The notes under the pieces were generated by a model. That model was not told where the DNA came from, did no database searches, and worked only from the letters and a program-made list of their open reading frames with translations. A stretch of 64,000 nucleotides of DNA from positions 86,427 through 150,426 of the IMG/VR virus record IMGVR_UViG_2758568729_000001; one strand, given 5' to 3'. How positions within the stretch are numbered: position 1 is the stretch's first letter; each line of letters opens with the position of its first letter. Positions 1 to 64,000 of this stretch are shown piece by piece. The stretch comes from a virus. Taxonomy: Duplodnaviria; Caudoviricetes. A program made the translations under genes and the position numbers.

Positions 1-1173
1 GAACGTCTGGGCGATGTTGTTGCGGTTGGCTTCGGTGTTCAGACCGCGTAGGGCGGTGACGACGGCCCGGTTGATGGTGTCGGCGAGCCGGGTCATGCCG
101 GTGGCGAGGACGGGAAGCCCGGTCTTCGCCAAGTCGCGCAGGGTGCGGGCGGTGTCGGCGAACAGCTCGTTCTGAATCTTGAGCCGGAGCTTGTCGAACG
201 CAGGCTTGATCTTGTTGACCTCTTTGACGAACGCAGCCGCGTTCGGGGCCAACTCCTTCAGCGCCTCCGCCAGGGCCTTCGCGTCGCCCTCACCGACGGC
301 CTTGAACGCCTCACCCAGGCCCACCGTGCCGAGACGGATCGTGCCGATCGCGGCGGCGGCGATCGCCACAGCACCGGGGATCGCAACCAGCGCCCCGGCC
401 GCGGTGACAACGGTGGCGCCAAGTTGCACCAGGGCGGGGATCGCGGCCACGGCGGCACCGGCCAGTCCGAACAGGGCGGACGCGGCAATGGCGGCCCCGG
501 CGGTGATCGCAGCGGTTTTCAACGCGGCGGCGACCCCGCCGGTGAACAGGTCGGTGATCTGCCTGGTGACGTTGGCGATCGCGCGCCGGTCGACGGTGAG
601 CGGCACCCGCAGGGTCGGCATGGACTTCTGCGCCTTCGTGACAGCGGCGCGGGTCTGCTTCCGAACGTTCTTGTCATCGATCTTGACGGGGATGGTGGCC
701 TGAACCCGCCGCTGCACCTGCTCGACCAAGGCCCGAAGCTCGGCCTCGTACTTGGCCCGCTTGGCCGGCTCGGTCGGCACGGTGACCTTGACCCGGCGTT
801 GCAGGTCGGCGAGCTGCGCACCCAACTCGGCGCGAAGGCGCCCGGTTTCGGCGGTGACCGGGATCTTCGTTTCGACCTGGCGGGCGATCCGGGCGGTGTC
901 CGCCTTGACCTTGTCCAAAAAGGCGCGGGTCATCGGGTCGAGCTGCACCCGCGCCCGAGGCGGGTTCTTGGTGGGGATCTCGCTGGGCAGGTCGGACGGG
1001 TCGATGTCCGGCCGGATCTTGACCTTCACACCGCTGAGGGCGTCGCCGATCTCCTTGTCCAAGCCGGCCTTCTTGAAGGCGGCGACGACCTCTTTGCGGA
1101 GCCGGGCGGCGAACCCCTTAGCGGATGCGTTGACTTCGACCGTGACGCTTCCTACAAGGATCGGGGATGTCAT
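1..1173 (-). CDS. Tape measure protein, N-terminal part (runs off the window start)
   Basis: Not in the ORF track. My translation from ATG at 1173 reads MTSPILVGSVTVEVNASAKGFAARLRKEV... and stays open to position 1. It is Ala-rich and helical with a hydrophobic stretch, and it lies downstream of the tail chaperones. Confidence 0.9.
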   Translation of the reverse strand, partial: MTSPILVGSVTVEVNASAKGFAARLRKEVVAAFKKAGLDKEIGDALSGVKVKIRPDIDPSDLPSEIPTKNPPRARVQLDPMTRAFLDKVKADTARIARQVETKIPVTAETGRLRAELGAQLADLQRRVKVTVPTEPAKRAKYEAELRALVEQVQRRVQATIPVKIDDKNVRKQTRAAVTKAQKSMPTLRVPLTVDRRAIANVTRQITDLFTGGVAAALKTAAITAGAAIAASALFGLAGAAVAAIPALVQLGATVVTAAGALVAIPGAVAIAAAAIGTIRLGTVGLGEAFKAVGEGDAKALAEALKELAPNAAAFVKEVNKIKPAFDKLRLKIQNELFADTARTLRDLAKTGLPVLATGMTRLADTINRAVVTALRGLNTEANRNNIAQTF

Positions 1174-1195
1174 GAGACACCCCCGACCGGCCGCG

Positions 1196-2047
1196 CTAGG
1201 TTGCTACGTCCTGCTGCGCCAGTCGTTCACGGACTGCGTCAGGGTAGGTCGAGACAATGAAGTCGACCAGATCGGCAACACGTTGCCCACGAAGATGGGG
1301 AGTTACCCACAACTCAAGATTCTCGGGCCTGTTGTCAAGTCGGTCGCCATTCTTGTGATGAACCGATTCGCGTCGGCTCAGCGACCGACCAAGCACGCTT
1401 TCCATGACTAGCCGGTGCTCGCCTACGAGTCGCCCGTTGATCGAGATAACCCGGTAGCCGTTTGGCTTGACGTGGCCCTTGCTGCCCGCCGACCCGTACA
1501 GGGGTCGGAGAGGTTTTCCTTCACGCTGTTGGCTGTCGTGCCCCGAGCACAGGGCACTGCCCTGACTGGTTCCCTTGGCTGGTCGGTCGCAGCCGTCGAA
1601 GCGGCAGGGTGGTCGAGGTCGCGAGGCCCTTCGGCGGTCGACCAAAATGGGCTTGAGGTCTTCGCCGCGAGCGCGTTGCTTTGCGTGAGTGTCACACAGG
1701 CCCCGGTTGCTGATCGCACGGTCGCATCCACTGAATTCACAGGACGGTGACGACCGGCGCTCCCGAACCCTGAGCGGCTTCAGGACGCCGTTGCGTCGGA
1801 GTTGCACTCCGTGTGGAGTGCATAGCCCTCGTGTCGACGCCCTGCGGTCGCAGTCCGCGAAATAGCAGACTTTGTATTCGCCGAGGTGTCTCGGTACCGC
1901 GTGCTTATAGCAGAACGGATGCGATCCACGTGCGACGAGACTACAACCGCCGTGCTGACAACGTGGCCTGCTGTTGTAGTGCTCAGGGCAGTTCGATGAG
2001 CCACGGTACCCACGATTTTCCGAGCACCCGTGTGCGGAGCATTTCAC
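1196..2047 (-). CDS. HNH endonuclease with N-terminal Cys/His zinc-finger repeats
   Basis: C-terminal EHRLVME...VHHKNGDRLDNRPENLELW motif; five Cx4C...CxxH repeats. Confidence 0.88.
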   Translation of the reverse strand: MKCSAHGCSENRGYRGSSNCPEHYNSRPRCQHGGCSLVARGSHPFCYKHAVPRHLGEYKVCYFADCDRRASTRGLCTPHGVQLRRNGVLKPLRVRERRSSPSCEFSGCDRAISNRGLCDTHAKQRARGEDLKPILVDRRRASRPRPPCRFDGCDRPAKGTSQGSALCSGHDSQQREGKPLRPLYGSAGSKGHVKPNGYRVISINGRLVGEHRLVMESVLGRSLSRRESVHHKNGDRLDNRPENLELWVTPHLRGQRVADLVDFIVSTYPDAVRERLAQQDVAT

Positions 2048-2107
2048 TTACCAATCATAGCGAGATGCATGACGTTCACCTATTTGATGCAACGCTGCCG
2101 ACGAGGA

Positions 2108-2135
2108 TGGGGGAGGTCACGGTTGACCTCCCCCA
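2108..2135. terminator. 12-bp perfect hairpin (terminator-like or processing site)
   Basis: tgggggaggtca-cggt-tgacctccccca just after the chaperone stop; no clear U-tract. Confidence 0.5.
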
Positions 2136-2142
2136 GCACTCG

Positions 2143-2565
2143 TCAGGTGGCGGGGATCAAACCGAGGTTCGCGAGCCGGGCGGCGTAGTCGTCGCCGCGC
2201 TGCTGCCGGGTTTTCACCGGCCGGTCCGCCGGCTGCTTGGCCGTGTCGGCGCCGACCTTGACCGGCTTCGGCCTGCTGCCCTTGCCGCCGCCACGCTGCC
2301 AGTTCGCGCCGGCGAGCAGGGTGCCGATGTGGGCGAGCAGGTGATCGCCCAAGTCGACGTCAGCGTTGTCGCCAGCGAGTTCCCGGTACAGGGCCGAGTC
2401 ACGGCCCAGTCGCCGGATGAGGACCATCAGCTCCCGCGCTGTGTACCGTTCCGACGGGCGACCGTGGAGCGCCTTTTTGAGCCGGATGTGGTGGAACTGG
2501 CTGAGGTCTGACTCAATGGCTCCGCCGTGCTCCCGGAGGAGTTGGTGGAGCCCGAGGATTCCCCC
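2143..2565 (-). CDS. Tail assembly chaperone, -1 frameshift extension (lambda gpT-like)
   Basis: The -1 frame is open from the slippery site and reads GGILGLHQLLREHGGAIESDLSQF... Confidence 0.85.
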   Translation of the reverse strand, partial: GGILGLHQLLREHGGAIESDLSQFHHIRLKKALHGRPSERYTARELMVLIRRLGRDSALYRELAGDNADVDLGDHLLAHIGTLLAGANWQRGGGKGSRPKPVKVGADTAKQPADRPVKTRQQRGDDYAARLANLGLIPAT

Positions 2566-2903
2566 AGGTCTTCTCCGGAGTGCTGCTGCCACTGTTCGAA
2601 CAGCAGACCGATGGCGGGGCTTGGTTGGTACTGGTCGTCCCACCGGGCGCGCTGCGCCGGGTCGAACCCGTAGGAGAAGATCTTCCGCAGGATGTCGAGG
2701 TCGACGTTGGCGACGTTGTCGGCACCGGTGATCGCGCTGAGTTCGTCCATCAGCCCGGCGGCCCGGTAGTCGATCTCGGAGAAGTGCGGCAGTTCCCACT
2801 TCACCCCGCCGAAGCGGAACTTGAACGGGCGCTTCCTGACGGCCTGGAACGCGGCGTCGAGGTCGTACACCTCGTCTTCGTCGTCGTACGGCTGCTCAGA
2901 CAT
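2427..2903 (-). CDS. Tail assembly chaperone (lambda gpG-like)
   Basis: Lies between the major tail and tape measure genes; LGESSGS followed by a low-complexity Ser/Thr tail after the slip site. Confidence 0.85.
   Translation of the reverse strand: MSEQPYDDEDEVYDLDAAFQAVRKRPFKFRFGGVKWELPHFSEIDYRAAGLMDELSAITGADNVANVDLDILRKIFSYGFDPAQRARWDDQYQPSPAIGLLFEQWQQHSGEDLGESSGSTNSSGSTAEPLSQTSASSTTSGSKRRSTVARRNGTQRGS
2559..2565 (-). other. Programmed -1 frameshift site GGGGGAA
   Basis: Minus strand reads CTG GGG GAA TCC; the two ORF frames differ by -1. Confidence 0.8.
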
Positions 2904-3165
2904 GCTGCTGCACCTCCTCTTCGGTTTCGGTGGGTTCCTCGGCGCTGATCACGACGTGCCGGGCGAACAGGGTGAGGGTCACCAGCACCTCATCGCGGTT
3001 GACCAGCTCGATCCCGTGGACCTTGACCGGGTGGCCTTCGGGGACCAGCAGGGGCTGACCGTTGATCCGGACCTCGTTCGGGACGATGACGTCCCCGGCC
3101 GGTGTGTCCATCGGCTCGCGCCGCTTCTCGACGATCTCGATGACCGCCCCGCGTGGTTCAGCCAC
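2896..3165 (-). CDS. Hypothetical protein
   Basis: 89 aa, overlaps both neighbours. Confidence 0.7.
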   Translation of the reverse strand: MAEPRGAVIEIVEKRREPMDTPAGDVIVPNEVRINGQPLLVPEGHPVKVHGIELVNRDEVLVTLTLFARHVVISAEEPTETEEEVQQHV

Positions 3166-3562
3166 CGACGACCTCCGGGGTCCAGCCGGGGATGCTCTCC
3201 CGGGGATCCCGCTGGGCAGGGTTGCCCCACGACCGGGAGGCCCGCCCTTCCGGGGTAGTCACGGGCGCGGCCCGCCCGATCGACACCTGGTCGGCGTCCA
3301 CGGTGAAGACGACGACGGTGCCGGTCGGGCTGTGGCCGATCTCGTAGCCGCGCACCACCGCCGGGATCAGGACCCCGTTGACGCGGACGTCGAAGGTCGG
3401 CGGGCCGGGCAGTTCGGCCTTAGGTTCGGCCTTCGGTTCGGCGTCGGCGGGCAGGTGGCCGAGGCCGGCGAGCTTCTGGGTGTAGTCGGCGTTCCGGCGG
3501 GCGGCGCGTTCGGTGATGACCACCGACACCTGTCCACCGGATCCGCCTGCGGTCATGGGCAT
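3158..3562 (-). CDS. Hypothetical protein
   Basis: Starts MPMTAGG after an AAGGAG RBS; AEPK repeats. Confidence 0.7.
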   Translation of the reverse strand: MPMTAGGSGGQVSVVITERAARRNADYTQKLAGLGHLPADAEPKAEPKAELPGPPTFDVRVNGVLIPAVVRGYEIGHSPTGTVVVFTVDADQVSIGRAAPVTTPEGRASRSWGNPAQRDPRESIPGWTPEVVGG

Positions 3563-3662
3563 GCGGGTCTCCTTCGTGCGGGTCTTGTGCGGGTTCGGGT
3601 GGTGAGGTTGGGGACGCTGGCCGGCGACCCGCACGGACTCCGGCCAGCGCCGTACAGGGGGT

Positions 3663-4223
3663 CTACGAGGAGAGCGCGTCGTCCACGTAGTACCGGTAGG
3701 CGACGACGCCGGACTGATCCACGTAGCAGGACAAGGTCCACTCGTAGACGGTGATCTCGGAGTTGGACCAGACGACGTCGCCGCGCTCGGTGACCTCGCC
3801 GAGGGGGACGACGATCCGCAGGCCACGGGTGCCGTCGATACCGTGGAGCACCCAGGACCGGATGTCCGTGACGGGGGCGACCTCTTCGACGGTGACCCCG
3901 GTCGCGGTCTGGGTGATCGTCGAGCCGGGGAACTGGACACCGATCGTGGTCAGGTTGGTCTCGGCGGCGGCGAAGGTGAAGGTCTTGACGAACTGGCCGG
4001 GGATCCGGCGGGCCAGGGTCGAGCCCTGCCAGATGAACAGGTCGGTGCGGTCCTGGGAGGTGGCTTCGGTGACGCCGTCCTCGCTGATGGCACCGACCTC
4101 GGCGAGGTCGCCGGACAGGGCGGCCACACCATCGGTCGGCAGGGTGGGGTTCGAGTCGCCGAACGCGGAGACGGCGACGAGCCCGTTGTTGTAGGCACGG
4201 ATGAGAGAGACGTCGACCGCCAT
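3663..4223 (-). CDS. Major tail (tube) protein
   Basis: EVGAISEDGVT...IWQG...GEVTERGDVVW, typical of actinophage tail tube proteins; AAGGAG RBS. Confidence 0.9.
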   Translation of the reverse strand: MAVDVSLIRAYNNGLVAVSAFGDSNPTLPTDGVAALSGDLAEVGAISEDGVTEATSQDRTDLFIWQGSTLARRIPGQFVKTFTFAAAETNLTTIGVQFPGSTITQTATGVTVEEVAPVTDIRSWVLHGIDGTRGLRIVVPLGEVTERGDVVWSNSEITVYEWTLSCYVDQSGVVAYRYYVDDALSS

Positions 4224-4305
4224 CGGTCAGCTCCTTCGGGCATGGGGACGGCCCGGCGGTCGCGCCGGGTGAGGGAAAAGGGGTGTGCGGGTCCCTTGTG
4301 GCCGA

Positions 4306-4641
4306 TCAGGGCAGCCGGTAGGCCGAGAGCTTGAGGTCCGCGTGGTCGACGTCGACCTGCATCTGAGCCCCGTACGTGGCCTGGTCGAACGGGCCGATGT
4401 ACCGGGACGCGGCGGCGGGGATCTCGTAGGTGCGCGGGGTGACGGCTTGGCCGTCCACGTCGCGGGCGAACCGAACGGTGACGGTTCGGGCGGTCGCGGC
4501 GCCGTTGCTGTTACGAACCAGCAAGATCACCTTGCCGTTGTTGGCGACCACGTGGTTGTCGGTGGCGTTGCCGTTGGTCTCGGCCGCCGGTGCGATACCG
4601 GCGCGGGTGACCTCGGTGACAGGAATGGAGACGCGGGGCAT
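4306..4641 (-). CDS. Small virion structural protein (putative)
   Basis: Beta-rich, 111 aa, between the tail terminator and major tail genes; GGAGG RBS. Confidence 0.65.
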   Translation of the reverse strand: MPRVSIPVTEVTRAGIAPAAETNGNATDNHVVANNGKVILLVRNSNGAATARTVTVRFARDVDGQAVTPRTYEIPAAASRYIGPFDQATYGAQMQVDVDHADLKLSAYRLP

Positions 4642-4706
4642 GGGGTCCTCCGGGCATGCGGAAACGGCCGAGCCCGGAGCCGGGTCGGCGCAGGTTGGTA
4701 CAGGGG

Positions 4707-5102
4707 TCAGATGAGGCCGTGCAGGGCGACCCGGTAGGTCGCGTCCCGGCGGAACACGGCCGGGTCAGGTGCCCAGGTGGGCGACATGGCGGTGGTCACC
4801 GACTTGATGACCACCCCGCCGAGGACGGTGTTCGGCAGCCGCAGCCGCAGGGCGGCCCGGATACCGGTGGACACCGCCCGGACACGATCGGCGTCGGCCC
4901 CGTAGACGTTGACGTCGAGCAGGGCGATGTCGAGAGTGAGTTGCTGGTCGCCGTCGTCGCCGCCCCGTTGCACGTGGGCGATCGGGGCGGTGTAGTCGTA
5001 CCCGGGCGGCAACCGGGGATCAGCCCACGCCTTGACCCCGAGGGTGGACACCAACCAGTCGGCGATCAGGGTCTCCGGGTCCGCGTACGTCGGTTGCGCC
5101 AC
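4707..5102 (-). CDS. Tail terminator/completion protein
   Basis: ADPETLIADWL...VQRGG...LDVNVYG pattern; synteny. Confidence 0.8.
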   Translation of the reverse strand: MAQPTYADPETLIADWLVSTLGVKAWADPRLPPGYDYTAPIAHVQRGGDDGDQQLTLDIALLDVNVYGADADRVRAVSTGIRAALRLRLPNTVLGGVVIKSVTTAMSPTWAPDPAVFRRDATYRVALHGLI

Positions 5103-5105
5103 GAG

Positions 5106-5435
5106 TCACCCCCGGGCGGTCGCAGCACGCAGGGCGTCGCGCATGATGTGCTGCGCCGGGGCACCGAGGCTGTTGCCGCGCTCCACCCAGTAGCCGTGGG
5201 GGGCGAGGTTCGTGACCCGGGCGCCGGCGCCCGTCCGGGACCGGTGCGGGGTGACGTCGAACCCACCCGGCTCGATGGTCCCGTACGCGTACTGGCCGGT
5301 GACGACCGGCGGGTTCATCTCGGCCGCGATCCGGACCAGCTCGGCGCGGCGCACCATCTCGTCCTGCATGAAGTCGGCCCGGACCATCCGGTTGACCCCG
5401 ACCCGGCTGACTTTGACCTTCACCTTGACCGTCAC
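5106..5435 (-). CDS. Neck protein (HK97 gp10-like)
   Basis: PVVTGQYA...YWVERG...HIMRDALRA motifs. Confidence 0.75.
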   Translation of the reverse strand: MTVKVKVKVSRVGVNRMVRADFMQDEMVRRAELVRIAAEMNPPVVTGQYAYGTIEPGGFDVTPHRSRTGAGARVTNLAPHGYWVERGNSLGAPAQHIMRDALRAATARG

Positions 5436-5445
5436 GGCAGCCCCC

Positions 5446-6180
5446 TCACAGATAGTCGTCGCCCCAGGGGACTGGCCTGGGGAAGGAGTAGATGGGCATC
5501 ACCGCGTGGTCCTGGCCGGGGGTGGTGCCGGTCTCATCCGCGAGCGCCCTCACCAGGTCGGCCCGGGTGCGCTCGGCGAGCTGCTGCAACTGGGTGGCCC
5601 GGTTCAGCGACACATCCGAGTCCGGCCAGCCGCGCTCCACGGCGGCGGCGGCGTACAGGGCTGCGGCCACGGAAGCGGTTTCGGCGAGCGCCGTGGTGAC
5701 GGTTGGGGCGACGGTGGTTACCCAGGCGACCCCGTCGGCGATGAGCCGGTCGACCTGCACCCCGGCGGGCCGGGTGGTCGAATCGAACGTGTGCGGGTAG
5801 ATGTCGGCCTTGGTCGTGGTGGTGGCGGTCGATCGCACGAGGGTGCGGGTCGGTACGTAGTTCGCCACCCTGCTCCGCCCGGGTGTCCAGGTGGGTCCAC
5901 CCGCTACTGGGGACGCGGAGACGTACACCTCTTGGGTCTCAACGCCGGCCCCCGTGCCGGTAACAGTCCACGTGAGGACCCACCGGCCGGGGTAGGTGTA
6001 CGTGACCGGGGTGGTGATCCACGTCTGGACACCTGCGTTCGTGCCCTCCACATACGGCACGAGAGTGCTCGTCGTGCCGCCCGGACCGGTCACCACCAAG
6101 GTCGCGGCCGTGGTGCCGTCGAACGGAGTCACCGTCAGGCGTGGGGTTTCGGCATCACCAACACCAACATCGGTGGCCAC
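5446..6180 (-). CDS. Head-to-tail adaptor with an N-terminal beta-rich domain
   Basis: C-terminal FDSTTRP...VDRLI...ALYAAAAVE...YSFP..W pattern of actinophage adaptors; synteny. Confidence 0.7.
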   Translation of the reverse strand: MATDVGVGDAETPRLTVTPFDGTTAATLVVTGPGGTTSTLVPYVEGTNAGVQTWITTPVTYTYPGRWVLTWTVTGTGAGVETQEVYVSASPVAGGPTWTPGRSRVANYVPTRTLVRSTATTTTKADIYPHTFDSTTRPAGVQVDRLIADGVAWVTTVAPTVTTALAETASVAAALYAAAAVERGWPDSDVSLNRATQLQQLAERTRADLVRALADETGTTPGQDHAVMPIYSFPRPVPWGDDYL

Positions 6181-6182
6181 AG

Positions 6183-7274
6183 TTACCCCCTGCTCGTGGT
6201 CGCGGTCAGGGACGGGCGGCTACTCGACGCGGTATGAACACCGGGCCGGTACTGCGGCAGGTGTTCCGGTACGGCGGCGGTGAGTACGCTTCCGGCGCTC
6301 AGGTCGGCGGCGGCGAAGTGGTTCAGCGCGGCCGTCGCCGTGAGGACGCTGCTCGCGGCGAGCGCGGCAGCCGCCCGCATCGTCGCCGTACCGGTGCCGC
6401 CGAGCGTGAAACTCGCGGACAGGTGGGCGGCGGCTTCCTGCTGCCGGGCACCAGCTGCGGTGAGGGTCGACGATCCGACCAGCGCGGCGGCGGCGTACCG
6501 GGTCACGACCGGGGCGGCGGTCGCCGTGGTTGCCGACACCAGACCGGCGGCGGCCGGGACCACCCGGACCGCTGTGGCGGTAAGCGTTGAGGACGCGGCG
6601 AGGGCGGCGGCGGCAAGGTTCAGCCCGGCCAGCGCCAAGGACACGCCCTGCCGCTGCACGGTGGCCGACGCGGTCGCTACTCGTGTGCCGGTCGGGCCGG
6701 CGGCGGTCAGTTCCTGAGTGGCGATCAGCATCGTCGTGTTGCGCTGGGTGGTGCTCGTTGAGCACACGTCCACGCGTTCCGTTGTCGCCGCGTCGGCGGT
6801 CCAGGTGGCGGTGGTGTTGATGACGTTGAGAATCACGCCGTGGATTGCGACCAGCAGCGTTGACGTCGGCACGGGGGCTACCGACGGGGCGGTGACTACT
6901 GTGCCGTTGCTGTTCGTCTCGTCAACAGCAGAGGCGACTACAGTGGCGCTGGTGACTACCACGCACCCAATTGCGACCCGGGACGACGAATCGATCGTGA
7001 AGCTGACGCTGGCACCAACATCCCCGCTGGCCAGGGTTTTTGTCCACACGAGGAAGTTGCCGGAACTGGCTGTGTCGACGGTTGGGGTGCCGGGTAGGGC
7101 GGCCCAGCCGGCGGCGGCCATGTCGTTGGTCGGCAGCCCGGCGGAGATGGCCATGGCGAGTACCGCGAGGTGGCCGGCCTGCGCCCCCGCTCCGGCGTCC
7201 GGGAGGGTGATCGCTGCGGTGGTGCCGCCGAGGCTGCTGGCGGAGGTGGCTGCGACGTAGGTGGGTGCGGCCAC
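6183..7274 (-). CDS. Ala/Thr-rich virion fibre-like protein with six 20-aa repeats
   Basis: N-terminal AGHL...GW beta module; AAAxLxxSSxLTA repeats. Confidence 0.65.
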   Translation of the reverse strand: MAAPTYVAATSASSLGGTTAAITLPDAGAGAQAGHLAVLAMAISAGLPTNDMAAAGWAALPGTPTVDTASSGNFLVWTKTLASGDVGASVSFTIDSSSRVAIGCVVVTSATVVASAVDETNSNGTVVTAPSVAPVPTSTLLVAIHGVILNVINTTATWTADAATTERVDVCSTSTTQRNTTMLIATQELTAAGPTGTRVATASATVQRQGVSLALAGLNLAAAALAASSTLTATAVRVVPAAAGLVSATTATAAPVVTRYAAAALVGSSTLTAAGARQQEAAAHLSASFTLGGTGTATMRAAAALAASSVLTATAALNHFAAADLSAGSVLTAAVPEHLPQYRPGVHTASSSRPSLTATTSRG

Positions 7275-7288
7275 GGCTCAACCCCCGC

Positions 7289-7672
7289 TCAGGACAGGGC
7301 GAGGGTGAACGACCCGGCGGGGAACGACAGGGAGTCCCCGGCGCCGACGGTCTTGCTGGCGGTCAAAGCCCCCCACCACAGGCGGCGGGGCGAACCAGCG
7401 GAGTCCCAGACTTCGACGCCGACGACCGTTGCCGCAGGCAGGCCGGCGAACGTCACGGCACCGGAGCTCGCGGACGCGCCGGCCGCAGCTGCGGTCATGG
7501 TGATGGTTTGCCGCGTGTACGACCCGCCGGTGACTTCGGTGCCGGCCGCAGTGGCGGACCCGTTCGCGGTGACCAACGCGAGCCGGATCGGGGTGGTGGG
7601 CGCCGTGTAGGAGGCGGTGCCCATGGTGGCATCGAGCAGGCGGTTGGCTTCGGTTGTGGTCAGGGCCGGCAC
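7289..7672 (-). CDS. Small fibre-associated virion protein
   Basis: GTG start after AAAGGGG; GTEVTGGSYTRQ...WDSAG...GALTASKTVGAGDSLSFPAG pattern. Confidence 0.7.
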   Translation of the reverse strand: MPALTTTEANRLLDATMGTASYTAPTTPIRLALVTANGSATAAGTEVTGGSYTRQTITMTAAAAGASASSGAVTFAGLPAATVVGVEVWDSAGSPRRLWWGALTASKTVGAGDSLSFPAGSFTLALS

Positions 7673-7743
7673 ATCGGCCCCCTTTCGCGGTGAGCCGATG
7701 TGGGTGGTGGTGAGGTGGGGCCGGCCTCGGTGGGCGTGGTCGG

Positions 7744-8763
7744 CTACAGCCAGTCGTCTTGTGCGCGTAGCCGGATCGGGTGCGGTTCCCACGCCCCGGC
7801 GACCCGGGCGCGGGCGGAGCCCATCGCGGCGACGCTGATGGTCACGAAGTCGATGCCGATCCCGGATCGGTCATCGGTGACCGTCAGGCTGAACGTCAGG
7901 GTGGCCCCGGTGGTGGTTGCCGGGGCGGTGAACGTGGCGTCCACGGTGCCCGCCCCGGTGAGAGTCACCGGCGGCCCGGACTGCTGTGCCCACAGGTAGG
8001 CGGTGACCGTGCCGTCAAGGTCCGTCGACCCGGACGCGTTCAGGTGGACCGTCGCCCCCGGAGGGACGGACCGGTCAGGGCCTGCATTCGCGATCGGCGG
8101 CGCGTTCGTCGAGGACAGGATGATCGACGCGCAGGCGGGGCCCACGGTCGACTCGGACAGGCCGTGTGGGGTTGCCGGTACCGGGGCGTTGGTGCCGAGG
8201 GCCTTCGTCGCGAGCGCCTGCACCGCGTTCTTGAGCGTCAACGTGGTCGACACCGTTTGCCCGGCCAGGGTCCACCCGACAGCAGGGGTCACCGTTGGCT
8301 GCGCCCCGGCCAGGTTGCAAGCCCCGCCGATGACCCCGAGGAGCACCGTTGTTGCCGCAGCCGGGGTGACCGCAGGGGTGTTCGGGGTGGCGGTCTGGGT
8401 GCCGGAGTACAGGGTGGTGATCTGCTCGACCACCACGGGTGCCCCACCGGTGTCGTACACGGCGGCCACGTTCATGGCCCACCGGGTGCTGGCACCCAAC
8501 CCGAACTCCAGGGCCGCCCCAGCGTCCCCGGCCTGGGCCCGCCGACGCGCACCACGCAGCGAACCGGTGGTGGTCGACGCCGGCACCATCTCCGCGAGCT
8601 CCGTCCACCCCGCCGGTGGAGCCAGGGTCGCGGCGGCGGCCAGAAGCTGGATGGTGGCGACGAGCAGGTCACCCGGTTGGGTACTGGCGGGGATGTTGCC
8701 GAGAGCCGTGGAGGTCGACCCGGCCGACGATGACGATTCGACGGCGCGCACCACAATGGTCAC
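7744..8763 (-). CDS. Virion surface protein with a C-terminal PKD/Ig-like domain
   Basis: NAPPIANAGPD...LNASGSTDLDG..TAYLWAQQSGP...FSLTVTDD. Confidence 0.8.
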   Translation of the reverse strand: MTIVVRAVESSSSAGSTSTALGNIPASTQPGDLLVATIQLLAAAATLAPPAGWTELAEMVPASTTTGSLRGARRRAQAGDAGAALEFGLGASTRWAMNVAAVYDTGGAPVVVEQITTLYSGTQTATPNTPAVTPAAATTVLLGVIGGACNLAGAQPTVTPAVGWTLAGQTVSTTLTLKNAVQALATKALGTNAPVPATPHGLSESTVGPACASIILSSTNAPPIANAGPDRSVPPGATVHLNASGSTDLDGTVTAYLWAQQSGPPVTLTGAGTVDATFTAPATTTGATLTFSLTVTDDRSGIGIDFVTISVAAMGSARARVAGAWEPHPIRLRAQDDWL

Positions 8764-11015
8764 GGGATGAACTCCTCAAAGTGCGAGGCGGTCCAATTCC
8801 GCACGGGCGTACCTTCGGTCACATAGTGGGAGTAGAACCACCGTCCGGGTGCTTTCCCTTGCCGGTGATACGTTTGCCCGCTGATGTGCCACACGTTGCT
8901 GTCGTCGAATATCTGGTTGAATCCGGGGGTGATTTCGTTGGCCCACGGGCCGGAGATGAACCTCAGCCCGAAACGGTTGCGCCTGTAGAACAGGTTGTAG
9001 GTGACGAAGGTGCCCCGAGAAACGGTCTGGGGACTCTCGACCCCGGCCCGGACGATCAGGTTGCAGCCGTCGCCGTAGTTGTCGTCGAAGGCGAACCAGC
9101 TACAGTCGCCGGTCATGTGGCCCACGATGGTGATGGCGTTCGCCACGTCGGCGAGCAACGGGCTTGGGGTGTCCTGGCCGCCTGTGTACATGTCGAACCG
9201 GTTGAACCGCACGGCCGCGTTGTCACCGGAGGTGATTTGGTGTGAGTCGCAGTGACCGCCTGGCGCCTTTTGTAGGCTGTGGGTCCAGCAGAACTCGATC
9301 AGCGTGTCCTTGCCGGTCTTGAACGCGTCATTGCCGCAGTGGTACACCTCGCAGTACCGGGCGGTGTACGACCCGTACGGGGGGATCGCGGCGGACACCG
9401 AAAGCCCGCACTCGATCTCGCAGTACGACATGTTGAAACCGGGGTAGGTGTCGCTTGTCGCGATGACGTACTTCCCGGACCCGACAATTTCCCGACCGGA
9501 GATCCGGCAGTACCGCATCGTCACATTCGGGGCGGAGATCTTGACCTGTCCGACCATGTCGATGTACTCGACCAGCGCCCCGGGCCGGGTGATTTCCAGC
9601 CCCAGTGTGCCGGTGATCGTGTCGAGTCCGATCGTGCCCGACACCAATCCTTTGGCGTCGATGAACGGCTGCCCCACGTGCGAGTAGTCGATCACCCGCA
9701 GGTACGTGTAGTCCCGGCCCTGAGCGTCCAAGACTGGCCGAACCCCGCAATACTCCGGGCCCATCTGGGCGCCGTTGGTGACACCCGGAGGCGGCTCGGT
9801 TGCCCCGTAGTAGCCCCTGCCGTTGTTCGCCCCACCGTTGCCGCCCCAACCATCGGGGGCGCCGACGATCGGGCCGATCGAGCCGATGACCCACTCGCCG
9901 GCGGGAACGGCCAGGACCTCGGCCGGATCCGACGCCAGCGACGCGTTCGCCGCAGTCAGGGTGATCGTGTAGTTGGTGCCGTTGATCAGGCCCTCGATCG
10001 TGTGGTTACGCGCTGACGGCGGCAGAGTCACCGGTGCCGCGTCGTCGGGCAGGATCGAAAGGTGGTAGCCGACGATCGGGGCACCACCGGAGTCAGCCGG
10101 CGCGTCCCACGTCAGCGCCAGTTCACCGGTCGCGGGGATCGCGGCCAGGTCCCGGGGCGGGGTTGGTGGGACTACTGTGGCGACGTCACCGGACAGGACA
10201 CGCCACTCCTGGGTGTACCGGGTCCGTACGGTGCTCGCCGCACCGGGCACGTCCACGGCCGGCCCAGCAATGTCCCAGGTGGTGACGACGCTGCCGGTGA
10301 CAACGGTGGTCGGGGCGGTATCCACATCCCATGTGGTCGCGGCGGTCTTGGTGACCTGTGTCGACACGGACCCGACCGGCAGGACAGCGGCGAGGAACGC
10401 GACGTAGGAGGAGAACACCAAGCTGACGGTCAGGTTGCCGGTGCTGCCGGTTGTCGCCTTCGCGGCGGTGGCGATACCGGAGGCGGAGTCCAAGCCCTCC
10501 ACGGTCAGGATCTCGACCTGCTCGGTCAGCGCGCCAGGGTCGGTGACCGCCCACGCGGACAGGCCCCGGTTGTCGATGACCCCGACCCCGGCGACGATCA
10601 GGGTGTCCGCGACGGAGGTGACGATCGCCGGGCAGCAGGAGTCGATCGGCGGGACCGTCGAGTTGATCTGCGATGACGTGCTGTCGAACGGGGAGCCGGT
10701 GGCGATGGCGCCGCGTACGACGAGCATCGCGGCAGTGGTAGAGCTGGTGCCGCCGGTCCATGTGTAGGTGGTCGGGTCGGCGCCGTTGACCCTTCGCCAC
10801 GCCAGGCACGCGTACCCCTGCACCACGGGTGCGTCACCGAACGTCAAACCAGCCTCGGCGGTTGCCCACCCGGCCGGTTGCATCAGCGGGGCGGTGCCGT
10901 GGGTCGACGCAACCACCAGCAGCAGGTCACCGGCCTGCGCCTCCACGGGGACGGTGATGGTGACGTCGGTCAAGCCGACCCCGGAGGCGGTGGCGACCAC
11001 GGTGGGTGCTGGCAT
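8760..11015 (-). CDS. Large virion surface protein: beta module + fibronectin type III + putative right-handed beta-helix
   Basis: FN3 signature LTWDAPADSGGAPIVGY...GLINGTNYTITLTAAN; C-terminal ISAPNVTMRYCRI / IEFCWTH / HCDSHQ repeats. Confidence 0.8.
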   Translation of the reverse strand: MPAPTVVATASGVGLTDVTITVPVEAQAGDLLLVVASTHGTAPLMQPAGWATAEAGLTFGDAPVVQGYACLAWRRVNGADPTTYTWTGGTSSTTAAMLVVRGAIATGSPFDSTSSQINSTVPPIDSCCPAIVTSVADTLIVAGVGVIDNRGLSAWAVTDPGALTEQVEILTVEGLDSASGIATAAKATTGSTGNLTVSLVFSSYVAFLAAVLPVGSVSTQVTKTAATTWDVDTAPTTVVTGSVVTTWDIAGPAVDVPGAASTVRTRYTQEWRVLSGDVATVVPPTPPRDLAAIPATGELALTWDAPADSGGAPIVGYHLSILPDDAAPVTLPPSARNHTIEGLINGTNYTITLTAANASLASDPAEVLAVPAGEWVIGSIGPIVGAPDGWGGNGGANNGRGYYGATEPPPGVTNGAQMGPEYCGVRPVLDAQGRDYTYLRVIDYSHVGQPFIDAKGLVSGTIGLDTITGTLGLEITRPGALVEYIDMVGQVKISAPNVTMRYCRISGREIVGSGKYVIATSDTYPGFNMSYCEIECGLSVSAAIPPYGSYTARYCEVYHCGNDAFKTGKDTLIEFCWTHSLQKAPGGHCDSHQITSGDNAAVRFNRFDMYTGGQDTPSPLLADVANAITIVGHMTGDCSWFAFDDNYGDGCNLIVRAGVESPQTVSRGTFVTYNLFYRRNRFGLRFISGPWANEITPGFNQIFDDSNVWHISGQTYHRQGKAPGRWFYSHYVTEGTPVRNWTASHFEEFIP

Positions 11016-11030
11016 GCCCGCCCTCCCCAG

Positions 11031-11567
11031 TCAGAGGGTGGTGCCGGTGACGGCGAGGGTGAGCCCGTCAGCGGTGACCGCAGCGGAGTTGGTGCAGGTG
11101 CGCCGGACCCACACGGCCCGGACACGGCCGGGAGCGATGTCGCCGATACTCAGCGCGGTTCCGGTGGAGGTCGGGACGCTGAACACCACCCCGGGTGGGG
11201 CGGTGGTGGCGTTCGCGATCCCCAACGCCTGCGGGGTGCCGGCCTGCCCGACCGGGGACACCGGGGTTGGGTCGACCCCGATGGCGCAGGTGGTGCCGCC
11301 GCCGACCTGGGCGGAGATGTACACCCCGGCAGCGTTGAGGGTCAGGGTGGCGTGGGTGTTGCGCACGAACACGCACGCGTAGTCGATGGTCGACGCCACG
11401 TTCTGGGCGGCGGTCACGTTCAAGAGCAGGGTGTTCGCCCCGGCGACCATTTGGGTGGTGGCCACGTACCGGCCGAGGCTGGCCCCGACGGTGCCGGCGG
11501 CCACGTACCCGGCCGAGGCCCCGGGTGCGCTGAGGTGGAACAGGATGTCGGCGGCGACGATGGCCAC
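11031..11567 (-). CDS. Putative virion structural protein
   Basis: DYACVFVRNTH...LSIGDIAPG..RAVWVRR, beta-rich; GGAGG RBS. Confidence 0.7.
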   Translation of the reverse strand: MAIVAADILFHLSAPGASAGYVAAGTVGASLGRYVATTQMVAGANTLLLNVTAAQNVASTIDYACVFVRNTHATLTLNAAGVYISAQVGGGTTCAIGVDPTPVSPVGQAGTPQALGIANATTAPPGVVFSVPTSTGTALSIGDIAPGRVRAVWVRRTCTNSAAVTADGLTLAVTGTTL

Positions 11568-11631
11568 GGGTGCGCCTCCCTACTCGCCGGTGGAAAGGGC
11601 ACGGGTTGGTGGCGCCGGGAACTGCGGCAGG

Positions 11632-12327
11632 TCACATCCCCGCAGGTGCGGGTAGCGGTGTCTCGTCAAGGAGCGCGCGCACCGCAGCCGGGCCGTGCTT
11701 GGCGGCGTACTGGTAACGCACCTGCAACGCCCGGCTTGGTGCGGATCCGACGTGCCGGTTCAGGCGCTCCTGCGGCGGGTGCCACAGGTGGTACAGGGGT
11801 GCGGTTCCACGCCAACTGGGCCCGGCCAGGGATGTCAGGGCGAGCGCCCACGACTCGTCCTCGCCGCCCCAGCCCTGGAATCGGGGGTCGAGCGGCACCT
11901 GCTCGTACACGATGCGCGGAAGGACGGTGATTCCGCCGCCGTCGAGGCCGCGGTACGGGTCCTGCGTCGTCGCACCGGCAACGGATGCGGGCTTGACTCC
12001 ACTGAAAACGGCGGTGGTGGCCAGCTCGGTCAACCGGTGCACGTTGCCGTGCGGTACCGCCCACGGGGCACCACGTTCGACCGCGTCCACGGCCAGGTCG
12101 ACGCCGTGGCAGATCACGTCCGCGTCGGCGATGACCAGCATGTCGCCGTCGGCCCGGGTGAGGGCGTAGCCGACCGCGTTGGCTTTGACCCAAGGGCCGC
12201 CGACGTTGGTGCCGGCAACCACCTGCCAGTCAGGGTGTGTGGCCGCCCACCACCGCCGAACCCACGCCCACGCCCGGTCCCGGTGCCCGCCATCGGGCCG
12301 CCACGGCACCAGAACGGTGACGGTCAC
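11632..12327 (-). CDS. Glycosyltransferase (GT-A fold, GT2/GT7-like)
   Basis: VLVPWR...DADV (DxD)...DPRFQGWGGED...LYHLWH; GTGA overlap with the upstream stop. Confidence 0.88.
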   Translation of the reverse strand: MTVTVLVPWRPDGGHRDRAWAWVRRWWAATHPDWQVVAGTNVGGPWVKANAVGYALTRADGDMLVIADADVICHGVDLAVDAVERGAPWAVPHGNVHRLTELATTAVFSGVKPASVAGATTQDPYRGLDGGGITVLPRIVYEQVPLDPRFQGWGGEDESWALALTSLAGPSWRGTAPLYHLWHPPQERLNRHVGSAPSRALQVRYQYAAKHGPAAVRALLDETPLPAPAGM

Positions 12328-13118
12328 TGCCGCCACCGCAGGTACGCGGCCGGGTCGTGCACCATGCCGGAGTCGGTGGGGGACAGGTACCAGAAGTGCT
12401 GCCGGAACACGTCCGCGAGAGCTTCGACGCCGTGCCGTTCGGCGATCTCCCCGTAGGCCCGCCAGTGCGCCCCCTGGTCGGCGGGGAGGTCGGTGCGCCG
12501 GTACGCCTCCGCCCCGTTGACCGCCTTCCGCACGAACTGGTCGGCCGACCGGTAGGGGAAATGCCGCACCTGAAGCACCGGCGCCGCCCGGCCACCGGAC
12601 GGGAGAGTCACCCCATGGTTGCCTTGGTGGATGACCGCCCCGGGTTCCCACCGGAACGCGACCTTCGGCAGCCGAGTCGCCTCACGTTGTCGCCACACCA
12701 TCGTGCGGAACGGGTCGGAACCGGCCGGGTCCGGGTCCACCGATGTGCAGAAGTGGTTGGTCAGCGCCGCTTGGGCAACCGGGCGGTCCAGTTCGGGAAG
12801 CACCAGGCGGATCCGGTCCGCTTCGGCGGTCCACAACTCGTCGGCGTCGAACGGCACAATCCAGGTCTCCCCGGGTCGCAGCGCGGCGGCTTGGTCAGCC
12901 AGAGCCGTCATCTTCCGGGACTGGTAGTACGCGGGCTCGGGGTCGTCGACCACGGTCAGCGGCAGCTCCCGGGCCAACCGGTCGAGGATGTCCCTGGTGC
13001 CGTCGGTGGAGCCGTTGTCGGCGACGATCAGGTGGTCGACCTCGTCGGCCATGTGCCGCAGGGTGCCCTCAACAACATCCGCTTCGTCGCGAACCATTGA
13101 GATCCCGAATACGGCCAC
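12324..13118 (-). CDS. Glycosyltransferase family 2
   Basis: MVRDEAD...ADNGSTDGT...PFDADELW...HFPYRS. Confidence 0.9.
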   Translation of the reverse strand: MAVFGISMVRDEADVVEGTLRHMADEVDHLIVADNGSTDGTRDILDRLARELPLTVVDDPEPAYYQSRKMTALADQAAALRPGETWIVPFDADELWTAEADRIRLVLPELDRPVAQAALTNHFCTSVDPDPAGSDPFRTMVWRQREATRLPKVAFRWEPGAVIHQGNHGVTLPSGGRAAPVLQVRHFPYRSADQFVRKAVNGAEAYRRTDLPADQGAHWRAYGEIAERHGVEALADVFRQHFWYLSPTDSGMVHDPAAYLRWRQ

Positions 13119-13119
13119 G

Positions 13120-13755
13120 TCAGTGCCTCCTCGCGTCGTAGAGCACGGGGTGGACCACCGGCCACGGCGGAGACAGGGGTGTGTCGAACAGTTCCGGGAA
13201 CTGCTCGGGTGTGCGGGTCGCTACCAGCAGGTTCTGGCGGTACCAGTTCTCCACCCGGTCGTCGTTCCAGATCGACCAGCGGAGCGCACCGGACACCGAC
13301 CACCCGTGGGCCTTGAACCGGGTTACCCAGTAGTTGGGCCACTGCTCGTTGACGTGCCCCACACCGCCTTGGCCGGGGATGGCCGCCGAGAACAAGAGCG
13401 TCGGGGCCAGGTTGCACAGGTCGTCCACGAGGCTGTCGGCCCGGGACGGGGGAAGGTGCTCGGCTACCTCAAGGCACACCGCAAGGTCGAAACGGCCGTG
13501 CAGGTGCGCCGGGAGCGGCAGTGCCAGGTCGTGGGGGATGAACCGGTCGCCGAGCGGTGACCCGGTCACGTAGGCGCCGTCGACACCGATGACCTCGCAC
13601 CCGTGGCCGGCGAACGTGTCCGCCCACCAGCCCTCACCGCAGCCGACGTCGATCACCGTGGCGGGTTTGACGATGTCGACGACGACGGGCACCACGGCGG
13701 CGGCGGATGCCCGGGTGCCGGCCCGGATGGTGTCGTAGAACGAGCCGTTGTACAT
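13120..13755 (-). CDS. Class I SAM-dependent methyltransferase (glycan O-methyltransferase-like)
   Basis: VIDVGCGEG, VDG, CLEVAEHL and SAAIPGQGGVGHVNEQ motifs. Confidence 0.9.
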   Translation of the reverse strand: MYNGSFYDTIRAGTRASAAAVVPVVVDIVKPATVIDVGCGEGWWADTFAGHGCEVIGVDGAYVTGSPLGDRFIPHDLALPLPAHLHGRFDLAVCLEVAEHLPPSRADSLVDDLCNLAPTLLFSAAIPGQGGVGHVNEQWPNYWVTRFKAHGWSVSGALRWSIWNDDRVENWYRQNLLVATRTPEQFPELFDTPLSPPWPVVHPVLYDARRH

Positions 13756-14444
13756 CAGTACCCGACTCCGATCCGCTGATGACCGACGTGTTCCACCCAA
13801 GGTGAGTCGCTGCGCGCGCCCCAGTAGCCGAACCGGACTTGGTCGCCCGGCACGGTGCCGAGCCCGGAGGAAAGGAGCCGGTTGGTGAAGTGGCCTTCGG
13901 ACTGTTCCCGGTCCGGCCAGCCCACCTGAAGCAGCTCCGTTCGGTACAGGCAGGGGTTGGTGGTGAAGAACTGGCGGTGCTCCAACCACTGGTGCCCGTG
14001 ATCGTCGTGGCAGGCGGTGTACGCCTCCGGGTGCTGTTCGACAACGCCCCCTGCGGCCCGCTCGGCTGTGTTCCACGACTGCCGGCGGAGCGCCATCTGC
14101 ACCAGGTGCGGGCGTTCGGTAAGCACTTCGGCCATCGCCGCCAGGTCGACCGGCCGGTGAAAGGTGAAGTCCTGCTCGATGTGGAACAGCCAGTCGGCGG
14201 TGCTGTGGGCGGCGAGGTGCGACCACGCTGCCCGGATCGCCCCACCGAACCCTTGCCGTGGGCCGCCGTTGATGTGCCGGAACTCCGGCCAGACGGCGGC
14301 GAGTCGGGCCCGGTAGGCGGCGTTGCCGGTGTCGTCGTACATCCACCGCTCGCTGATCGGCCCTTCGAGCGCGTCAAGCGAAGAGATGCACTGGGCGAGG
14401 TAGTCATCGCGGCCGTCGGTGATGACGAGGAGGGCGATGCTCAA
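13755..14444 (-). CDS. Glycosyltransferase (GT-A fold)
   Basis: LLVITDGRDDYL...YDDTG...FHIEQDF...VEHVG; TTG start overlaps the upstream stop. Confidence 0.8.
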   Translation of the reverse strand: MSIALLVITDGRDDYLAQCISSLDALEGPISERWMYDDTGNAAYRARLAAVWPEFRHINGGPRQGFGGAIRAAWSHLAAHSTADWLFHIEQDFTFHRPVDLAAMAEVLTERPHLVQMALRRQSWNTAERAAGGVVEQHPEAYTACHDDHGHQWLEHRQFFTTNPCLYRTELLQVGWPDREQSEGHFTNRLLSSGLGTVPGDQVRFGYWGARSDSPWVEHVGHQRIGVGY

Positions 14445-15040
14445 CCAAGCACCGCCTTCACGATCTGGTGGTGAACGCGGTTCTTCTCGACCATCGACGG
14501 GGCCCGGTTGCGGCTGCCCCGCCGGACGTGCGCCCGGTACACCGCTCGGGGGATTGCTTCCACCGTCGCGCCGGCGGCCCAGCACCGCAGCCACAGCGAC
14601 CAGTCCTCGTACAGGGGTTCGTCCCACCAGCCGCCGACGGCGCGGACCAGGCCGGTCCGGACGGCGGTACCGACGACCAGCCAATTCCCGTGGGGCAGGC
14701 ATCCGGCGTGGCAGATGTGGAGGTGGCCGGCGACCCTCGGCAAGCCCGGTGCGCCGACCCGGCGGCCGTGGACGTACCGGACGGCGGGGGCCCGCAGATC
14801 GGCGGTGCCGGCGGCCATGGCGTCGAGGTAGCCCGGCTCCAACTCGTCGTCGGCGTCGAGGTGCACCACCCATTCGGTGGCCACCTGGGCGAGCGCACCG
14901 TTACGGGCGCTGTGAAGGGAGTCGGCGTGGACGTGGACGACGGGAACACCGAACGCCTGCGCGGACGGTATCGCCCGTGTTTCGGCGAGCTGCCGCCACG
15001 ACTCGTTCCCGTAGGTGCCGACGGCGATCGTCACGTCCAC
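14441..15040 (-). CDS. Glycosyltransferase family 2
   Basis: ARNGAL...HLDADD...VGGW...YEDWSLWLR. Confidence 0.9.
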   Translation of the reverse strand: MDVTIAVGTYGNESWRQLAETRAIPSAQAFGVPVVHVHADSLHSARNGALAQVATEWVVHLDADDELEPGYLDAMAAGTADLRAPAVRYVHGRRVGAPGLPRVAGHLHICHAGCLPHGNWLVVGTAVRTGLVRAVGGWWDEPLYEDWSLWLRCWAAGATVEAIPRAVYRAHVRRGSRNRAPSMVEKNRVHHQIVKAVLG

Positions 15041-15690
15041 AGGCGCCGCCGCCGGTTGAAGATGCTGCGCCCGGCCGCCATCCGGTGTCCCTGCTGGGCG
15101 TAGAGCGGATCCATCGGTGCTTTCCCGACGGTGGGGTGGAGGTGTTCGACCACGGCGTCACGCGCGAACGCCCACGCCTTGCGGTGCTTGGCGGTTGCCA
15201 CGGCCTCGTCGTCGCACCACTCGTGCGGGTAGCCCTCGTGCAGGAACTTGCCGGGCTCGTCGATGGTGCCGTACTCGGTCACGTACTCGCGGGTGACGAG
15301 CATGTGGGTTGCGTGATCGCCCCGAAGGACCCGCTTGTTCGCGAGGTCGTTGGTGCCGACCACGCCGATGCCTGCTGCCAGCCGTTTGTGTGCGGCGTTG
15401 AGCCACCCGGGGTGGAACCGGAGGTCGTCGGCGGCGGTGAAGAGGAGTGGGGCGGTGGTCGCCCGAATCCCAAAATTGATCTTCCGCTGGTAGTCGCCGC
15501 ACCCCCGCCAAGGGACCGTCACCCGTCTCCGGCCGGCGGCGTCGATCTCGGCGTGAACCGCAACGTCGTCAGGAGACACCACGAACAGCACCTCGGCGCC
15601 CGGTGTCGTAGCGGCGATCGACTCCAGGAGTGGGGCAACCCGGTGGGGGCGGCCGAGCATCGGCACCAAAATGGCCACCTCAGCCCTCAT
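15031..15690 (-). CDS. Glycosyltransferase family 2
   Basis: ILVPMLGR...KINFGI...TAADDL...WCDDE...VEHLHP. Confidence 0.85.
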   Translation of the reverse strand: MRAEVAILVPMLGRPHRVAPLLESIAATTPGAEVLFVVSPDDVAVHAEIDAAGRRRVTVPWRGCGDYQRKINFGIRATTAPLLFTAADDLRFHPGWLNAAHKRLAAGIGVVGTNDLANKRVLRGDHATHMLVTREYVTEYGTIDEPGKFLHEGYPHEWCDDEAVATAKHRKAWAFARDAVVEHLHPTVGKAPMDPLYAQQGHRMAAGRSIFNRRRRLWT

Positions 15691-15706
15691 GCCGCCCCCA
15701 ACCCGG

Positions 15707-16189
15707 TTACTGCTTCAGCAGGTCCCGCAGCTCGTCCTTCGACGACGCTGCGGCTGCCTCGTACGCGTAGCCGCGTGCCACGGCCGCTTCGATCCACACG
15801 GCGTGAGCGGCACGACCGTCCGGGAGGGCACCGTCGTCGGGCAGCTTCGCCCGCGCGGCGGCCCGGTCCGGGTCGTCGAACGGAACCGCCTGTTGGGCGG
15901 CGTCACCGGTCCCGTTCGGCTCGGCCACGGGGGCGCTGTCCGGGGCGTCGGCGGGAACCTCGTCCGGCTTGGCCTCGTCCGGCTTGGCCTCGGCCGGCGG
16001 GGCTGCCACCGGCGGGGCCGACCGGCCCACGCGTTCGATCATGCCCCGCCGCAGCAGGTGCCGGATCTCCGCCGGTTTCGCCTCGGCCGGCACGAACGCG
16101 TCCCGGTACACGTAGCTCAGCGCCGGACCGTGTGCCGTGATCGCTGTCACCACCACCACGGCGGCCGTCACCCGGTACTGGGCCGACAT
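15707..16189 (-). CDS. Hypothetical protein downstream of the capsid gene
   Basis: Coupled to the capsid stop; AKPDE repeats; short helical C-terminus. Confidence 0.7.
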   Translation of the reverse strand: MSAQYRVTAAVVVVTAITAHGPALSYVYRDAFVPAEAKPAEIRHLLRRGMIERVGRSAPPVAAPPAEAKPDEAKPDEVPADAPDSAPVAEPNGTGDAAQQAVPFDDPDRAAARAKLPDDGALPDGRAAHAVWIEAAVARGYAYEAAAASSKDELRDLLKQ

Positions 16190-17124
16190 CAGCTACCCTC
16201 CGTGTCCGTGATCCAGATGCCGGCGCCGGGCTCCTGCACGATCGGCACCGTCAGCCGGCGGGCCTGGATGTCGTGGGAGTCCGTCTTGTCGATCCGGATG
16301 ACCTTGACCTGCACGCCCCGGTCGGTCTGGGCGTAACCGGGGTCGACCTCGGTCTCGTCGGCCATCGAGCCGAGCTGCCGGGAGTCGAACAACAGGACGT
16401 CGTCCGTCGGCAGGTTCTGCTCCGTGGTCGTCAGGATCCTGTACGGGCCGACCTGGTCCAGCTCGCCCGTGTAGATCGGGTTGGTGGTCGTCTCCCGGCG
16501 GCGCAACTGGGCGATGATGTTGTCGGTCATCATCAGCGCCGCCTTGGTGTCGGACATCAGGAGCGTGTCCGGCACGTAGCCCTGGTTCAGGCCCTTGATC
16601 TTCGCTGCGGCCAGGGCCACGTCCCGCCACATGCGGGCGGCGTCGTCGTCGTCCCACGGGGCGATCGCCTCGTGCACGGCGGTTACCTGCGAGGCGACGA
16701 CCGACAGGGTGATCTCGTCGACCATGCTGATGACCGTGTTGACGGTTTTCAGCAGGGCGCGGTCGACGACCTCACCGCCGTACACGGAGCGCTTGATCTG
16801 CTCGTCGGTGATCGGCACCGCCTGGCCCCACTTGCGGACGGCGGCGAGGATCGCGGTTCCGACCCCGGGGGTGGCGCGCGGGTACTCGGCGCCGGGGGCG
16901 ATCGAGCGGGCGTCGCGGGCGTTCCGGAGCGGTTCCGACTGCTCGGCGAGGACCGCCCCGCCCTGGGAGCGGAGACGCCCGGTGAGGATCAGGTCGGACA
17001 CGAACCGCAGCTCGGCGAGGGTCCGCAGGCGGCGGCTGATCTGACGCGGCGACTGGAGCAGCCGGTGGGTGGTGATGAGGTTGTCCACCATCGTTGGCGG
17101 TTGTGCCGGATAGGTACCGGGCAT
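16189..17124 (-). CDS. Major capsid protein
   Basis: IAPGAEYP...KWG...ITDE...GYVPDTLLM...VPIVQEP.A; synteny; AAAGGA RBS. Confidence 0.9.
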   Translation of the reverse strand: MPGTYPAQPPTMVDNLITTHRLLQSPRQISRRLRTLAELRFVSDLILTGRLRSQGGAVLAEQSEPLRNARDARSIAPGAEYPRATPGVGTAILAAVRKWGQAVPITDEQIKRSVYGGEVVDRALLKTVNTVISMVDEITLSVVASQVTAVHEAIAPWDDDDAARMWRDVALAAAKIKGLNQGYVPDTLLMSDTKAALMMTDNIIAQLRRRETTTNPIYTGELDQVGPYRILTTTEQNLPTDDVLLFDSRQLGSMADETEVDPGYAQTDRGVQVKVIRIDKTDSHDIQARRLTVPIVQEPGAGIWITDTEGS

Positions 17125-17254
17125 CGCTGGTCCTTTCGCGGGTTGCCCGGTTTCCGGGCACGCAGAAAAGGCCCGCAGCGCGTGATGCGCGGGGCCTGTG
17201 GGTGGTGAAGCGGGTGGTGCCGGCTAGTCAGTCACCGGCGGGAAGAGGAGAGGG

Positions 17255-17611
17255 TCAGATGTCCATGTAGGTGACGAACCCGCCGGAGGCGGTGGTGAGC
17301 GCCACCCCGAGGTCGTTGACGTGACCGGAACTGGTGGCGACCGCACCGCCCGCAGCAGGGACGACCCGGGCGCCGGCGGTGATGGCACCGGAAGCGGCGA
17401 CCTCGTGGACGAGTCCGCGACCGAAGATCTTCACCTCGGCGCCCTGGGGCGCGTCGTAGGCGAAGTGTCCGATTCCGGCGGCGGTCGTCGCGGTGGACGG
17501 ACCGGCCGTCCACGATCCGGTGACGATGGCGACCTGGCCGCCGGTGACGGCGGCGGACGTGACCATGGTGAACTCGTCGCCTGGCTTGAACAGTGGCTCG
17601 TACTCGGGCAT
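17255..17611 (-). CDS. Capsid decoration/cement protein (DUF2190-like)
   Basis: Small Gly/Ala-rich protein: ASGAITAGARVV...G.A...GVALT. Confidence 0.8.
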   Translation of the reverse strand: MPEYEPLFKPGDEFTMVTSAAVTGGQVAIVTGSWTAGPSTATTAAGIGHFAYDAPQGAEVKIFGRGLVHEVAASGAITAGARVVPAAGGAVATSSGHVNDLGVALTTASGGFVTYMDI

Positions 17612-17612
17612 G

Positions 17613-19745
17613 TCAGGCGTCCTTTCCGGCGAACGCGTCAGGGGGGAAGATCCGGGCCAACGCCTCGTCGGACAGGTCGTCCCCGCTCAGCAGTGCTTCG
17701 GGGTCGCCGACCTCGCCGGCCGGCTGGACCGGGACGGCGGTGCCGGGGGCGATGGAGGCGAGGATGTCGGTGATGACGTCCGACGCCTGGTCGTACCGGG
17801 TGGACCAGTTGTCCCGGTCGGCGGGCCGGATCTTGCCGGCCTTCACCGCACCGTCGAGGACGGACGCCTTGAGGGTGGCCGCCTCACGGGCCTTGATGGT
17901 GGCCAACTCCTCGGACACCCGCTTCAACTCGGCGGCGTACTCCGCCGGGATCGAGGCGGCGACCGGGGCCGGCTCCGCGACCGGCTCCGGGGTCGGGTTG
18001 GGGGTAGGGGCGGGGGCGGCCAAGCGCGCGTCGAGCGCGGCCAGGACAGCGGTCTCGTCGGCGTCGTCGGCGAGGCCGAGCCGCGAGCGGAACTCGCTCA
18101 GGTCGGACACAGGGTCCTCCAATGTGGGGTTGGTGATGGGCTCCGGCTCGGCGGCCGGGAGATCGGGGTCCGGGTCGGGTTCCGGCTCAGGCGCGGGCTC
18201 CGGCTCCGGGGAAGGGGCGGGGGCGGGATCGGCCGGGGCCGGCTCCGGGACAGGGGTGGGTTCAGGGGCCGGTTCCGGCTCCACCGGCGGGGGCGGGTCC
18301 GACGCCTTCGGCTCCTTGCCGGGGCGGGACTCCGACCGGGACGCGAACACCAGCGACTGCGTGCCGGCCTTCGCCGCCACCGGCTGCTCGTTGGTCGCGT
18401 CCACGTACCGGGTCAGGACCTCAACGGCGTCACCGAAGGTGAAGGTGTCCTCGCCGGTGACCTCCACCGGCACCCGGTACCGCTTCCCGCTGTTGTCGTC
18501 CACGACGATCATTTGCAGCGGGTCCAGGTGGAACTCGACGATCCAGTACGACCACGGGGCGTCGTCGTAATACTGGCGGCGGACGTCCTCCACGGTGACG
18601 CCGGCCGCGACCTGCGTTGGGTGCGGGTTGGGCATGGTGCTCCTTCCGCCGGCAGCGGCTTCGGTGGTTGTTGCGGTGGTGAGGGGGATGTCGGTGTGGT
18701 CGCCGCCGAACGCCACCCGGATGCGGTCGAACGCGACGGGGCCCGTCCGGTCGACCAGGTCGGGCAGGGTGTCGAGGTCACCGCTGTAGGTGAGGGTGAT
18801 GTGCGGGACCCATGGGGCCCGTTGCTCCGGCACCCCGTCCGACGTGACGGCGCCGATCGCGGCGTCGTGGGCCTCTTGAAGGCCCGGCCCGCCGACGAGT
18901 AGGACCAGGCAGGGTTCGGGGCCTCCGGGGTTGAACACCGACGGTGCGAACCCGTCAACGGTGAACGCTGGGAGGTTGGCGGCGATCTGCGTGGCCGCGG
19001 CGATGACCTCGGCCCGCGCGGTGTCGCCCCACGCGTCGCCCTTGCCCAAGAACATGAGGGTGGTGTGCAGCTCCCCAACGGGTTCGCCGTCGTCAACGGC
19101 GAGCCGGGCCGCATCATCTGCGGTGGGGAGCAGGGCGATCATTGCCCCGGTGTGCGCCGCCGCTGCGGCCTTCACCGGCTCGGCCCGGACCGTGGCCCGG
19201 ATCCGCACCCCGGACTGCGGTGCGGACGCGGCAACCCCGTACAGGGCGGCGATGTCCTGAAGGGATTGGAGGGTGCCGACACCCGGTGGGGTCACACCGA
19301 GGAGCGCCACAGCGGTCAGCACGAACGGGTGGGTGTGCCCGATCTGGCAGACAAAGTCGTAGACGCCCTCAATGGACCGGTCCGGGTACGCGGAGGCGAT
19401 CACCGAACCTTCATCGCCTGCTGCACCTGCCAGCCAGGCGGGCATCCCGGCGAAGTCGCCGACGAGGGTGAGCCCGTCGTCGGTGACCGTGAGGTTGTCG
19501 ACGTACCCGAGGAGCGGGTCCCCGTCGGCGGTGGGGTCGGTGAACCGCGTGTCGCTGTGGCCGATCTTGATGCCGGGGCGGCGGACCGCAGGGCACGCCA
19601 GGGCGGCGACCGCCGCATGCAGGTCCTGCGTCGTGGCGGTCCACACCCCGGTCGAGACCGGCCACGTGCCCGCGTGAACGAGTTCCACCCGGGGGATACG
19701 CCGAAGCGCAGGCGGGGCCGGCACGCTGACATCAGCCATGGTCAC
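17613..19745 (-). CDS. Capsid maturation protease-scaffold polyprotein with an internal 2H-phosphoesterase domain
   Basis: Mu-like protease motifs (IKIGH, YPDRSIEG, LTAVALLGVTPPGV); two HxT motifs (LHTTL, PHITL); PE linker; scaffold-like C-terminus AVKAGKIRPA. Confidence 0.85.
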   Translation of the reverse strand: MTMADVSVPAPPALRRIPRVELVHAGTWPVSTGVWTATTQDLHAAVAALACPAVRRPGIKIGHSDTRFTDPTADGDPLLGYVDNLTVTDDGLTLVGDFAGMPAWLAGAAGDEGSVIASAYPDRSIEGVYDFVCQIGHTHPFVLTAVALLGVTPPGVGTLQSLQDIAALYGVAASAPQSGVRIRATVRAEPVKAAAAAHTGAMIALLPTADDAARLAVDDGEPVGELHTTLMFLGKGDAWGDTARAEVIAAATQIAANLPAFTVDGFAPSVFNPGGPEPCLVLLVGGPGLQEAHDAAIGAVTSDGVPEQRAPWVPHITLTYSGDLDTLPDLVDRTGPVAFDRIRVAFGGDHTDIPLTTATTTEAAAGGRSTMPNPHPTQVAAGVTVEDVRRQYYDDAPWSYWIVEFHLDPLQMIVVDDNSGKRYRVPVEVTGEDTFTFGDAVEVLTRYVDATNEQPVAAKAGTQSLVFASRSESRPGKEPKASDPPPPVEPEPAPEPTPVPEPAPADPAPAPSPEPEPAPEPEPDPDPDLPAAEPEPITNPTLEDPVSDLSEFRSRLGLADDADETAVLAALDARLAAPAPTPNPTPEPVAEPAPVAASIPAEYAAELKRVSEELATIKAREAATLKASVLDGAVKAGKIRPADRDNWSTRYDQASDVITDILASIAPGTAVPVQPAGEVGDPEALLSGDDLSDEALARIFPPDAFAGKDA

Positions 19746-21156
19746 CGCCTCCTGTTCCAGCAGCGGCGGGGATCGGAAGGGTGAGTTGTTCCGGTGGCGG
19801 CTGCTTACGGGGCCGGCGCGACGCCCGGCGGGCTACAACGGCGGGCGCCGGGGGCGAGGCGGGAGGATCCGGCTCGGGCTCGGGCTCAGGGGAGTTGTCG
19901 TCGGGCTCGGGAGCTGGTGGGGTCGGGGCCGGGGGTGGCTCGGTGCGCTCCGGAAGCCGGTACTCGCGCCGAACCCACGCCTCAAGAGCCGGATCAGCGG
20001 ACAGGGCACCCGACGACAGCAGCAGGTCCAGCGACTCGGCGGTCACCTCACGGCGTGACCCGACACCCGCGACGGTGACAACCGGCACTGGTTCGTCTTG
20101 GCCCCAGTTCCAGTCGACGATCCGGGCCGCGATCTGCCTGGTGGCGGTGTCGGCGATCTGCTCGCCGATCGTCTCCAACGCCAGGGTCCAGGAGTCGATG
20201 AACGCGGTGCCGAGCGCCCGGGATCCGCCGTTGCCGCCTTGACCGAGGTCGAGGTGTTGCATCAGGGCGCCTGCGGACATCTCCCGGTTGAGCCAGTCGA
20301 GGAACGCGAGAGTGTCCGGCACCGCACCAGACAGGCCGGCGATCCGGAGCGTGAACCCCGGTGGTGCTGCCGCCCCCGCCGTGTCCCCCGCGCGTGCGGC
20401 TGACGCCATTTCCTGCGCCTGACGCATCTGCTCCGGTGTCGGCACCGTGCCAGGCAGGGCTTCCATGACCGGCACGCCGGCACCCCAGCGGCGGTTGCTG
20501 ATCGCGTGGACGCGCTGCATTTCCCGCTTGATCAGCCATGGGGCGTAGGCGGGCCGAAGCAGGGACACACCCTGCCACGCGGAACCCTCCCGCTCGTGGC
20601 AGTACCACGCCAACCGGTCCGCCGGGATCTGCGGCGACCGTTGCTGGCTGGTCAAGATCTGGTCGACTCCGAGCAGGGCGCCGGTGCGTGGGTCGGCGTG
20701 GATCGCGCTGATCGACTGCGGCAACCGTTCGGCCAGGGTTACGAGCCGAGCCACGCCCGACGACACATCTGCAACGAGCTCGAACCCCGCGTGCCCGAAC
20801 GTCAGGCAGTTCAGGGCGGCCCGAAGGTGCTCGTTCCACGACACGCCGCGCCGGAACGCGCCAGTTTCGGTGTCCTGCCCTTTGACGTGCAGCCCGAGCC
20901 CGTCGGCGACCAACTGGACAACCTCGGGCCGGCAACCGGTCCCGTCGAGCTGCCATTGCGCACGCCGGAGTTGCAGCGTGTACCCGGCCAGGACCGCGGC
21001 CAGGCGGGGGTCCCGGCGCATCATCGAGTAGATCTCGACGCTGTTCGGGTACAGCAGGTCGGGGACGTGTTCGTACACGTCGGCGACGAGGGTGCCGTAC
21101 TGGTGTTCGTTGACCACACCGAGCGGGTGCAGCGGTGGTTTGATGGGGGCGGTCAT
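19732..21156 (-). CDS. Portal protein (Mu gp29/DUF935-like)
   Basis: YSMMRRDPRL...GVSLLRPAY.PW..K...GGSRALG; follows the terminase. Confidence 0.9.
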   Translation of the reverse strand: MTAPIKPPLHPLGVVNEHQYGTLVADVYEHVPDLLYPNSVEIYSMMRRDPRLAAVLAGYTLQLRRAQWQLDGTGCRPEVVQLVADGLGLHVKGQDTETGAFRRGVSWNEHLRAALNCLTFGHAGFELVADVSSGVARLVTLAERLPQSISAIHADPRTGALLGVDQILTSQQRSPQIPADRLAWYCHEREGSAWQGVSLLRPAYAPWLIKREMQRVHAISNRRWGAGVPVMEALPGTVPTPEQMRQAQEMASAARAGDTAGAAAPPGFTLRIAGLSGAVPDTLAFLDWLNREMSAGALMQHLDLGQGGNGGSRALGTAFIDSWTLALETIGEQIADTATRQIAARIVDWNWGQDEPVPVVTVAGVGSRREVTAESLDLLLSSGALSADPALEAWVRREYRLPERTEPPPAPTPPAPEPDDNSPEPEPEPDPPASPPAPAVVARRASRRPRKQPPPEQLTLPIPAAAGTGGGDHG

Positions 21157-21172
21157 GCCCACCCCCCGACCT

Positions 21173-22789
21173 CTACATCGGCACGGTGTTCCAGTCGACA
21201 ACCCCGGCGGGGTCCGGTGGCGGTGGCGGGCCCTTAGGCGTTGGGCCGGCGCGGGTGACCGAAACCCGGACCGCGTACGAAAAGGTGTCCACCTGGTCGT
21301 CGTTCTTGCTGTTCGGGAACGCGGCGTGTTCGTTGACCCAAACCGCTGTCCACCACGCCCCGGCGGGCAACCAGACCCGGCCGGCGGCGGCCCACGCGGA
21401 TGCGGGAAGCGCCCGGGACAGCTTGTCGGTTTCGGTGTCCAGGGGGGTGATCGACACCCCGGCGTTCGCCGCCTCCCGGACCAGGGTCATGCCGTACTGG
21501 CTGCGCTCCACGAACAGGGTGTCGAGCTTCCACCGCTGCACCAAAGGTTGGGCGTGGGTGAAGTGGTCGTTTTCCGAGATGTGCGCCCGCACCCGGTCCA
21601 GCAGGACCAGGTCCCGGTCAGGGGTACGCGCCCACACGGAGATGACGGTCCAGTCCGCCGACGCCTTCGTAGACGCGGCGAGGTCGACGGTCGCGAACCG
21701 CCAGCAGTCCTCAAGGGCGACCACCCGGGAGCCGAGGTGCAGGTACCCGTCGACACCGGGTGACCAGTACCGCCACCACAACCGCTTGAACAGGTTGCCC
21801 TCAGCGGGTGCCGGCCGCTGCTGGTACAGGGCGGCGAACACGTACGGGCCGACCGTCTTCGCGATCTGCTTCCAGTCCCGGTCACCCCGGGCCGAAACCA
21901 TGCCCTCACCGCGTTTACGGCCAAGGATGTCGTCGTCGGACTCGGCCACGGCCGGGATGGAGATGACCCGCCACCGGCCGCCAGAAGCCTTGTCGCCCTC
22001 GTTGGCCAAGATGCGGCGGATCGGCTCGTCTTCGTGCCAGCACGTTTGGATCCACGCGACCCGGGCCTTCGGGCCCATCCGGGGCACCAGCACCGACTGG
22101 TAGGTGGACATCGCTTTTTCGCGGATTTTCTCCGACTGGGCGTCGATCATGTTCCGGATCGGGTCATCCACGATGATCACGTCACCGGGCTTACCGGTGA
22201 TCGATCCGTTTACGCCGGCACAGTAGATCGACCCCTTGTGGCCGGCGATGTTCCACCGGCCGGCCGCCCGGGAGTCCTTCCGCAACCTCAGGCCGAGGTC
22301 GTAGGTGCCCTCGTCCCCGGACCACTGCTCCAGGGCGTTTTTGATGTCGCCGCCCCAACGGCGGGCCATCTCATCCGAGTAGGAAACGATCAGGATGCGC
22401 AGGTCGGGGTTGACGCAGGTGAGCAACCACAAGGGGAACCAGTAGGAGACCGTGGTCGACTTGCCCTCTTGCGGGGCCATCATCGCCGACAGCCGGTTCT
22501 CCCGACCGTCCGCGAGATCCACCAACGCGGAGTTGATCAGCTCAAGGGCGGGGGTACGGACTACGCCGTGCGGCTCCCCGTCCTCGTCCACGTAGTACGG
22601 GTCCAGCTCGGCGGCCATGTCCAACGGGGACGGCCACCGAGCCCGGTTCAGCTCACGTTTCCGTCGGGCCTCCGCCCGGCCCTGCTCCTCGCGCGCGGCC
22701 TTAAGCCGACGCACCTCCCGCAGTTTGACCAGCTTCAGTTGCTTCAAGCTCGGCGGTGAGCCGAGCGATTTCAGCATCGAGACTGTCAA
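21173..22789 (-). CDS. terL: Terminase large subunit
   Basis: Walker A PQEGKST, IIVDDPI, ALYQQRP, VDLA and nuclease NDDQVDT motifs. Confidence 0.95.
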   Translation of the reverse strand: MTVSMLKSLGSPPSLKQLKLVKLREVRRLKAAREEQGRAEARRKRELNRARWPSPLDMAAELDPYYVDEDGEPHGVVRTPALELINSALVDLADGRENRLSAMMAPQEGKSTTVSYWFPLWLLTCVNPDLRILIVSYSDEMARRWGGDIKNALEQWSGDEGTYDLGLRLRKDSRAAGRWNIAGHKGSIYCAGVNGSITGKPGDVIIVDDPIRNMIDAQSEKIREKAMSTYQSVLVPRMGPKARVAWIQTCWHEDEPIRRILANEGDKASGGRWRVISIPAVAESDDDILGRKRGEGMVSARGDRDWKQIAKTVGPYVFAALYQQRPAPAEGNLFKRLWWRYWSPGVDGYLHLGSRVVALEDCWRFATVDLAASTKASADWTVISVWARTPDRDLVLLDRVRAHISENDHFTHAQPLVQRWKLDTLFVERSQYGMTLVREAANAGVSITPLDTETDKLSRALPASAWAAAGRVWLPAGAWWTAVWVNEHAAFPNSKNDDQVDTFSYAVRVSVTRAGPTPKGPPPPPDPAGVVDWNTVPM

Positions 22790-23225
22790 TGGTGATCGCC
22801 TCCACTCGCGTGGGGGCGTCCAGACCCTCGTACTTCGCCCGACGTTCCTGGATCTTGAGGAGGGTCACGACGGCCTGCAACTTGGGCCCGTCGTCGAGGA
22901 GCGGCTTGCCCTCGTTGCCCTCACGCTCGTCGTAGATCAGCTTCCCGTGGCTGACCACCACGTGGTCCCGCTTCAGGACCGCCCACGCCTCAGCCCACAT
23001 CAAGTCGAGGCGTTGCAGCTCCCGGTGCCGGCGGACCTCCACCGACTCCCGTAGCTCGACCACGGCGGTTTCCATCGCCCGGGTGATGTCCTTGTGGGCG
23101 GCGGCCCGGTCGGCGTATCCGAGTTCGTCGGCGATCTGGTCGTACGTGGCCCCGGCCAACTGCATGTCGATCGCCTTGCGGCGGCGTTCAGCGGTCGCGG
23201 CTCGTTGGGCGCGGGATGCGGGCAT
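22701..23225 (-). CDS. terS: Terminase small subunit
   Basis: HTH GATYDQIADELGY; ERRAKYEGLDAP; immediately upstream of terL. Confidence 0.85.
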   Translation of the reverse strand: MPASRAQRAATAERRRKAIDMQLAGATYDQIADELGYADRAAAHKDITRAMETAVVELRESVEVRRHRELQRLDLMWAEAWAVLKRDHVVVSHGKLIYDEREGNEGKPLLDDGPKLQAVVTLLKIQERRAKYEGLDAPTRVEAITIDSLDAEIARLTAELEATEAGQTAGGASA

Positions 23226-23293
23226 GTTGGCTGGTTCCTACGTTGGCGGGTCTCGGTGTACCTGCACGGCTACCAAGATCAAGTTGGGGACAC

Positions 23294-23331
23294 AAAAAAA
23301 GCGGGACCGAGAGAACTCCTCTCGGTCCCGC
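23294..23331 (-). terminator. Intrinsic terminator downstream of the tRNA
   Basis: 13-bp stem gcgggaccgagag/ctctcggtcccgc followed by a T7 tract on the minus strand. Confidence 0.85.
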
Positions 23332-23342
23332 AAGGTGCCAAA

Positions 23343-23419
23343 TGGTTGCGCTGGCAGGATTCGAACCTGCGGCCTTCTGGTTATGAGCCAGACGAGCTAC
23401 CGGGCTGCTCCACAGCGCG
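23343..23419 (-). tRNA. tRNA-fMet (CAT), initiator type
   Basis: 77-nt cloverleaf CGCGCTG...CT-CAT-AA...TTCGAAT...CAGCGCAACCA with a C1:A72 mismatch, A11:U24 pair and encoded CCA. Confidence 0.95.
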
Positions 23420-23480
23420 TTGTCCCGGCCCGAGCCCTGGAGGGTTGCTCGGGCCGGAAGTGTGGGGGTGTGGTGCGTGG

Positions 23481-23813
23481 TCAGGCCGGGGGCTCGACCG
23501 GGGGGTTCTCGCTGCCGTCGGCGTCGCCGATCTCGGCGTCGAACGCGGCGACCTTGGCGTTCAGGGAGTCGAGGGCCGCCTGCCCGGTCTCGGTCAGGTT
23601 CTCGCGCTCCTCGGTGAGGGTGGCGAGAGCGGCGCGGACGTCTGCGATGAGGTCGTCGAGCTTGGTGGACAGCTCGTTGATCTGCTCGGCTGCGGTGGCC
23701 ATGTGTTGCTCCGTTCGGTAGACGAGGAGGGGCATGAGGGCGAGCCCCTTCAGGTAGGCGAGGAGGGTTGACCACCCGGATCCGGTGTCCGGGTGGTTGC
23801 TGGGGCGGTGCAC
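23481..23813 (-). CDS. Hypothetical coiled-coil protein
   Basis: AEQINELSTKLDDLIADVR heptads; an alternative start at MATAA is possible. Confidence 0.65.
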   Translation of the reverse strand: MHRPSNHPDTGSGWSTLLAYLKGLALMPLLVYRTEQHMATAAEQINELSTKLDDLIADVRAALATLTEERENLTETGQAALDSLNAKVAAFDAEIGDADGSENPPVEPPA

Positions 23814-23831
23814 GGGGTGCCTCCCGGTGGG

Positions 23832-24152
23832 TTACGGGACGCTGCGGGTGGCGCGGTGCTGGTCGGCGATGGCCTGCGCCTGGTCGGGGGTGAGCCAGTG
23901 GCCGCACGGGTAGGGGGCGACGACCCCGAACGCGCGTTGCATCCGGTCGACGGGGCCGACGCAGGTTGGGCAGGTGGGGCGGCGGTCGCCGTGCTCGCGG
24001 CCGTCGAGGGAGTGGTGCACGATCACCCAGCCGATCCGCCCGTCTGAGGTGGGAACAGGTTCGGTGGTGGGCCCGCAAACGCAGGCGGCGTCTCGGTCGT
24101 GGGCGACGAGGTCGCCGACCGGCATGACGTGCACGTCGGCCACCCGGATCAC
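23832..24152 (-). CDS. Hypothetical Cys/His-rich protein
   Basis: CVCGP...HHSLDGRE, CPTC. Confidence 0.65.
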   Translation of the reverse strand: MIRVADVHVMPVGDLVAHDRDAACVCGPTTEPVPTSDGRIGWVIVHHSLDGREHGDRRPTCPTCVGPVDRMQRAFGVVAPYPCGHWLTPDQAQAIADQHRATRSVP

Positions 24153-24359
24153 CTACCCGTCGTTCGACTGGTCCTCCGCGACCTGGGATGAGGTGAGGAG
24201 GTCGGTGGCGGTCAGGATGATCGCGAGCCAGCTCAGGCCGAGGATGCCTTGGGGTTCGTCGGCGAAGACCGTGGCGGCGCTGACGGGCCAGCCGATGACG
24301 GATCCGATGAGGAGAACCCAGGCGGCGATGGTGCGGGCGCGGCGCATCCGGTTTGCCAT
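24153..24359 (-). CDS. Small two-TM membrane protein
   Basis: MANRMRRARTIAAWVLLIG...ILGLSWLAIIL. Confidence 0.7.
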   Translation of the reverse strand: MANRMRRARTIAAWVLLIGSVIGWPVSAATVFADEPQGILGLSWLAIILTATDLLTSSQVAEDQSNDG

Positions 24360-24381
24360 GCCAAACCCCCGTCGGACACAG

Positions 24382-24419
24382 CAAAAGCCAGCCGCGACTG
24401 GGTCTACGGCTGGCTTTTG
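24382..24419. terminator. Bidirectional terminator-like hairpin
   Basis: caaaagccagccg-N12-cggctggcttttg, a 13-bp inverted repeat. Confidence 0.65.
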
Positions 24420-24461
24420 AGACACGGGTGCTCGCGCCAATCTGTATCACGATCACACGTG

Positions 24462-24881
24462 TTAGTGCAAGGACTGGGTCCGTTTTTGTTGGGCGCGTCG
24501 TACGGCGAGGGCTGCTTCGAGGACGGCGCCGGCCAGGTAGAGGGTTTCCTTTCCGCGTCGCCCGAACCGGGGGAGCAGGGTTTTCGACTGGTCTTCAGGG
24601 TGTTTCGCGGTCGCCCACTGCCGGATGGTGTGCGGTTGGACGTGGACGAGCTCGGCGGCCTCCGCCGTGGTGACTTCCTGTTCCGGCTCGACGAGCTGTT
24701 CCCGCTCCAACATCCAGGTCTCACCGAACTCGGCGGCAACCTCGTCGGCTTGGTCGCAGAGCCGGGTGTTCTGGGCGCGGAGGTGGGTGCGGTACATGCG
24801 GGCGATCGCCCGTGCCCGTTGGGCGGGCCCGTCGGTGGGGTTGGGCCACGCCGGGTTGATGAGCCGGTCGAAGGCGTTCAC
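24462..24881 (-). CDS. HTH DNA-binding protein (putative late regulator)
   Basis: VTTAEAAELVHVQPHTIRQWA; located at the early/late boundary. Confidence 0.75.
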   Translation of the reverse strand: MNAFDRLINPAWPNPTDGPAQRARAIARMYRTHLRAQNTRLCDQADEVAAEFGETWMLEREQLVEPEQEVTTAEAAELVHVQPHTIRQWATAKHPEDQSKTLLPRFGRRGKETLYLAGAVLEAALAVRRAQQKRTQSLH

Positions 24882-25729
24882 CGGTCGGCGTCCTCGGGGT
24901 CCGGGGTGTCGTTGTACTGCGGCCACCGGAGGGTGGTCAGGTACACCTGGTAGTCGTCCCAGTTGCGCCACTGGGAGCACCGGTCGCACCAGATGCGGTC
25001 GGAGTCGTCGTCCTCGTGCGGGTGGCCGGTGTCCGGGCGGTGGCGGGGTTCGGACCGGTACAGGGGCCCGTCCTTGGGGTCGTTGTCGCGGCCGTCGCAG
25101 GTCCAGCAGTCGCCGGGAACCCAGTGGGAACGTTGGGTCCAGCCGAGCATGCCGCGGGCGCGGGCCCGGAGCCGTTGGAGGTGGTGGACGGCTTCCCAGC
25201 CGGCCATGTCGGTTGGGTTGTCTTCCACACCGGACGGGAACACGGTGCGGGGTTCGAGGCGGGCGAGGGTGCCGAGGTGCGGGGCGAGCAGGTTGACGGC
25301 GCGTTGGACTGCACCGCCGTGAAGGACCCGCGCCGGCGGTGGCGGGTTCGACACGGTGGTGTGCCACGCCCCGATGATGATCGTCCGCGCCGGTGGGGTC
25401 AGCCTGCCCTGTAGGCGCAGCTCGTTGGCCCAGAGGGTGGTGACGTAGTGGATTTCCCGCTGCAACGCTTCGGGTTCGCCGCGGAGTGGCATCGGTGGGG
25501 CGGCCTTGCCGCGCGGTTGGCTGCTGATTGCCTGCGACAGGACCGGGGTCTGCAACTGCTCCAGGTCGAGGTAGTCGTAGACGAGGGTGCGGACGTCGCG
25601 GACGGCGGCGGCTAGGCACGGGTCGCAGAGGGGGCAACCATCAACCCATCCGGGATGCTTGTCGATGTTGTCGTACGACCGGCACCGGTCGCCGGTGGCG
25701 CAGTACGGGTCATTCGGGGTGGTGTTCAT
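24878..25729 (-). CDS. Zinc-finger protein (putative regulator)
   Basis: CDPC, CWTC and CDRC pairs. Confidence 0.7.
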   Translation of the reverse strand: MNTTPNDPYCATGDRCRSYDNIDKHPGWVDGCPLCDPCLAAAVRDVRTLVYDYLDLEQLQTPVLSQAISSQPRGKAAPPMPLRGEPEALQREIHYVTTLWANELRLQGRLTPPARTIIIGAWHTTVSNPPPPARVLHGGAVQRAVNLLAPHLGTLARLEPRTVFPSGVEDNPTDMAGWEAVHHLQRLRARARGMLGWTQRSHWVPGDCWTCDGRDNDPKDGPLYRSEPRHRPDTGHPHEDDDSDRIWCDRCSQWRNWDDYQVYLTTLRWPQYNDTPDPEDADR

Positions 25730-25846
25730 GCGGGTGATCTCCGTCCGCGCTGGTGGGGCTACGCTTGCGGTGATCTTCCGCACCTTGGGGGTGAGGGTGG
25801 GTCGTTGCCGGCGGTCGGGGTGGTGCCCGGCCGCCGGATCTTTGTG

Positions 25847-25996
25847 TCAGTCCCGGTCGACCCAGGCCAGGCCGGTGAACAGGATCGCGCCGAAGCCGGC
25901 GCCGATGATCCCGTTGACCACAGTGGGGTCACCGGCGTGGTGTGACCAGACTGCCAGCCCGAAGATCGCCCAGAACACTGCGGCCAAGGACTTCAC
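25847..25996 (-). CDS. 49-aa two-TM membrane peptide
   Basis: Below the ORF-track cutoff; MKSLAAVFWAIFGLAVW...; GTGA overlap. Confidence 0.6.
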   Translation of the reverse strand: MKSLAAVFWAIFGLAVWSHHAGDPTVVNGIIGAGFGAILFTGLAWVDRD

Positions 25997-26262
25997 GTGG
26001 TTGGCCCCCAGTCGTCAGGTGGTGTCAGGTTGGACTGGAGCCAGTGGTTGCATGCCCAGCAGAGGTCGAGCCACCGGTTCCCGATCTTGGTGTGGGCAAT
26101 GTAGGCGACTCCAGCGGGTTCGGGGCACCGCAGGCAGTCGTGTACCTCGCCGTAGCGGCGGTACTCGATGGCCGCGGCGAGGTTCCCAGCCTTCGGTGCC
26201 GGCGGCAGGAGCGTCGGTTCCGTCTTCAACAGGTGCAGCAGGCCGTCGGCCAGTGTGGTCAC
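25993..26262 (-). CDS. Hypothetical zinc-finger protein
   Basis: CLRC...CWAC; coupled start. Confidence 0.65.
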   Translation of the reverse strand: MTTLADGLLHLLKTEPTLLPPAPKAGNLAAAIEYRRYGEVHDCLRCPEPAGVAYIAHTKIGNRWLDLCWACNHWLQSNLTPPDDWGPTT

Positions 26263-26468
26263 GTCAACCCACCCCTGAACAGGTCGGGGTGCTCGGCGAT
26301 GAACTGGTTGCCGGCGGCGTGCATGGCGGCTGCGAGCTGGTCGTGTACCCAGTCGTCGTAGCCGTCGGTGGTGGTGTCCGCGTCGGCCTGGTCGACGTGC
26401 TCGGGTGTCCAGTGGTCGACGTCGGCGACGGTGGCCGCCCAGTGAAGTCGGATCATGGTTGCGCTCAC
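26259..26468 (-). CDS. Hypothetical acidic protein
   Basis: 69 aa, translationally coupled. Confidence 0.65.
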   Translation of the reverse strand: MSATMIRLHWAATVADVDHWTPEHVDQADADTTTDGYDDWVHDQLAAAMHAAGNQFIAEHPDLFRGGLT

Positions 26469-26941
26469 GGCTGGCCCCAGTGTTCGGCGTACCCGGCACG
26501 GCCGGCGTACGGCCGCGCATCCAGCTTGAGTAGCGCCTCGGCCCGCATCGCGTCGATCTTGTAAGCCATTCGCGCTTCCGGTCCATCGGACACCTCGGGT
26601 GGTCCCTCAAGCATGGCCAGAGCGAGGCTGATGCGCTTCCGTCGGGCGTCGACTTCGGCCAGTACCCGTTTGGGGCTGGCAAACCGGGCGATGTGTTCCG
26701 CATCGAACTCCGCGAAGTCTTCCGTCCTCACGACGTGTTGGGCTGTGTACGGAGGGCGGTCGGTCCGAACCCGGTGGTAGTCGATATGCGGCGGCGATTC
26801 GTTGTTCACGACCCGCTCCGCTACCCAGTCTTCGGGGTCATTGCCGGCGTAGCTCTCGCGGTGGTGTCGCAGGATCCGGCGGGCGACCCGCTCATCCTTG
26901 TCGACCTGTGCCAGTAGCCAAACGATCCGAGGCTCGGTCAC
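26465..26941 (-). CDS. DUF6221-like protein (paralog B)
   Basis: WLLAQVDKDE...AEHIARF.SPKRVLAEVDARR...PYAGRAGYAEHW. Confidence 0.8.
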   Translation of the reverse strand: MTEPRIVWLLAQVDKDERVARRILRHHRESYAGNDPEDWVAERVVNNESPPHIDYHRVRTDRPPYTAQHVVRTEDFAEFDAEHIARFASPKRVLAEVDARRKRISLALAMLEGPPEVSDGPEARMAYKIDAMRAEALLKLDARPYAGRAGYAEHWGQP

Positions 26942-27447
26942 TGCTCTCCCCAATGCTCGGTATACCCGGTTCGGGCCGAGTAGACCGGGGCCAGTGCTGT
27001 CACAACCCGGGACAGCACGGCGGCGGCAACCCGGTGAAGGTCGTCGTTGGGGTGCTGTTGCACCGCTTGCAGCGCTCCCTCGTACTTGGCGATGATCTCC
27101 CGCTTGAAGGCCACCTCCGAAAGCGTGCGCCGCGGGTCCTGGTTGGCGGCGTGCTCAAACGCCGGTATGGGTGACGGTGCGCCGGCGTAGTTGTCGTCGG
27201 GGTAGTACGTGACGACGACACCCCAGTGCCCGCCCAACACGTCCGGCGGGCGGGGCAGATCGGGGCGGAGGGCGACAAGCAGTTCCTCGTCACCGTTGAC
27301 GTCCCGAAGGGCCTCCCACTCGTCGCCAGCCGGAGATGGGCGCCAGTAGCCGGCTTCGCCGACCACGGTTCCACCGGATGCGGCCAGGGCCTTCCGTTCG
27401 TCTCGATCGATCTGTGCGAGCAACCAGGTGATTCGTGGTTCGGTCAT
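26938..27447 (-). CDS. DUF6221-like protein (paralog A)
   Basis: WLLAQIDRDE...EHAANQDPRRTLSEVAFKR...YSARTGYTEHW. Confidence 0.8.
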   Translation of the reverse strand: MTEPRITWLLAQIDRDERKALAASGGTVVGEAGYWRPSPAGDEWEALRDVNGDEELLVALRPDLPRPPDVLGGHWGVVVTYYPDDNYAGAPSPIPAFEHAANQDPRRTLSEVAFKREIIAKYEGALQAVQQHPNDDLHRVAAAVLSRVVTALAPVYSARTGYTEHWGEQ

Positions 27448-27722
27448 GGTGTTGCCTTCCGAATCTGTTCATCCCGAAGAAACTGCTGGCCGCAAGCGCA
27501 CCGGTATTCGTCGACCTGCATCGACCAGACAAGGAAGTGCAGGCCCACTCGGCACAGACCGCGTCGTGCCCGCCAGCGGAGCAGGGGCCGGAACTCCATC
27601 TCCCGCTGGGGCTCACGGTGGAACACGGAGCGGAGTACCGGTTTCCATTGCTGCCAGGGCGCATGGACCCAGCGTTGGCGGCGGCGATCCGTGGTACCGC
27701 CCTCCCTGTTGCCGCCGATCAC
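27444..27722 (-). CDS. Hypothetical protein
   Basis: Coupled GTG start; CRVGLH, CACG. Confidence 0.55.
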   Translation of the reverse strand: MIGGNREGGTTDRRRQRWVHAPWQQWKPVLRSVFHREPQREMEFRPLLRWRARRGLCRVGLHFLVWSMQVDEYRCACGQQFLRDEQIRKATP

Positions 27723-27955
27723 GGCCACACCGCCCTGATACGGATGCCGTCGCCTGCCGCGTGCCGACCCGTGTGCTCGGCAAGGCGCGTGCACACGAAG
27801 GAACCGCGAGGCGACATGGCGCCGGTGACCCGCCAGCACCGGTCGCGGCGGCGGCCAGTCGGAGTCAGGTCGGGTGGGAGAGAGTCGAAAAGCCCCCCAC
27901 GCAACCCGATGGTGTCCCACGTTCGCGGGTAGTCGTCTTCGTCGTAGTAGGTCAC
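27719..27955 (-). CDS. Hypothetical protein
   Basis: MTYYDEDDYP...CTRLAEHTGRH. Confidence 0.6.
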   Translation of the reverse strand: MTYYDEDDYPRTWDTIGLRGGLFDSLPPDLTPTGRRRDRCWRVTGAMSPRGSFVCTRLAEHTGRHAAGDGIRIRAVWP

Positions 27956-28251
27956 GTCAGGTCCCCGGCGACGTGGATGGTGGACCTCGGGTTGAGGGCA
28001 GCGGCGCCGAACTGCTGCAAGGACCACCAGTGGAGGAGCCGGGCGGCCCGCCGGTCCATGGCCGCGTAGTGCGCCCTGATCTGCGCCACCTGTTCGTCGG
28101 TGAAGTCGAAACCGCCGCTGCCGACCCGGATGCCGGTGATGTGGTCGTCGTCGCTGATGTCGAGGACGGCGGCGCCGGCCGGCACAGCGGAGTCGATGTG
28201 GACGGGGATCCCCGTCGGGTCACCGAGAGGATGCCCGGACTGGCTATGCAT
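27952..28251 (-). CDS. Hypothetical protein
   Basis: Coupled; GAGG RBS. Confidence 0.6.
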   Translation of the reverse strand: MHSQSGHPLGDPTGIPVHIDSAVPAGAAVLDISDDDHITGIRVGSGGFDFTDEQVAQIRAHYAAMDRRAARLLHWWSLQQFGAAALNPRSTIHVAGDLT

Positions 28252-28438
28252 GGTGCCGTCCTCGGAGTTGTTGAAGGCGGGCGTTCGCCTTCCTGATGCG
28301 GGCGTTCGCCGCCTCGATCCCTTCCCGTGCCGCAGCCTCCTGCCGCCGGGCTTGGACCGTGATCCGCGCCCAGTGCGCTGCCCGGAGGGCGATCGCAAGG
28401 GAAGCGAGCGCAACGACCAACCCCACCCATCCGATCAC
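28244..28438 (-). CDS. Small membrane-anchored protein
   Basis: MIGWVGLVVALASLAIAL followed by a basic helix. Confidence 0.6.
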   Translation of the reverse strand: MIGWVGLVVALASLAIALRAAHWARITVQARRQEAAAREGIEAANARIRKANARLQQLRGRHHA

Positions 28439-28782
28439 TGCGGCTCCCCGGCGGGTGGCTGCTCCAAAACGGGCGGGGACGTCTCGGTAGATGGTGCCGG
28501 TTGGTAGGTGAGCGTGTAGTAGGGGCCGTCGGTGCGGAAGCGGCGGTACAACACATCTAACGTGATCTTGACCCGGCGGTCCGGAGACGGGTACCACCGA
28601 TACAGGTCTTCGTCCCCGAACCGAAACACGCTGACCTCGTCCAGATCCGCACCATGCTCCACCTCAACGTCGAACACGCCGCCCTCGTGGAGCTGCATTG
28701 CCACTTCGGAGCCATCGGCGTACCGAAGGGTGATCGTCGCTGACACCGGCGGCAGCGGAGGCTGATGCTGGTAGGTGTTCAC
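28435..28782 (-). CDS. Hypothetical protein
   Basis: 115 aa, coupled. Confidence 0.65.
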   Translation of the reverse strand: MNTYQHQPPLPPVSATITLRYADGSEVAMQLHEGGVFDVEVEHGADLDEVSVFRFGDEDLYRWYPSPDRRVKITLDVLYRRFRTDGPYYTLTYQPAPSTETSPPVLEQPPAGEPQ

Positions 28783-29171
28783 CGGCGTTCGTCCTGTTCC
28801 CAGTAGTACCGGTACGCCCAGACACCGGCGTCATCCACGTACAAGTGGGCCTCGCGCGCGTTGTCGAACTCGATGCGGGGCAGTACGAGGCGGACACTGC
28901 GGGCGGGGCCGACAGCAGCGTGAACCACCATCCGGAACGGGCCGGTGAGGGGACGCCAGTTCTGGGCACTCCACCCCGGGTCCATCACTGTCCACGGGAC
29001 ATGCAGCAGCCGGTCGTCTTGGTAGCGCAGCAGAGACTTGTCCAGTGGGTCCCATTCGAGGTAGCCGGCCAGCTTGAACCGCTGGTTCAGGGGGGCGTCG
29101 TACGTGACCGGTAGCGGGGTGTCGGCGGGGGCAAGCCACCCGTCGGCCAGCGTCGCGATCGTCTGGTTCAT
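28779..29171 (-). CDS. Hypothetical protein
   Basis: 130 aa, coupled. Confidence 0.65.
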   Translation of the reverse strand: MNQTIATLADGWLAPADTPLPVTYDAPLNQRFKLAGYLEWDPLDKSLLRYQDDRLLHVPWTVMDPGWSAQNWRPLTGPFRMVVHAAVGPARSVRLVLPRIEFDNAREAHLYVDDAGVWAYRYYWEQDERR

Positions 29172-30592
29172 CGGTGTCCCCTCCTGCGGGAGTCGAGTGG
29201 GGCCGGGGGCGGCCCAGTGTTGCGGTTGCGGCGGGCGCCCAACGCCCGGCGTTGGTCGTCGGTCAGCCCGCCCTCGAACCGGGTCGGCTCGGCCTGCTGC
29301 CCGGTGTGGAAGCGGTCCATGGCGGCCCGAAGTTGTTCGGCCACCGGAACAAGGGGCGCCATGCCTCCCAGGATCGCTTCGTGGACACGCCGGCCGAGTT
29401 CAGCAAGCGAGACCCTGAGGCTGGACATGTCCGGTGCGGGGAGGGCCTGGCGTTCGAACCTGATCTGCCGCGCCCGAACCACGGACATGGAGTGAAACCC
29501 CGGCGGGGGCTCGGGCTCGTTGAACCGCAGACCGTCCTCGGCGACGTGGCCGAGTTCGGTGTACCTGGTCGGGTCCGTGACGTCGCCGTCGACCGGGCCA
29601 ACCCAGACCCGCCCGGTGGAAGTCTCGCGCCACACCCGCGCCGGTGGCCGGGGCTGCGGCTCTGCCCCCGGGATCTGCCGCAGCAGTTCGAGCTCCATCC
29701 GGTCCCACTCGTACTGGATCAGTGCCGCCGGGTCGACCACGGCGGTGAGGTGTCGCATCGAAAGGAGCTGGCGATGGCCGTACCGGTGCCCGTTGTTAGT
29801 GGCGGTCAGCGACAGCCGCCAGGAGTCCCACTCCGGTTCCCGCTCGGCGGCTGGCCGCAACACCGGCCCTGGGTATTCGGTGCCGCAGTGCGGGCACTCC
29901 TGGGCTGCCTCAACCCGCACCCTGAGCTCGGTGCCGAGACGTAGCCCGTACTGGGGTGCCCCGTGCCGGTTGCAGCTCATACACAACCGCCTCCACGGGT
30001 AGCCCTCCACCAGGACTGGGGCGGGCACCCAGATGGCTTGGGACGCAACCAGTGACATGCCGGGGAAGAGGTTAGAGAGGTCAAGGCTGGTCAGGGGGAG
30101 ACGGTCATCGGCGACCGTGTGATCCCGGTTGGTCAGCTCCCGCTCCAGGCGGCGCCACACCTCCCCGATGCGGGTGACCAGCTCGTCTGTGACCGGATCC
30201 TGCCGGCCGCCGACATCGGCTAGGTCGGTGCCGACGTACCGGTGGCCGTCGTTGAGGCGCAGGTGCCACGCGTCGGTGCCGTCGTGTTCGAAGATCTGCG
30301 CTTGGAACCGGCCGGTGTACCACGTTTGCGACCCGAGCGGGGTCAGGCCGGTGTCATCGGCGGCGGTAACCAGGTCGGGGCGCCACCGGGCCGGCCCGTC
30401 CGGGTACTGGTAGTCGGGGTCTTCGCTGGTGTAGACCTCGCGAGGGTTGTGGGCTTGGGCGTTGTGCCACCGGGCCTGGCAGTTGGCGCTGCGGAAGTAC
30501 GCGGACTCACCGTCCGGTGAGAGGGGCCGACCGCAGCCGCAGGCGCAGAGGTTGTTGATGGCGGCGTCGATCTGGTCGAGGGTGTCACTCAC
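29168..30592 (-). CDS. Hypothetical protein with zinc-ribbon motifs
   Basis: 474 aa; CACGCG...C, CMSC...CPHC. Confidence 0.7.
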   Translation of the reverse strand: MSDTLDQIDAAINNLCACGCGRPLSPDGESAYFRSANCQARWHNAQAHNPREVYTSEDPDYQYPDGPARWRPDLVTAADDTGLTPLGSQTWYTGRFQAQIFEHDGTDAWHLRLNDGHRYVGTDLADVGGRQDPVTDELVTRIGEVWRRLERELTNRDHTVADDRLPLTSLDLSNLFPGMSLVASQAIWVPAPVLVEGYPWRRLCMSCNRHGAPQYGLRLGTELRVRVEAAQECPHCGTEYPGPVLRPAAEREPEWDSWRLSLTATNNGHRYGHRQLLSMRHLTAVVDPAALIQYEWDRMELELLRQIPGAEPQPRPPARVWRETSTGRVWVGPVDGDVTDPTRYTELGHVAEDGLRFNEPEPPPGFHSMSVVRARQIRFERQALPAPDMSSLRVSLAELGRRVHEAILGGMAPLVPVAEQLRAAMDRFHTGQQAEPTRFEGGLTDDQRRALGARRNRNTGPPPAPLDSRRRGHR

Positions 30593-30673
30593 AGTTTCGG
30601 TCCTTTTCCCCGCAAACAGTCACATGGTTCGCATCTTGTTTGGTGTCCCGCCGGTGGGCGAATCGCACTTTGG

Positions 30674-30913
30674 TCACTCCGTGTGAGCGGCCTTGCGTTT
30701 GGTTTTCTTCGGTCGGGGCCACTCGAACCCGCCTGCCCGGAGGTCACGGAGCAGGTTCCGGGGGCCGCGCCAGTCCGATGACGAGTTGTGCGCAGTCGCG
30801 ACCAACCGACCATCAGGGTTGTGGATCTTCCAATGTCCGGAGCCGGCCTCGGTCACCGTCCAACGGGCCCGGCGCAGCGCGGCGAACAGCTTCCGGCGGG
30901 CGCTGTCATCCAT
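30674..30913 (-). CDS. HicA-like toxin/RNase
   Basis: GSGHWKIHNPDG...SSDWR...NLLRDLR, resembling actinophage HicA-like proteins. Confidence 0.7.
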   Translation of the reverse strand: MDDSARRKLFAALRRARWTVTEAGSGHWKIHNPDGRLVATAHNSSSDWRGPRNLLRDLRAGGFEWPRPKKTKRKAAHTE

Positions 30914-31121
30914 TGACTGGTCCGTCCTCTTCCGGTGCCGGGTTTTCCGGAGGGTTGGTGGTGCAGTCGGGGTGGACCAGGCCGGTCGGGTTGTGGTTCC
31001 ACACTGCCGGGTCGCCGTGCATGATCACCTCAGGGCACACCTTGCACCGCGTGCGGACCCTGTTGCCGAGCCCGCCCCGGGCGCTCAACCGGTGCGGGGA
31101 CACGGGGCTCACCGCAGCCAC
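30906..31121 (-). CDS. Hypothetical protein
   Basis: CKVC...HPDC. Confidence 0.55.
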   Translation of the reverse strand: MAAVSPVSPHRLSARGGLGNRVRTRCKVCPEVIMHGDPAVWNHNPTGLVHPDCTTNPPENPAPEEDGPVNG

Positions 31122-31280
31122 CGGCCCATCGCCCGGAGACGGCGGTGGTGCTCACGGCGGAACCGGCGGCGTGCCCGCGCAACGACGGCGGCGTGCCGAA
31201 ACCACCAGTCCAGGTCGTTCACGGCCCGACCCGTCTGCACGGCTCGGCCTCGATAGGCCGCTTCCGGTACACCTCGATCA

Positions 31281-31637
31281 TCACGCTGACACCCGAGGTT
31301 GCACCGGGGTGGGGGTCTCCAGCGAGGCTGGGCATACCCAGTTCGCTCCGCCCTCGTCCCACTCCACGAACAGGGTGACCATCCCGTGCTGGTTGGCGAC
31401 CACCTGGGCAACGGTGGCGTCGTCGACCGGGCGCAGTTGGTGCGGTGACACCGGCAGGGCCGGCGCCTTGTAGGTGCCGATCCGGCCCGGTTTGCGCGCC
31501 TCCCCATGGAGGACGGGGGTGCCGGCGGGCCAGCGGCGAGCAGCGCCGCGCATCACAGCACAGGTACGGCAACGTTCACCGGGAGGGTGCGGGGCGAACA
31601 GGGCGAGACCGGCCTTGGGGTCCTCAGGGGCGCTCAC
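31281..31637 (-). CDS. Hypothetical protein
   Basis: Coupled GTG start. Confidence 0.6.
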   Translation of the reverse strand: MSAPEDPKAGLALFAPHPPGERCRTCAVMRGAARRWPAGTPVLHGEARKPGRIGTYKAPALPVSPHQLRPVDDATVAQVVANQHGMVTLFVEWDEGGANWVCPASLETPTPVQPRVSA

Positions 31638-32116
31638 AGCATCTCCCGCTGGGTGCCGGACGGGTCGATGGTGTCGGCGCAGGACGGGCACCGGGGTTCG
31701 CCGTTGATGCGTGTGATGGCTGGGTCGTGGGGGTGCGAGTCATTCGTGCGGCAGGCCACCGGGCACTGCTCCTGCTCGACCGCCTTACGCACCAGCGGGG
31801 AGTTCGGGTCAACCAACCGTCCCGCAACCCGCAGCCAGAACTGCATGCCGGCGTTCAGGCCCTCGTCGTCGTGGAACACATCGGCCAGGTCTTCGGCCAG
31901 CATGGTCCGGAGGTCTTTGCTGTGCTGCTGGTCACGGACGGTCCGGAGTGTCTGAACGGCGGCTTCGACGGCGATCCACGCGGCCCGGTGGGCGGTGTCG
32001 GCGGTCAGGTCGTCGGGGAGCCGGCGGCCGACCTCGGTCCGAAGTGCGGTATCGATGGCCGTGTAGGTTTGCCGGCCGAAGTCGGACAGGCTCGACAGGT
32101 CGGGTGCGGTGGTCAT
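31634..32116 (-). CDS. Hypothetical protein
   Basis: Starts MTTAPDL after GGAG; C-terminal Cys motifs. Confidence 0.65.
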   Translation of the reverse strand: MTTAPDLSSLSDFGRQTYTAIDTALRTEVGRRLPDDLTADTAHRAAWIAVEAAVQTLRTVRDQQHSKDLRTMLAEDLADVFHDDEGLNAGMQFWLRVAGRLVDPNSPLVRKAVEQEQCPVACRTNDSHPHDPAITRINGEPRCPSCADTIDPSGTQREML

Positions 32117-32118
32117 GG

Positions 32119-32274
32119 CTACTCCTCCGGGTTTGTGCGGCGGTTTCGGTCTTGCAACCAGGCAGCGGCGCCCCACGCGGCGAGGCCGAGCAGCTTCAGC
32201 CAGAGGTGGTTGTGGGCGAGTCCGAGGCCAACCCATATCGCTCCGCCGAGCCAGAGCAGTTCGAATCTGGTCAC
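32119..32274 (-). CDS. Small membrane protein
   Basis: MTRFELLWLGGAIWVGLG...; coupled. Confidence 0.6.
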   Translation of the reverse strand: MTRFELLWLGGAIWVGLGLAHNHLWLKLLGLAAWGAAAWLQDRNRRTNPEE

Positions 32275-32816
32275 CGCGTCCGCCAGGCGAGTCGGTGCCA
32301 CCAGCGGCGGGAAAGGATGGCCTCGGGGCCGGTCGTAACGGGGCGCGGCTCCAGGGCCACGCGTGTCGACGCAACGTGGGCCGCGCTCCCGCTGTCGGCC
32401 GGCGCCTCCTGCGAGGCGTCCACCGTTCCGAATTCGGGGCCGGTGCCCTGAAGTGACCTCCACCCCAGGCCGATCGCGCCAGGGTGGTACGCGCCGCAGG
32501 GAACGCACTGCGCCTTGCAGGTCCAGCCGCCGTCAAGCGAGACGGACACCCACTGCGGGGAGCCGCAGCGGGGGCACACCTGCGCGGTGTCCTCCGCCCG
32601 CACCTCCGCATAGGTACGCGGCGGCGGCCAGTCCAGGTCGGGTTCGCCGAGGTTGAGGTTCGGTACGGGTGCGGTTCGCTCGGCAATCCGGATCCCGACC
32701 CGACGTGCGGCCTCACGTGTTGCCTCCGATGGCCAGGTCGGGTCACCGGACGGGGTGTTCGCGTAGGTGGCGTAACCGGGCCGGGTGCGGGCGACGGCGG
32801 ACGGGTCGTTGCTCAT
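32271..32816 (-). CDS. Hypothetical zinc-ribbon protein
   Basis: CPRC...CVPC. Confidence 0.6.
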   Translation of the reverse strand: MSNDPSAVARTRPGYATYANTPSGDPTWPSEATREAARRVGIRIAERTAPVPNLNLGEPDLDWPPPRTYAEVRAEDTAQVCPRCGSPQWVSVSLDGGWTCKAQCVPCGAYHPGAIGLGWRSLQGTGPEFGTVDASQEAPADSGSAAHVASTRVALEPRPVTTGPEAILSRRWWHRLAWRTR

Positions 32817-33106
32817 GAGCGAGTCCAGTTGGTGGTGTAGGTGACGATGGTGTGGGTCTCGATGAGCGCTGGGGCGTACAGCCGCGCTGCGATCAATTCG
32901 GCTTGATCGCGGGTGGCGGTGGTGGCCCAGACCCCGCCGTCGCCCGTTGCCACCGCCGGGGCGACGACGCGGGAGCAGCGGCAGGTGCAGTTTTCGTGCA
33001 GTTGGCAGGCGACGGGTTCGTAAGTGAGTGCCGAGGCGATGACGCGGTACTCCGTCCGCTCGGTGCGGACGCCGGGCTCGCCCATCAGCGAGAGTTGCGT
33101 GCTCAT
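32813..33106 (-). CDS. Hypothetical protein
   Basis: Coupled ATGA overlap. Confidence 0.6.
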   Translation of the reverse strand: MSTQLSLMGEPGVRTERTEYRVIASALTYEPVACQLHENCTCRCSRVVAPAVATGDGGVWATTATRDQAELIAARLYAPALIETHTIVTYTTNWTRS

Positions 33107-33315
33107 CGCCCACCCGCCAGCCACTCCGGGATGTTGACCAGTTCCTGCGGCAGACCGCAGTGGTACCAGTGCCGGCGGCGGACGCTCACCAGGTGCTCGG
33201 ACTCCCACCGGGCAATGAGGGTCGGCCTGCCGTACGGGCAGCGGCACATGGTGGTCGGCAGGTCGGTCGTTGTCGTGTCGGGTGCGGTCCGGACACGGGT
33301 GCGGGTGATGGTCAC
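33103..33315 (-). CDS. Hypothetical protein
   Basis: 70 aa, coupled. Confidence 0.55.
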   Translation of the reverse strand: MTITRTRVRTAPDTTTTDLPTTMCRCPYGRPTLIARWESEHLVSVRRRHWYHCGLPQELVNIPEWLAGGR

Positions 33316-33671
33316 GCGGACTCCTTCGAGGTGAGCTTGGCCAGGGCGTCGTGCAGGGTGGTGTCGTCGGACTGATCGGCCCAGAGCGCGGCTGCGACGA
33401 CCAACTCCCGCACCTCGGCGGCGGTCAGCTCCAGCAGCGGCAGGTGGTGGTCGCCGACCAAGGCCACATGCAGCCCGACTACCTCGGCTACGTCGATGAG
33501 GGTGCCGCTGAGTACGTCTTGGTTGACCGTCTCGATTCCGGTCATCCGGCTGTGGCTGGTGCCGACCTGGGCGGCCACGTCCCGGGATGTGAAGCCGAGG
33601 GCGAGGCGGTGGGCGCGGATGCGGCGGCCGAGGGCCTTGCGCTGCTGCACGGCGCGGGGCTGGCGGTTCAT
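33312..33671 (-). CDS. XRE-family HTH protein
   Basis: LGRRIRAHRLALGFTSRDVAAQVGTSHSRMTGIE. Confidence 0.8.
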   Translation of the reverse strand: MNRQPRAVQQRKALGRRIRAHRLALGFTSRDVAAQVGTSHSRMTGIETVNQDVLSGTLIDVAEVVGLHVALVGDHHLPLLELTAAEVRELVVAAALWADQSDDTTLHDALAKLTSKESA

Positions 33672-34264
33672 ACGATCTTCCGCCCGGCCGCGTCGTTGGT
33701 AACCCACTGAAGGATGCCCATGATCTGTTCGGTCGTGACCCGGTCCTTGATGGCCTTCGCCGTGCCCTCCGCTTTGCGTTCCTCCACCCACCGGGTCAGC
33801 GGCTCACCGGTCAGCCCATACGGTGGGGCAGGGACCAGTACCTCTGGCGGGCGCTCTCCGGCCTGCCAGGTGCGGATCCGCGACCGGCGGGTGGCCTCCT
33901 TGCGGGTGAACCGGCCAGCAACGCTGACGTGATGGACGTACCGGTGCCCGTCCGGTCCCCACCAGGCGTTGCGTTCGTCCGACCAGATCAGCCACGCCGG
34001 CTCGTACCCGCGACCGGTGTCGGAGCGGACGTGGGTAGCGAGCGCACGCAGGTCGGCGGCCGGGTCGACGGCCAGCGTTTCGTAGACCGCTTGCGCGGTG
34101 GCGAGCAGGTCGGCGGGCGTCTGGTGCAGGTAGCTGTAGACCCGAACCCCGTTTTGAGACGCGGAAACCTCCGGCTCGACTCCGCCGATGATTTCGAGGT
34201 CGGTGTCCGGGTGGTACCAGCAGACGCCGGTACTACCGAACGCGTGGGTGACAATGACGATCAT
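33668..34264 (-). CDS. Hypothetical protein
   Basis: WLIWSDERNAWWGP...AGRFTR.EA domain; AAAGGA RBS. Confidence 0.65.
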   Translation of the reverse strand: MIVIVTHAFGSTGVCWYHPDTDLEIIGGVEPEVSASQNGVRVYSYLHQTPADLLATAQAVYETLAVDPAADLRALATHVRSDTGRGYEPAWLIWSDERNAWWGPDGHRYVHHVSVAGRFTRKEATRRSRIRTWQAGERPPEVLVPAPPYGLTGEPLTRWVEERKAEGTAKAIKDRVTTEQIMGILQWVTNDAAGRKIV

Positions 34265-34632
34265 GTGGTGGGTTCCTTTCGGTTTGGCGACCCATAGAGA
34301 TAGGCGCGGGCGACCCACAGCACCGCCCGGTAGTTCCGCTCGATCCAGTCCGCGTCCACCCGGTACTCGGTGTCCTCGATTCGATCCGCCTCTTCCTCAA
34401 GCAGTTCGGCGACAGTCGTAGCGGCGGCCGGGTGCCAAGCCGCACAGTGGGCGCCCATCGGCCCGCCGAGGTAGTTGTTCACCAACCCGCCCCACTCGTC
34501 CTTCGGGACCGGCGGGATGGTGTTGTCGCCGTACGGGCGGCGGGCTTCGTCGGTGTTCGCGGCCTGCGCCCGTTCGGTCATCAGCCGGGCGGCGCTGCGC
34601 AGGATCTCGGCGTACTCCTCTGTCACGCTCAC
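34261..34632 (-). CDS. Hypothetical protein
   Basis: LRSAARLM...AAWHP...VAELLE...VARAYL. Confidence 0.7.
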   Translation of the reverse strand: MSVTEEYAEILRSAARLMTERAQAANTDEARRPYGDNTIPPVPKDEWGGLVNNYLGGPMGAHCAAWHPAAATTVAELLEEEADRIEDTEYRVDADWIERNYRAVLWVARAYLYGSPNRKEPTT

Positions 34633-35735
34633 AGAGCACCCGTCCCGTCGAGCGCCCGCGCGATCTGTTGCGCCTCGGCGGTGTTCAGGTCGGCGTACGC
34701 GACGTCAGCGACGGTGAGCCGGATCGGCCGGTCCGGGTCGCCCGCCTGCCGCTCCGTCGGCCTGGTGACCCGGACGCCCCGGACGGCGACATCGGCGGGC
34801 GCCGGACTACCGGTGGCCCCGTCGGCGCCGAGCACAGCCCATGCCGCCTGGTGGCTCGCGTCGTGGGCCGGTTCCGGGTCGGCGCTGCGGTCGTGTTCGA
34901 TCGCCCGGCCCGGTTCGGCGGTGCGCCAGTCCGGCCACGTCCGTCCCTCGTTACGGATCTGCTTCGCGATGATCGCGTCGATGATCGCCTGTTCCCCGTG
35001 GCCCGCTCGCCACGCCCCGTCGAGGGCGAGGATGACGACGTCGACCCACTCGCCGAGGTCTTCGGGGTCGGCCTCGATCTCGCGCAACTCCTTGCGAATG
35101 TGATCAAGTACCCCATGGGTACGAGAACCGGGGCCGAAGGTCCGCTCCGAGAACTCACGCTGGCGAGTGAGGTGCGCGGCGTCGATAACGGCACCGGTGC
35201 CCTCGGCCAGCGCCCGGTACGCCTCTACCGCCCGCTCCCGCGACACCCGGGCCAGCTTCGCGTTCTGGCGTTCGTTCTCCCGCCGGTACGCCAACCAGCC
35301 CACGAAGGTGCCGATGGCGGGCGCGGCCCCCTCGTACGCGGCACCGAGCTTGTCGGCGTGGGCTTCCCACTCCTCCGGCGGCAAGTCCAGGCCAAGCTGT
35401 TCGCGAAGGTTGTCCCGGTCGGCGGTGACCCGGTTCAACTCCGCCTGGAGCCGGACGTTCTCCCGGTTGACGCGCACCAACCCACGGGACAGCTCGCGGG
35501 CGCGGGCGTTCGCCCCACCCACGTCGGTCGGTTCAACCTCGTCCGGGTCAGGGGACATGGCGAGGTCGGCGGCCCGGATGGCGTCTTCGGCGAGCCGGTA
35601 GTACGCCTCGGCCGGCATGAGCGCCGCGTCCTCGGCGTACTGCTCGCCGCGGTCGTCGGGCCAGTCGAGCACGCGTAGGGCGGCAACAACCCGGTGTTCG
35701 GCCACGGGCGGCAAGTCGGTGGGCTGGTCAGGCAT
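34629..35735 (-). CDS. DUF550 (MazG-like dATP/dGTP pyrophosphohydrolase) domain protein
   Basis: RQREFSERTFGPG..LDHIRKELREIE..EWVDVVILALDGAWRAG..KQIRNEGRTWPDWR..AIEH. Confidence 0.85.
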   Translation of the reverse strand: MPDQPTDLPPVAEHRVVAALRVLDWPDDRGEQYAEDAALMPAEAYYRLAEDAIRAADLAMSPDPDEVEPTDVGGANARARELSRGLVRVNRENVRLQAELNRVTADRDNLREQLGLDLPPEEWEAHADKLGAAYEGAAPAIGTFVGWLAYRRENERQNAKLARVSRERAVEAYRALAEGTGAVIDAAHLTRQREFSERTFGPGSRTHGVLDHIRKELREIEADPEDLGEWVDVVILALDGAWRAGHGEQAIIDAIIAKQIRNEGRTWPDWRTAEPGRAIEHDRSADPEPAHDASHQAAWAVLGADGATGSPAPADVAVRGVRVTRPTERQAGDPDRPIRLTVADVAYADLNTAEAQQIARALDGTGAL

Positions 35736-36042
35736 TGGTTCCTCCAGTGGGTGTCGTACGGGAGTCGCAGCGGACGCAGACCCGCCCGCCGGCGAGGTGG
35801 TCAAGAGGGCTGGCCTGGCGGTGCACGATCTGCCCGCACAGGGCGCGGACCCCGTACCGGACCTCACCGGCCACAAGGTGCAGGGTCCGGCCGGCGTCCG
35901 TGACCGCGTAGGTCCACTCCGCCGATGGGCACTGCTGGTTGGGGTGCCCGCACGGTTCCGGTAGCTCAACCGGGGTGCCGGACGGCGACCGGACCCAGGA
36001 AAGGAAGTCCCGGGCCGCCCACACCTCGCACACGTCCATCAC
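35728..36042 (-). CDS. Hypothetical zinc-finger protein
   Basis: H...ALCG...CVRC. Confidence 0.6.
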   Translation of the reverse strand: MMDVCEVWAARDFLSWVRSPSGTPVELPEPCGHPNQQCPSAEWTYAVTDAGRTLHLVAGEVRYGVRALCGQIVHRQASPLDHLAGGRVCVRCDSRTTPTGGTNA

Positions 36043-37403
36043 ACGATCGCCAAATCAGCGAACCGGGCCAGGTGCAACTGAGCAGCCACGGTCACCGTGT
36101 CGGTAGGCCCGTTCCTGTGCTTAGCCACTATGAAATCCGCTTCACCGGCGCGAGCGGATTCCTTGTCGTAGTAGTCGTCCCGGTGGAGCAGGATCACCAC
36201 GTCAGCGTCCTGTTCGAGACTGCCCGACTCGCGAAGATCGCTCAGTTGTGGGCGCTTATCAGCCCGCTGCTCGGGGCCGCGGTTCAACTGGCAGACCGCG
36301 ATGACCGGACAGCCCACCTCCTTCGCAAGAAGCTTCAACCCACGAGACAGGTCGGAAACCTCCTGCTGCCGGGACTCGGTCCGCTGCGGCGACGACACGA
36401 GTTGGAGGTAGTCCACGACGATCATTCGCAGGTCGTGGCGCTGCTTCAACCGGCGGGCCTTCGACCGGATCTCCATCAGCGACGTCGCGGCGGTGTCGTC
36501 CACGAACAGCGGCGCCTCGGCGATGTCGCCCATGCACCGGGCCAGCTTCGTCCAGTCGTCGTCGGAGAGCTGCCCGTTGCGGAGTACATGGAGCGGCACC
36601 CGTGATTCGGCGGACAACAACCGGGTGATGATCTCGACCTTGGACATTTCGAGAGAGAAGATCCCGACCGTTTGCTTCGCCCGGATCGCAGCGTTCCGGG
36701 CGAAGTCGAGAGCGGCCGTCGATTTTCCGAGTCCGGGCCTGCCGGCGACAATGATGAGCTGACCAGGGTGGAACCCATTCAGCAACCGGTCTAGGTCAAT
36801 GAACCCGGTCGGCACCCCGGTCTGCAACGCGTCCTTGCTGCCAGCGGCTTCAATGTCGTCCAGCGTCGGTTGCAGCATCTCCGCCAGCGAGGCGAAATCG
36901 TCGTTGCCCTGACGGCCGGTGATGTCGTACACCGTCTGCTGGGCGAGGTCGACCATGTCGCCGAGGGTCTTCCCCGGCACACGGGTGGCGCTGTATCCGA
37001 GTTGGGTGATCCGGATTCCGGCTTCGATCATCTTCCGCTGGGTCGAGCACTCCGCCATGATCTTGGCGTAGTGGCCAACGTTCGCTGCACTCGGAACCCC
37101 GGCAATCAGGGTGTGTAGGTACGGGGCACCGCCGACCCGGATCAGGTCACCGGACTCGCGCAACGCGTGCGCCACGGTCACGGTGTCCGGTGTGCCGCCC
37201 TTCCCGTACAGGTTGATGATCGAGTCGAAGATGGTTCCGTGGCGGGGAAAGTAGAAGTCGCCTGATTTGATCATCTGGCCGACGGCGTCGATCGCATCCT
37301 GTGACAGGAGCATCGCCCCGAGGAGCGCCTGTTCCGCCTCAAGATCGTGCGGCGGGGTCCGGTCGTCCTGCCCCGCCGCCGGGGTCTCAATGGTGGCGGT
37401 CAC
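36039..37403 (-). CDS. dnaB: Replicative DNA helicase
   Basis: PPHDLEAEQ, GRPGLGKS, FSLEM, VDYLQL, SDLRESGSLEQDAD, KHRNGPT. Confidence 0.97.
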   Translation of the reverse strand: MTATIETPAAGQDDRTPPHDLEAEQALLGAMLLSQDAIDAVGQMIKSGDFYFPRHGTIFDSIINLYGKGGTPDTVTVAHALRESGDLIRVGGAPYLHTLIAGVPSAANVGHYAKIMAECSTQRKMIEAGIRITQLGYSATRVPGKTLGDMVDLAQQTVYDITGRQGNDDFASLAEMLQPTLDDIEAAGSKDALQTGVPTGFIDLDRLLNGFHPGQLIIVAGRPGLGKSTAALDFARNAAIRAKQTVGIFSLEMSKVEIITRLLSAESRVPLHVLRNGQLSDDDWTKLARCMGDIAEAPLFVDDTAATSLMEIRSKARRLKQRHDLRMIVVDYLQLVSSPQRTESRQQEVSDLSRGLKLLAKEVGCPVIAVCQLNRGPEQRADKRPQLSDLRESGSLEQDADVVILLHRDDYYDKESARAGEADFIVAKHRNGPTDTVTVAAQLHLARFADLAIV

Positions 37404-37855
37404 GGAAGAACCTCGCCCTCAACCTCGTCGCCGGTCGGCCACGCCGGGCCGGGGGTGATCTCACGCAACTGGTCGAGCGGCGCGGTCTGGCCGGACCGCT
37501 GGGCCAGGTGCTTGATCACCATCGCCAGTGCCTCGCGGGCCGCCGCACCACCACGCTCGTTTCGGATCTGCCGGTCCATGTCGTCGGTCTCGAACCGGCC
37601 TGGCAAGGCTCGAACCTCGTGTTGCCCGGTCACCCGCCGCTGGTCGGTCCGGATCTGCCTGACGATCCGACGCACGTGGGCGGGCATGATCCGATCGGTG
37701 TTCTCCCGGTAGTACAGCGACACCGCGAGCTTGGCGTCCTCGAACTCGATGTCTTCCAGGTCCTGGTGCCAGGCCAGCACATCGGTGTCACCGATGTGGC
37801 GGTAGTCCCTGGTAGCGGCCAAGCCGAGAAGGATGGCGACTTCGGACCGGTTCAT
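37400..37855 (-). CDS. Putative helicase loader/inhibitor (G39P-like)
   Basis: D.R..G.TDVLAW...IMPAHV; between the initiator and dnaB. Confidence 0.65.
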   Translation of the reverse strand: MNRSEVAILLGLAATRDYRHIGDTDVLAWHQDLEDIEFEDAKLAVSLYYRENTDRIMPAHVRRIVRQIRTDQRRVTGQHEVRALPGRFETDDMDRQIRNERGGAAAREALAMVIKHLAQRSGQTAPLDQLREITPGPAWPTGDEVEGEVLP

Positions 37856-38862
37856 GCCGCACCTCGATCAAGTTCGGCGTACTTCGCGGCGAGCGCCACC
37901 GCGTCGGACATGCGGGCATCGGCAGGGGACCGGGAGGGGTTGCTGCCCGCCAGACCACCGGATTGGCGGCCCTGCCACACCCGATCCGACTGAACCCGCT
38001 GCGCCGAAAGCCGATGGAGTTGCATATCGAGGCTCACCCAGCCGCCAACAGCCATCTCCTTCGCCGCCTCAATCAGCTTCTCGGGCGGAACGTTCTCCTT
38101 CTCGATGAGCCGCTTGGCGTCGCGGGAGAATTTCCCGATGGCCCCGCTGGTGGGTGGGTCGCCGCCTGCGTCGGTGATGGCGTCGATCCACGCGGCGGTG
38201 ACGTCCCGGGCGGTGACCTTGTCCGGGACAGCGACGTCCGTGCCGGGTGCGGTCGGGAACAGCGCTTCGGCTGTGGTGGCTTTGGCCGCGGTCCGCTTCG
38301 ACGGCTTGGTGGTCTTCGGCTCGGCTGTGGTCGCCGGCGGCGGAGAAGAAGGAACTTCCGTAGGAAGTTCGGTCGGGTCGGGTCGGGTCGGGGGGACCGT
38401 GACTGCGGGTGCGACATCGGTGTGACTGTCGGCGTGAGTCACGTCAGCGTCACGCCGTGACGCACCCCCCGCTTGGGTGTTTTCGCCCTGATTCTGCGTT
38501 TTCGCCTTCGCTCGATCCCGCGCCCGCTGCTGCCGGGCCGCCGCCGCAGCGCGCTCCTTGAGAACCTGCTCCCTGGACGGTTGATGATCGGTCCACTGGT
38601 GAAACCGCCATCCCTCCTCGCCGTCACGCGTGACGCGCTCCCACAGACCAGACCGCTCCAACCTCGGGGTCAGGGCCTCACGGAGGCCCGGGGCGAGGTA
38701 GTCGACAACGTCATCAGGGACCCATCCGTCGGTGAGGTCATCCGACGCCCACGACCCAGCCACAGCCCACAGACCGATCGCCGCGAGCCCCTCCAGATCG
38801 AGGCCGGTACGGATGCGCTTACGGTGCTTGTGGAACCCGTCGTCCATCCGGAACCACGTCAC
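37852..38862 (-). CDS. Phage replication initiator
   Basis: MTWFRMDDGF..H.K, GLW...W....TDGWVP, FHQWTDHQPS and TRPDPT linker. Confidence 0.85.
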   Translation of the reverse strand: MTWFRMDDGFHKHRKRIRTGLDLEGLAAIGLWAVAGSWASDDLTDGWVPDDVVDYLAPGLREALTPRLERSGLWERVTRDGEEGWRFHQWTDHQPSREQVLKERAAAAARQQRARDRAKAKTQNQGENTQAGGASRRDADVTHADSHTDVAPAVTVPPTRPDPTELPTEVPSSPPPATTAEPKTTKPSKRTAAKATTAEALFPTAPGTDVAVPDKVTARDVTAAWIDAITDAGGDPPTSGAIGKFSRDAKRLIEKENVPPEKLIEAAKEMAVGGWVSLDMQLHRLSAQRVQSDRVWQGRQSGGLAGSNPSRSPADARMSDAVALAAKYAELDRGAA

Positions 38863-39215
38863 AGGACTCGCGCCCCCTTCCGGGTGTCGCGGGAACGGGA
38901 GACAGCCGGGACCGGTGGCAGGTTCATCGGGCACAGCCAGCACCCGTCACGCCTCGGCTTCGGCTGGTACTTCAGCGGGGCCCGTGAGTTGAGCCGGGTC
39001 AGCCCGGCGGCCCACGCCACCCCGGCGACGACGCACGAGTCCCACGGGTTCAGAGCCGCAGTCTCCGCTCGGCACTGCTCCAGCACCGGGCAGTCCGACA
39101 GGCAGATGTGCCGGGCCAGCGGGTACAGGCTGCGGGTCGTCCACACATGGCTGTTCCGCTGGCACACGGCGTGCTGGCGCCACCCGGCGTCAAGGTCAAT
39201 GGTTGGTGCGGTCAC
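38859..39215 (-). CDS. Divergent WhiB-family protein
   Basis: WRQHAVC...ARHICLSDCPVLEQC...VVAG. Confidence 0.7.
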   Translation of the reverse strand: MTAPTIDLDAGWRQHAVCQRNSHVWTTRSLYPLARHICLSDCPVLEQCRAETAALNPWDSCVVAGVAWAAGLTRLNSRAPLKYQPKPRRDGCWLCPMNLPPVPAVSRSRDTRKGARVL

Positions 39216-39628
39216 AGTGCGTCTCCGGTGGCGATCGTGGTGATCCGGCGGCGCCGGTACCGGGCGGGAACCCGAGTCGGGACGGCGTACAGGCGGACCG
39301 GGGGAGCGATCGGCCCTTCGACGCGGCACACCTCGCACCCTTCGGTGCGGGTCTGGTGGCGGCGGCGGGCGGTGTCGGTCCCGCAGGGCAACACATCATT
39401 CGGCCCGTACCGGGGGCCGCGAGGGGGAAGGAGTCCGTGGTCGCGGGCGTACGCGACGGCGGCCGGGCCGGAGGGCACCCGCAGGAGCGCGAACACCCTG
39501 CTGAGTTCCTGCGTGACGGCACCGGTGGTGCGGTTGGTTTTGAGGCCGATGGCGGCCCGGGTGAGCCCGTCGGCGAGGAGGTCGAGCAGGGTGAGTTGGT
39601 GGTCGGTGAGTTGCGGAATCTCAGGCAT
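39212..39628 (-). CDS. LuxR-type HTH protein with a Cys/His module
   Basis: LTDHQLTLLDLLADGLTRAAIG...AVAYARDHGLL; CGT...H....CEVC. Confidence 0.75.
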   Translation of the reverse strand: MPEIPQLTDHQLTLLDLLADGLTRAAIGLKTNRTTGAVTQELSRVFALLRVPSGPAAVAYARDHGLLPPRGPRYGPNDVLPCGTDTARRRHQTRTEGCEVCRVEGPIAPPVRLYAVPTRVPARYRRRRITTIATGDAL

Positions 39629-40265
39629 CGTTGGCCGCCTTCCGAGATCCCTTGCGCTTCCGCATCACCGTCACCAGGCGGCTAGCGTTCGCGCCGCGCC
39701 GGTCGGTACCCCACGGCCGTGACGGCACCTCGCCCTCATGCCAGTAGGACAGGAACCGGCGGCGGGCGTTCGCCAGGTGGGTGGCGTAGCAGGACAGGTC
39801 ACCGAGCGCAGCCCGTGCGAGCGCATGGTCATCGAACGCGGCCAGAGCGCCAATGACCTCCCGCTGCCGTTCCGTAAGGGTGGGGAGAATCTGAGCGAGA
39901 GCCAGCCGGTCAACGATGTGGTTCTCCGGCGACGGGGTGACCCGGGTGACGTCGGTCCAGTAGGTGACGAAGTTCGGGCCTGTGCCGCTTTCGCCCCACC
40001 CCTCGTCGTTCCGGTATGCGGCGCCTCGGTAGCTGAGGGTCTTCCGGTTCTCCGTCCACAGCGAGTCCTGCGCGGCCTGGAACAGCTTGTGCTCCGGGAT
40101 CCAGTGTTCGGCCTCGTACAGGCGCTCTGCGGCGGCACCGAACGCTTCGGCGTACCGGTCGTCGTAGTCGCCGGCCATCGCCCGGGTTGTTGCCGCAGCG
40201 GACCGGGCGACGCGTTGCAGGTCGGCGAGGGTGTAGCCCCATCGGAGTTCGGTGTCGGTGTTCAT
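39621..40265 (-). CDS. Sigma-factor-like protein (region 4-like)
   Basis: SPENHIVDRLALAQILPTLTERQREVI...HLANARRR. Confidence 0.6.
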   Translation of the reverse strand: MNTDTELRWGYTLADLQRVARSAAATTRAMAGDYDDRYAEAFGAAAERLYEAEHWIPEHKLFQAAQDSLWTENRKTLSYRGAAYRNDEGWGESGTGPNFVTYWTDVTRVTPSPENHIVDRLALAQILPTLTERQREVIGALAAFDDHALARAALGDLSCYATHLANARRRFLSYWHEGEVPSRPWGTDRRGANASRLVTVMRKRKGSRKAANDA

Positions 40266-41428
40266 GCTGCCTCTCCGAAGAGGTCGAGTTGCTGGTGCTG
40301 GATGACCACCGGAGATGTGGCCGGCATCGGGTTGGTTGGCTGAGCCGGTTCGGTGTGCTCCGTGGCGGCCCAGTCCCATCCGCTCTGGGTGAAGGACTCA
40401 CCCGGCAGGTCGGCGAGCTGCGGGTGGTGGTCGTCGTAGACCTGCTTGCTGGTCTTGCCGAGAAGCAGGGAGTCCGCCACGCCGATCCGGGGGATCAGGT
40501 TGCGGGGGATGGTGTCGAGCCGGATCGGCCCGGTGGTGAGCCCACCCCGTTGGGCAAGGTGCGCGGCGTACACGGTGCACCGCAAGCGAGCGACGGCCGC
40601 GGTGAGCGGGTCCAGCTCCACCCCGTCAACCGAGGCGACCACGCGGGTGAGGGCATCACCGGGGGCGGACACGATGCCGCCCGTGGCGACCAACCCGGCC
40701 TTGGCCTGGCGGGGGCGAAGGGTGCCGGTGGTGTACCACTCCCACAGGTAGTCCATGGCCCGGACCATGAAGTGCCCGGTGCCGGCGGTCGGGTCGACGG
40801 TGCGAATCAGCCGGTCGGCGCGGAAGGCGACGCACGCGGGGACCATCGTCCGGTCGAGGATGAAATCCGCCACCCACCACGGGGTTTGCGCCAACGCGTG
40901 CTCTTTGCGGCGGTCGTCGGTCACGGCCTGAAGCAGGTCCCCGATGATCCAACCGCTGATCGACGGCGGCCCGTCGATCACCTCGTAGGCGAGGGACGGT
41001 GCGTCACCGGCCCACCAATCGACCAGGTCTTGGATCGCTGCATCGGACGGGGTGCCGGCGTGCAGGTCCGGGTTGTACCGGGGGTGCATGAGCCACTGGG
41101 TAGCGGGATGCACGGTCAACCCAGCCATGGCCTGCAACAGTGCGACGCTCGGCGTCGGGTTCGGCATGTACCAGCCGGGCATTCCCTTCAGCCCGTCACG
41201 TAGCCACACGTTAATGAGCCCGTGGTCTTCAGCCCAGGCGGTGACAGCGGACAGGTACACCCACGCCCCGGCGATGCGGGTGCGGCGGGCGTGGTCGGTG
41301 TATTCGGTGCTGGCGGGCGGGATGGTGCCGGCGAGGCGGTCGACGTGCTTTCGGAGGGCTTTGACGAGCGTGTGGGTGTATTTGGTGTTGTCCACCGGGT
41401 TGCTCGTTGGGTGAGTCTCGGTCGTCAT
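40262..41428 (-). CDS. Truncated PglX (BREX-2)-like adenine methyltransferase homolog without the catalytic motif
   Basis: AWV......AEDHGLI, GDLLQ...RKEHALAQTPWWVADFILDRT, DPTAGTGHF, GVELDP, ADSLL; no NPPY/F. Confidence 0.75.
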   Translation of the reverse strand: MTTETHPTSNPVDNTKYTHTLVKALRKHVDRLAGTIPPASTEYTDHARRTRIAGAWVYLSAVTAWAEDHGLINVWLRDGLKGMPGWYMPNPTPSVALLQAMAGLTVHPATQWLMHPRYNPDLHAGTPSDAAIQDLVDWWAGDAPSLAYEVIDGPPSISGWIIGDLLQAVTDDRRKEHALAQTPWWVADFILDRTMVPACVAFRADRLIRTVDPTAGTGHFMVRAMDYLWEWYTTGTLRPRQAKAGLVATGGIVSAPGDALTRVVASVDGVELDPLTAAVARLRCTVYAAHLAQRGGLTTGPIRLDTIPRNLIPRIGVADSLLLGKTSKQVYDDHHPQLADLPGESFTQSGWDWAATEHTEPAQPTNPMPATSPVVIQHQQLDLFGEAA

Positions 41429-41508
41429 GGCAGTCACCTCCGTCGATGTTTTGGTGGGAATGGTGGAGCGCGGCCCGCCCCGTGCCGGACCGCGCCCCGT
41501 CGACCGAA

Positions 41509-43026
41509 TCAGCCGGACTTGCAGGTTTTGTCCAGCCGGCACGCGGCCTCCGCTCCCACCCGCCGCTGTAGCTCGGCGAGCTGCACATCGGTCAGGCCGC
41601 GCAACTCGCCGGACGGCACCGGAGCAGACGCCGGGGCACCCGAGGTGTCCGCCCCGTACTGGGTGCCGACCCCGTTGCCGTTGACGCCGGCCAACGTGCC
41701 GCACCGGTACACCGACCCGTCGGCGCGCTGGAGACAGGTCGGCTTGTCGCCCTTGAGGTCCCCGGTGCCGGTTGCCCGGTACAGGACGTTCTGGCCGGTG
41801 CCGAGGGTCGCCACCCACTGGTTGCCGCCGGTGGGTATGACCTCGTACACGGTGATGGCCTGCCAGTTCGGGATGTCCTGGTAGTCGGCCTTGATCCGAT
41901 CCACGATCGCCTTCGGCGACACCCACACCGGGTTCGTCTTGTGGATCGTGATCGGTGCCAGCCGTAGCCCGTTATGGCGGGCAGGCACCGTCGACACCAC
42001 GGAGATCGCGGTTGCGGAACCGCGACCGGTCAGCGGGGTCACGTACACCGGCTGGCCGTCGGCCGACAGGGTGAACTCCGAGTCGTTGCCGGAGTTGACG
42101 TCGTCGTCGGGGGTCTCCCACCCGGACCGCTTGAACAGCCAGTCGAAGAACCCGCCCATTCCGGCGGTCGCTTCCCGCTGTTGGGCGGCGAGGCTCAGCG
42201 GGTACGAGGGCCCGGGGATGTTCGCCGTGTCGGTGGTGATCGTCAGGGCGCCGGTCTTGCCGTCGTACAGGGCCACCCCGGCGGGGCGCTCGGTGATCAC
42301 GAACTTCCCGACCTGCCGTTTCAACGGCACCACGACCATCGGCCGGTCCCCGTTGCAGTACGCGTACACGTCGTCGCCGTTGAACCTCAGGTACCGGTCC
42401 TCCTTGGAGATTTCCCGGCCGAGGTTGCTGCCCCACCAGCCCGATACCCGGTCGGTGGCCTTGCCTTTGTCGAACGTGCACTTCTGCTCGGCGGCGCCTC
42501 GGCCTTGCAACGGGATCTGCTGCGACAGCGCCACCTCATACCCGGACAGGAACCCTCGCCGGTTGACGAGGGTGGCGTACCGGTCCTCACTGGGGAGGTA
42601 GGTGGTGCCGGCGATGTCACCGGCGGTGTCGCCCAGGTTGGGTCGGGCCTGCGCCTCGCCGACCTGGTACGGGGCGCGTGGGGCGAGGGTTGGTACCTGA
42701 TCGGTGGTGACCGTGATCGCTTGTGCGTACGTCCGGTCCTGGCTGTATTGGGTGTGGAGCAGCCAGCCGATTCCGATCACGCCGCCGAGGACGAACCCGA
42801 GCGTGATGAGAGCGAACCCGCGCCCGTCGCTACCGGATCCCCCGGCGCCGGCCGCCGCTCCGCCGATCACGAACGCGATGAAGACGGCGAACGCAGCGAG
42901 CAGGGGAACCATCTTCCGGAGTTCCCACACGAAGATGGTCGAGTAGTAGGGGGCGATGGCGAACCACAGGGCGGTCAGGGCGGCCAGCACCCCGAGGGTG
43001 AGCAGGACTTTTGCGGTGCGGGTCAT
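41509..43026 (-). CDS. Membrane protein with three N-terminal TM segments and a large extracytoplasmic domain
   Basis: 505 aa; hydrophobic N-terminal helices; GAAGGA RBS; own promoter. Confidence 0.85.
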   Translation of the reverse strand: MTRTAKVLLTLGVLAALTALWFAIAPYYSTIFVWELRKMVPLLAAFAVFIAFVIGGAAAGAGGSGSDGRGFALITLGFVLGGVIGIGWLLHTQYSQDRTYAQAITVTTDQVPTLAPRAPYQVGEAQARPNLGDTAGDIAGTTYLPSEDRYATLVNRRGFLSGYEVALSQQIPLQGRGAAEQKCTFDKGKATDRVSGWWGSNLGREISKEDRYLRFNGDDVYAYCNGDRPMVVVPLKRQVGKFVITERPAGVALYDGKTGALTITTDTANIPGPSYPLSLAAQQREATAGMGGFFDWLFKRSGWETPDDDVNSGNDSEFTLSADGQPVYVTPLTGRGSATAISVVSTVPARHNGLRLAPITIHKTNPVWVSPKAIVDRIKADYQDIPNWQAITVYEVIPTGGNQWVATLGTGQNVLYRATGTGDLKGDKPTCLQRADGSVYRCGTLAGVNGNGVGTQYGADTSGAPASAPVPSGELRGLTDVQLAELQRRVGAEAACRLDKTCKSG

Positions 43027-43060
43027 ATGGCGGATCCTTCCGTCGGAATGCGTTGCATCG

Positions 43061-43112
43061 CATCTATCAAGCTACGCGACGCGGGCAATGCTGGCAAGAA
43101 TATCTACCGAGT
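43061..43112 (-). promoter_or_regulatory. SigA-type promoter TTGCCA-N17-TAGCTT flanked by two ATCTAYCRA boxes
   Basis: -35 at 43092-43097, -10 at 43069-43074; boxes start at 43062 and 43102. Confidence 0.65.
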
Positions 43113-43126
43113 TGGGTACAGGTGTT

Positions 43127-43163
43127 GTGGGTGCGGCCCGAAGGGTGGTCGGGCCGCACCCAC
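43127..43163 (-). terminator. 15-bp perfect hairpin
   Basis: gtgggtgcggcccga-N7-tcgggccgcacccac just after the stop at 43175. Confidence 0.7.
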
Positions 43164-43174
43164 GGCTCGCACCG

Positions 43175-43849
43175 TCAGGCGACCGACGACAACCGGCGCG
43201 TCGACATCCGTACCGGCTGGATCGCCCCCACGAACCGCTTACCGATCCGCACGTGAGCCATCTCGTCCGGACCGGTGAACGTCCACTCCGCCTCGCCGCC
43301 GCGTTGACGCACGTCACCGAACCGGCCCAACCGGGCCCCGTTGAACGCGATCTTGCTGACCGGGCGCGCCAGGATCGGGGCGTGGAGGATCGGCCGCGGG
43401 TCCGGGAAGTCGACCACGACCCCGTTCGCCACCATTGACAGGCCGAACCCGCCGCCGGTGTCGATGCTCCGGGAGATCCGCAGCCGCCCGTCAGGGCCGT
43501 CGCCGATGTAGTCGAGCGCAACCGGAACGCTGCCCTGCTTGGTGCCGAGCTTGAACTTCTTGGTCACCTCGATGGCGGTGGCCAGGTCGATCAGGATCTT
43601 CCACGGCTCGTCGTCCCCACCGAAGTCGGGCCACAGCCCGTCCTGCGCGTCGGCGTCGCTGTCAGGGTCGTCGTCGGGGTGCCACGACGAGATACCCGCG
43701 TAGACCCGGTCGGTGGCGGCAACGTGAAGCATCTCGCCGTCCCACCGGATCTGGACGCAGTTCAGGTCGGGGACCTCTTTGTTGTCGGCGGCGAACCCGA
43801 CGACGTCGTTGATGAGGCCGATCAGGTCACTGGTGCGAAGCGTGATCAT
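43175..43849 (-). CDS. Short, divergent sliding-clamp (DnaN)-like protein
   Basis: FAA....PDLNCVQI....LHVAATDR...FPD.R...FNG..L..F...GAIQPVR. Confidence 0.65.
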   Translation of the reverse strand: MITLRTSDLIGLINDVVGFAADNKEVPDLNCVQIRWDGEMLHVAATDRVYAGISSWHPDDDPDSDADAQDGLWPDFGGDDEPWKILIDLATAIEVTKKFKLGTKQGSVPVALDYIGDGPDGRLRISRSIDTGGGFGLSMVANGVVVDFPDPRPILHAPILARPVSKIAFNGARLGRFGDVRQRGGEAEWTFTGPDEMAHVRIGKRFVGAIQPVRMSTRRLSSVA

Positions 43850-43884
43850 GGATGTTCTCCGTTCTGGTTGATGGGGGCACTGGA

Positions 43885-44361
43885 TCAAGAGGCCCGCTCG
43901 TTCGCGGGGACGTAGAACGGCATCAACTCGCGCCGCTTGATGTCGGCCGCCTCGGCAGCGGTCTGCTCCGAGTCGTAGGTGCCGCACATGTAGGTCTTGC
44001 CGCGAAACTTCACGCGTGCGATCCAGCGCCCCGACCGGGTTGGGTGAACGCCCCTGTACTTCGACTTCCCGCGGCCCGCGACGTTCTGACTGGACCCACT
44101 CGGATTGACCACCCGTAGGTTGGACCGCCGGTTGTCGAGCCGGTTGCCGCTGCGGTGATCGCCGATCATCCCGTCGCCGGCCGCGAGTCCGAGCACCCAC
44201 CGGTGGACGACTTGGACGCGCCCGCAGTCGAACATCTGGGCGTATCCGTGCGACCCGATCGACAGTCGCCGACTGGCGAGACGGAGGTAGTCGTCCGAGT
44301 CGAGAAGTACCGGCACCGGGCCATCCTTTGTGGAGGCGTTCACCTCAACCCACGCCCGCAT
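43885..44361 (-). CDS. HNH endonuclease with an AP2 DNA-binding domain
   Basis: VHRWVLG...DHRSGNRLDNRRSNLR...SKYRGV...WIARV. Confidence 0.88.
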   Translation of the reverse strand: MRAWVEVNASTKDGPVPVLLDSDDYLRLASRRLSIGSHGYAQMFDCGRVQVVHRWVLGLAAGDGMIGDHRSGNRLDNRRSNLRVVNPSGSSQNVAGRGKSKYRGVHPTRSGRWIARVKFRGKTYMCGTYDSEQTAAEAADIKRRELMPFYVPANERAS

Positions 44362-44858
44362 CAGAAGGGCGGGTTTTCGTCGAAGTTCCCGCCTGAGCCT
44401 CCCTGCGATTCCTGGTGCGCCCACGGGTCGTTCATGCTGCCGCCCTGGGCCGGGGCAGCGCCCCGGGCCTGTCCGCCACCGCCGCCACCGGAGCGGGACA
44501 TCTTCTGGACGCTCGCCGTGGCGTACCGCAGCGACGGGCCGATCTCGTCGACCTCCAGTTCGATGACGGTGCGCTTCTCGCCCTCGCGGGTTTCGTAGCT
44601 GCGCTGCTTGAGTCGGCCCGAGACGATGACCCGGTCACCGCGCTTCAGTGACTCGGCGACGTGCTCGGCCGGCTGGTTCCAGACCTTGCACTGCATGAAC
44701 AGGGGCTCGCCGTCCTTCCACTCGTTCGTGGTCCGGTCCATGAACCGGGGCGTGGATGCGACCCGGAAGTTCGCGACCGCCGCGCCGTTCGGGGTGAATT
44801 TGAGCTCCGGGTCATCGGTCAGGTTGCCGATGATCGTGATGGTGGTGTCTCCAGCCAT
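44361..44858 (-). CDS. ssb: Single-stranded DNA-binding protein
   Basis: [21 protein letters not shown]...C-terminal DENPPF. Confidence 0.97.
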
Positions 44859-44898
44859 GGGTGTGTCTCCTTCGTTGTTGTGGTTGGGTTTTGGCCGG

Positions 44899-46047
44899 TC
44901 AGCGGGTCACGCGGATCGGCATGATCAGGTACCGGTAGTGCGGGTCCGGCTCCTCGCCGGCAGACGGGGCCCCCGTCATCACGGCCGGTTTGAACGCGTC
45001 CACGAACCCGAAATGCGCCACCGACTGGTTCAGGGCCTGCAACCCCTCCACCAGGTAGTGCGGGTTGAACCCGATGGTGAGCGGGGCGCCGGTGAATCTG
45101 GTGTCCATGGCCTCGGATGCGCGGGCGTCCTCGGTACCGCCGGCCTCCACCACGAGCCCGTCCAAGCTGAAGGTCAGGAGGACTGGGGTGGTGCGTTCGG
45201 CGACCAACGCCACCCGCTGCACAACCTCGATCAGCGAGGCGACCGGCACCTGCGCATGGGCCGCGTACTCCTTCGGGAACAGGGACCGGACCGGCGGGTA
45301 GTTCTGCCCGTCGAGGAGCCGGGAGGTGAACTCGTGCCGGGGGCCGGCGATCCCCGCCACCCCCTGACCGGGGCTGGTCTGGTCCAGGGACAGGGTGACG
45401 GTGCCGCCGGCCGACGCGAAACCTTTGGCCATGCCGGCGAGCACCTTCGCCGGGATGAGGGCAGCGAGCCCGTCCGGGAGGTCGGCGGCCGGCTCCCACG
45501 GCACCTCGGCCACGGCGAGCCGGTACCGGTCGGTGGCGAGCATCGCCATGGTGTTGCCGTTCAGCTCGACCCGAACACCGGTCATCATCGGCAGGGTGTC
45601 GTCCCGGCCGGCGGCCACCGCGACCTGGGCGACCAGCCGGCCGAACGCGGCGGCGTCGATCGTCCCGGCCGGGTTCGGAATGACCGGCAGCGCCGGGTAG
45701 TCCTCCACCGGCATCGTCGGCAGGGTGAACCGGGCGCTACCGCACACCATCTCCAGGTGGGTGCCGACAGCGGTCAGCTCAACCGGTTTCGCCGGCAACG
45801 CTTTGGTGATCTCGGCGAGGAGCTTGCCCGACACCAGGACCGCGCCGGGCTGCTCGTCGGTGCGGGCGATGGTGTCGACCTGGCTGCGGGTGGACACCTC
45901 GTAGTCGAACCCGGTCACTGTGAGGGTGCCGTGCTCGATGCGGAGAAGGAGGCCGGACAGGACCGGCACCGACGGGCGGGCCGGGAGTTGCTTCGCCGCG
46001 GTGCCGACCGCTTCGGCGAGCACCTTCGGGTCGACGGTGGCCTTCAC
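44899..46047 (-). CDS. dnaN: DNA polymerase III beta sliding clamp
   Basis: [35 protein letters not shown]. Confidence 0.96.
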
Positions 46048-46367
46048 GCGGCGGCCCGTAGAACCCGGAGCCCGCCACGGCGCTTGACCGCACGGCGCTC
46101 CTCCTCGGACATGCCGCCCCACACCCCGGCGTCCTGCCCGGACTCCAGCGCCCATTGGAGGCAGGCGTCGGTGACCGTGCAGCCACGGCACACGGCCTTG
46201 GCCTGCTCGACCTGGAGCAGGGCGGGGCCGGAGGTGCCGATCGGGAAGAACAGCTCGGGGTCCTCGTCGCGGCAGGCGGAGTAGTGGCGCCAGTTCAGCC
46301 CCTTGCGCTCGGGGTCGGCGGGCTGGCCGTTGAGCTTCGGCGGCGGGCTGGCCTTCTTGACGGTCAT
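46044..46367 (-). CDS. whiB: WhiB1/WblE-like transcription factor
   Basis: CRDEDPELFFPIG...CRGC...C...GVWGGMSEEERR. Confidence 0.95.
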   Translation of the reverse strand: MTVKKASPPPKLNGQPADPERKGLNWRHYSACRDEDPELFFPIGTSGPALLQVEQAKAVCRGCTVTDACLQWALESGQDAGVWGGMSEEERRAVKRRGGLRVLRAAA

Positions 46368-46567
46368 TTGTCCTCCTTGCGTGGTTGGGTTGGTGCTTTT
46401 GGGTGGGTGTCCCACCCCTTTTCGTCGTCGCCGGTGGCCGGGATCTGCTCGGGAGTGCGGTAGCCGTACCGGGTGTCGCCGCCGTAGTCGGGGTCGATCA
46501 CCGGCGGCCGGGGGTCTCGCTTGAAGTTCAGGTGGACCCGCCTGCGGCCGGTCTTCACGCGGTTCAC
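46364..46567 (-). CDS. Hypothetical protein
   Basis: 67 aa, coupled. Confidence 0.55.
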   Translation of the reverse strand: MNRVKTGRRRVHLNFKRDPRPPVIDPDYGGDTRYGYRTPEQIPATGDDEKGWDTHPKAPTQPRKEDK

Positions 46568-46770
46568 TGGGCACCGGCCCGGCGTAGTCCTCGGAACGGG
46601 CGCACGACGCAGGTCCCGTCGGGGAGCTGCACCATGACGTTCCGGGGAGTGGTGGGCTTGAGATCGAGGTGCGGGACCCTGGGCATGCGTTCGGTCTTGC
46701 GCTGCTGCCGCCAGGCCACAATCGCCACGACGGGTTCACCGCGCAGCAGGTAAGTGGTCCCGGGGATCAC
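46564..46770 (-). CDS. Hypothetical protein
   Basis: GTTYLLRGEPV...PRNV....DG..VVRPFRGLR. Confidence 0.7.
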   Translation of the reverse strand: MIPGTTYLLRGEPVVAIVAWRQQRKTERMPRVPHLDLKPTTPRNVMVQLPDGTCVVRPFRGLRRAGAQ

Positions 46771-47717
46771 GCCGCCACCGCCGTACGACCAGCCGGGTAC
46801 TCCCGGATGCGGAGGTCCTCGGGCCAGGTCGACCAGTCGCCGCCCTTACCCGTGCCGGCCCACCGCTGCCCGAGTTGCTTCACGAAGACGGCGGTGCCGG
46901 CGGCCCGAGCCTTGCCGATCAGCTCGTACACCCAGTCCAGGTGCATCGGGCGTGACCTGGGCCCGGACTCCCCGCCGATGATCAGCCAGTCGATACCGGT
47001 CAGGTCCAGCGACGGCAGCGGCCCGAGCAGCGGTTCGGCGGAGATGAACCGCACTACGGCCGGGGTGGCACGCAGGTCGTCGGCCCGGTCGGTGTGCTTG
47101 TCCAGCTCGATCGAGGTGCCCATCCACACGTTCGGCAGAGGCCACTCCATGCGGTGGTATAGACCGTGCTTCAGTCCGGGCACGTACATGGGGTTGTGTG
47201 GGGTTGCCGCCCATTCCATCTCCGACCGGAAATGCACGCCCGACTGGTGGCCGGCGCCGCAGTTGCAGTCGTCGGTCAGGATTCGGGCCATCCGGCGAGG
47301 GCGCTTGGTGAGGATCTGGTAGGTGTGCTGTCGGGTGTCGGCCATGACCGCCCACACGCGGGTCAGGAACTCGCGGGTGATTCGGGCGTGCCCGAGGTCG
47401 GACATGGAGTTAACGAACACGGTGCTGGGCTTGCGCCACCGCAGCGGCTCCGGGAGCACATCGGGGTGCATGGTGACGCCGAACCCCGGCCCGGAGGTGA
47501 CTGGGTTGCCGTCGTTCTGGTACTTCGCGGACCCCATGGCCTTGAGCCGCTTGGCCATGGTGCAGGCGTAGCAGCCGCCGATGCCGTCTTCGCCTTGGTC
47601 GTCGTCGGACATGGGCAGACCGCACCCGGCGCTGATCTTGTCGCAGCCGGTAGTCGGGTTCCAGGTGCGTCCGACGGTGCCGGCCCGCTTCGTCCATTCG
47701 ATGTCGGTCTCAGACAT
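46767..47717 (-). CDS. DUF5131 / phage Gp37-Gp68 family protein
   Basis: IEWT...WNPTTGC...FVNSMSDL...LTKRP...SAEPLLG...GGESG...FVKQ. Confidence 0.93.
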   Translation of the reverse strand: MSETDIEWTKRAGTVGRTWNPTTGCDKISAGCGLPMSDDDQGEDGIGGCYACTMAKRLKAMGSAKYQNDGNPVTSGPGFGVTMHPDVLPEPLRWRKPSTVFVNSMSDLGHARITREFLTRVWAVMADTRQHTYQILTKRPRRMARILTDDCNCGAGHQSGVHFRSEMEWAATPHNPMYVPGLKHGLYHRMEWPLPNVWMGTSIELDKHTDRADDLRATPAVVRFISAEPLLGPLPSLDLTGIDWLIIGGESGPRSRPMHLDWVYELIGKARAAGTAVFVKQLGQRWAGTGKGGDWSTWPEDLRIREYPAGRTAVAA

Positions 47718-48408
47718 GTGCCACCTCCTTCATGTGGTTGTGGTTGGGGTGGTGTTTGCCGGCCAGTACCTCGGTCGCGAGCCGGCCAGCCGGGGTGGCC
47801 GGGTCGAGGTCGCGGATCTCTTCCAGGGCGATCCGGAACACGGCAGCGTCGGTGAACGCCTGGCCGATCCGGTCGCATGCCAGCGCGGCGCTCGGCGCGG
47901 GCGCGGCCGGGGTGAACAGATCCGCCGGGGACAGGTCGGTGATGACCACCGTCATCCCGCCGTGAGGCGACACCAGCCGGCGGCGGTCGGCGGCCGGCAG
48001 CCCCGCCAGGACGGTTGGCCACAGCGGGCCGATCGCCAACGTGGCCGACTCCAGGTACTCCGGGGTGTCGTCGGGGATGAGCGACCAGCCGGGCGCCGAA
48101 GCGCCATTCGGACGCTTCGCCGTTGGCGCCTGTACGAACGGCGGCCCGAACGCGTCGATGACCGGTTTCGCGGTTTCCGAGTAGTTCAGGGCGTCCCGGC
48201 GGGCGCGGTCGGTGAAGTGGAACGTGATGTTGTACCGGACCCGGCGGAGGTGCTTCGGGAGCCGGTAGAACGCGGCGGTGTCGTACCCGGCCTTCCGCCA
48301 CTGCTTCCGGTTCGCCGACGTCGGCCGCGGCCCCTTGTTGTGGGAGTCGTTGGTCGACCACAACTGCGCCGGGGCGGCGATGTGGAGCGTCCAGGTGCGG
48401 CCGGTCAC
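47710..48408 (-). CDS. RusA-like Holliday junction resolvase
   Basis: RRDALNYSETAKPVIDA...IPDD. Confidence 0.7.
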   Translation of the reverse strand: MTGRTWTLHIAAPAQLWSTNDSHNKGPRPTSANRKQWRKAGYDTAAFYRLPKHLRRVRYNITFHFTDRARRDALNYSETAKPVIDAFGPPFVQAPTAKRPNGASAPGWSLIPDDTPEYLESATLAIGPLWPTVLAGLPAADRRRLVSPHGGMTVVITDLSPADLFTPAAPAPSAALACDRIGQAFTDAAVFRIALEEIRDLDPATPAGRLATEVLAGKHHPNHNHMKEVAHV

Positions 48409-48824
48409 TGGGTCACGTCCAGTGGGGTGATCTCCCGCAGTACCCGGCCCGGGTCGGCGCCCCGCCGTACGGCGGTCGGCCAGTCGATCCATTCCTCGGC
48501 GACCACGTCCCACCAGTGGCGGTCGTGGCGGCGCTCGTGCCGGTCGTTGTGGCCTTCGGCGTCGTCCCGGCGGAACACCCGGTCGTTGCTGCCGTCCGGG
48601 TCGGTGCCGCCGAGCATGGTGCCGTCAGCGGGCTCGCCGGGCAGGTCCGGGAGGATCACCTTGTCGATCCGGTCCGGTCGTACCCACACCTGCTGCACGT
48701 CGGTCTTGCCCAGCACCTCGATCACGGCGCCGACACCGGGCAGCCAGCGGAGGACGGTGCCGCGCACCAGCACCTCATCGCCAACCATCGGTGTTTCCAC
48801 GCCGGGGTTCAGGTCGCCGACCAT
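48405..48824 (-). CDS. Hypothetical protein
   Basis: 139 aa, coupled. Confidence 0.65.
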   Translation of the reverse strand: MVGDLNPGVETPMVGDEVLVRGTVLRWLPGVGAVIEVLGKTDVQQVWVRPDRIDKVILPDLPGEPADGTMLGGTDPDGSNDRVFRRDDAEGHNDRHERRHDRHWWDVVAEEWIDWPTAVRRGADPGRVLREITPLDVTQ

Positions 48825-49255
48825 CAGCCGTTCACCTCACGGTTGATCAGCAGGTCGGTGTCGACGATCCCGTCCCCGCCGTGCTCCTCTTGGTCGTGGT
48901 TGGCCCAGTTCCGTACCAGCCGGTCGTGCTCATCGGCGGTGTCGTCACCGGTGCCGAGGACACCGTGGGTGGTGCAGCGCAGCACCCACACGGCGTTGCC
49001 GCCCTTGGGGCGGGATTCGAGGGTTCCGGAGCCCTCGCCGTAGAGGTTGTGCCCGAGGTTGCGGGCGAACACCTCGGCGATGACGGGGTTGTCGCGGAAC
49101 TCTTCACGGGACTCGTCGTAGGTGTCCCAGTCGGCGTCGCGGAGCTTTTCGAGCAGGGTGCCGAGGACGGCGCGGATGGTGTGCGCCGGGGCGTAGGTAT
49201 CAATCAGCGCGCTGGCGACCGGGTTGAAGATGTCGCTACCGGAGGAGAGGCCCAT
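48824..49255 (-). CDS. Hypothetical protein
   Basis: MGLSSGSDIF...DWDT.DES. Confidence 0.65.
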   Translation of the reverse strand: MGLSSGSDIFNPVASALIDTYAPAHTIRAVLGTLLEKLRDADWDTYDESREEFRDNPVIAEVFARNLGHNLYGEGSGTLESRPKGGNAVWVLRCTTHGVLGTGDDTADEHDRLVRNWANHDQEEHGGDGIVDTDLLINREVNG

Positions 49256-49707
49256 CAGCGGGTCACCGCCAGCGCGAGCTGTTGCTGAACCGCCGACACC
49301 AGATGCGGCTCCGGTGTCCAGAGCCCCAGCGCACCTCGGGCCGGAATCGGCTGGTCCAGGACCCGCACGTGGTCCAGGACCAAGTGGGCCGCCGGCAGGG
49401 TGCCGCGCCGGGTCTCGTACCACTCCTCACCCCACGGCCGGCAGCACCGGTTCTCCGCGCGGTGGGCGTCGACCAGGTCGGCGACGGCGAGGACGGCCCG
49501 CATCGGGCGCCCGTGAGCCGGGTCGGTGCCCCAGATGCGGATGCACCGGTAGTCGGCCTCGCCGGTCTTCGAGATGGACGCGCCGGCGTGGATGAGGATC
49601 GGGCCCCGGTAGGTGGTGGACTGGCCGCGGTTCTCGACCCGCTTCGCCCCGGGGGCGGTGGTGGCGATGCAGGACGCCCACGGCTGCTGGACAGTGATGG
49701 CCTTCAT
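49255..49707 (-). CDS. ASCH domain protein
   Basis: KAITVQQPWA...KRVENR...YRGPILIHAG...RGALGLW. Confidence 0.88.
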   Translation of the reverse strand: MKAITVQQPWASCIATTAPGAKRVENRGQSTTYRGPILIHAGASISKTGEADYRCIRIWGTDPAHGRPMRAVLAVADLVDAHRAENRCCRPWGEEWYETRRGTLPAAHLVLDHVRVLDQPIPARGALGLWTPEPHLVSAVQQQLALAVTR

Positions 49708-49708
49708 C

Positions 49709-50566
49709 TCAGCCACGCCACCGCTCCTCACCGCGGGCGACCTCTTCGGTGTGGTCGTCGGCCGAGGACGGCCACTCGACCACCACCGCGTGCCAACGGG
49801 GGTCGAGTTCGGACGCGTCCGGGCGCTTCGTGAACTGCTCCCACGCGGCGTTGATCTCGGCGGCCTTGCGGTCGGCCTCAGCCAGGTCGGCGGCGGCGAT
49901 CACGTCGTCGGGGCCTTCGACGTGCACGGCCCACAGGGCGGACGACGCGACCTCGGTACGGAGACTGTCCGCCTTCGCCGCGTCCTGGCGGTGCGTGGCG
50001 GCCTGCGCCTTCCAATATTCGTCGCCCTGCTGCGCCCACCCGTCGGCCTCGGCGGCTTCGGTCAGGTGCCGATCCCGGAGCGCGGCCAGTTCGGTCACGG
50101 CGACCTCACGGGTCAGCCACTCGTTGTCGAGGATCGGGGTGTTGCCCTCGTAGAGCATGTCCCGGAGGTAGCTGCCAACGGTGTTCAGCGACATGTGGGC
50201 GCTGCGGTCGTAGAACGCCGCCTTGTAGAAGATCGACACCCGGCGCCGGCCGTACCCGTCGACCAGGTACGACCACATGGCGTGATCCGAACCCTCCCGC
50301 TTCCAGCCCTCCGGGAGGGTGGCCGGCCGGAACATCGGGTCGCTGGGGTCTGGGTCACCGAACTCGAATCCGACCGCCTCGAACTCGGCCTGGCTGCCGC
50401 CGAGAATCCGGGTCGGCAGAAGATCGGAGTGGACGAGCTGGCGCTGGCCGGCGGCCTCCATGTCGGTGATGTAGGTGTCGGTGCCGTCGGACATGGCGCC
50501 GAGTAGGTGAAGCATGGGGTCGCGGCGAGCGGTGTTCTCGATCATGGTTGCCTCCTCAGAAGTCAT
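49709..50566 (-). CDS. Hypothetical protein
   Basis: 285 aa; LPEGW...SDH.MWS...FYKAAFYDR.A. Confidence 0.75.
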   Translation of the reverse strand: MTSEEATMIENTARRDPMLHLLGAMSDGTDTYITDMEAAGQRQLVHSDLLPTRILGGSQAEFEAVGFEFGDPDPSDPMFRPATLPEGWKREGSDHAMWSYLVDGYGRRRVSIFYKAAFYDRSAHMSLNTVGSYLRDMLYEGNTPILDNEWLTREVAVTELAALRDRHLTEAAEADGWAQQGDEYWKAQAATHRQDAAKADSLRTEVASSALWAVHVEGPDDVIAAADLAEADRKAAEINAAWEQFTKRPDASELDPRWHAVVVEWPSSADDHTEEVARGEERWRG

Positions 50567-51006
50567 TGGGATCGCTCCGGAATCAGAGCCTTGGCGGTAC
50601 GCAGGTACTCCACGGCGGCGAGAAGCAGTTCGGGGCTGTCTCCAAACCCACCAAGCGCCGCGTTATGCATTCGGCACAGCAAGCCCCGGACAGTGCCGTC
50701 CGAATGGTCGTGGTCAACTGACAGCCATTCGCGTTCGGTCTCGGGCTGGCCGCAGATTGCGCACTTGCCGTCCTGTGCCCGCCACATCTCGTTGTACTGC
50801 TCGACGGTGATACCGAACTTGCGGGCTAACCACTGCCTGCGGGTGATGGCCCTGTTCTCCTCGCCGCGAGCGAGCCAACGCTGGTGGCCGTAGTCGCTGG
50901 TGCATGCCTTACACCAAGTGCGAAGGCGTCCGTCGCGACGCTTGTAGAACTCCGAGTGGGCCTTGGTGTGCCCACACCTTGTGCAGCAGCCCTGAATGGC
51001 AGTCAT
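50563..51006 (-). CDS. Endonuclease VII-like HNH nuclease
   Basis: QDGKCAIC...VDHDH..G.VRGLLC...N..LG.F.D. Confidence 0.9.
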   Translation of the reverse strand: MTAIQGCCTRCGHTKAHSEFYKRRDGRLRTWCKACTSDYGHQRWLARGEENRAITRRQWLARKFGITVEQYNEMWRAQDGKCAICGQPETEREWLSVDHDHSDGTVRGLLCRMHNAALGGFGDSPELLLAAVEYLRTAKALIPERSQ

Positions 51007-51016
51007 TTATCAATCC

Positions 51017-51361
51017 CTACCAATCGTGGATGCAGTGCTGGCAGAAGTGGATGCCGTTGGCCCGGCGGAACAGGGCCCGGACCAGCAGGAGAGGTGCGGC
51101 CAGGCGCGGCCACCGGGCGGTCCAGCCGAAGTCGACGCCGGGCGGCGGCCGGAGGGGCGACACCATGTCCCGGCGGAAGAGGGACCAGTGCTGGCGGAGG
51201 TACGCCCGGCGCAGCTCCCACCCGGTGCGGTACACGTGCCCGCACTCGATGCAGACGATGTAGAACTTGTCCGCCGTCTCGTCTACGTGGTGCTCCCAGC
51301 AGTGCTCGTCGGGAGCGCAACCGGGCGCACCGGGCTCGTGCTGCTCAACCGAGGCGATCAC
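51017..51361 (-). CDS. Hypothetical zinc-finger protein
   Basis: CIECGH...FCQHCIHDW. Confidence 0.65.
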   Translation of the reverse strand: MIASVEQHEPGAPGCAPDEHCWEHHVDETADKFYIVCIECGHVYRTGWELRRAYLRQHWSLFRRDMVSPLRPPPGVDFGWTARWPRLAAPLLLVRALFRRANGIHFCQHCIHDW

Positions 51362-51891
51362 GCGCCCACCGCCGGTTCGGTGGTGGTCCAGCCGCCGTCG
51401 CCGGTCAGCCACACCCGTCCGTGGACGGCGTGGTCGATCGGCTTCAGGGCCGGGTTGTCGGTCGAGAGGATTGCCCACCCGAACGGCCGGGCGGCCTCAC
51501 GCTCGGACTCGACCCACCCGTGACACCCGGTCGTGGCAGACCCGCACAGGAGGATCAGGTTCGGTGCCGTGTTCGTGTCCGGGCGGCGGGTGCCGCCGTT
51601 GCCGCGTGCCCGCCGGTGCTGCACCGACCAGTCCCAGCCGCGTTCACCGGTCTGCTCTACCCCGCACCGGACGCACCGGCCCTGATCCCGTTCGATGACC
51701 AGGGCCACGGTGGTGGCGTCCGGGCCGGTGTAGACCGGCCGGGCGGTCGGGGAGGGCGGCCTGCGGGCGATCCCGGTCGACTTGTCCGGCCAGGTCCCAT
51801 AGGTCAGCGTCGAGTACGGGTTGGAGTTGCCGGCCTCGGCGAGCGCGGCCCGCCGCTTCGCGGACATCCGCTGGATCGGAGAGCGGTTCAC
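51358..51891 (-). CDS. HNH endonuclease
   Basis: RDQGRCVRCG...HRR.R..GG...NLILLCG....CHGWVE. Confidence 0.85.
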   Translation of the reverse strand: MNRSPIQRMSAKRRAALAEAGNSNPYSTLTYGTWPDKSTGIARRPPSPTARPVYTGPDATTVALVIERDQGRCVRCGVEQTGERGWDWSVQHRRARGNGGTRRPDTNTAPNLILLCGSATTGCHGWVESEREAARPFGWAILSTDNPALKPIDHAVHGRVWLTGDGGWTTTEPAVGA

Positions 51892-52694
51892 TTCTGCACC
51901 GTCCGCATCGGCCATTCCAGGGACACCCCGTCCGCAGCCGTCCGCAGCTTCTCGACCTCGGCCGCCGCCTCGTCGTCGTCCCGGGCAGCCCTGTGCTCGA
52001 TCTCGTTGGCCTTCTGCCGCCAGAAGGCGGCCAGCCCCTCCGACTGCTCCCGGTACCAGCCGATCTGCGCGTCGTGCAGCTCGGGCAGGGTCATGGCGGC
52101 CAGGGCCGGGAACCGGGCCATGAGCTGCCATGCAACCCGGCCGGCGCGGGTGGCGTCGTACTCGGCGGTGTGGGCCTGCTCGTCGTCCCATCCGACACCG
52201 TGGACCTGGGCGAGAGTCTTGAGGCACCGGGCGCCCTGCGTTTCGGACACCCGACGCCGGTACTTGATGACCTTCTTGTCGAGGACACCGGGGTCGATGA
52301 TCGGGGCGAGGGGGCGGCCTTCGAGCCGGTCGGTGATGGTTGGGACGCCGTTGCGGCGGCAGTCCCGGTCGAGGACGGTGAGGTCGTACGGGGCGTTCAT
52401 GATCACCAGTGGCATGCCGGCGGTCAGGCACACCGCGATCTCGGCGCAGAAGTCGTCCAGCACCTCGGCCGGCTTCCCGCCCTCAGCCCGCAACTGTTCT
52501 GTCGTCAGCCCGTTGACCGCCGACGCCTCAGCCGGCATGTCCACCGCCACCAGCGCGGTCCGGACCTGCATCGACGCGTCAGCGGCCCGCATCAGCCCGA
52601 AGCAGATCGACGCGGTCAGCGCGGTCTCCGGGTCCTTGTCCGTGGACTCGATGTCCAGGACTGTGAACCCCTGGCTCCACCACGGGGCGGTCAC
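51888..52694 (-). CDS. DnaQ-like 3'-5' exonuclease
   Basis: DIEST, MNAPYDLTVLD, AHTAEYDA (DEDDh). Confidence 0.9.
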   Translation of the reverse strand: MTAPWWSQGFTVLDIESTDKDPETALTASICFGLMRAADASMQVRTALVAVDMPAEASAVNGLTTEQLRAEGGKPAEVLDDFCAEIAVCLTAGMPLVIMNAPYDLTVLDRDCRRNGVPTITDRLEGRPLAPIIDPGVLDKKVIKYRRRVSETQGARCLKTLAQVHGVGWDDEQAHTAEYDATRAGRVAWQLMARFPALAAMTLPELHDAQIGWYREQSEGLAAFWRQKANEIEHRAARDDDEAAAEVEKLRTAADGVSLEWPMRTVQK

Positions 52695-53251
52695 GGCAGC
52701 GTCCATTCCGGGGTGGTATCCGTGGCCGCGTGCTCGGCCCGGATCTGCTCGCACCGGCAGTCGTCGGCACCGGTCCGGACCGGGCACGTCGACCAGTGCT
52801 TGGCGCGCTCCGCGAGTTGCACCACCTCGGCCTGCTCAGTGGGCAGGTCGGCGACCAGCGCCCGGTACAGCACCGTGCTTCGCAACCACCCCACCGGGTC
52901 GGCAACCCGTTGATCCATCGCCTGGTCGAACGCGTCCGACGCGCTGTCACTCATGAGGTCGAGATCGCTCATTCCCGGCCCGGCGGTGACAGGACGCCCG
53001 TTGTCCTCGCCGACGACGTCGAACCACACCGGTGCCGACATCGCCGAGATTTCGCCGAAGCCGTACCGGAACTCCAACGCTTTGGCCCGGCGCTCCAGGA
53101 AGCGGGCGGCGTTGAACCGCCACTCCCGGCCCATGTCCGCGACCCGTACCCGCTCACGGGGCGGCTTCGGCAGCCAGATCTCGCCCTGGTTGAAGTACCG
53201 GTAGGTAGCGACGCACACTCGCGTGAAGTCGTCCCTGTCGAGGTCGCTCAC
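52691..53251 (-). CDS. Hypothetical protein
   Basis: Coupled; WLRSTVLYRAL. Confidence 0.65.
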   Translation of the reverse strand: MSDLDRDDFTRVCVATYRYFNQGEIWLPKPPRERVRVADMGREWRFNAARFLERRAKALEFRYGFGEISAMSAPVWFDVVGEDNGRPVTAGPGMSDLDLMSDSASDAFDQAMDQRVADPVGWLRSTVLYRALVADLPTEQAEVVQLAERAKHWSTCPVRTGADDCRCEQIRAEHAATDTTPEWTLP

Positions 53252-54144
53252 TGGGAGGCCGGATTCGCGTCGGCGGGCTGCGCGGCCGGCGGCCAACCCA
53301 TGTCGTCGTCGGTGTCGTTCACGGCCCCGGTGGGCTCGTCGACCACGGTGCTGTCGATAGTCCGCCCGTCGTCCAGGGTGGCCACACCGCCGAGGTCGAT
53401 GACGGCCCCGTCCAGCAACTCGGCCCGGCGCAACTCCGAAGACTTCGGCGCGTACTTCTGCACCTGCCGCAAAGGCGTCTTGCCCCACATTTCGAGGAAG
53501 TTGCTGTCCCACACGTTGCCGTGTTTCTTCCGAAGCTCCTCGGCCTTCCAGCGGGGTGTGATGCTCACCTTGGTCCGGCCGCCGCCGCGCAGGGTGGCGT
53601 ACGCGTACGCGAACAGCGGGGCGCCCCGCTCCTCCGGCGGCAGCAGCAGCTTCGGTCGGTGGAAGAACCGGCCGCCGTCGCCGAGGGTGTACTCCCACTC
53701 GTCGGCCTCGTACACCATCTCGGCTTCGACCTGCTCCACCTGGCCCGACCGGTACATGAGCTGGATGTAGCCCTGGTAGCCGATGATCAGTTGGCACTCC
53801 AGGACGTTGCCCCTGCGGCGGTTCTTGAAGGTGGACAGCGACGCCTGCTCGGTGCACGGCGCCAGACCCAGCCGGGCGCACTCCATCAGCGCACCAAGCA
53901 GGCTCGGTCGGGTCGCCTCGATCAGCTTGTCGTTCTTGCGCATTCCGGTCAGGGCGATCCGGGCGAACATGTCCCACGGCAGCGCCGACGGCAACAGCTT
54001 CCGGAACTCGGACTCCATGGAGGCGATCAGGTCCCCGGCCGGGTCCGGCTTCCGGGTCGCCACCGTGGCGGCACCGTTCGGGGCCGGGGAGGTGGGGGCG
54101 TCGGGAATGGCGTCGCGCAACTGCGCGGTACGAGTGATCGTCAT
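53248..54144 (-). CDS. recT: RecT-family single-strand annealing protein
   Basis: SLLGALM..ARLGL.P...QLIIGYQGYIQL.YRSG...W...F.EM..KT. Confidence 0.92.
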   Translation of the reverse strand: MTITRTAQLRDAIPDAPTSPAPNGAATVATRKPDPAGDLIASMESEFRKLLPSALPWDMFARIALTGMRKNDKLIEATRPSLLGALMECARLGLAPCTEQASLSTFKNRRRGNVLECQLIIGYQGYIQLMYRSGQVEQVEAEMVYEADEWEYTLGDGGRFFHRPKLLLPPEERGAPLFAYAYATLRGGGRTKVSITPRWKAEELRKKHGNVWDSNFLEMWGKTPLRQVQKYAPKSSELRRAELLDGAVIDLGGVATLDDGRTIDSTVVDEPTGAVNDTDDDMGWPPAAQPADANPASQ

Positions 54145-55148
54145 GAGGTGAACTCCTTTGCAACGAGCAGGCGGCGCGTCGGCTCGACCTGCCGCTTGAT
54201 CAGGTATTTGGCGTAGATGGCGGGGTTCTCCTCGGCAAACAGGGCCTCGTTGAACTCCTCCACCTCCCCGCCCTTTGACTTTGAAAAGGTGGCGATCTTC
54301 CGTTCGCCGACGAACCCGTAGTTCGGTGAACCGGCGGCCAGGAACGCGGCCCGCAAGTGGTTGCCCGCTTCCTGCTTGCGTGCTTGCGCGGCCTGCTCGT
54401 CCCGGTGGGCGTTGCCGTAGATCTGCGCCCACCCGACGACGTTCGGGTCCAACTCGCCCTTGGACTTCGGCACCGGGTTGTGCTGCGCCGCGAGCGCGTC
54501 AGCCGTCGACTCCAAGCCGTCCGGCTCCGGAACCACCCCGGCGAGCACGTGCCGCTGCCAGAACGCGTCGCAGTGCGCCCGGAGCTTCGCGGCCAACACC
54601 TCGTCGTACTCGATGAGGTATTCCCGGTAGTCCCGACCGTCGAGGAGCACAGCGAGGTAGCCGGTCCGGAGCCCGTACACGTCGAGGTACCAGGTGATTT
54701 GGCAGACGTACGGCAACGGAACTTCGTCGGTCAGCTCGTCGCCCCACTCATCGGTGTTCGCCCGCCCGGTCTTCACCTCAACCAGCGCCAGGGGATCCCC
54801 ACCGGGGCACTCGGCGGCCAGCCCGTCGATCGTGGCGAGCTGCCACGGCCGTTCCGGGTGGCGAACCAGGCCGGGGCCCTCGGCGACGTGGAACTCCGGG
54901 TGCTCGTCGGCGAACTTCTGCCGCACCGCCGATTCCAGGCGGCGGCCCCACTCCATGGCGGCGTTGTCCTCGTCGGGGAGCAGGTTGTGCTTGCTGTAGT
55001 AGACCTTGACCGGCCCGTCGTACTTCGAGACGCCGAGGATCGCGGCGACGTCGGAGCCGCCGATGCCGTGGCGGCGAGCAGCCAACCACTGGTCGATCGG
55101 GGCGTCGGCGGGGAGCACCGGGACGGGCCGGGCGAGGGTCTGCGTCAC
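54141..55148 (-). CDS. YqaJ/RecE-like exonuclease
   Basis: WLAARRHGIGGSD...G.RLE...LATIDG...EVKT...Y..Q..WY. Confidence 0.93.
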   Translation of the reverse strand: MTQTLARPVPVLPADAPIDQWLAARRHGIGGSDVAAILGVSKYDGPVKVYYSKHNLLPDEDNAAMEWGRRLESAVRQKFADEHPEFHVAEGPGLVRHPERPWQLATIDGLAAECPGGDPLALVEVKTGRANTDEWGDELTDEVPLPYVCQITWYLDVYGLRTGYLAVLLDGRDYREYLIEYDEVLAAKLRAHCDAFWQRHVLAGVVPEPDGLESTADALAAQHNPVPKSKGELDPNVVGWAQIYGNAHRDEQAAQARKQEAGNHLRAAFLAAGSPNYGFVGERKIATFSKSKGGEVEEFNEALFAEENPAIYAKYLIKRQVEPTRRLLVAKEFTS

Positions 55149-55450
55149 TGGTCGTCCCTGAGCTTCAGGAACCGGGCGTACACGCCGACCCGGATGGGGC
55201 TGCCCTGCACGCGGGGCTGCGACCGGCTACACACCTCGAACTCACCGGCCGGGGCAAACGGTCCGGCCCCCTTTTTGATGTACGCGACCAGGCCGCTGGC
55301 CTCGGTCGAGTCGCCCTCGTGGATGCATGCCCACCGGTTCGGGTTGGCGCGCAACTCGGCGGCGATCGGAGCCCACCGGGCTTCCTTGGTCTGAGCGGCC
55401 GAGGGCGGGTCTTCCCAGCGGAGGACCGTGGTGGGTGTGGGGGTGCTCAT
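55145..55450 (-). CDS. Hypothetical protein
   Basis: WEDPP...ELRANP.RWA...VYAR. Confidence 0.7.
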   Translation of the reverse strand: MSTPTPTTVLRWEDPPSAAQTKEARWAPIAAELRANPNRWACIHEGDSTEASGLVAYIKKGAGPFAPAGEFEVCSRSQPRVQGSPIRVGVYARFLKLRDDQ

Positions 55451-55635
55451 TGGTCGTCCAATCGCACGTACTGGGCGTCCTCGTCGAGGAACCGCTTCCG
55501 GCATGCCTCGTTGCCGCAGTCCTCGTACGGGCTGCCTACGGGGTGCACGCCGCCGACACACCAGATGAGGCGCTGGTCGGCTTCGCGGAGCGCGTCGACC
55601 AGGTCCATCACCGGGGCGGCCACGGGCGCGTTCAC
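55447..55635 (-). CDS. Hypothetical protein
   Basis: Coupled GTG start. Confidence 0.55.
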   Translation of the reverse strand: MNAPVAAPVMDLVDALREADQRLIWCVGGVHPVGSPYEDCGNEACRKRFLDEDAQYVRLDDQ

Positions 55636-56021
55636 GCCTGCACCTCGCCGGTCGGCCTGGTCATGTGCAGCAGCACAGCCCACCGGTTCAGCCACTCAAC
55701 GCGGGCGACGGTCCACGTCACGGCCGCGCCCATGTATCCGCAGGTCAGCGGGATTTCGTCGCCGACGGCAGGGATGACCAGTGCGTTGTCCCAGGTCGTG
55801 CGGACGTTGTCGGGAGTCAGGGTGTTGTGCTGGAAGTAGATTCGCGCCGGGTCGGCCTTGTACTTCTTCCAGAAGTTCTCCAACCGGACGTACGTGGTGT
55901 GCCGGGAACCGCGCACCGCCACGGTGTCGAGCCGGTTGGGACCGGTGCAGCTCCTGACGGTGACCTCGGCCCCGCCCTTGATCCGCCGGTACCGGGCCGG
56001 CTCCGGGATCTCGTAGCTCAC
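55632..56021 (-). CDS. Hypothetical protein
   Basis: Coupled GTG start. Confidence 0.6.
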   Translation of the reverse strand: MSYEIPEPARYRRIKGGAEVTVRSCTGPNRLDTVAVRGSRHTTYVRLENFWKKYKADPARIYFQHNTLTPDNVRTTWDNALVIPAVGDEIPLTCGYMGAAVTWTVARVEWLNRWAVLLHMTRPTGEVQA

Positions 56022-56410
56022 GCCGGCCGCCCAGCCGAATCCAGTGCGTGGATCTCCAGTTCGGTGCCGTCGCCGACGTCCCACCCGATCGGGTGCCGGC
56101 CGGCGGCGAAGTAGCCCGCCACGGCGTCACCGAGCGCGTCGTGGTCCTGGAGGTAGCAGCCGGTGGTCTCGGCCATCCACTTGTGGTTGATCTTCTTGTG
56201 GCGCAGGCCGTGCTGAATCGGCTCGTTGTCGCCGTTGTCATAGGCGTTTTCCAGCGCGGCGCGGCCGTCGGTCCCCGGAAGGCACTCCAGCCACTTCCGG
56301 CACTCGTCGGTGACGCCGGGGCACTCCACGGTGTACTCGAAGTAGTCCCGTTCCTGGGGGTCCCGCTCGTCGGGGGTGACCACGAGGAAGTGTGTTCGCG
56401 GTGTGGTCAT
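56018..56410 (-). CDS. Hypothetical protein
   Basis: GGAGGGAG RBS; first gene after an AT-rich gap. Confidence 0.7.
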   Translation of the reverse strand: MTTPRTHFLVVTPDERDPQERDYFEYTVECPGVTDECRKWLECLPGTDGRAALENAYDNGDNEPIQHGLRHKKINHKWMAETTGCYLQDHDALGDAVAGYFAAGRHPIGWDVGDGTELEIHALDSAGRPA

Positions 56411-56438
56411 ACGTGCTCCCTCCGCTCGTCGTTGATTG

Positions 56439-56490
56439 CATCTACCAATTTACAGGAGATAAAGATCAAGAGCCAGATTATCTATCAAGT
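56439..56490 (-). promoter_or_regulatory. AT-rich promoter with two ATCTAYCRA boxes
   Basis: -10 TAAATT at 56447-56452; boxes start at 56440 and 56480, the same layout as 43061-43112. Confidence 0.65.
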
Positions 56491-56512
56491 CTGTTCAAGA
56501 TCTTTCCCCAGG

Positions 56513-56869
56513 TCACGGCAGAGAACGACGCCCCGACCGCCCCGAATACCAAGGCAGCGCCAACCCATCACCCGCAGCACGCGGCACCACGTGCACATGC
56601 AGGTGGAACACACTCTGCGTCGCCTCACGACCCGCGTTCGCGATCAGATTGCTCGGATGCGGGGCGATCTCCGCCGCCCGGCCCATCACCACGGCGGTCA
56701 CCGACGGATCAGTGGTGTGATCCCGAACGTGCACCGTCGGAATCACCAACAGATGCCCGGCGACCACAGGCCCGTGCGGCACGATCGCCAACGCGTCCGG
56801 CCACCGGTGGACAACCGTGGCCGGCTCGGTGCCGGCAACGATCGCGCAGAACACGCACTCGTCAGGCAC
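56513..56869 (-). CDS. HIT-family hydrolase
   Basis: CVFC...GHLLVIP..H...QSVFHLHVHVVPR. Confidence 0.92.
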   Translation of the reverse strand: MPDECVFCAIVAGTEPATVVHRWPDALAIVPHGPVVAGHLLVIPTVHVRDHTTDPSVTAVVMGRAAEIAPHPSNLIANAGREATQSVFHLHVHVVPRAAGDGLALPWYSGRSGRRSLP

Positions 56870-57092
56870 GGCCACCACCTGCCAGCAGCTCCGGCAGGTC
56901 CGCGTGTAGCACATCCGCGAACCCGGCCAACAACGTGACCTTGATGTCGCCCTGGCGGCCCGTCTCGATGTTCGCCACCGACGACCGGCACACCCCAACC
57001 CGAGCGGCGAGCTGCGCCTGCGTCAGGTCACGCCCCTTCCGGAGCCGGCGCACGTTGGCGCCAATCGTCACAAGCAGGTCAGCGTCAGCCAC
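56862..57092 (-). CDS. XRE-family HTH protein
   Basis: IGANVRRLRKGRDLTQAQLAARVGVCRSSVANIETG. Confidence 0.9.
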   Translation of the reverse strand: MADADLLVTIGANVRRLRKGRDLTQAQLAARVGVCRSSVANIETGRQGDIKVTLLAGFADVLHADLPELLAGGGRA

Positions 57093-57411
57093 GGCGGTCC
57101 CTCTGCCTCGGAATGTGGTGGTGGAGACGCGGCAGCACCACCGTCGCGTCAACCTGGTCGGTGATCCGGGGGAGCAGCACCGTCGCCGCCTCGGCCCGCT
57201 GGGCGGGGACCGGCGCGGCCGTGGCCACCCTGCGGCGAAACCACGGGGCGCGGTGCCGTGGCCGGGGCCACCGGCGGGCAACCCGGACCAGCAACCGGAT
57301 TGCGAACCACAGCAGCACCGCCAGGCCAAACCACACACCGGCCCACCCGCCGGCCACCGCCAGGCGGCCCCCGGCCAGCACCTCACCGAGTACGGCGTCC
57401 ACGGCGCTCAC
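57085..57411 (-). CDS. Membrane protein
   Basis: WAGVWFGLAVLLWFAI. Confidence 0.6.
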   Translation of the reverse strand: MSAVDAVLGEVLAGGRLAVAGGWAGVWFGLAVLLWFAIRLLVRVARRWPRPRHRAPWFRRRVATAAPVPAQRAEAATVLLPRITDQVDATVVLPRLHHHIPRQRDRRG

Positions 57412-57695
57412 CGGCGCCCCGCCCGGTCGCGCAGCTCGGTCAGGTCCAGCGTCCGGTTGGGCTCGTCCACCGTCCCGGTCCGGTGCCGCCGCCGGCGGCG
57501 GCTACGGGCACGCGGCGGGGGCGGGATCTCCACCGTCGCCTCCAGGTCGTGTGCCTCAGCCGGGCGGCGGCGGGCAACGAGGACCCCGAGCCCCACCAGC
57601 AACAGCGCCACGACCGTGCACCCGACGAAGAACAGGAACCAGTCCCACGGGGTGGGGAACACCACCACGATCGGCTCCACCGAACCGGTGATCAC
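57408..57695 (-). CDS. Membrane protein
   Basis: WFLFFVGCTVVALLLVGLGVLV. Confidence 0.65.
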   Translation of the reverse strand: MITGSVEPIVVVFPTPWDWFLFFVGCTVVALLLVGLGVLVARRRPAEAHDLEATVEIPPPPRARSRRRRRHRTGTVDEPNRTLDLTELRDRAGRR

Positions 57696-58276
57696 GCCGC
57701 CAGCCCCTCATCGACTCGAACCGCGCGCATCGGACCGGTGTGATCCGGGTCAGCAGCCCACCGAGACAGATCCCGCCGCCACGCGTCGATTTCCTCGTCC
57801 GTCCGCAGCGGCGGCGGCACCGACACGGCCTCCAACACCACCGGCGGCGGACGCATCAGCGACCCGGCCGGGGCCGGCACCGACGCGAACGTCCACACCG
57901 GGTGCTCCACCGGTTGCTCTGCCGGCTGCCGGTGCAGGGCACGCGGAGCCGCCTGCGGGCGCATCGGCAACACCAGCCGGACCAAGTCGGCGAACCGCTC
58001 CCGGAGAGTCAGCCGCCGAGCGTGCCGCGCCACGTCGTTGCCGGACCGGACACGCCACGCGGTCGTCGAGCTTTCCGCCGCCCACTGGTCGGCCAGCTCC
58101 CGGGCCGGCTTCAATACCGGCCCGAACCTGTCGTCGTCCTCCCGGTGAGCCCGCCGATACTCCTTGGCCTGGTCGATGGTGGCCCAGACCGCGAACCCGA
58201 TCACCGCGAACAAGAACGCGAACACCACACCGGTAGCCCAAGCGTCACCCGCCGGTGGCGCCGCGAACGCCCTCAC
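57692..58276 (-). CDS. Membrane-anchored protein
   Basis: GVVFAFLFAVIGFAVW; coupled start. Confidence 0.65.
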   Translation of the reverse strand: MRAFAAPPAGDAWATGVVFAFLFAVIGFAVWATIDQAKEYRRAHREDDDRFGPVLKPARELADQWAAESSTTAWRVRSGNDVARHARRLTLRERFADLVRLVLPMRPQAAPRALHRQPAEQPVEHPVWTFASVPAPAGSLMRPPPVVLEAVSVPPPLRTDEEIDAWRRDLSRWAADPDHTGPMRAVRVDEGLAA

Positions 58277-58428
58277 TTGTTGCCCCCGCGGCGTGACGTG
58301 CGGACCGCGACGACAACCAGCACCAGCACCACGACCAGGACCACGGCCGTGCACACACCGAACCCGGTGGACGCCCACCAATCGGTGCTCTGCTCCCACT
58401 CCACGGTGTTCGGGTCGCCGAGGATCAC
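58273..58428 (-). CDS. Small membrane protein
   Basis: VVLVVVLVLVVVAV. Confidence 0.6.
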   Translation of the reverse strand: MILGDPNTVEWEQSTDWWASTGFGVCTAVVLVVVLVLVVVAVRTSRRGGNK

Positions 58429-58619
58429 AGCGTCATCTCCACCGGGAGCCCGGGGATCTCCGGGTGGCGGCGCGGCACCGAGTTCACCGGCCACGTGTTC
58501 CGTGCCCGCCACGGCTCGATCGGGTTGATCCATTCGGCGGGCGGGTCGTCAAGGTTGACCAGGACCGGCATCACCCGGCGACGGGGTTGCGCCGGCCATT
58601 CACGCGAGTTCAGAGACAC
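58425..58619 (-). CDS. Hypothetical protein
   Basis: Fills the operon gap; GGAGG upstream. Confidence 0.45.
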   Translation of the reverse strand: MSLNSREWPAQPRRRVMPVLVNLDDPPAEWINPIEPWRARNTWPVNSVPRRHPEIPGLPVEMTL

Positions 58620-58923
58620 GGGGGTTCCCTTCCGGGGAGGTGCGGGCGCGCGGGATGTCCACGCGCGCCCGGTAGGGGTCGTTGCAAAAGAGGGGGTGGG
58701 CGGCGTCGTGCCGGTGCTGGGCCTCGTGCACGTTGGCCAACTGCCGCTCGGCACGCCGGAGCTGAAGTTCAAGCGGCGCGGTCGCGGCCTTCACCGCGGC
58801 GGCGACCGTCATGGCGTCGGCGCGCACCACCGACAGCCGCCCGAAGACGAACGCGACTCCGGCGGTGAAGACCAGCACCGGCAGGGTCGCGAGGACCACG
58901 ACCAGGACCACGCGGCCCGTCAC
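58600..58923 (-). CDS. Membrane-anchored protein
   Basis: VVLVVVLATLPVLVFTAGVAFVFG. Confidence 0.6.
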   Translation of the reverse strand: MTGRVVLVVVLATLPVLVFTAGVAFVFGRLSVVRADAMTVAAAVKAATAPLELQLRRAERQLANVHEAQHRHDAAHPLFCNDPYRARVDIPRARTSPEGNPRVSELA

Positions 58924-59159
58924 CGGGCACCTGCTGCGGCCATGGCCCGGCTGCGCGGAGCCGACCGGTTCGGGTGGGTGCCCTTGCCACAAGCGCACGG
59001 CTCGTGCCGGTCAGGCTTGGCGGCCTCCGGCCTGTTCTGGCTGCGGAGGATGTCCAGGGTGTGCAAGGTATCCAAGGTGTGCACCGGCACGACACCGTCG
59101 CACCGGTCGCACAACCCGAGGAGACAGAGGAGGCAGACCCACGCGTCGGTCGGGCACAT
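58920..59159 (-). CDS. Hypothetical Cys-rich protein
   Basis: CLLCLLGLCDRC...CAC...H. Confidence 0.55.
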   Translation of the reverse strand: MCPTDAWVCLLCLLGLCDRCDGVVPVHTLDTLHTLDILRSQNRPEAAKPDRHEPCACGKGTHPNRSAPRSRAMAAAGAR

Positions 59160-59269
59160 CAGCCGAGCACCGCCCACAGCAGGGCCACCAAAGCGGCGAC
59201 GAGCATCACGATGGGCTGCACACACCCGGCGCCCCGGGACTTCTCCGACGGCGTCTCCGGGCGCATCAT
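59159..59269 (-). CDS. 36-aa membrane peptide
   Basis: Not in the ORF track; MMRPETPSEKSRGAGCVQPIVMLVAALVALLWAVLG; coupled at both ends. Confidence 0.55.
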   Translation of the reverse strand: MMRPETPSEKSRGAGCVQPIVMLVAALVALLWAVLG

Positions 59270-59487
59270 CGGAGCACCACCGGGAGGGAGGCGAGGGCGA
59301 CCGCAGCGAGGCAGAGCAGGATGGTCAGGGCGAACCAGACCGGCCCCTTGCCGACCTCATGCCACCACGACGGCTCGGTGGTCCCGTGCGCGTCGGACGG
59401 CGCCTCGGCCGTGATCGGCTCAACCGGAGCCTTCGTGCCGCCGACCGGGGCCCGCAGCGCCCGGAGCTTCGTGTACGCCGGGCTCAT
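59266..59487 (-). CDS. Small membrane protein
   Basis: C-terminal WFALTILLCLAAVALASL. Confidence 0.6.
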   Translation of the reverse strand: MSPAYTKLRALRAPVGGTKAPVEPITAEAPSDAHGTTEPSWWHEVGKGPVWFALTILLCLAAVALASLPVVLR

Positions 59488-61427
59488 GCCGACACCTCGC
59501 CGTGTAGCGCAGCCCGCAACCGCGAACCGATCCACTCGCCAACCTGCGGCGAAACGGCGTTCCCGAACCCGTCCGTTTGGTCCCGAGCGGAACCCCACAC
59601 CGTGAAGCTGCCCTGGTAGCCGGGGAAGTCGACATCGAACCCGCACCCGCGACCGATCTCGTGCGGGCCAAGCATGCGGAAATAGCAGTCCTCCAACGCC
59701 AGGCCAGCAAGCGCGGCCCGCCATGCGGCGGTCACGTTCGAGGGGGACTGGTTCTGCTCGTACCAGCCGGAGAACAACACCGCCTGGCTGGCGGCCGACG
59801 CGACGACCGTTCCGAGCGGATCATTGACCGGGTGGGCGCGGTACTGTGCCTCATCTAGCGCACCGTTGTTCTTGATGGTCCCGGCCGCAGTCAGTAGACC
59901 GGGGACCTGCTCGGACGTCACGGTCGGCATCGGCTCGGCGCCCACGGTCGGCACGGTGTGCTTGCGGAACGGCACGATCCCTGCGGACAGCAGGCCGAGG
60001 GTTTCCGAGCCCGCCTGCGTCGGCAGCGGCTCATCCATACCGCGCGGGATGCCCTGGTAGTTGTTGACCGCGGCGAGCAGCACCGCCTTCTCGTGGGTCG
60101 AGGTCACCGTGTCCATCGGCCGACTGAGGTGCTGGCCGTCCCCGTTGTGCCGGTGGGCGGCGAACACCTGGCCCGTGAGCGCGACCGGCGGCGCGAGTAG
60201 GCCGGTCGTGGCGGTCGCGGTCTGCGTCCACAGCGGCTGGCCCAGGTCGCGGGTCCGGCACTCAGACCCGGGGCGCTCGAACGTGTTCCCGGCGGCGACC
60301 ATAATCGCGCCGGTGGACAGCAGCGCGGTCTCCTGCTGGCTGGTCTGGGTGGACATCGGCTGCCACGGGTGCCGCTCCGCACCACGCACCGCCTTGGCGG
60401 GCATGAGGATCGCGGGAAACTCCGCAAACCGCTGCCGGCAACGCTCGGCACGGGCCAGCGTTGCAGCCGCGAGCGGCCCCGTCGTGCCATCCCTGTGCTT
60501 CTTGACCGGCTTGTCGCCGATGCGAGTGCCGAGGTTGCTGAGATCAAGCGCGTCGAGCGAAGGGCTCATCGGCGGGACGACCTCGCCGCGGCAGCGTGGG
60601 CACCGATAGTTGTACTGCTGGCCGTAGCGCACCAACCCGGTGGGCGGGATGCCGGTCTTCCATGACCACACCGCGGGGACGATCTCGCTGCACCGGCCAC
60701 ACCACGACGCCGGTCGGTGCTCCAGGTCGGGAGCGGGCAGGTTCTTCTTCCAGAACGCGCCGTAGTACCGGTCCCGCGACTGCGACACCCCGAAGAACTG
60801 GGAGTTCAGGTACAGCGCCTGGTGCCGGTAGTCCAGGTTCTCGAACTGCTTGAGCCACCACCGGTACGTCGATCCGTCGCCGATCTTCGGCCGCCCGGGG
60901 ATGGCGGGCCCCCACGATGTCAGCTCGGTCGTGCACTCGACGAGGATCATGCGTGGGTGGTGCTGGGCGGCGTAGTGCAGCACGCAGTTCGCGGTCGCCC
61001 GGTCCCGTTCGCTGCGCGTCACCCGCGCGTCGAAGTCCGGGTCATCCAGGTCGAACAGGCTCATCCGCTGCGCGTACGCCTTCTGCGTGTTCGCGCCTGA
61101 GTGATTGGTACAACTCACGCCGGCCACGAGGATGTCTGCGGCCGGGAGGTCGCGGGCCGAGTGGTAGTCGGACGACTCGCGGTCGACCAGGTCGGCGATC
61201 CAGTGCTCGGCGTGCGGGTGGTTGGCCTCGTGGACCTTGACCTTGTAGGCGTTGTGGTTCGCCGCCATGATCGTCGTGAATCCGGCCGCCTCGATGCCAC
61301 GGGTCAGGCCGCCGAACCCGGAGAACAGGTCGACCGCCACCAGGTCATCGTGGGCAAACCGGCGACGGCGAGCGGCGGGCCGGTGCTCTGCGACGCGCCG
61401 AGTGTCCCGACGCTTCGTGGTGGACAT
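59484..61427 (-). CDS. DNA (cytosine-5)-methyltransferase
   Basis: DLFSGFGG (motif I), GVSC (IV), QSRDR (VIII), FGNAVSP (X). Confidence 0.9.
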   Translation of the reverse strand: MSTTKRRDTRRVAEHRPAARRRRFAHDDLVAVDLFSGFGGLTRGIEAAGFTTIMAANHNAYKVKVHEANHPHAEHWIADLVDRESSDYHSARDLPAADILVAGVSCTNHSGANTQKAYAQRMSLFDLDDPDFDARVTRSERDRATANCVLHYAAQHHPRMILVECTTELTSWGPAIPGRPKIGDGSTYRWWLKQFENLDYRHQALYLNSQFFGVSQSRDRYYGAFWKKNLPAPDLEHRPASWCGRCSEIVPAVWSWKTGIPPTGLVRYGQQYNYRCPRCRGEVVPPMSPSLDALDLSNLGTRIGDKPVKKHRDGTTGPLAAATLARAERCRQRFAEFPAILMPAKAVRGAERHPWQPMSTQTSQQETALLSTGAIMVAAGNTFERPGSECRTRDLGQPLWTQTATATTGLLAPPVALTGQVFAAHRHNGDGQHLSRPMDTVTSTHEKAVLLAAVNNYQGIPRGMDEPLPTQAGSETLGLLSAGIVPFRKHTVPTVGAEPMPTVTSEQVPGLLTAAGTIKNNGALDEAQYRAHPVNDPLGTVVASAASQAVLFSGWYEQNQSPSNVTAAWRAALAGLALEDCYFRMLGPHEIGRGCGFDVDFPGYQGSFTVWGSARDQTDGFGNAVSPQVGEWIGSRLRAALHGEVSA

Positions 61428-61639
61428 CAGGCGGCCTCGCGCAGCAGGGTTGCCTCACGGCCGGCGTACGCCCGCCGGTGCTCGAACGCCTCCGGGCATC
61501 CGGTGATGCCGCACTCCGGGCACGGCACCGACGGGCAGATGATGCAGTCGGCCTGCGCAACGGGGTGGACTCCGCGGTGAACCTGCGGGTCGGCGGCCAG
61601 GTCAACGACCAGGCCGGTGTGCTGTACGGTGTCGGTCAA
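61427..61639 (-). CDS. Hypothetical Cys-rich protein
   Basis: CIIC...CPEC...C; GAGGGAG RBS. Confidence 0.6.
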   Translation of the reverse strand: MTDTVQHTGLVVDLAADPQVHRGVHPVAQADCIICPSVPCPECGITGCPEAFEHRRAYAGREATLLREAA

Positions 61640-61711
61640 TCGGACCAGCTCCCTCGTGGTGGTGGTCTGGAGCCCTCGGCGGGTCAGGACCGCCTGCGGG
61701 CACGGGTAAGG

Positions 61712-61739
61712 GGGCGGGCGCCTGGCAGGGCGCCCGCCC
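61712..61739. terminator. GC-rich hairpin after the ParB-like gene
   Basis: gggcgggcgcc-N6-ggcgcccgccc. Confidence 0.55.
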
Positions 61740-61744
61740 TTTCG

Positions 61745-62677
61745 TCACTTCGGGGTGGGGATGTTCTGCGGGGTCCACCCGCCGGGAGGGGCCTGGAGCT
61801 TGGTGGGCTTCGACCCCTTGCGGAAGTGGTTCCACGCGCTGATCACGTACGGCCAGGCGTCGTCGCCGGGCATGTTCCGTTTGCCGGCCTGCCCGGCCCG
61901 GAGCCGCTGGTAAAGCACCTGTGCCGGGTCGAATTCGGACAAGTTGATGTTCTTGATGAGCTGGTCGACGAAGAACACCTCGGCGTACGCGGTCGCGGTG
62001 CCGCCGTCCAACTGGGAACACAGGTGGTACGCCGCGCCGATCACCGCCGGCACGATCGGGACCTTCCGGTTCATCGCCAGGCTGGCGACGTCCACCGCCC
62101 GACCCAAGGAGGGGTTGGCGTCGATGTACTCGTTGATCTCGGAGTCGGTGATCGCGTTCGCTCCACCGGCCCTGAACAACCCCCGCTGCACCCGCAAGAC
62201 CCGGGTGGCGATCGCGACCAGGGTGTTCGCGTTGGCCTCGTCGCGGCTGTCGGCGATCGACCGTTTCGCACCCCGGTCGATGGTCTTCTTGGCCTTCGGG
62301 ATGATGCCCCGGATGATCGTGTACAGGGCCGGCCGGCCGGTCTGCTTGATCGCCGTCAGCCGGTGTTGCCCGTTGCCCAGCACCTCGTTCGGAAGCAGTT
62401 CGTCGAGGGAGAGGCGGTCCAGCGTCGACCAGGCCGGGGTTCCGTCGTCCTCGGGCATGTAGAAGAAACCGATGCTGGAGTCGTTGAACAGCCAGTGGCC
62501 GGCGTTCATGTCCCGCTCGTACGTTTCGATCCGGCCCGGCTTGAACTTCCGGTTCCAGTCGTTGTGGTCGGCCAACCACTTGTCGGCGTGCGCGGGGGTA
62601 ACGATGAGCAGCCCGACCTTCGGCATGACCAACTGGCCGGGGGCGACGGCTTGGATGTCCGCCTGGGTGAGTGTCAC
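61745..62677 (-). CDS. ParB-N/DGQHR-like domain protein
   Basis: NR.......Y.RDM..G.W....I.F...NGQHRL.A...IDRG..RS..D; AGGAG RBS. Confidence 0.75.
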   Translation of the reverse strand: MTLTQADIQAVAPGQLVMPKVGLLIVTPAHADKWLADHNDWNRKFKPGRIETYERDMNAGHWLFNDSSIGFFYMPEDDGTPAWSTLDRLSLDELLPNEVLGNGQHRLTAIKQTGRPALYTIIRGIIPKAKKTIDRGAKRSIADSRDEANANTLVAIATRVLRVQRGLFRAGGANAITDSEINEYIDANPSLGRAVDVASLAMNRKVPIVPAVIGAAYHLCSQLDGGTATAYAEVFFVDQLIKNINLSEFDPAQVLYQRLRAGQAGKRNMPGDDAWPYVISAWNHFRKGSKPTKLQAPPGGWTPQNIPTPK

Positions 62678-62861
62678 GTAGACTCCTACTCGGATTTCGT
62701 TGCAGGACGGTCGGCCCGGCTGGGCTCGACCGGGGAGTGGGTCACACCGGTGACGGGTGTGGCCCGCTCTGCGTTTCGGGGTGTTCCGGTCGGCTGGGGT
62801 GCCGGCAGTCCCCCTCGGTCTGCCGGCACCCCAACGGGCTCCCCAGGTGCGAAGTCGGTGA

Positions 62862-63071
62862 TCACGCGGCGGCCTGTCGGGGCTCGGCCGGTTCGGCAAT
62901 GGCGGTCGGCGCGTTGAGCGCCCGGACCTCGGCGCCGGGTTCCGCGTTGTAGGTGTCGCTGTCGGCGCCGATGAGGGACCGGAGCCGGTCCATGACGGCG
63001 GTCGACAGCGGCGGGGCGCCGGTGACAGCGGCCTGCACGTACCAGTCCTGGGTGCGCTTGTCAGTGGCCAT
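62862..63071 (-). CDS. Hypothetical protein
   Basis: APPLS....RLRSL; overlaps the Cro-like gene. Confidence 0.65.
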   Translation of the reverse strand: MATDKRTQDWYVQAAVTGAPPLSTAVMDRLRSLIGADSDTYNAEPGAEVRALNAPTAIAEPAEPRQAAA

Positions 63072-63345
63072 TGGGGGCCTCGTCGGTGACGGGTTCGCAG
63101 GTGTCGGCGAGTGGCCAGCCGATCCAGGTGGCGAAGCCCTGGCAGATGAGGCGGCCGGTGGGGCTGCTGGTGCCGGCGAGCATGCGGTAGAAGGTCGAGC
63201 GGGAGAGGCCCATGGCCGTCCAGACCGCTGCGTCGTTGGCGAGCCCGTGTTTGGTCTTGGCGTGTTCGACTGCGGCCCGGGTGAGCCGGTAGCGCCCGGT
63301 GGTGTCGGCGATGACCCCTGGCGCTGCGATCAGGGTGTCAGTCAT
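63061..63345 (-). CDS. Cro-like HTH protein
   Basis: AMGLSRSTFYRMLAG...P; divergent from the repressor; start may instead be 63357. Confidence 0.75.
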   Translation of the reverse strand: MTDTLIAAPGVIADTTGRYRLTRAAVEHAKTKHGLANDAAVWTAMGLSRSTFYRMLAGTSSPTGRLICQGFATWIGWPLADTCEPVTDEAPNGH

Positions 63346-63519
63346 GACACCCATCATGCAGGGTGTCAGTGCTGATACGCAAGCCCCGACACGCCGAGAT
63401 TTGAAAGTGAGGCTTATCTATGTATAGTGACTACGGTCTGTCCTGATTAGCTCGCAGAAGGTGGTATTCATGTACCGTGACACGGGGGTGTCAGGACTGA
63501 CACGTGTCAAAGATGACAC
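63335..63519. promoter_or_regulatory. Operator array GTGTCA-N4-TGACAC (4 sites) with divergent promoters
   Basis: Sites at 63335-63350, 63363-63378 (1 mismatch), 63488-63503 and 63504-63519. Confidence 0.85.
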
Positions 63520-63553
63520 CCCAGGGATGCCCGAATGGCCCTATCCTCACCGC

Positions 63554-64000
63554 ATGCCGATCGACCCATCAGCCGCAACCGCGCTCGCTGATGCCATCAA
63601 AACCGCACGAAAACGCCACAAATGGACACAGGAAGTCCTCGTGGAGAAGGTCGGCGCAGACGTCGTAAGCCTGCCCACCATCAAACGCTGGGAAAACGGC
63701 AAAATCGGCAGCCCTGAGGCAGACAAACTCCGCGCCGTCTTTCGCGTGCTCGGCCTCAGCGTCCTCGAAATCCCCGTACTCCTCGGCCTCGTCACCCGCG
63801 AGGAGATGGACCTACCCCCCGAGCCCGTACGGCAGTTCACCGCCCAAACGGAAGAACTCATCGCACTCGTCGAACAAGGGGACATGTCCGACGAGGAGAT
63901 CGGGGCCTTGGTCGAACTCCTCCGGAAGCGCACGGCGAAGCCGTCGGCGAAGAAGGCCAACCCCGCCACGAAGCCAGCACCACGGCGGCAAGCCGGCTAA
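63554..64000 (+). CDS. Immunity repressor (XRE HTH)
   Basis: LADAIKTARKRHKWTQEVLVEKV...SLPTIKRWENG; the only + strand gene; start chosen 6 nt after TATCCT. Confidence 0.88.
   Translation: MPIDPSAATALADAIKTARKRHKWTQEVLVEKVGADVVSLPTIKRWENGKIGSPEADKLRAVFRVLGLSVLEIPVLLGLVTREEMDLPPEPVRQFTAQTEELIALVEQGDMSDEEIGALVELLRKRTAKPSAKKANPATKPAPRRQAG

Follow-up and report, generated by a model that had tools for sequence, protein, structure and literature searches.

The window analysed here is a 64,000-nucleotide stretch of IMG/VR record IMGVR_UViG_2758568729_000001. It derives from a very large prophage of a Micromonospora-type actinomycete host. From high to low coordinates, the head genes encode TerL, a Mu-like portal, a MuF/protease protein, a scaffold-like protein, the major capsid protein (MCP) and the small protein g160 (Table 1). 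An inserted block follows near the capsid gene, with six enzyme genes in the order GT1-GT2-GT3-methyltransferase-GT4-GT5 and then five structural-looking genes. Beyond it lie p244 in the head-tail adaptor position, a 109-aa gene, the tail terminator and the major tail (tube) protein (MTP). The GC3 frame plot and the ORFs confirmed a single minus-strand run of ~9.5 kb, as the preliminary description had proposed. In Gordonia phage Dmitri (MCP 44% identical), a small gene and then the adaptor come directly after the capsid gene; the block is thus a real insertion at this position, although the described placement between capsid and adaptor needs the correction that g160 separates the MCP gene from GT1. 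Most relatives have a g160 homologue after the capsid gene, and g160 bounds the variable slot on its upstream side. At the downstream edge, the match to the adaptor-position gene of many relatives is confined to the C-terminal ~140-150 residues of p244, the first ~95 residues being extra.

Table 1. Genes of the block and the flanking virion genes, with positions in the window.
Feature	Position	Strand	Assignment	Basis
MCP	16189..17124	-	Major capsid protein, 311 aa, ends ...ITDTEGS	phrog_1650 2e-68; Pfam Phage_capsid_4
g160	15707..16189	-	Small conserved gene, 160 aa	phrog_2322 4.5e-9
GT1	15031..15690	-	GT-A (GT2-like) glycosyltransferase, 219 aa	Pfam and PHROG
GT2	14441..15040	-	GT2-family glycosyltransferase, 199 aa, DAD at residue 62	Pfam Glyco_trans_2_3 9e-10
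GT3	13755..14444	-	Galactosyltransferase-like GT, 229 aa from TTG at 14444	phrog_3047 5e-7
Methyltransferase	13120..13755	-	SAM-dependent methyltransferase, 211 aa	Pfam Methyltransf_23 2.6e-12
GT4	12324..13118	-	GT2-family glycosyltransferase, 264 aa	Pfam Glyco_tranf_2_4 2.6e-13
GT5	11632..12327	-	Galactosyltransferase-like GT, 231 aa	phrog_1721 4e-11
F178	11031..11567	-	Beta-sandwich protein (modelled)	phrog_13135 1e-20; AF2 model pLDDT 92
F751	8760..11015	-	Shared N-terminal domain, fn3, right-handed beta-helix (modelled)	fn3 1.7e-10; fold model
F339	7744..8763	-	Shared N-terminal domain and PKD/Ig domain	K319L-like_PKD 1.4e-15
F167	7289..7672	-	Gp80-type small fibre unit, 127 aa from GTG at 7672	PF23140 Gp80; phrog_240
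F363	6183..7274	-	Shared N-terminal domain and Ala/Ser/Thr-rich repeats	hhalign; repeat display
p244	5446..6180	-	Adaptor-position protein, downstream edge of slot	phrog_17896; position
MTP	3663..4223	-	Major tail (tube) protein, 186 aa, ends ...DDALSS	Homologous MTPs in relatives

Once start codons had been refined, the six enzyme genes proved to adjoin one another or to share 1-10 nt, and the ATG of the methyltransferase shares bases with the stop codon of GT3. A search for sigma-70-like promoters in the block gave none. One weak terminator-like site was present in it, fewer than in shuffled sequence, and the prophage's early-promoter box had no copy within 4500-17700. The tight packing and the lack of a promoter favour the reading that the enzymes act on the virion.

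The enzyme identities listed earlier (GT, GT, GT, MTase, GT, GT) were borne out by Pfam and PHROG matches, the GT1 Pfam match (Glyco_tranf_2_3, E = 3e-5) lying below the cut-off beside a PHROG glycosyltransferase match (phrog_14945, 1e-9). GT3 had no Pfam match and was assigned instead through the PHROG galactosyl transferase family; its family is present in 211 phage records. At the same position in a related phage (IMG/VR locus L033), a GT1 homologue (65% identical) is followed by a GT2 homologue (62%). L023 and L007 have GT5 homologues at 63-67% identity, and the closest homologue of GT5 in an isolated phage, gp73 of Streptomyces phage Satis (52% identical), sits among replication genes, a location that counts against action on the virion. 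No membrane-span-like segment was detected in any of the six enzymes, indicating soluble proteins. They resemble a soluble set for glycan synthesis, encoded in the head operon and expressed late, as in mycobacteriophage Corndog.

The five downstream genes are structural-looking, as described, but they have five different architectures and are not a set of similar fibres. F751, F339 and F363 are three paralogues with a common N-terminal domain (Ntd) and different distal parts. F363 gave no sequence match in Pfam, PHROG or PDB; hhalign linked it to the F339 Ntd family (94.8%, E = 5e-8), and it carries about six repeats of ~20 aa each (AAAxLxxSSxLTA). Other Atlas entries show the Ntd fold joined to PKD, RCC1, LamG and GDPD modules. 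A right-handed parallel beta-helix is modelled for the last ~315 residues of F751, with VIA Z scores of 17.8 to the Det7 tailspike (6f7k), 17.4 to phi29 gp12 (3gq7), 16.7 to 5w6p and 17.7 to PL6 lyases; three host paralogues match this beta-helix at ~32% identity. On this modelled fold, F751 appears tailspike- or depolymerase-like. It resembles phi29 gp12 neck appendages and tailspike depolymerases (Det7 gp208, CBA120 TSP2, HK620) in predicted fold and shows no sequence similarity to them; its gene, moreover, lies between capsid and adaptor in a siphophage-type module. Fold searches with the F178 model (pLDDT 92) returned no informative match. The F178 family has 33 members, none of them named, and F178 often precedes Ntd-type proteins. 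F167, whose GTG start and RBS were assigned during start-codon refinement, matches Pfam PF23140 (Gp80) above the cut-off (1.3e-23) over the whole profile. In podophage GP4, gp80 is a fibre monomer, as are its A1002 and VP1 relatives, with the fibre of A1002 docking at the tail nozzle (PMC13730344); the window, in contrast, has siphovirus-type tail genes and places F167 in a head-proximal slot. The label Ala/Thr/Ser-rich fits four of the five proteins, at 38-49% Ala+Thr+Ser, and not F751 (28%), compared with 19-25% in the enzymes and other virion proteins. From domains and modelled fold, the five are predicted to be appendages that bind or cut host glycans. Their designation as head appendages is unproven: F178 homologues sit in the tail modules of other actinophages, and the Gp80 family is named after a podophage tail fibre.

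Among the closest known systems is Corndog (cluster O), where an O-methyltransferase (gp35) and tandem soluble glycosyltransferases (gp36-38) lie just upstream of the capsid gene in the head module, an arrangement that supports virion glycosylation here. As stated in PMC11600133, the Corndog enzymes add modifications to the proteins of capsid and tail tube, and PMC12619734 locates glycans at the C-terminal ends of these two. The window differs in having five glycosyltransferases instead of three, a cassette downstream of the capsid gene, a Micromonospora-type host, a very large prophage and appendage genes next door. GT5 is a homologue of Corndog gp37 (phmmer 3.6e-12) and of gp109 of mycobacteriophage Che8 (8.7e-7), hhalign giving a probability of 92%. 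Che8 (cluster F1) encodes soluble glycosyltransferases gp108-110, and its glycans are cited in PMC12619734 and PMC11256854 as lying on capsid and tail-tube C-termini; its glycosyltransferase genes, however, sit far away from the structural ones, at the right end of the genome, and the phage has no methyltransferase. Several comparisons count against the virion reading. No relationship to Corndog or Che8 enzymes was detectable for five of the six enzymes, namely the methyltransferase and the other four glycosyltransferases. Che8 gp110 and Corndog gp38, called essential for capsid glycosylation in PMC12363180, had no convincing homologue among the six, the best being GT2 (hhalign probability 9.6%). 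The metagenomic phage GX15bay (MK557849) carries a cassette of six glycosyltransferases and a methyltransferase that includes a contiguous GT-GalT-GT2 trio in the order of GT2-GT3-GT4 (39%, 45% and 44% identical, respectively); the GalT matched by GT3 is annotated as a galactosyltransferase. GX15bay is an unrelated phage, with the cassette upstream of terminase and no F178- or Ntd-type neighbours.

We observed a C-terminal motif that tracks the enzymes. The MCP ends in T-x-G-S in 6/6 enzyme-bearing relatives (TDTEGS in the window, TNTAGS in L007, TFTEGS in L023, TGTSGS in L024, TATAGS in L033 and TGTVGS in L037) versus 0/77 enzyme-less ones. Tail-tube proteins of enzyme-bearing phages end in -ALSS (window), -SLASGS (three cases) or -SLSGS, and those of enzyme-less homologues in -ALALDEG (L004, 67% identical) or -DDDLAL (L005/L032). 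Only 3/53 coding-type minus-strand ORFs of the window have GS or SS ends, and two of these are the MCP and the MTP. Comparable ends occur in Che8 (MCP gp6 -KTGS, major tail protein gp11 -SDGS) and Corndog (MCP -LVGS, gp49, the presumed tail-tube protein, -KGDS). When the tail columns were left out of the MCP tree, the enzyme-bearing six were interleaved with 14 enzyme-less rows, and an AU test marginally disfavoured placing them in one clade (p = 0.035, delta lnL 35.6). The six carry three non-homologous enzyme sets, yet have kept the C-terminal tails. All these observations favour virion glycosylation. Against it, the association rests on related phages, as strongly supported branches force one change only and yield a single independent pair. 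Two enzyme-less relatives (L035 and L051) end in -ITGS, many others retain Thr/Ser near the MCP end (-ITGTGSLG), and GX15bay shares GT2-GT3-GT4, yet its likely capsid and tail proteins have no GS end.

The enzymes might instead glycosylate the adjacent Ala/Thr/Ser-rich appendages, alone or together with the capsid, giving mucin-like coated fibres from one functional cassette. The two gene sets are immediate neighbours in one operon, the high Ala+Thr+Ser content and the Ser/Thr-rich repeats of F363 would suit such acceptors, and in L007, L037 and L024 the enzymes likewise have a large structural-looking protein immediately downstream. The slot between g160 and the adaptor, however, is hypervariable among the ~37 related phages compared: ~20 have no insert, and ~11-13 hold appendage genes without enzymes. 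L004 carries F178, F751 and F339 homologues (52-57% identical) and L013/L025/L028 carry F178 with other partners, all enzyme-free. Conversely, one phage, L023, has enzymes and no fibre gene, so its acceptor cannot be a slot fibre. Because relatives carry either one alone, the enzymes and the 'fibres' are separable modules. Together with the fibre-free trio in GX15bay and the absence of the enzyme-tracking motif from the C-termini of all five fibre-like proteins, these cases speak against the earlier suggestion of a single cassette in which enzymes travel with their fibre substrates, and we consider appendage glycosylation quite unlikely. The broader proposal of a glycan on capsid or fibres fares better in its capsid part, which agrees with the late soluble enzyme set, the GT5 homology and the capsid -GS end.

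Modification of a host envelope glycopolymer, teichoic-acid-like or another wall polysaccharide, on a lipid-linked precursor in the cytoplasm is rather unlikely in our estimate. Were it true, the receptor of the neighbouring tailspike-like proteins would be altered, leading to superinfection exclusion or sparing progeny from binding to debris. The neighbours do encode glycan-binding or -cutting modules (the tailspike-like beta-helix, fn3 and PKD), and enzyme sets of relatives include IspD/MobA-like nucleotidyltransferase, LicD, UDP-glucose-dehydrogenase-like and sulfotransferase-like proteins, typical of wall-polymer pathways. In Gram-positives, soluble GT-A enzymes can glycosylate wall glycopolymers in the cytoplasm, the prophage-encoded TarP of S. 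aureus being one of them. Since this soluble enzyme converts wall teichoic acid, missing membrane spans are no argument against an envelope target, and the preliminary exclusion of host conversion from the lack of a flippase or GtrA/B was weak. Like the window's enzymes, TarP and Gtr are prophage-encoded, and they act on surface glycans recognised by phages. TarP and Gtr genes, however, come as one to three genes with promoters of their own that drive expression in the lysogen, Gtr being membrane proteins, whereas the six enzymes of the window are soluble and encoded within a late structural operon, where they have no promoter- or terminator-like signals of their own, unlike typical lysogenic-conversion morons. 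An envelope target also leaves the co-variation of capsid and tail-tube C-termini with the enzymes unexplained, and GT4 has no paralogue in the host genome. Glycosylation of phage DNA as hypermodified bases to evade restriction seems highly improbable. The Satis homologue of GT5 in a replication module would fit it, but GT5 has relatives among the virion-glycosylating enzymes of Corndog and Che8 as well, and the cassette lies in the head operon away from nucleotide-metabolism genes. Hydroxymethyl-pyrimidines originate from the thymidylate-synthase family, of which a search of the complete genome found no gene, while 10/14 control genomes score.

We give slightly better than even chances to the explanation that the six enzymes are a late-operon cassette for virion glycosylation, of the type known from Che8 and Corndog, and the five downstream genes a separate mobile appendage module. 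By analogy, virion glycosylation by phage glycosyltransferases with a methyltransferase has a precedent in Corndog. As particles assemble in the cytoplasm, a short oligosaccharide would be put together by the soluble GT-A enzymes and O-methylated by the SAM methyltransferase. The proposed acceptors are the exposed Ser/Thr tails at the C-termini of the MCP (...T-D-T-E-G-S) and the MTP (...A-L-S-S). The independently mobile downstream module would supply virion appendages for binding or cutting glycans of the host surface, and both modules occupy one hypervariable accessory slot between g160 and the head-tail adaptor.

The window corresponds to G000:C1:8243375-8307374 in the complete 8.74 Mb genome G000. 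Because the GC content of the window is ~69%, genes were picked by third-position GC and frame plots, and every gene from position 1 to about 23000 was found on the minus strand. Gene calls and family searches recovered the block as the preliminary description had it, six genes for enzymes followed by five that look structural, in a slot between g160, a 160-aa gene following the major capsid protein (MCP) gene, and p244, the gene in the adaptor position. In the Gordonia phage Dmitri (MCP 44% identical), a small gene and then the adaptor lie directly behind the capsid gene; the lack of an intervening block there indicates that the 9.5 kb block is a true insertion in the window. In a consensus scan of 4500-17700, promoter-like sites were absent and a single weak terminator-like site appeared, fewer than shuffled sequence gives, and no copy of the prophage early-promoter box was present within 4500-17700. 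We read the block as a predicted part of one late operon.

Coordinates of the features discussed (positions in the window unless a genome or locus handle is given; G000 is the complete host genome, L handles are related phage loci)
Feature	Coordinates	Strand	Remark
TerL	21173-22789	minus	
Mu-like portal	19732-21201	minus	
MuF/protease fusion	17613-19745	minus	710 aa
Scaffold-like gene	17255-17611	minus	
MCP	16189-17124	minus	followed by g160 (160 aa), then the enzyme/fibre block
Six enzyme genes	11632-15690	minus	GT1, GT2, GT3, methyltransferase, GT4, GT5
Five fibre-like genes	6183-11567	minus	F178, F751, F339, F167, F363
p244, adaptor-position gene	5446-6180	minus	followed by a gene of 109 aa, then by tail terminator and MTP
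MTP (major tail-tube protein)	3663-4223	minus	
ORF ending in -RGS	2427-2903	minus	
Tail-tip module, L105	G000:C1:8225375-8244574		upstream of the window
Host beta-helix gene	G000:C1:2833258-2834055		~32% identity to F751
Host beta-helix gene	G000:C1:3630718-3631359		~32% identity to F751
Host beta-helix gene	G000:C1:3031900-3032520		~32% identity to F751
Longer slot gene, L005	L005:3493-4530		
Longer slot gene, L006	L006:3440-4516		
TnpB-like ORF, L024	L024:7071-8210		379 aa

The 710-aa head protein showed PHROG matches to head-maturation-protease/MuF-like proteins and a weak Pfam Mu-like_Pro match, and it contains an internal 2H-phosphoesterase (LigT / 2'-5' RNA ligase-like) domain spanning roughly residues 185-357. 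The fusion of a 2H-phosphoesterase with protease/MuF is unusual in a head-assembly gene.

The enzyme part encodes five GT-A-type glycosyltransferases (GTs) and one SAM methyltransferase. After refinement of the start codons, the six genes lie end to end or with overlaps of 1-10 nt. GT2, the methyltransferase, and GT4 passed the Pfam cut-offs; GT1 and GT5 fell below the Pfam threshold and were significant in PHROGs, and GT3 is backed by PHROGs only and by its 45% identity to a protein annotated as a galactosyltransferase. None of the six has a segment resembling a membrane span (maximum 19-residue hydropathy 0.68-1.76) or matches a Gtr family; the set does not fit a Gtr-type serotype-conversion cassette, with its GtrA flippase, GtrB, and type-specific multi-span GT, all of them membrane proteins.

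The set resembles the virion-glycosylation systems of the mycobacteriophages Che8 and Corndog in its phage-encoded soluble GTs and, as in Corndog, an O-methyltransferase. GT5 is homologous to Corndog gp37 (phmmer 3.6e-12) and Che8 gp109 (8.7e-7), with an hhalign probability of 92%. For Che8 gp110 / Corndog gp38, described as an essential GT (PMC12363180), the best window match was GT2 (hhalign probability 9.6%, E 0.003), and no convincing counterpart was found among the window enzymes with these single-sequence profiles. The Corndog genes for methyltransferase gp35 and GTs gp36-38 belong to the head block and immediately precede the capsid gene.

The five downstream proteins were labelled fibre-like in the preliminary description. 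They are structural-looking, and their Ala+Thr+Ser content is indeed high (38-49%, against 19-25% for the enzymes), except in F751 (28%); they are not five similar fibres. F167 matched the Pfam family PF23140 Gp80 above the gathering score (1.3e-23, 84.1 bits, cut-off 27) over profile positions 2-127 of 128. GP4 gp80 and its relatives are described as small monomers that make up fibres; the A1002 fibre, a related one, attaches to the tail nozzle (PMC13730344). F751 carries an fn3 domain, and its C-terminal part was modelled as a right-handed beta-helix (helix region mostly pLDDT 84-96). This model aligned with the Det7 tailspike 6f7k (VIA Z 17.8, 233 residues, rmsd 3.4), the phi29 gp12 appendage (VIA Z 17.4), and PL6 lyases, polygalacturonases, and other lyases and tailspikes (Z 16-17.7). 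F751 is thus predicted to adopt the right-handed parallel beta-helix fold of tailspike / pectate-lyase-like proteins. The same domain is found in three host genes of ~460-500 aa. In the one that was examined, a hydrophobic N-terminal segment was seen by eye, and pectate lyase matched weakly; the host may use this fold on its own surface glycans.

F751, F339 (which has a PKD domain), and F363 have in common an N-terminal domain of about 190 aa. Paralogy emerged from profile comparison: the F339 family aligned colinearly with F363 (hhalign 94.8%, E 5e-8) and with the F751 family (87%, E 4e-6), and the F751-F363 pair alone was not significant. A search of 1.8 billion proteins with the F339 N-terminal domain gave only 4 representatives below 1e-10. 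Elsewhere in the ESM Atlas, chiefly in proteins from phages and Actinomycetota, the fold is joined to a PKD, RCC1, laminin-G, or GDPD module. The C-terminal end of F363 consists of about six repeats of ~20 aa rich in Ala/Ser/Thr. F178 gave a confident beta-sandwich model (pLDDT 92), for which fold searches (Foldseek PDB, BFVD, VIA wide) returned generic beta-sandwich matches only (Z up to 7.2) plus one unnamed viral protein. Searches of the F178, F363, and F167 sequences against the PDB gave nothing useful, and the closest homologues of F178 and F751 (81-82% identical) lie on short Logan contigs. Judged from these matches and models, the downstream proteins are predicted to be host-glycan-binding or glycan-cutting appendages on a common attachment domain.

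To compare the slot across relatives, capsid-family loci were gathered from genomes of the taxonomic family and from IMG/VR, and the stretch from g160 to the adaptor was mapped. Both slot edges were visible in ~37 loci, ~20 without an insert and ~17 with one.

Slot contents in related phage loci
Locus	Fibre-like or other large proteins	Enzymes
L004 (Polymorphospora)	F178, F751, F339 at 52-57% identity	none
L013/L025/L028 (Micromonospora carbonacea, proviruses)	F178 and other partners	none
L005/L032, L006, L009/L096, L029, L049, L052, L073	other large proteins	none
L007	414 aa, lectin-like	GT2 fused to FkbM methyltransferase; nucleotidyltransferase fused to a GT5-like domain
L037 and L024	fibres of 1135 and 893 aa	UDP-glucose-dehydrogenase-like, Gly_transf_sug+LicD, FkbM methyltransferase, sulfotransferase-like
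L023	no room for a fibre gene	enzymes only
L033 (contig ends there)		homologues of GT1 (65% identical) and GT2 (62%), same place

The unrelated metagenomic phage GX15bay carries GT2-GT3-GT4 homologues in the same order, upstream of the terminase. Fibres without enzymes, enzymes without fibres, and this trio together indicate that the enzyme and fibre modules are separable. The preliminary description had enzymes and fibre substrates travelling as one cassette, for which co-occurrence of GTs and fibres was the proposed check; over the ~37 loci, the modules come apart, with three of the window's own fibre types lacking an enzyme in L004 and the enzymes lacking a fibre in L023. A GT5-family HMM detected no member in L037, L024, or L033, and tblastn found no window-enzyme homologue present in all enzyme-bearing phages; accordingly, neither a GT5-type nor any other window enzyme links them all. 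The slot is a hotspot, with at least three glycan-enzyme sets acquired there that are not homologous to one another. Within the enzyme part of the L024 slot lies a 379-aa ORF with an N-terminus that is IS200/IS605-type TnpB-like by eye; if confirmed, this putative TnpB would fit the slot as a recombination and insertion hotspot.

In many relatives, p244 is matched only over its C-terminal ~140-150 residues, so that the first ~95 seem to be an N-terminal addition. The idea that the long adaptor form tracks slot cargo was rejected, since L035 has a long adaptor without cargo and L029 and L096 have cargo with a short one. A second, longer slot gene (345-358 aa) occurs in L005, L006, and L032, and the N-terminal part of the longer gene in L005/L031/L032 matches g160 at 33% identity (tblastn), which suggests that g160 itself is an anchor module able to carry extensions.

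Papers citing the original work report that the Corndog enzymes modify the capsid and the tail-tube protein (PMC11600133), with the glycans at the C-termini of both (PMC12619734). The Che8 MCP ends in -KTGS and its major tail protein in -SDGS; the Corndog MCP ends in -LVGS and gp49 in -KGDS. Similarly, the window MCP ends in -TEGS and the MTP in -ALSS. GS/SS ends occur in 3 of the 53 coding-type ORFs of the window, two of them being MCP and MTP, and are absent from all five fibre-like proteins. The third ORF ends in -RGS and sits just downstream of the tail-tube gene, in the tail-assembly-chaperone position. A T-x-G-S end was present in the MCPs of all six enzyme-bearing phages and in none of 77 enzyme-less relatives. 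The MTPs of enzyme-bearing phages end in -ALSS, -SLASGS (three cases), or -SLSGS, whereas the two enzyme-less MTP homologues end in -ALALDEG and -DDDLAL; that of L004 is 67% identical to the window's, inside the 63-76% range of enzyme-bearing MTPs. The tails differ by sequence, not length: a capsid C-terminal extension relative to GT-less relatives was sought and not found. GX15bay has no -GS tails. Two of the 77 enzyme-less relatives, L035 and L051, have MCPs with an -ITGS end although their slots hold no enzyme; both are IMG/VR contigs that are fragments, and these phages may carry enzymes elsewhere.

In an MCP tree computed without the last eight residues, the six enzyme-bearing rows fell inside a single group of 20, scattered among its 14 enzyme-less members. 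Four state changes are required on the best tree; its strongly supported branches force only one and leave only one independent pair. An AU test disfavoured a single clade of the six (p 0.035, delta lnL 35.6). In this sample, the association of tail and enzymes is therefore perfect, but its statistical support inside the lineage is modest. What gives it weight is chiefly its recurrence in the Che8 and Corndog lineages and its persistence across three different enzyme sets; the MCPs of Che8 and Corndog have 273 and 410 aa, that of the window 311 aa, and BLAST did not match the window MCP to that of Corndog.

Taken with the GT5 homology, these C-terminal tails make virion glycosylation the best reading of the enzyme set, a prediction towards which we lean with modest confidence, and the earlier interpretation finds partial support. 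By analogy with Corndog, the C-terminal tail would be the acceptor in both MCP and MTP. Glycosylation of the adjacent fibre proteins, the other target first proposed, is weakened by the separability of the modules and by the enzymes of L023, which have no fibre gene beside them. Conversion of a host wall polymer is a plausible alternative. The preliminary description argued against host conversion from the missing flippase; this argument is weak, since modifying wall teichoic acid takes no more than soluble GT-A enzymes. The nucleotidyltransferase, LicD, and dehydrogenase genes in relatives favour such a role, as do the predicted glycan-cutting neighbours; it leaves unexplained, however, the operon position and the co-variation of the C-termini. 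Glycosylation of DNA by way of hydroxymethyl-pyrimidines is unlikely: the ThyA family (PF00303), whose dCMP/dUMP hydroxymethylases would make the acceptor base, had no match in the complete 8.74 Mb genome, with controls scoring in 10 of 14 genomes.

In Angustibacter, Paenarthrobacter, and Nocardioides prophages, an F178 homologue follows the tape-measure and minor tail genes and, in at least one case, directly precedes a protein with the N-terminal domain common to F751, F339, and F363. The tail-tip module upstream of the window (L105) comprises TMP (1168 aa), a 314-aa protein, Sipho_Gp37 (385 aa), and a 311-aa protein, and ends with an amidase lysin followed by a holin-like gene; it contains no large receptor-binding protein. 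Given this minimal module, the slot proteins may carry much of the adsorption function of the prophage.

To our knowledge, demonstrations of virion glycosylation are limited to a few mycobacteriophages, in which it lowers antibody recognition and is relevant to phage therapy. With this locus, the idea is extended to a prophage of a distant actinomycete, whose enzyme set is larger and for the most part non-homologous. We tentatively raise the possibility, which we consider rather doubtful, that Che8, Corndog, and the present clade of Micromonosporaceae prophages have an acceptor tail in common, which this clade kept while three non-homologous enzyme sets were exchanged in one hypervariable slot. 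If so, the slot would be a 'virion glycan serotype' locus beside swappable host-glycan-binding appendages, and virion glycosylation would be predictable from sequence across actinophages. The mapping further shows the capsid-adaptor interval to be a hypervariable accessory slot; in a phage with a minimal tail-tip module, it carries genes for appendages of tailspike-like and lectin-like type.

Follow-up and report, generated by a model that had tools for sequence, protein, structure and literature searches.

The known anti-BREX factors include T7 Ocr, a DNA mimic that binds PglX/BrxX, the SAM lyase of phage T3 and OrbA of ICP1. For BREX type 2, the actinobacterial Pgl system, no inhibitor was found in literature searches. 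Host DNA that has just been replicated also carries unmethylated sites, which BREX tolerates. In eukaryotes, DNMT3L is a catalytically dead paralog of DNMT3A/B, and DNMT1-PCNA exemplifies the clamp tethering of maintenance methylation. PglX of S. coelicolor carries its NPPY motif at residues 378-381 and interacts genetically with PglZ (PMC4365076). The N- and C-terminal domains of BrxX have been proposed to contact BrxZ and BrxC (PMC11842806), and the N-terminal bundle is similar to the dimerisation domain of M.EcoKI (PMC12839542).

P0002, a prophage-encoded protein, is homologous to BREX-2 PglX over the N-terminal third of the latter; the catalytic and DNA-recognition parts are gone.

Gene and Domain Organization

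The analysed window is a stretch of 64,000 nt (positions 86,427 to 150,426 of the IMG/VR record IMGVR_UViG_2758568729_000001), in which the gene and its domains are placed as follows:

40262..41428, minus strand: coding sequence, including the stop, of P0002, a PglX-N-like protein of 388 aa; in-frame GC3 0.87; BREX-2 PglX HMM matches
41437..41441, minus strand: ribosome-binding site GGAGG, 8 nt upstream of the P0002 ATG, read directly
40964..41401, minus strand: N-terminal helical domain (aa ~10-155), homolog of the PglX N-terminal domain, HsdM-N-like; the HMM match begins at PglX profile position 53, the AF2 model shows helices alone, and the N-terminal regions of PglX/BrxX, PacII M and type I HsdM chains align with it
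40394..40963, minus strand: gamma-class N6-adenine methyltransferase fold, of which only the N-terminal half is present (aa ~156-345), with motif X and strands beta1-beta3; AF2 model, CamA match and alignment A3 with PglX
40853..40888, minus strand: motif X, QTPWWVADFILD (aa 181-192); family alignment and alignment A3
40769..40795, minus strand: motif I, DPTAGTGHF (aa 212-220); D212, G216, T217 and G218 invariant in the family
40607..40624, minus strand: motif II, GVELDP (aa 269-274); family alignment and alignment A3
40463..40477, minus strand: motif III, ADSLL (aa 318-322); D319 invariant in the 101-sequence alignment A1

The reading frame opens with an ATG at 41428 and closes with a TGA at 40262-40264. 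The sequence-only reading had described an intact, RBS-led ORF at these coordinates; this holds, with the addition that the ORF is on the minus strand. All the motifs it had listed are present and in the same order: AWV...AEDHGLI, YNP...PSDAA...WW, GDLLQ...QTPWWVADFILDRT (motif X), DPTAGTGHF, GVELDP and ADSLL. It was also right that NPPY (motif IV) and a target-recognition domain are absent, the fold ending after motif III; in PglX, in contrast, NPPY follows motif III about 45-60 residues on. Having lost NPPY, the remainder of the fold and the domain for DNA recognition, P0002 cannot methylate DNA. Scanning for promoters and terminators between 38800 and 43300 gave none above chance.

The AF2 model (pLDDT 91, pTM 0.89) contains three strands only (210-212, 267-271 and 314-317). 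A seven-stranded Rossmann-like sheet with motifs I-VIII is not present: the model, a confident one, has beta1-beta3 only. Residues 157-326 superimpose on CamA (Z 13.9, rmsd 2.8), and the N-terminal half of the model on PacII M and PglX (Z 12-14).

Homology to BREX-2 PglX

The likeness to the N-terminal third of BREX-2 PglX, which the sequence-only reading had proposed, is real. The NCBIfam profile NF033451 matches P0002 with E=8.4e-29 (aa 46-334 on profile positions 53-328 of 1185) and the PADLOC PglX model PDLC02529 with E=1e-29. BREX-2 PglX models, at profile positions 53-331 of about 1185, are its only significant family matches: Pfam gave no match, and PHROGs a marginal methyltransferase match only. 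The score on NF033451 is 100 bits, below the curated cut-off of 400 bits, which true PglX fragments of the same length exceed (471-483 bits). A word-index search for longer relatives returned one weak match only, and an exhaustive HMMER search was needed. In the latter, the family's own representatives and fragments score 150-490 bits; the next hits, led by proteins of about 1190 aa that match at their residues about 55-325, score at most 142 bits. Five of the full-length hits were scored on the BREX-2 PglX model, and all exceed its cut-off (1244-1583 bits). The best matches outside the family are BREX-2 PglX and not unrelated methyltransferases.

In alignment A3, P0002 is 27-29% identical to full-length PglX, with motifs X, I, II and III collinear. 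The N-terminal helical domain and these four motifs are shared with BREX-2 PglX (NF033451; S. coelicolor SCO6627), and both families occur in Actinomycetota. P0002, however, has only one third of the length and lacks, besides NPPY, motifs V-VIII and the roughly 800 residues that in PglX form the target-recognition and C-terminal domains. Its family also has an insertion of its own, about 15 residues long, between motifs I and II (WYTTG...TGG) and, unlike PglX, is unlinked to pglW/Y/Z and carried by phages and conjugative elements.

Family Conservation and Age

It had been suggested that homologs be checked for a common truncation and for purifying selection. At least 231 homologs keep the short form of 340-400 aa and are thus not full-length proteins, and dN/dS is 0.21 against the closest homolog (77-78% identical). 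For distant pairs, dN/dS is 0.37-0.69, values that are probably inflated because synonymous sites are constrained at a GC3 near 90%. The residues of motifs I, II and III are conserved family-wide, including the acidic residue of motif II and D319. A pseudogene is rejected by the number of same-length homologs, the low dN/dS and the confident AF2 fold.

The family is old, separate and divergent from PglX; in the FastTree phylogeny it has a long root branch, and a basal clade retains NPPY and bears the terminal motif. Of the earlier idea of a captured defence subunit, the PglX homology and the truncation therefore stand, but not a recent capture. A recent capture from the present host is likewise rejected: the host has neither a PglX above cut-off nor PglZ, and the family is a long separate branch.

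Ten copies were found on IMG/VR viral contigs. A tblastn search with P0002 found no family member in 50,697 deposited phage genomes, so no cultured phage gives indirect phenotypic evidence. The N-terminus of PglX, searched by tblastn in the 50,697 phage records, found only methylases/type IIG enzymes: haloarchaeal ones, one from Clostridioides and one from an uncultured faecal phage. The PLSDB plasmids contain nothing closely related to the family; they yielded only PglX and another protein, the 439-aa 'N-6 DNA methylase' that linear plasmids of Streptomyces encode (L040:7881-9200). This enzyme resembles P0002 in being PglX-like, in lacking a recognition domain and in its location on an actinobacterial mobile element, and it is 34% identical over aa 66-322; however, it retains NPPY and motifs V-VI, hence a complete catalytic core, and has no clamp-like tail. 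The P0002 family is undescribed, mobile-element-borne and derived from BREX-2 PglX; with hundreds of members and no Pfam entry, it deserves a name.

C-Terminal Candidate Clamp-Binding Motif

Beyond the methyltransferase fragment, the protein ends in a flexible extension:

40265..40393, minus strand: disordered C-terminal tail rich in Pro, Ala and Thr (aa 346-388); its last 40 residues have pLDDT 53-69, and homologs differ in its length and sequence
40277..40291, minus strand: QLDLF (aa 380-384), a candidate motif for binding the beta sliding clamp, with GEAA and the stop after it; consensus clamp peptide, enriched in the family

This C-terminal QLDLF had not been mentioned in the sequence-only reading. 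It lies within the last 20 residues (pLDDT 53-61) and is the sole terminal motif of its kind among the about 90 ORFs of the window. The host DnaE1 carries QYDLFG. Among clamp peptides, QLDLF is the consensus and the strongest binder (PMC11139829); some family members have the variant QPDLF, identical to the experimentally validated clamp-binding motif at the C-terminus of MuC of phage Mu (PMC12867686). A QL[SD]LF-type terminal peptide on a disordered tail is also the arrangement in the proteins with clamp-binding motifs (Pol II, Pol IV, Pol III alpha, Hda, phage Mu MuC, IS transposases). In contrast to these, the body of P0002 is a methyltransferase fragment and not a known clamp client, and its binding is predicted from sequence.

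Among 120 homologs, 39 strict and 19 loose terminal Qxx[LM][FWL] motifs were counted, against 0.02 expected, with none elsewhere in these proteins; the motif is kept while the linker varies. It terminates the phage-borne copies at 11 of 13 loci and none of the conjugative-element copies (0 of 13), a split that is largely that of one clade and so essentially one evolutionary event. On the FastTree phylogeny with its long root branch, the parsimonious reading, short of proof, is that the motif is ancestral in the family. A derivation of the tail from the PglX C-terminus was considered and rejected: a QL[DS]LF-type motif occurs in none of the ~55 full-length (at least 1100 aa) top hits scanned, five of them confirmed as BREX-2 PglX, and most end in a basic, WRPP...RGRK-like sequence. 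The tail of P0002 is likely a beta-clamp binder, and this previously overlooked feature shifts the likely mechanism to action at replication forks.

Genomic Setting and Host

P0002 is located in the early/replication block of the prophage, between genes for a clamp, an HNH protein, a replication initiator and DnaB; the terminase, portal and capsid genes are downstream of this block. Two neighbours are relevant here:

39621..40265, minus strand: downstream 214-aa gene, whose start overlaps the P0002 stop (ATGA), with no family assignment; in a Micromonospora prophage (L033), the corresponding position is taken by a homolog with 38% identity
44899..46047, minus strand: DnaN sliding clamp of the phage (382 aa), which shares 66% identity with DnaN of the host and could serve as a docking partner of the P0002 tail

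A second clamp-like protein is encoded nearby. The genes after P0002 have faint LuxR-type HTH and WhiB-like matches, both below the Pfam thresholds, and a 647-aa C5 methylase of the prophage is encoded at 59484-61427. The downstream gene is unrelated to methyltransferases, as had been noted, and the upstream one encodes a 505-aa membrane protein, also without methyltransferase motifs. A split methyltransferase can thus be discarded, as the overlapping downstream gene and the upstream gene lack motifs IV-VIII and the neighbours differ between loci.

Other phage copies of the family are also found in phage-like early regions, and those of conjugative elements adjoin genes for ArdC-N, DUF4192, DprA, ComM and NlpC/M23. 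The flanking genes are mostly not conserved across loci, as expected of an accessory cassette. The family is a mobile single-gene cassette in the early regions of phages and in the leading, establishment regions of conjugative elements, beside ArdC-N, a setting in which anti-defence genes are expected.

As had been observed, there is no pglW/Y/Z gene in the window; moreover, the complete 8.74-Mb host genome has no PglZ domain and no PglX above cut-off, so the lysogen offers no target in its own cell. A PglZ domain is likewise absent from the gene tables inspected for ten homolog loci. In the taxonomic family of the host, 16 of 81 genomes, including that of a congener, have a BREX-2 PglX above cut-off.

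Possible Function

The best reading of P0002, to which we assign a probability of roughly 0.4, is a dominant-negative role against BREX-2. The protein keeps the N-terminal helical domain of PglX and the first, SAM-binding half of the methyltransferase fold, and in the phage copies the flexible tail with QLDLF would anchor it to the sliding clamps of DNA undergoing replication. Expressed early in lytic growth, it would sit at the phage replication forks as a PglX look-alike. It could there occupy the partners normally engaged by the PglX N-terminal region (PglZ, PglY, PglW), or it could pair with the host PglX through the HsdM-N-like domain. In both cases, a BREX-2 complex would be kept from assembling or from acting on nascent phage DNA. 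We infer from these features that P0002 may bind the clamp, SAM and BREX partners and inhibit BREX. The fuller proposition, that actinomycete phages neutralise BREX-2/Pgl with a degenerate PglX copy parked on the sliding clamp at replication forks, is tentative and on balance doubtful. The strict conservation of SAM-binding residues, which a simple partner decoy does not need, counts against a decoy, and a family this old and only distantly identical to PglX may have gained a function unrelated to BREX.

Ocr, T3 SAM lyase and OrbA are, like P0002, encoded by early genes of mobile elements, and target and outcome would be the same if the dominant-negative reading is right. P0002 has, however, no sequence or fold relation to them, and it comes from the defence subunit itself instead of acting by DNA mimicry or SAM destruction. 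DNMT3L is also methyltransferase-derived with catalysis lost, and P0002 would act like it, if at all, by protein-protein contacts; but DNMT3L is of an unrelated class (C5, eukaryotic) and has lost the SAM-binding residues that the P0002 family keeps.

A rather unlikely alternative is a clamp-directed phage factor unrelated to BREX, with the PglX-like body only as an exapted scaffold. Such a factor could compete with host polymerases for the sliding clamp (shut-off of host replication or clamp capture) or couple, for instance, late transcription to replication, for which MuC is the precedent (PMC12867686). A perfect consensus motif, conserved in a disordered segment despite the variable linker, would be explained in this way, as would the phage's own DnaN and second clamp-like protein and the position among replication genes, followed by the faint LuxR-type HTH/WhiB-like genes. 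Yet conservation is higher in the 340-aa body, which has kept its SAM-binding motifs, than in the tail, and most phages carrying the family have no clamp gene in the 10-kb flanks. The whole conjugative-element clade, moreover, keeps the body without the motif, which implies a clamp-independent function of the body. A role of P0002 in binding SAM or SAH, as a cofactor sponge against SAM-dependent defences (BREX, type I/III restriction-modification) or a sensor of SAM status, appears improbable. Motif I (D212, G216-G218), the acidic residue of motif II and D319 of motif III are indeed conserved throughout the family and, according to a preprint, BREX defence needs SAM and phage T3 escapes it through SAM cleavage (bioRxiv 10.1101/2023.02.27.530186). 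Stoichiometric binding, by our own reasoning, is nevertheless a poor means of exhausting a metabolite that is abundant; the pocket lacks one half (motif IV, strand beta4), and the PglX-specific N-terminal domain and the clamp tail would be left unexplained.

Equally small chances are given to a non-catalytic partner in the manner of DNMT3L, which would stimulate or target a full methyltransferase (the phage C5 methylase or a host enzyme), possibly at forks, resulting in self-protective methylation and not in inhibition. The C5 methylase of the prophage, the methylases encoded within 10 kb of two other family carriers and the eukaryotic parallel of DNMT1-PCNA fit such a role. These neighbouring methylases, however, belong to unrelated families (C5 vs. 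N6_N4) and are absent at other carrier loci, and there is no indication that they would take a gamma-class PglX fragment as a partner. Finally, the missing catalytic half could mark a functionless, decaying methyltransferase remnant, but this is hardly credible in view of the hundreds of same-length homologs, the dN/dS of 0.21, the confident predicted fold, the RBS, the translational coupling to the next gene and the conserved terminal motif.

If the fuller proposition of a PglX copy parked on the clamp is true, P0002 would be the first inhibitor of BREX type 2, the first BREX decoy derived from a defence subunit and the first clamp-tethered anti-defence protein. BREX-2 would then survey unmethylated DNA at or just behind the replisome, and the clade of the conjugative elements would represent a version that works without the clamp, on single-stranded DNA as it enters. 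Even apart from BREX, no sliding-clamp client of this type, a methyltransferase fragment with a consensus clamp motif, would have been reported before. A dominant-negative fragment would mark the part of PglX that makes the essential contacts, and a real clamp tether would point to the replication fork as the place of BREX action. With a protein as small as P0002, both ideas are directly testable.

The P0002 gene and its prophage setting

The window holds a tailed-phage genome and, because it lies inside a complete actinobacterial genome (8.24-8.31 Mb of a single 8.74-Mb contig), is a prophage. Nearly all genes are closely packed on the minus strand, and the gene of P0002, the 388-aa PglX-like protein under study, is positioned within the early/replication block.

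Features of the window
16189-17124, major capsid (structural gene)
17613-19745, prohead protease (structural gene)
19732-21162, portal (structural gene)
21173-22789, large terminase (structural gene)
36039-37403, DnaB (early/replication block)
37852-38943, replication initiator (early/replication block)
40262-41428, minus, P0002 coding sequence, open frame with ATG at 41428
41437-41441, minus, ribosome-binding site GGAGG upstream of the P0002 ATG
43175-43849, minus, probably clamp-like 224-aa protein, matching phrog_12598 ("RusA-like resolvase")
43885-44361, HNH (early/replication block)
44361-44858, SSB, from DNA matches to annotated SSB genes
44899-46047, minus, DnaN sliding clamp (early/replication block)
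59484-61427, minus, C5 cytosine DNA methylase of 647 aa (PF00145, E = 6e-20)

The ORF has a GC3 of 0.87, coding-type for DNA of 69% G+C, and its stop codon and the start codon of the following gene overlap (ATGA). The coordinates proposed in the sequence-only reading stand, with the strand being minus and not plus; all the motifs it listed are found in the same order, and NPPY is indeed absent from the product. Flanking genes are not conserved in the family, save for a 214-aa downstream gene common to one Micromonospora prophage. Two further proteins are encoded downstream of this gene (38859-39628, minus): one of 138 aa that faintly matches a LuxR-type HTH (GerE, E = 0.25), and one of 118 aa, rich in Cys, whose match to WhiB is likewise faint (E = 0.014). 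Both genes come before the replication initiator, and the block may be one operon. The C5 methylase, which contains a long extra region, probably provides self-protective methylation against restriction.

P0002 corresponds to the front end of BREX-2 PglX

Pfam gave no match for P0002. In PADLOC and NCBIfam, the best model was BREX-2 PglX (E = 1e-29 and 8e-29), with residues 41-334 matching profile positions 53-331 of ~1185; the next best was a type IIG enzyme (4e-19). An exhaustive profile search with the family against 1.8 billion representatives returned an upper tier (150-490 bits) of the family's own members and fragments, and a lower tier (at most 142 bits) headed by ~1190-aa proteins matched at residues ~55-325. 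All five full-length lower-tier proteins checked are bona fide BREX-2 PglX (1244-1583 bits), and five short ones are PglX fragments. Direct alignment with full-length PglX shows motifs X (QTPxxV), I (DPxxGxGH), II (GV[ED]L[DN]P) and III (GDSLL) to be collinear. After motif III, a variable insert in PglX leads on to YxVVGNPPY (NPPY at 378-381 in S. coelicolor PglX, PMC4365076), while P0002 ends in a Pro/Ala-rich tail.

The AlphaFold2 model, built from a 101-sequence alignment (pLDDT 91, pTM 0.89), has a helical N-terminal domain, just three beta strands and a disordered stretch over the last 40 residues. Its structural matches are PacII M (Z 14), CamA (Z 13.9, rmsd 2.8 across model residues 157-326), PglX/BrxX (Z ~12, more than 310 residues aligned) and, further, MmeI, DrdV and type I HsdM. 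HMM and structure searches thus agree on the homology to the N-terminal part of BREX-2 PglX that had been suggested from motifs. Consisting of just the PglX N-terminal domain and the SAM-binding half of the methyltransferase fold, P0002 cannot function as a DNA methyltransferase. It is clearly descended from PglX, but by score, catalytic motif, domains and linkage it is not a BREX-2 PglX.

The truncation is old, since full-length PglX is merely 27-29% identical to P0002. A word-index search found 231 relatives of 303-403 aa, 44-78% identical, in Micromonospora, Streptosporangium, Spongiactinospora, Glycomyces, Phytohabitans, Actinomadura and many metagenomes; species-representative genomes added Plantactinospora, Virgisporangium, Rugosimonospora, Dactylosporangium, Sphaerisporangium, Streptomyces and Wenjunlia. 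In the ESM Atlas the family forms a cluster without a name, with 92 members. Among the positions that vary little or not at all are D212, P213 and G216-H219 of motif I, G269/D273 and D319, and ~15 family-specific residues (WYTTG...TGG) are conserved between motifs I and II. Two of the checks proposed with the sequence-only reading came out in its favor: homologs share the short length, and dN/dS against the closest DNA homolog is 0.21 (Nei-Gojobori), indicating purifying selection.

A clamp-type motif at the C-terminus

Overlooked in that reading, the C-terminus of P0002 reads ...HQQLDLFGEAA. The strict motif Q[LVMF][DSGNT]L[FW] is found in the last 20 residues of 39 of the 120 homologs (exactly QLDLF in 29), against a chance expectation of 0.02 matches per set (last 60 residues shuffled), and nowhere else in these proteins. 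Looser forms (QPDLF, QPSLF, QDALF, QLNLL, etc.) occur in 19 more. The motif is mostly located 3-6 residues from the C-terminus, behind a linker variable in length and sequence. The bacterial beta-clamp-binding consensus is QL[SD]LF, with QLDLF the strongest-binding peptide, and C-terminal tails are a common place for such motifs (review PMC11139829); in MuC of phage Mu, QPDLF has been validated as a C-terminal clamp motif (PMC12867686). Host DnaE1 has QYDLFG. After the motif, many homologs end in G/D-x-(x)-A-A (GEAA, GQVAA, GAAA, DGIAA); such a hydrophobic-Ala-Ala end is similar to the ssrA type of ClpXP degron, so the protein may have a short lifetime.

Among the predicted proteins of the window, only P0002 carries a C-terminal clamp-type motif; an N-terminal QLTLL is present in one further ORF. 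The full phage DnaN is 66% identical to host DnaN at 4.24 Mb; the clamp alignment excludes the unpublished genome G019, on which no conclusion depends. Neither a polymerase nor a clamp loader was seen in the window. The 224-aa protein weakly resembles domain II of phage DnaN (26% over 109 aa, E = 8e-4, ATDR motif in common). Its resolvase label is probably wrong, since the true clamp matches the same PHROG, and the protein might offer the QLDLF tail another place to dock.

Phage and conjugative copies

Loci were sorted by marker genes in their 10-kb flanks. Thirteen distinct loci are phage-like (YqaJ/RecT, HNH, endonuclease VII, DnaB, SSB, RusA, clamp, terminase/portal), and 11 of them have the tail motif (9 strict, 2 loose), as do 8 of 10 IMG/VR viral contigs. 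Another 13 share a different neighborhood (DUF4192, NlpC/P60 or M23 peptidase, A24 peptidase, ComM, DprA, sometimes ArdC-N), characteristic of conjugative or integrative elements from actinobacteria, and none of these has the motif. Their C-termini read ...LPGAAFPLxDFxWPxEP..., in some followed by an Arg-rich stretch. The DFxWPP/xEP tails with an Arg-rich end (P0037, P0045, P0046, P0065, P0067 and P0075, of the conjugative-element clade) loosely recall the WRPPxxxRGRK end of full-length PglX; this could be chance, or a PglX tail retained or mimicked. Because the conjugative copies form one clade, the contrast in motif represents essentially one evolutionary event, not 13.

In a FastTree phylogeny rooted on PglX, a basal clade (protein P0130; loci L049, L050, L069) retains both NPPY and motif V, and its proteins already have QL[DS]LF at the end. 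Most parsimoniously, a PglX-like gene was cut after motif V and acquired the clamp tail; a second cut then shifted the truncation point ahead of motif IV, and the gene spread among phages, with one lineage passing to conjugative elements and losing its tail.

Putative function

In this family, mobile elements carry a PglX front end that is stable, conserved and catalytically inactive, and the phage copies have a linear motif of the clamp type in addition; a dead remnant is very improbable. We tentatively favor a clamp-tethered dominant-negative inhibitor of BREX-2 (probability about 0.4). The rationale for a decoy comes from the literature: BrxX is methylation-competent only with BrxB, BrxC and BrxZ, the proposed contacts of its N- and C-terminal domains (PMC11842806), the N-terminal bundle is like the M.EcoKI dimerisation domain (PMC12839542), and PglX without PglZ is toxic (PMC4365076). 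BREX blocks phage DNA replication (PMC11842806), and a PglX look-alike on the clamp would be placed exactly where nascent unmethylated DNA arises. The same tail would also suit a clamp function independent of BREX, which we consider rather unlikely. What a pure decoy accounts for least well is the conservation of the SAM-binding residues. SAM is perhaps needed for the PglX-like conformation recognized by partners; that SAM binding itself is the function seems improbable, and a DNMT3L-like helper of another methylase no less so.

P0002 resembles none of the known anti-BREX proteins; the papers searched on anti-BREX, PglX and Pgl counter-defence yielded Ocr, a SAM lyase and a haloarchaeal virion protein, and no truncated PglX. 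In the lysogen genome, neither a PglZ domain nor a PglX above cut-off is present; there are only weak methyltransferase-core matches from a pair of long ORFs, at 5.69 and 5.70 Mb. These ORFs (L007 and L008, G000:C1:5683828-5704779; 1493 and 1033 aa, ~17 kb apart) match the PglX core at E 1e-12 to 1e-13 in this PglZ-free genome and may be a type IIG/ISP or BREX-related island. BREX-2 PglX above cut-off is present in 16 of 81 sampled genomes of the host's taxonomic family, among them a congener. Members of the short family occur sporadically there (2/81), as expected for mobile cargo. The other positive genome, G064, also has a BREX-2 PglX above cut-off; its family copy is on a 4-kb contig.

The linear plasmid of Streptomyces sp. 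NBC_01216 encodes another, distinct PglX-like protein, 439 aa long (L040:7881-9200), and similar genes are present on ~17 Streptomyces plasmids. Its catalytic core is complete (motifs X, I-VI including NPPY), but a target-recognition domain and a clamp-like tail are absent. Domain-truncated PglX relatives may thus be a recurring theme on actinobacterial mobile elements.
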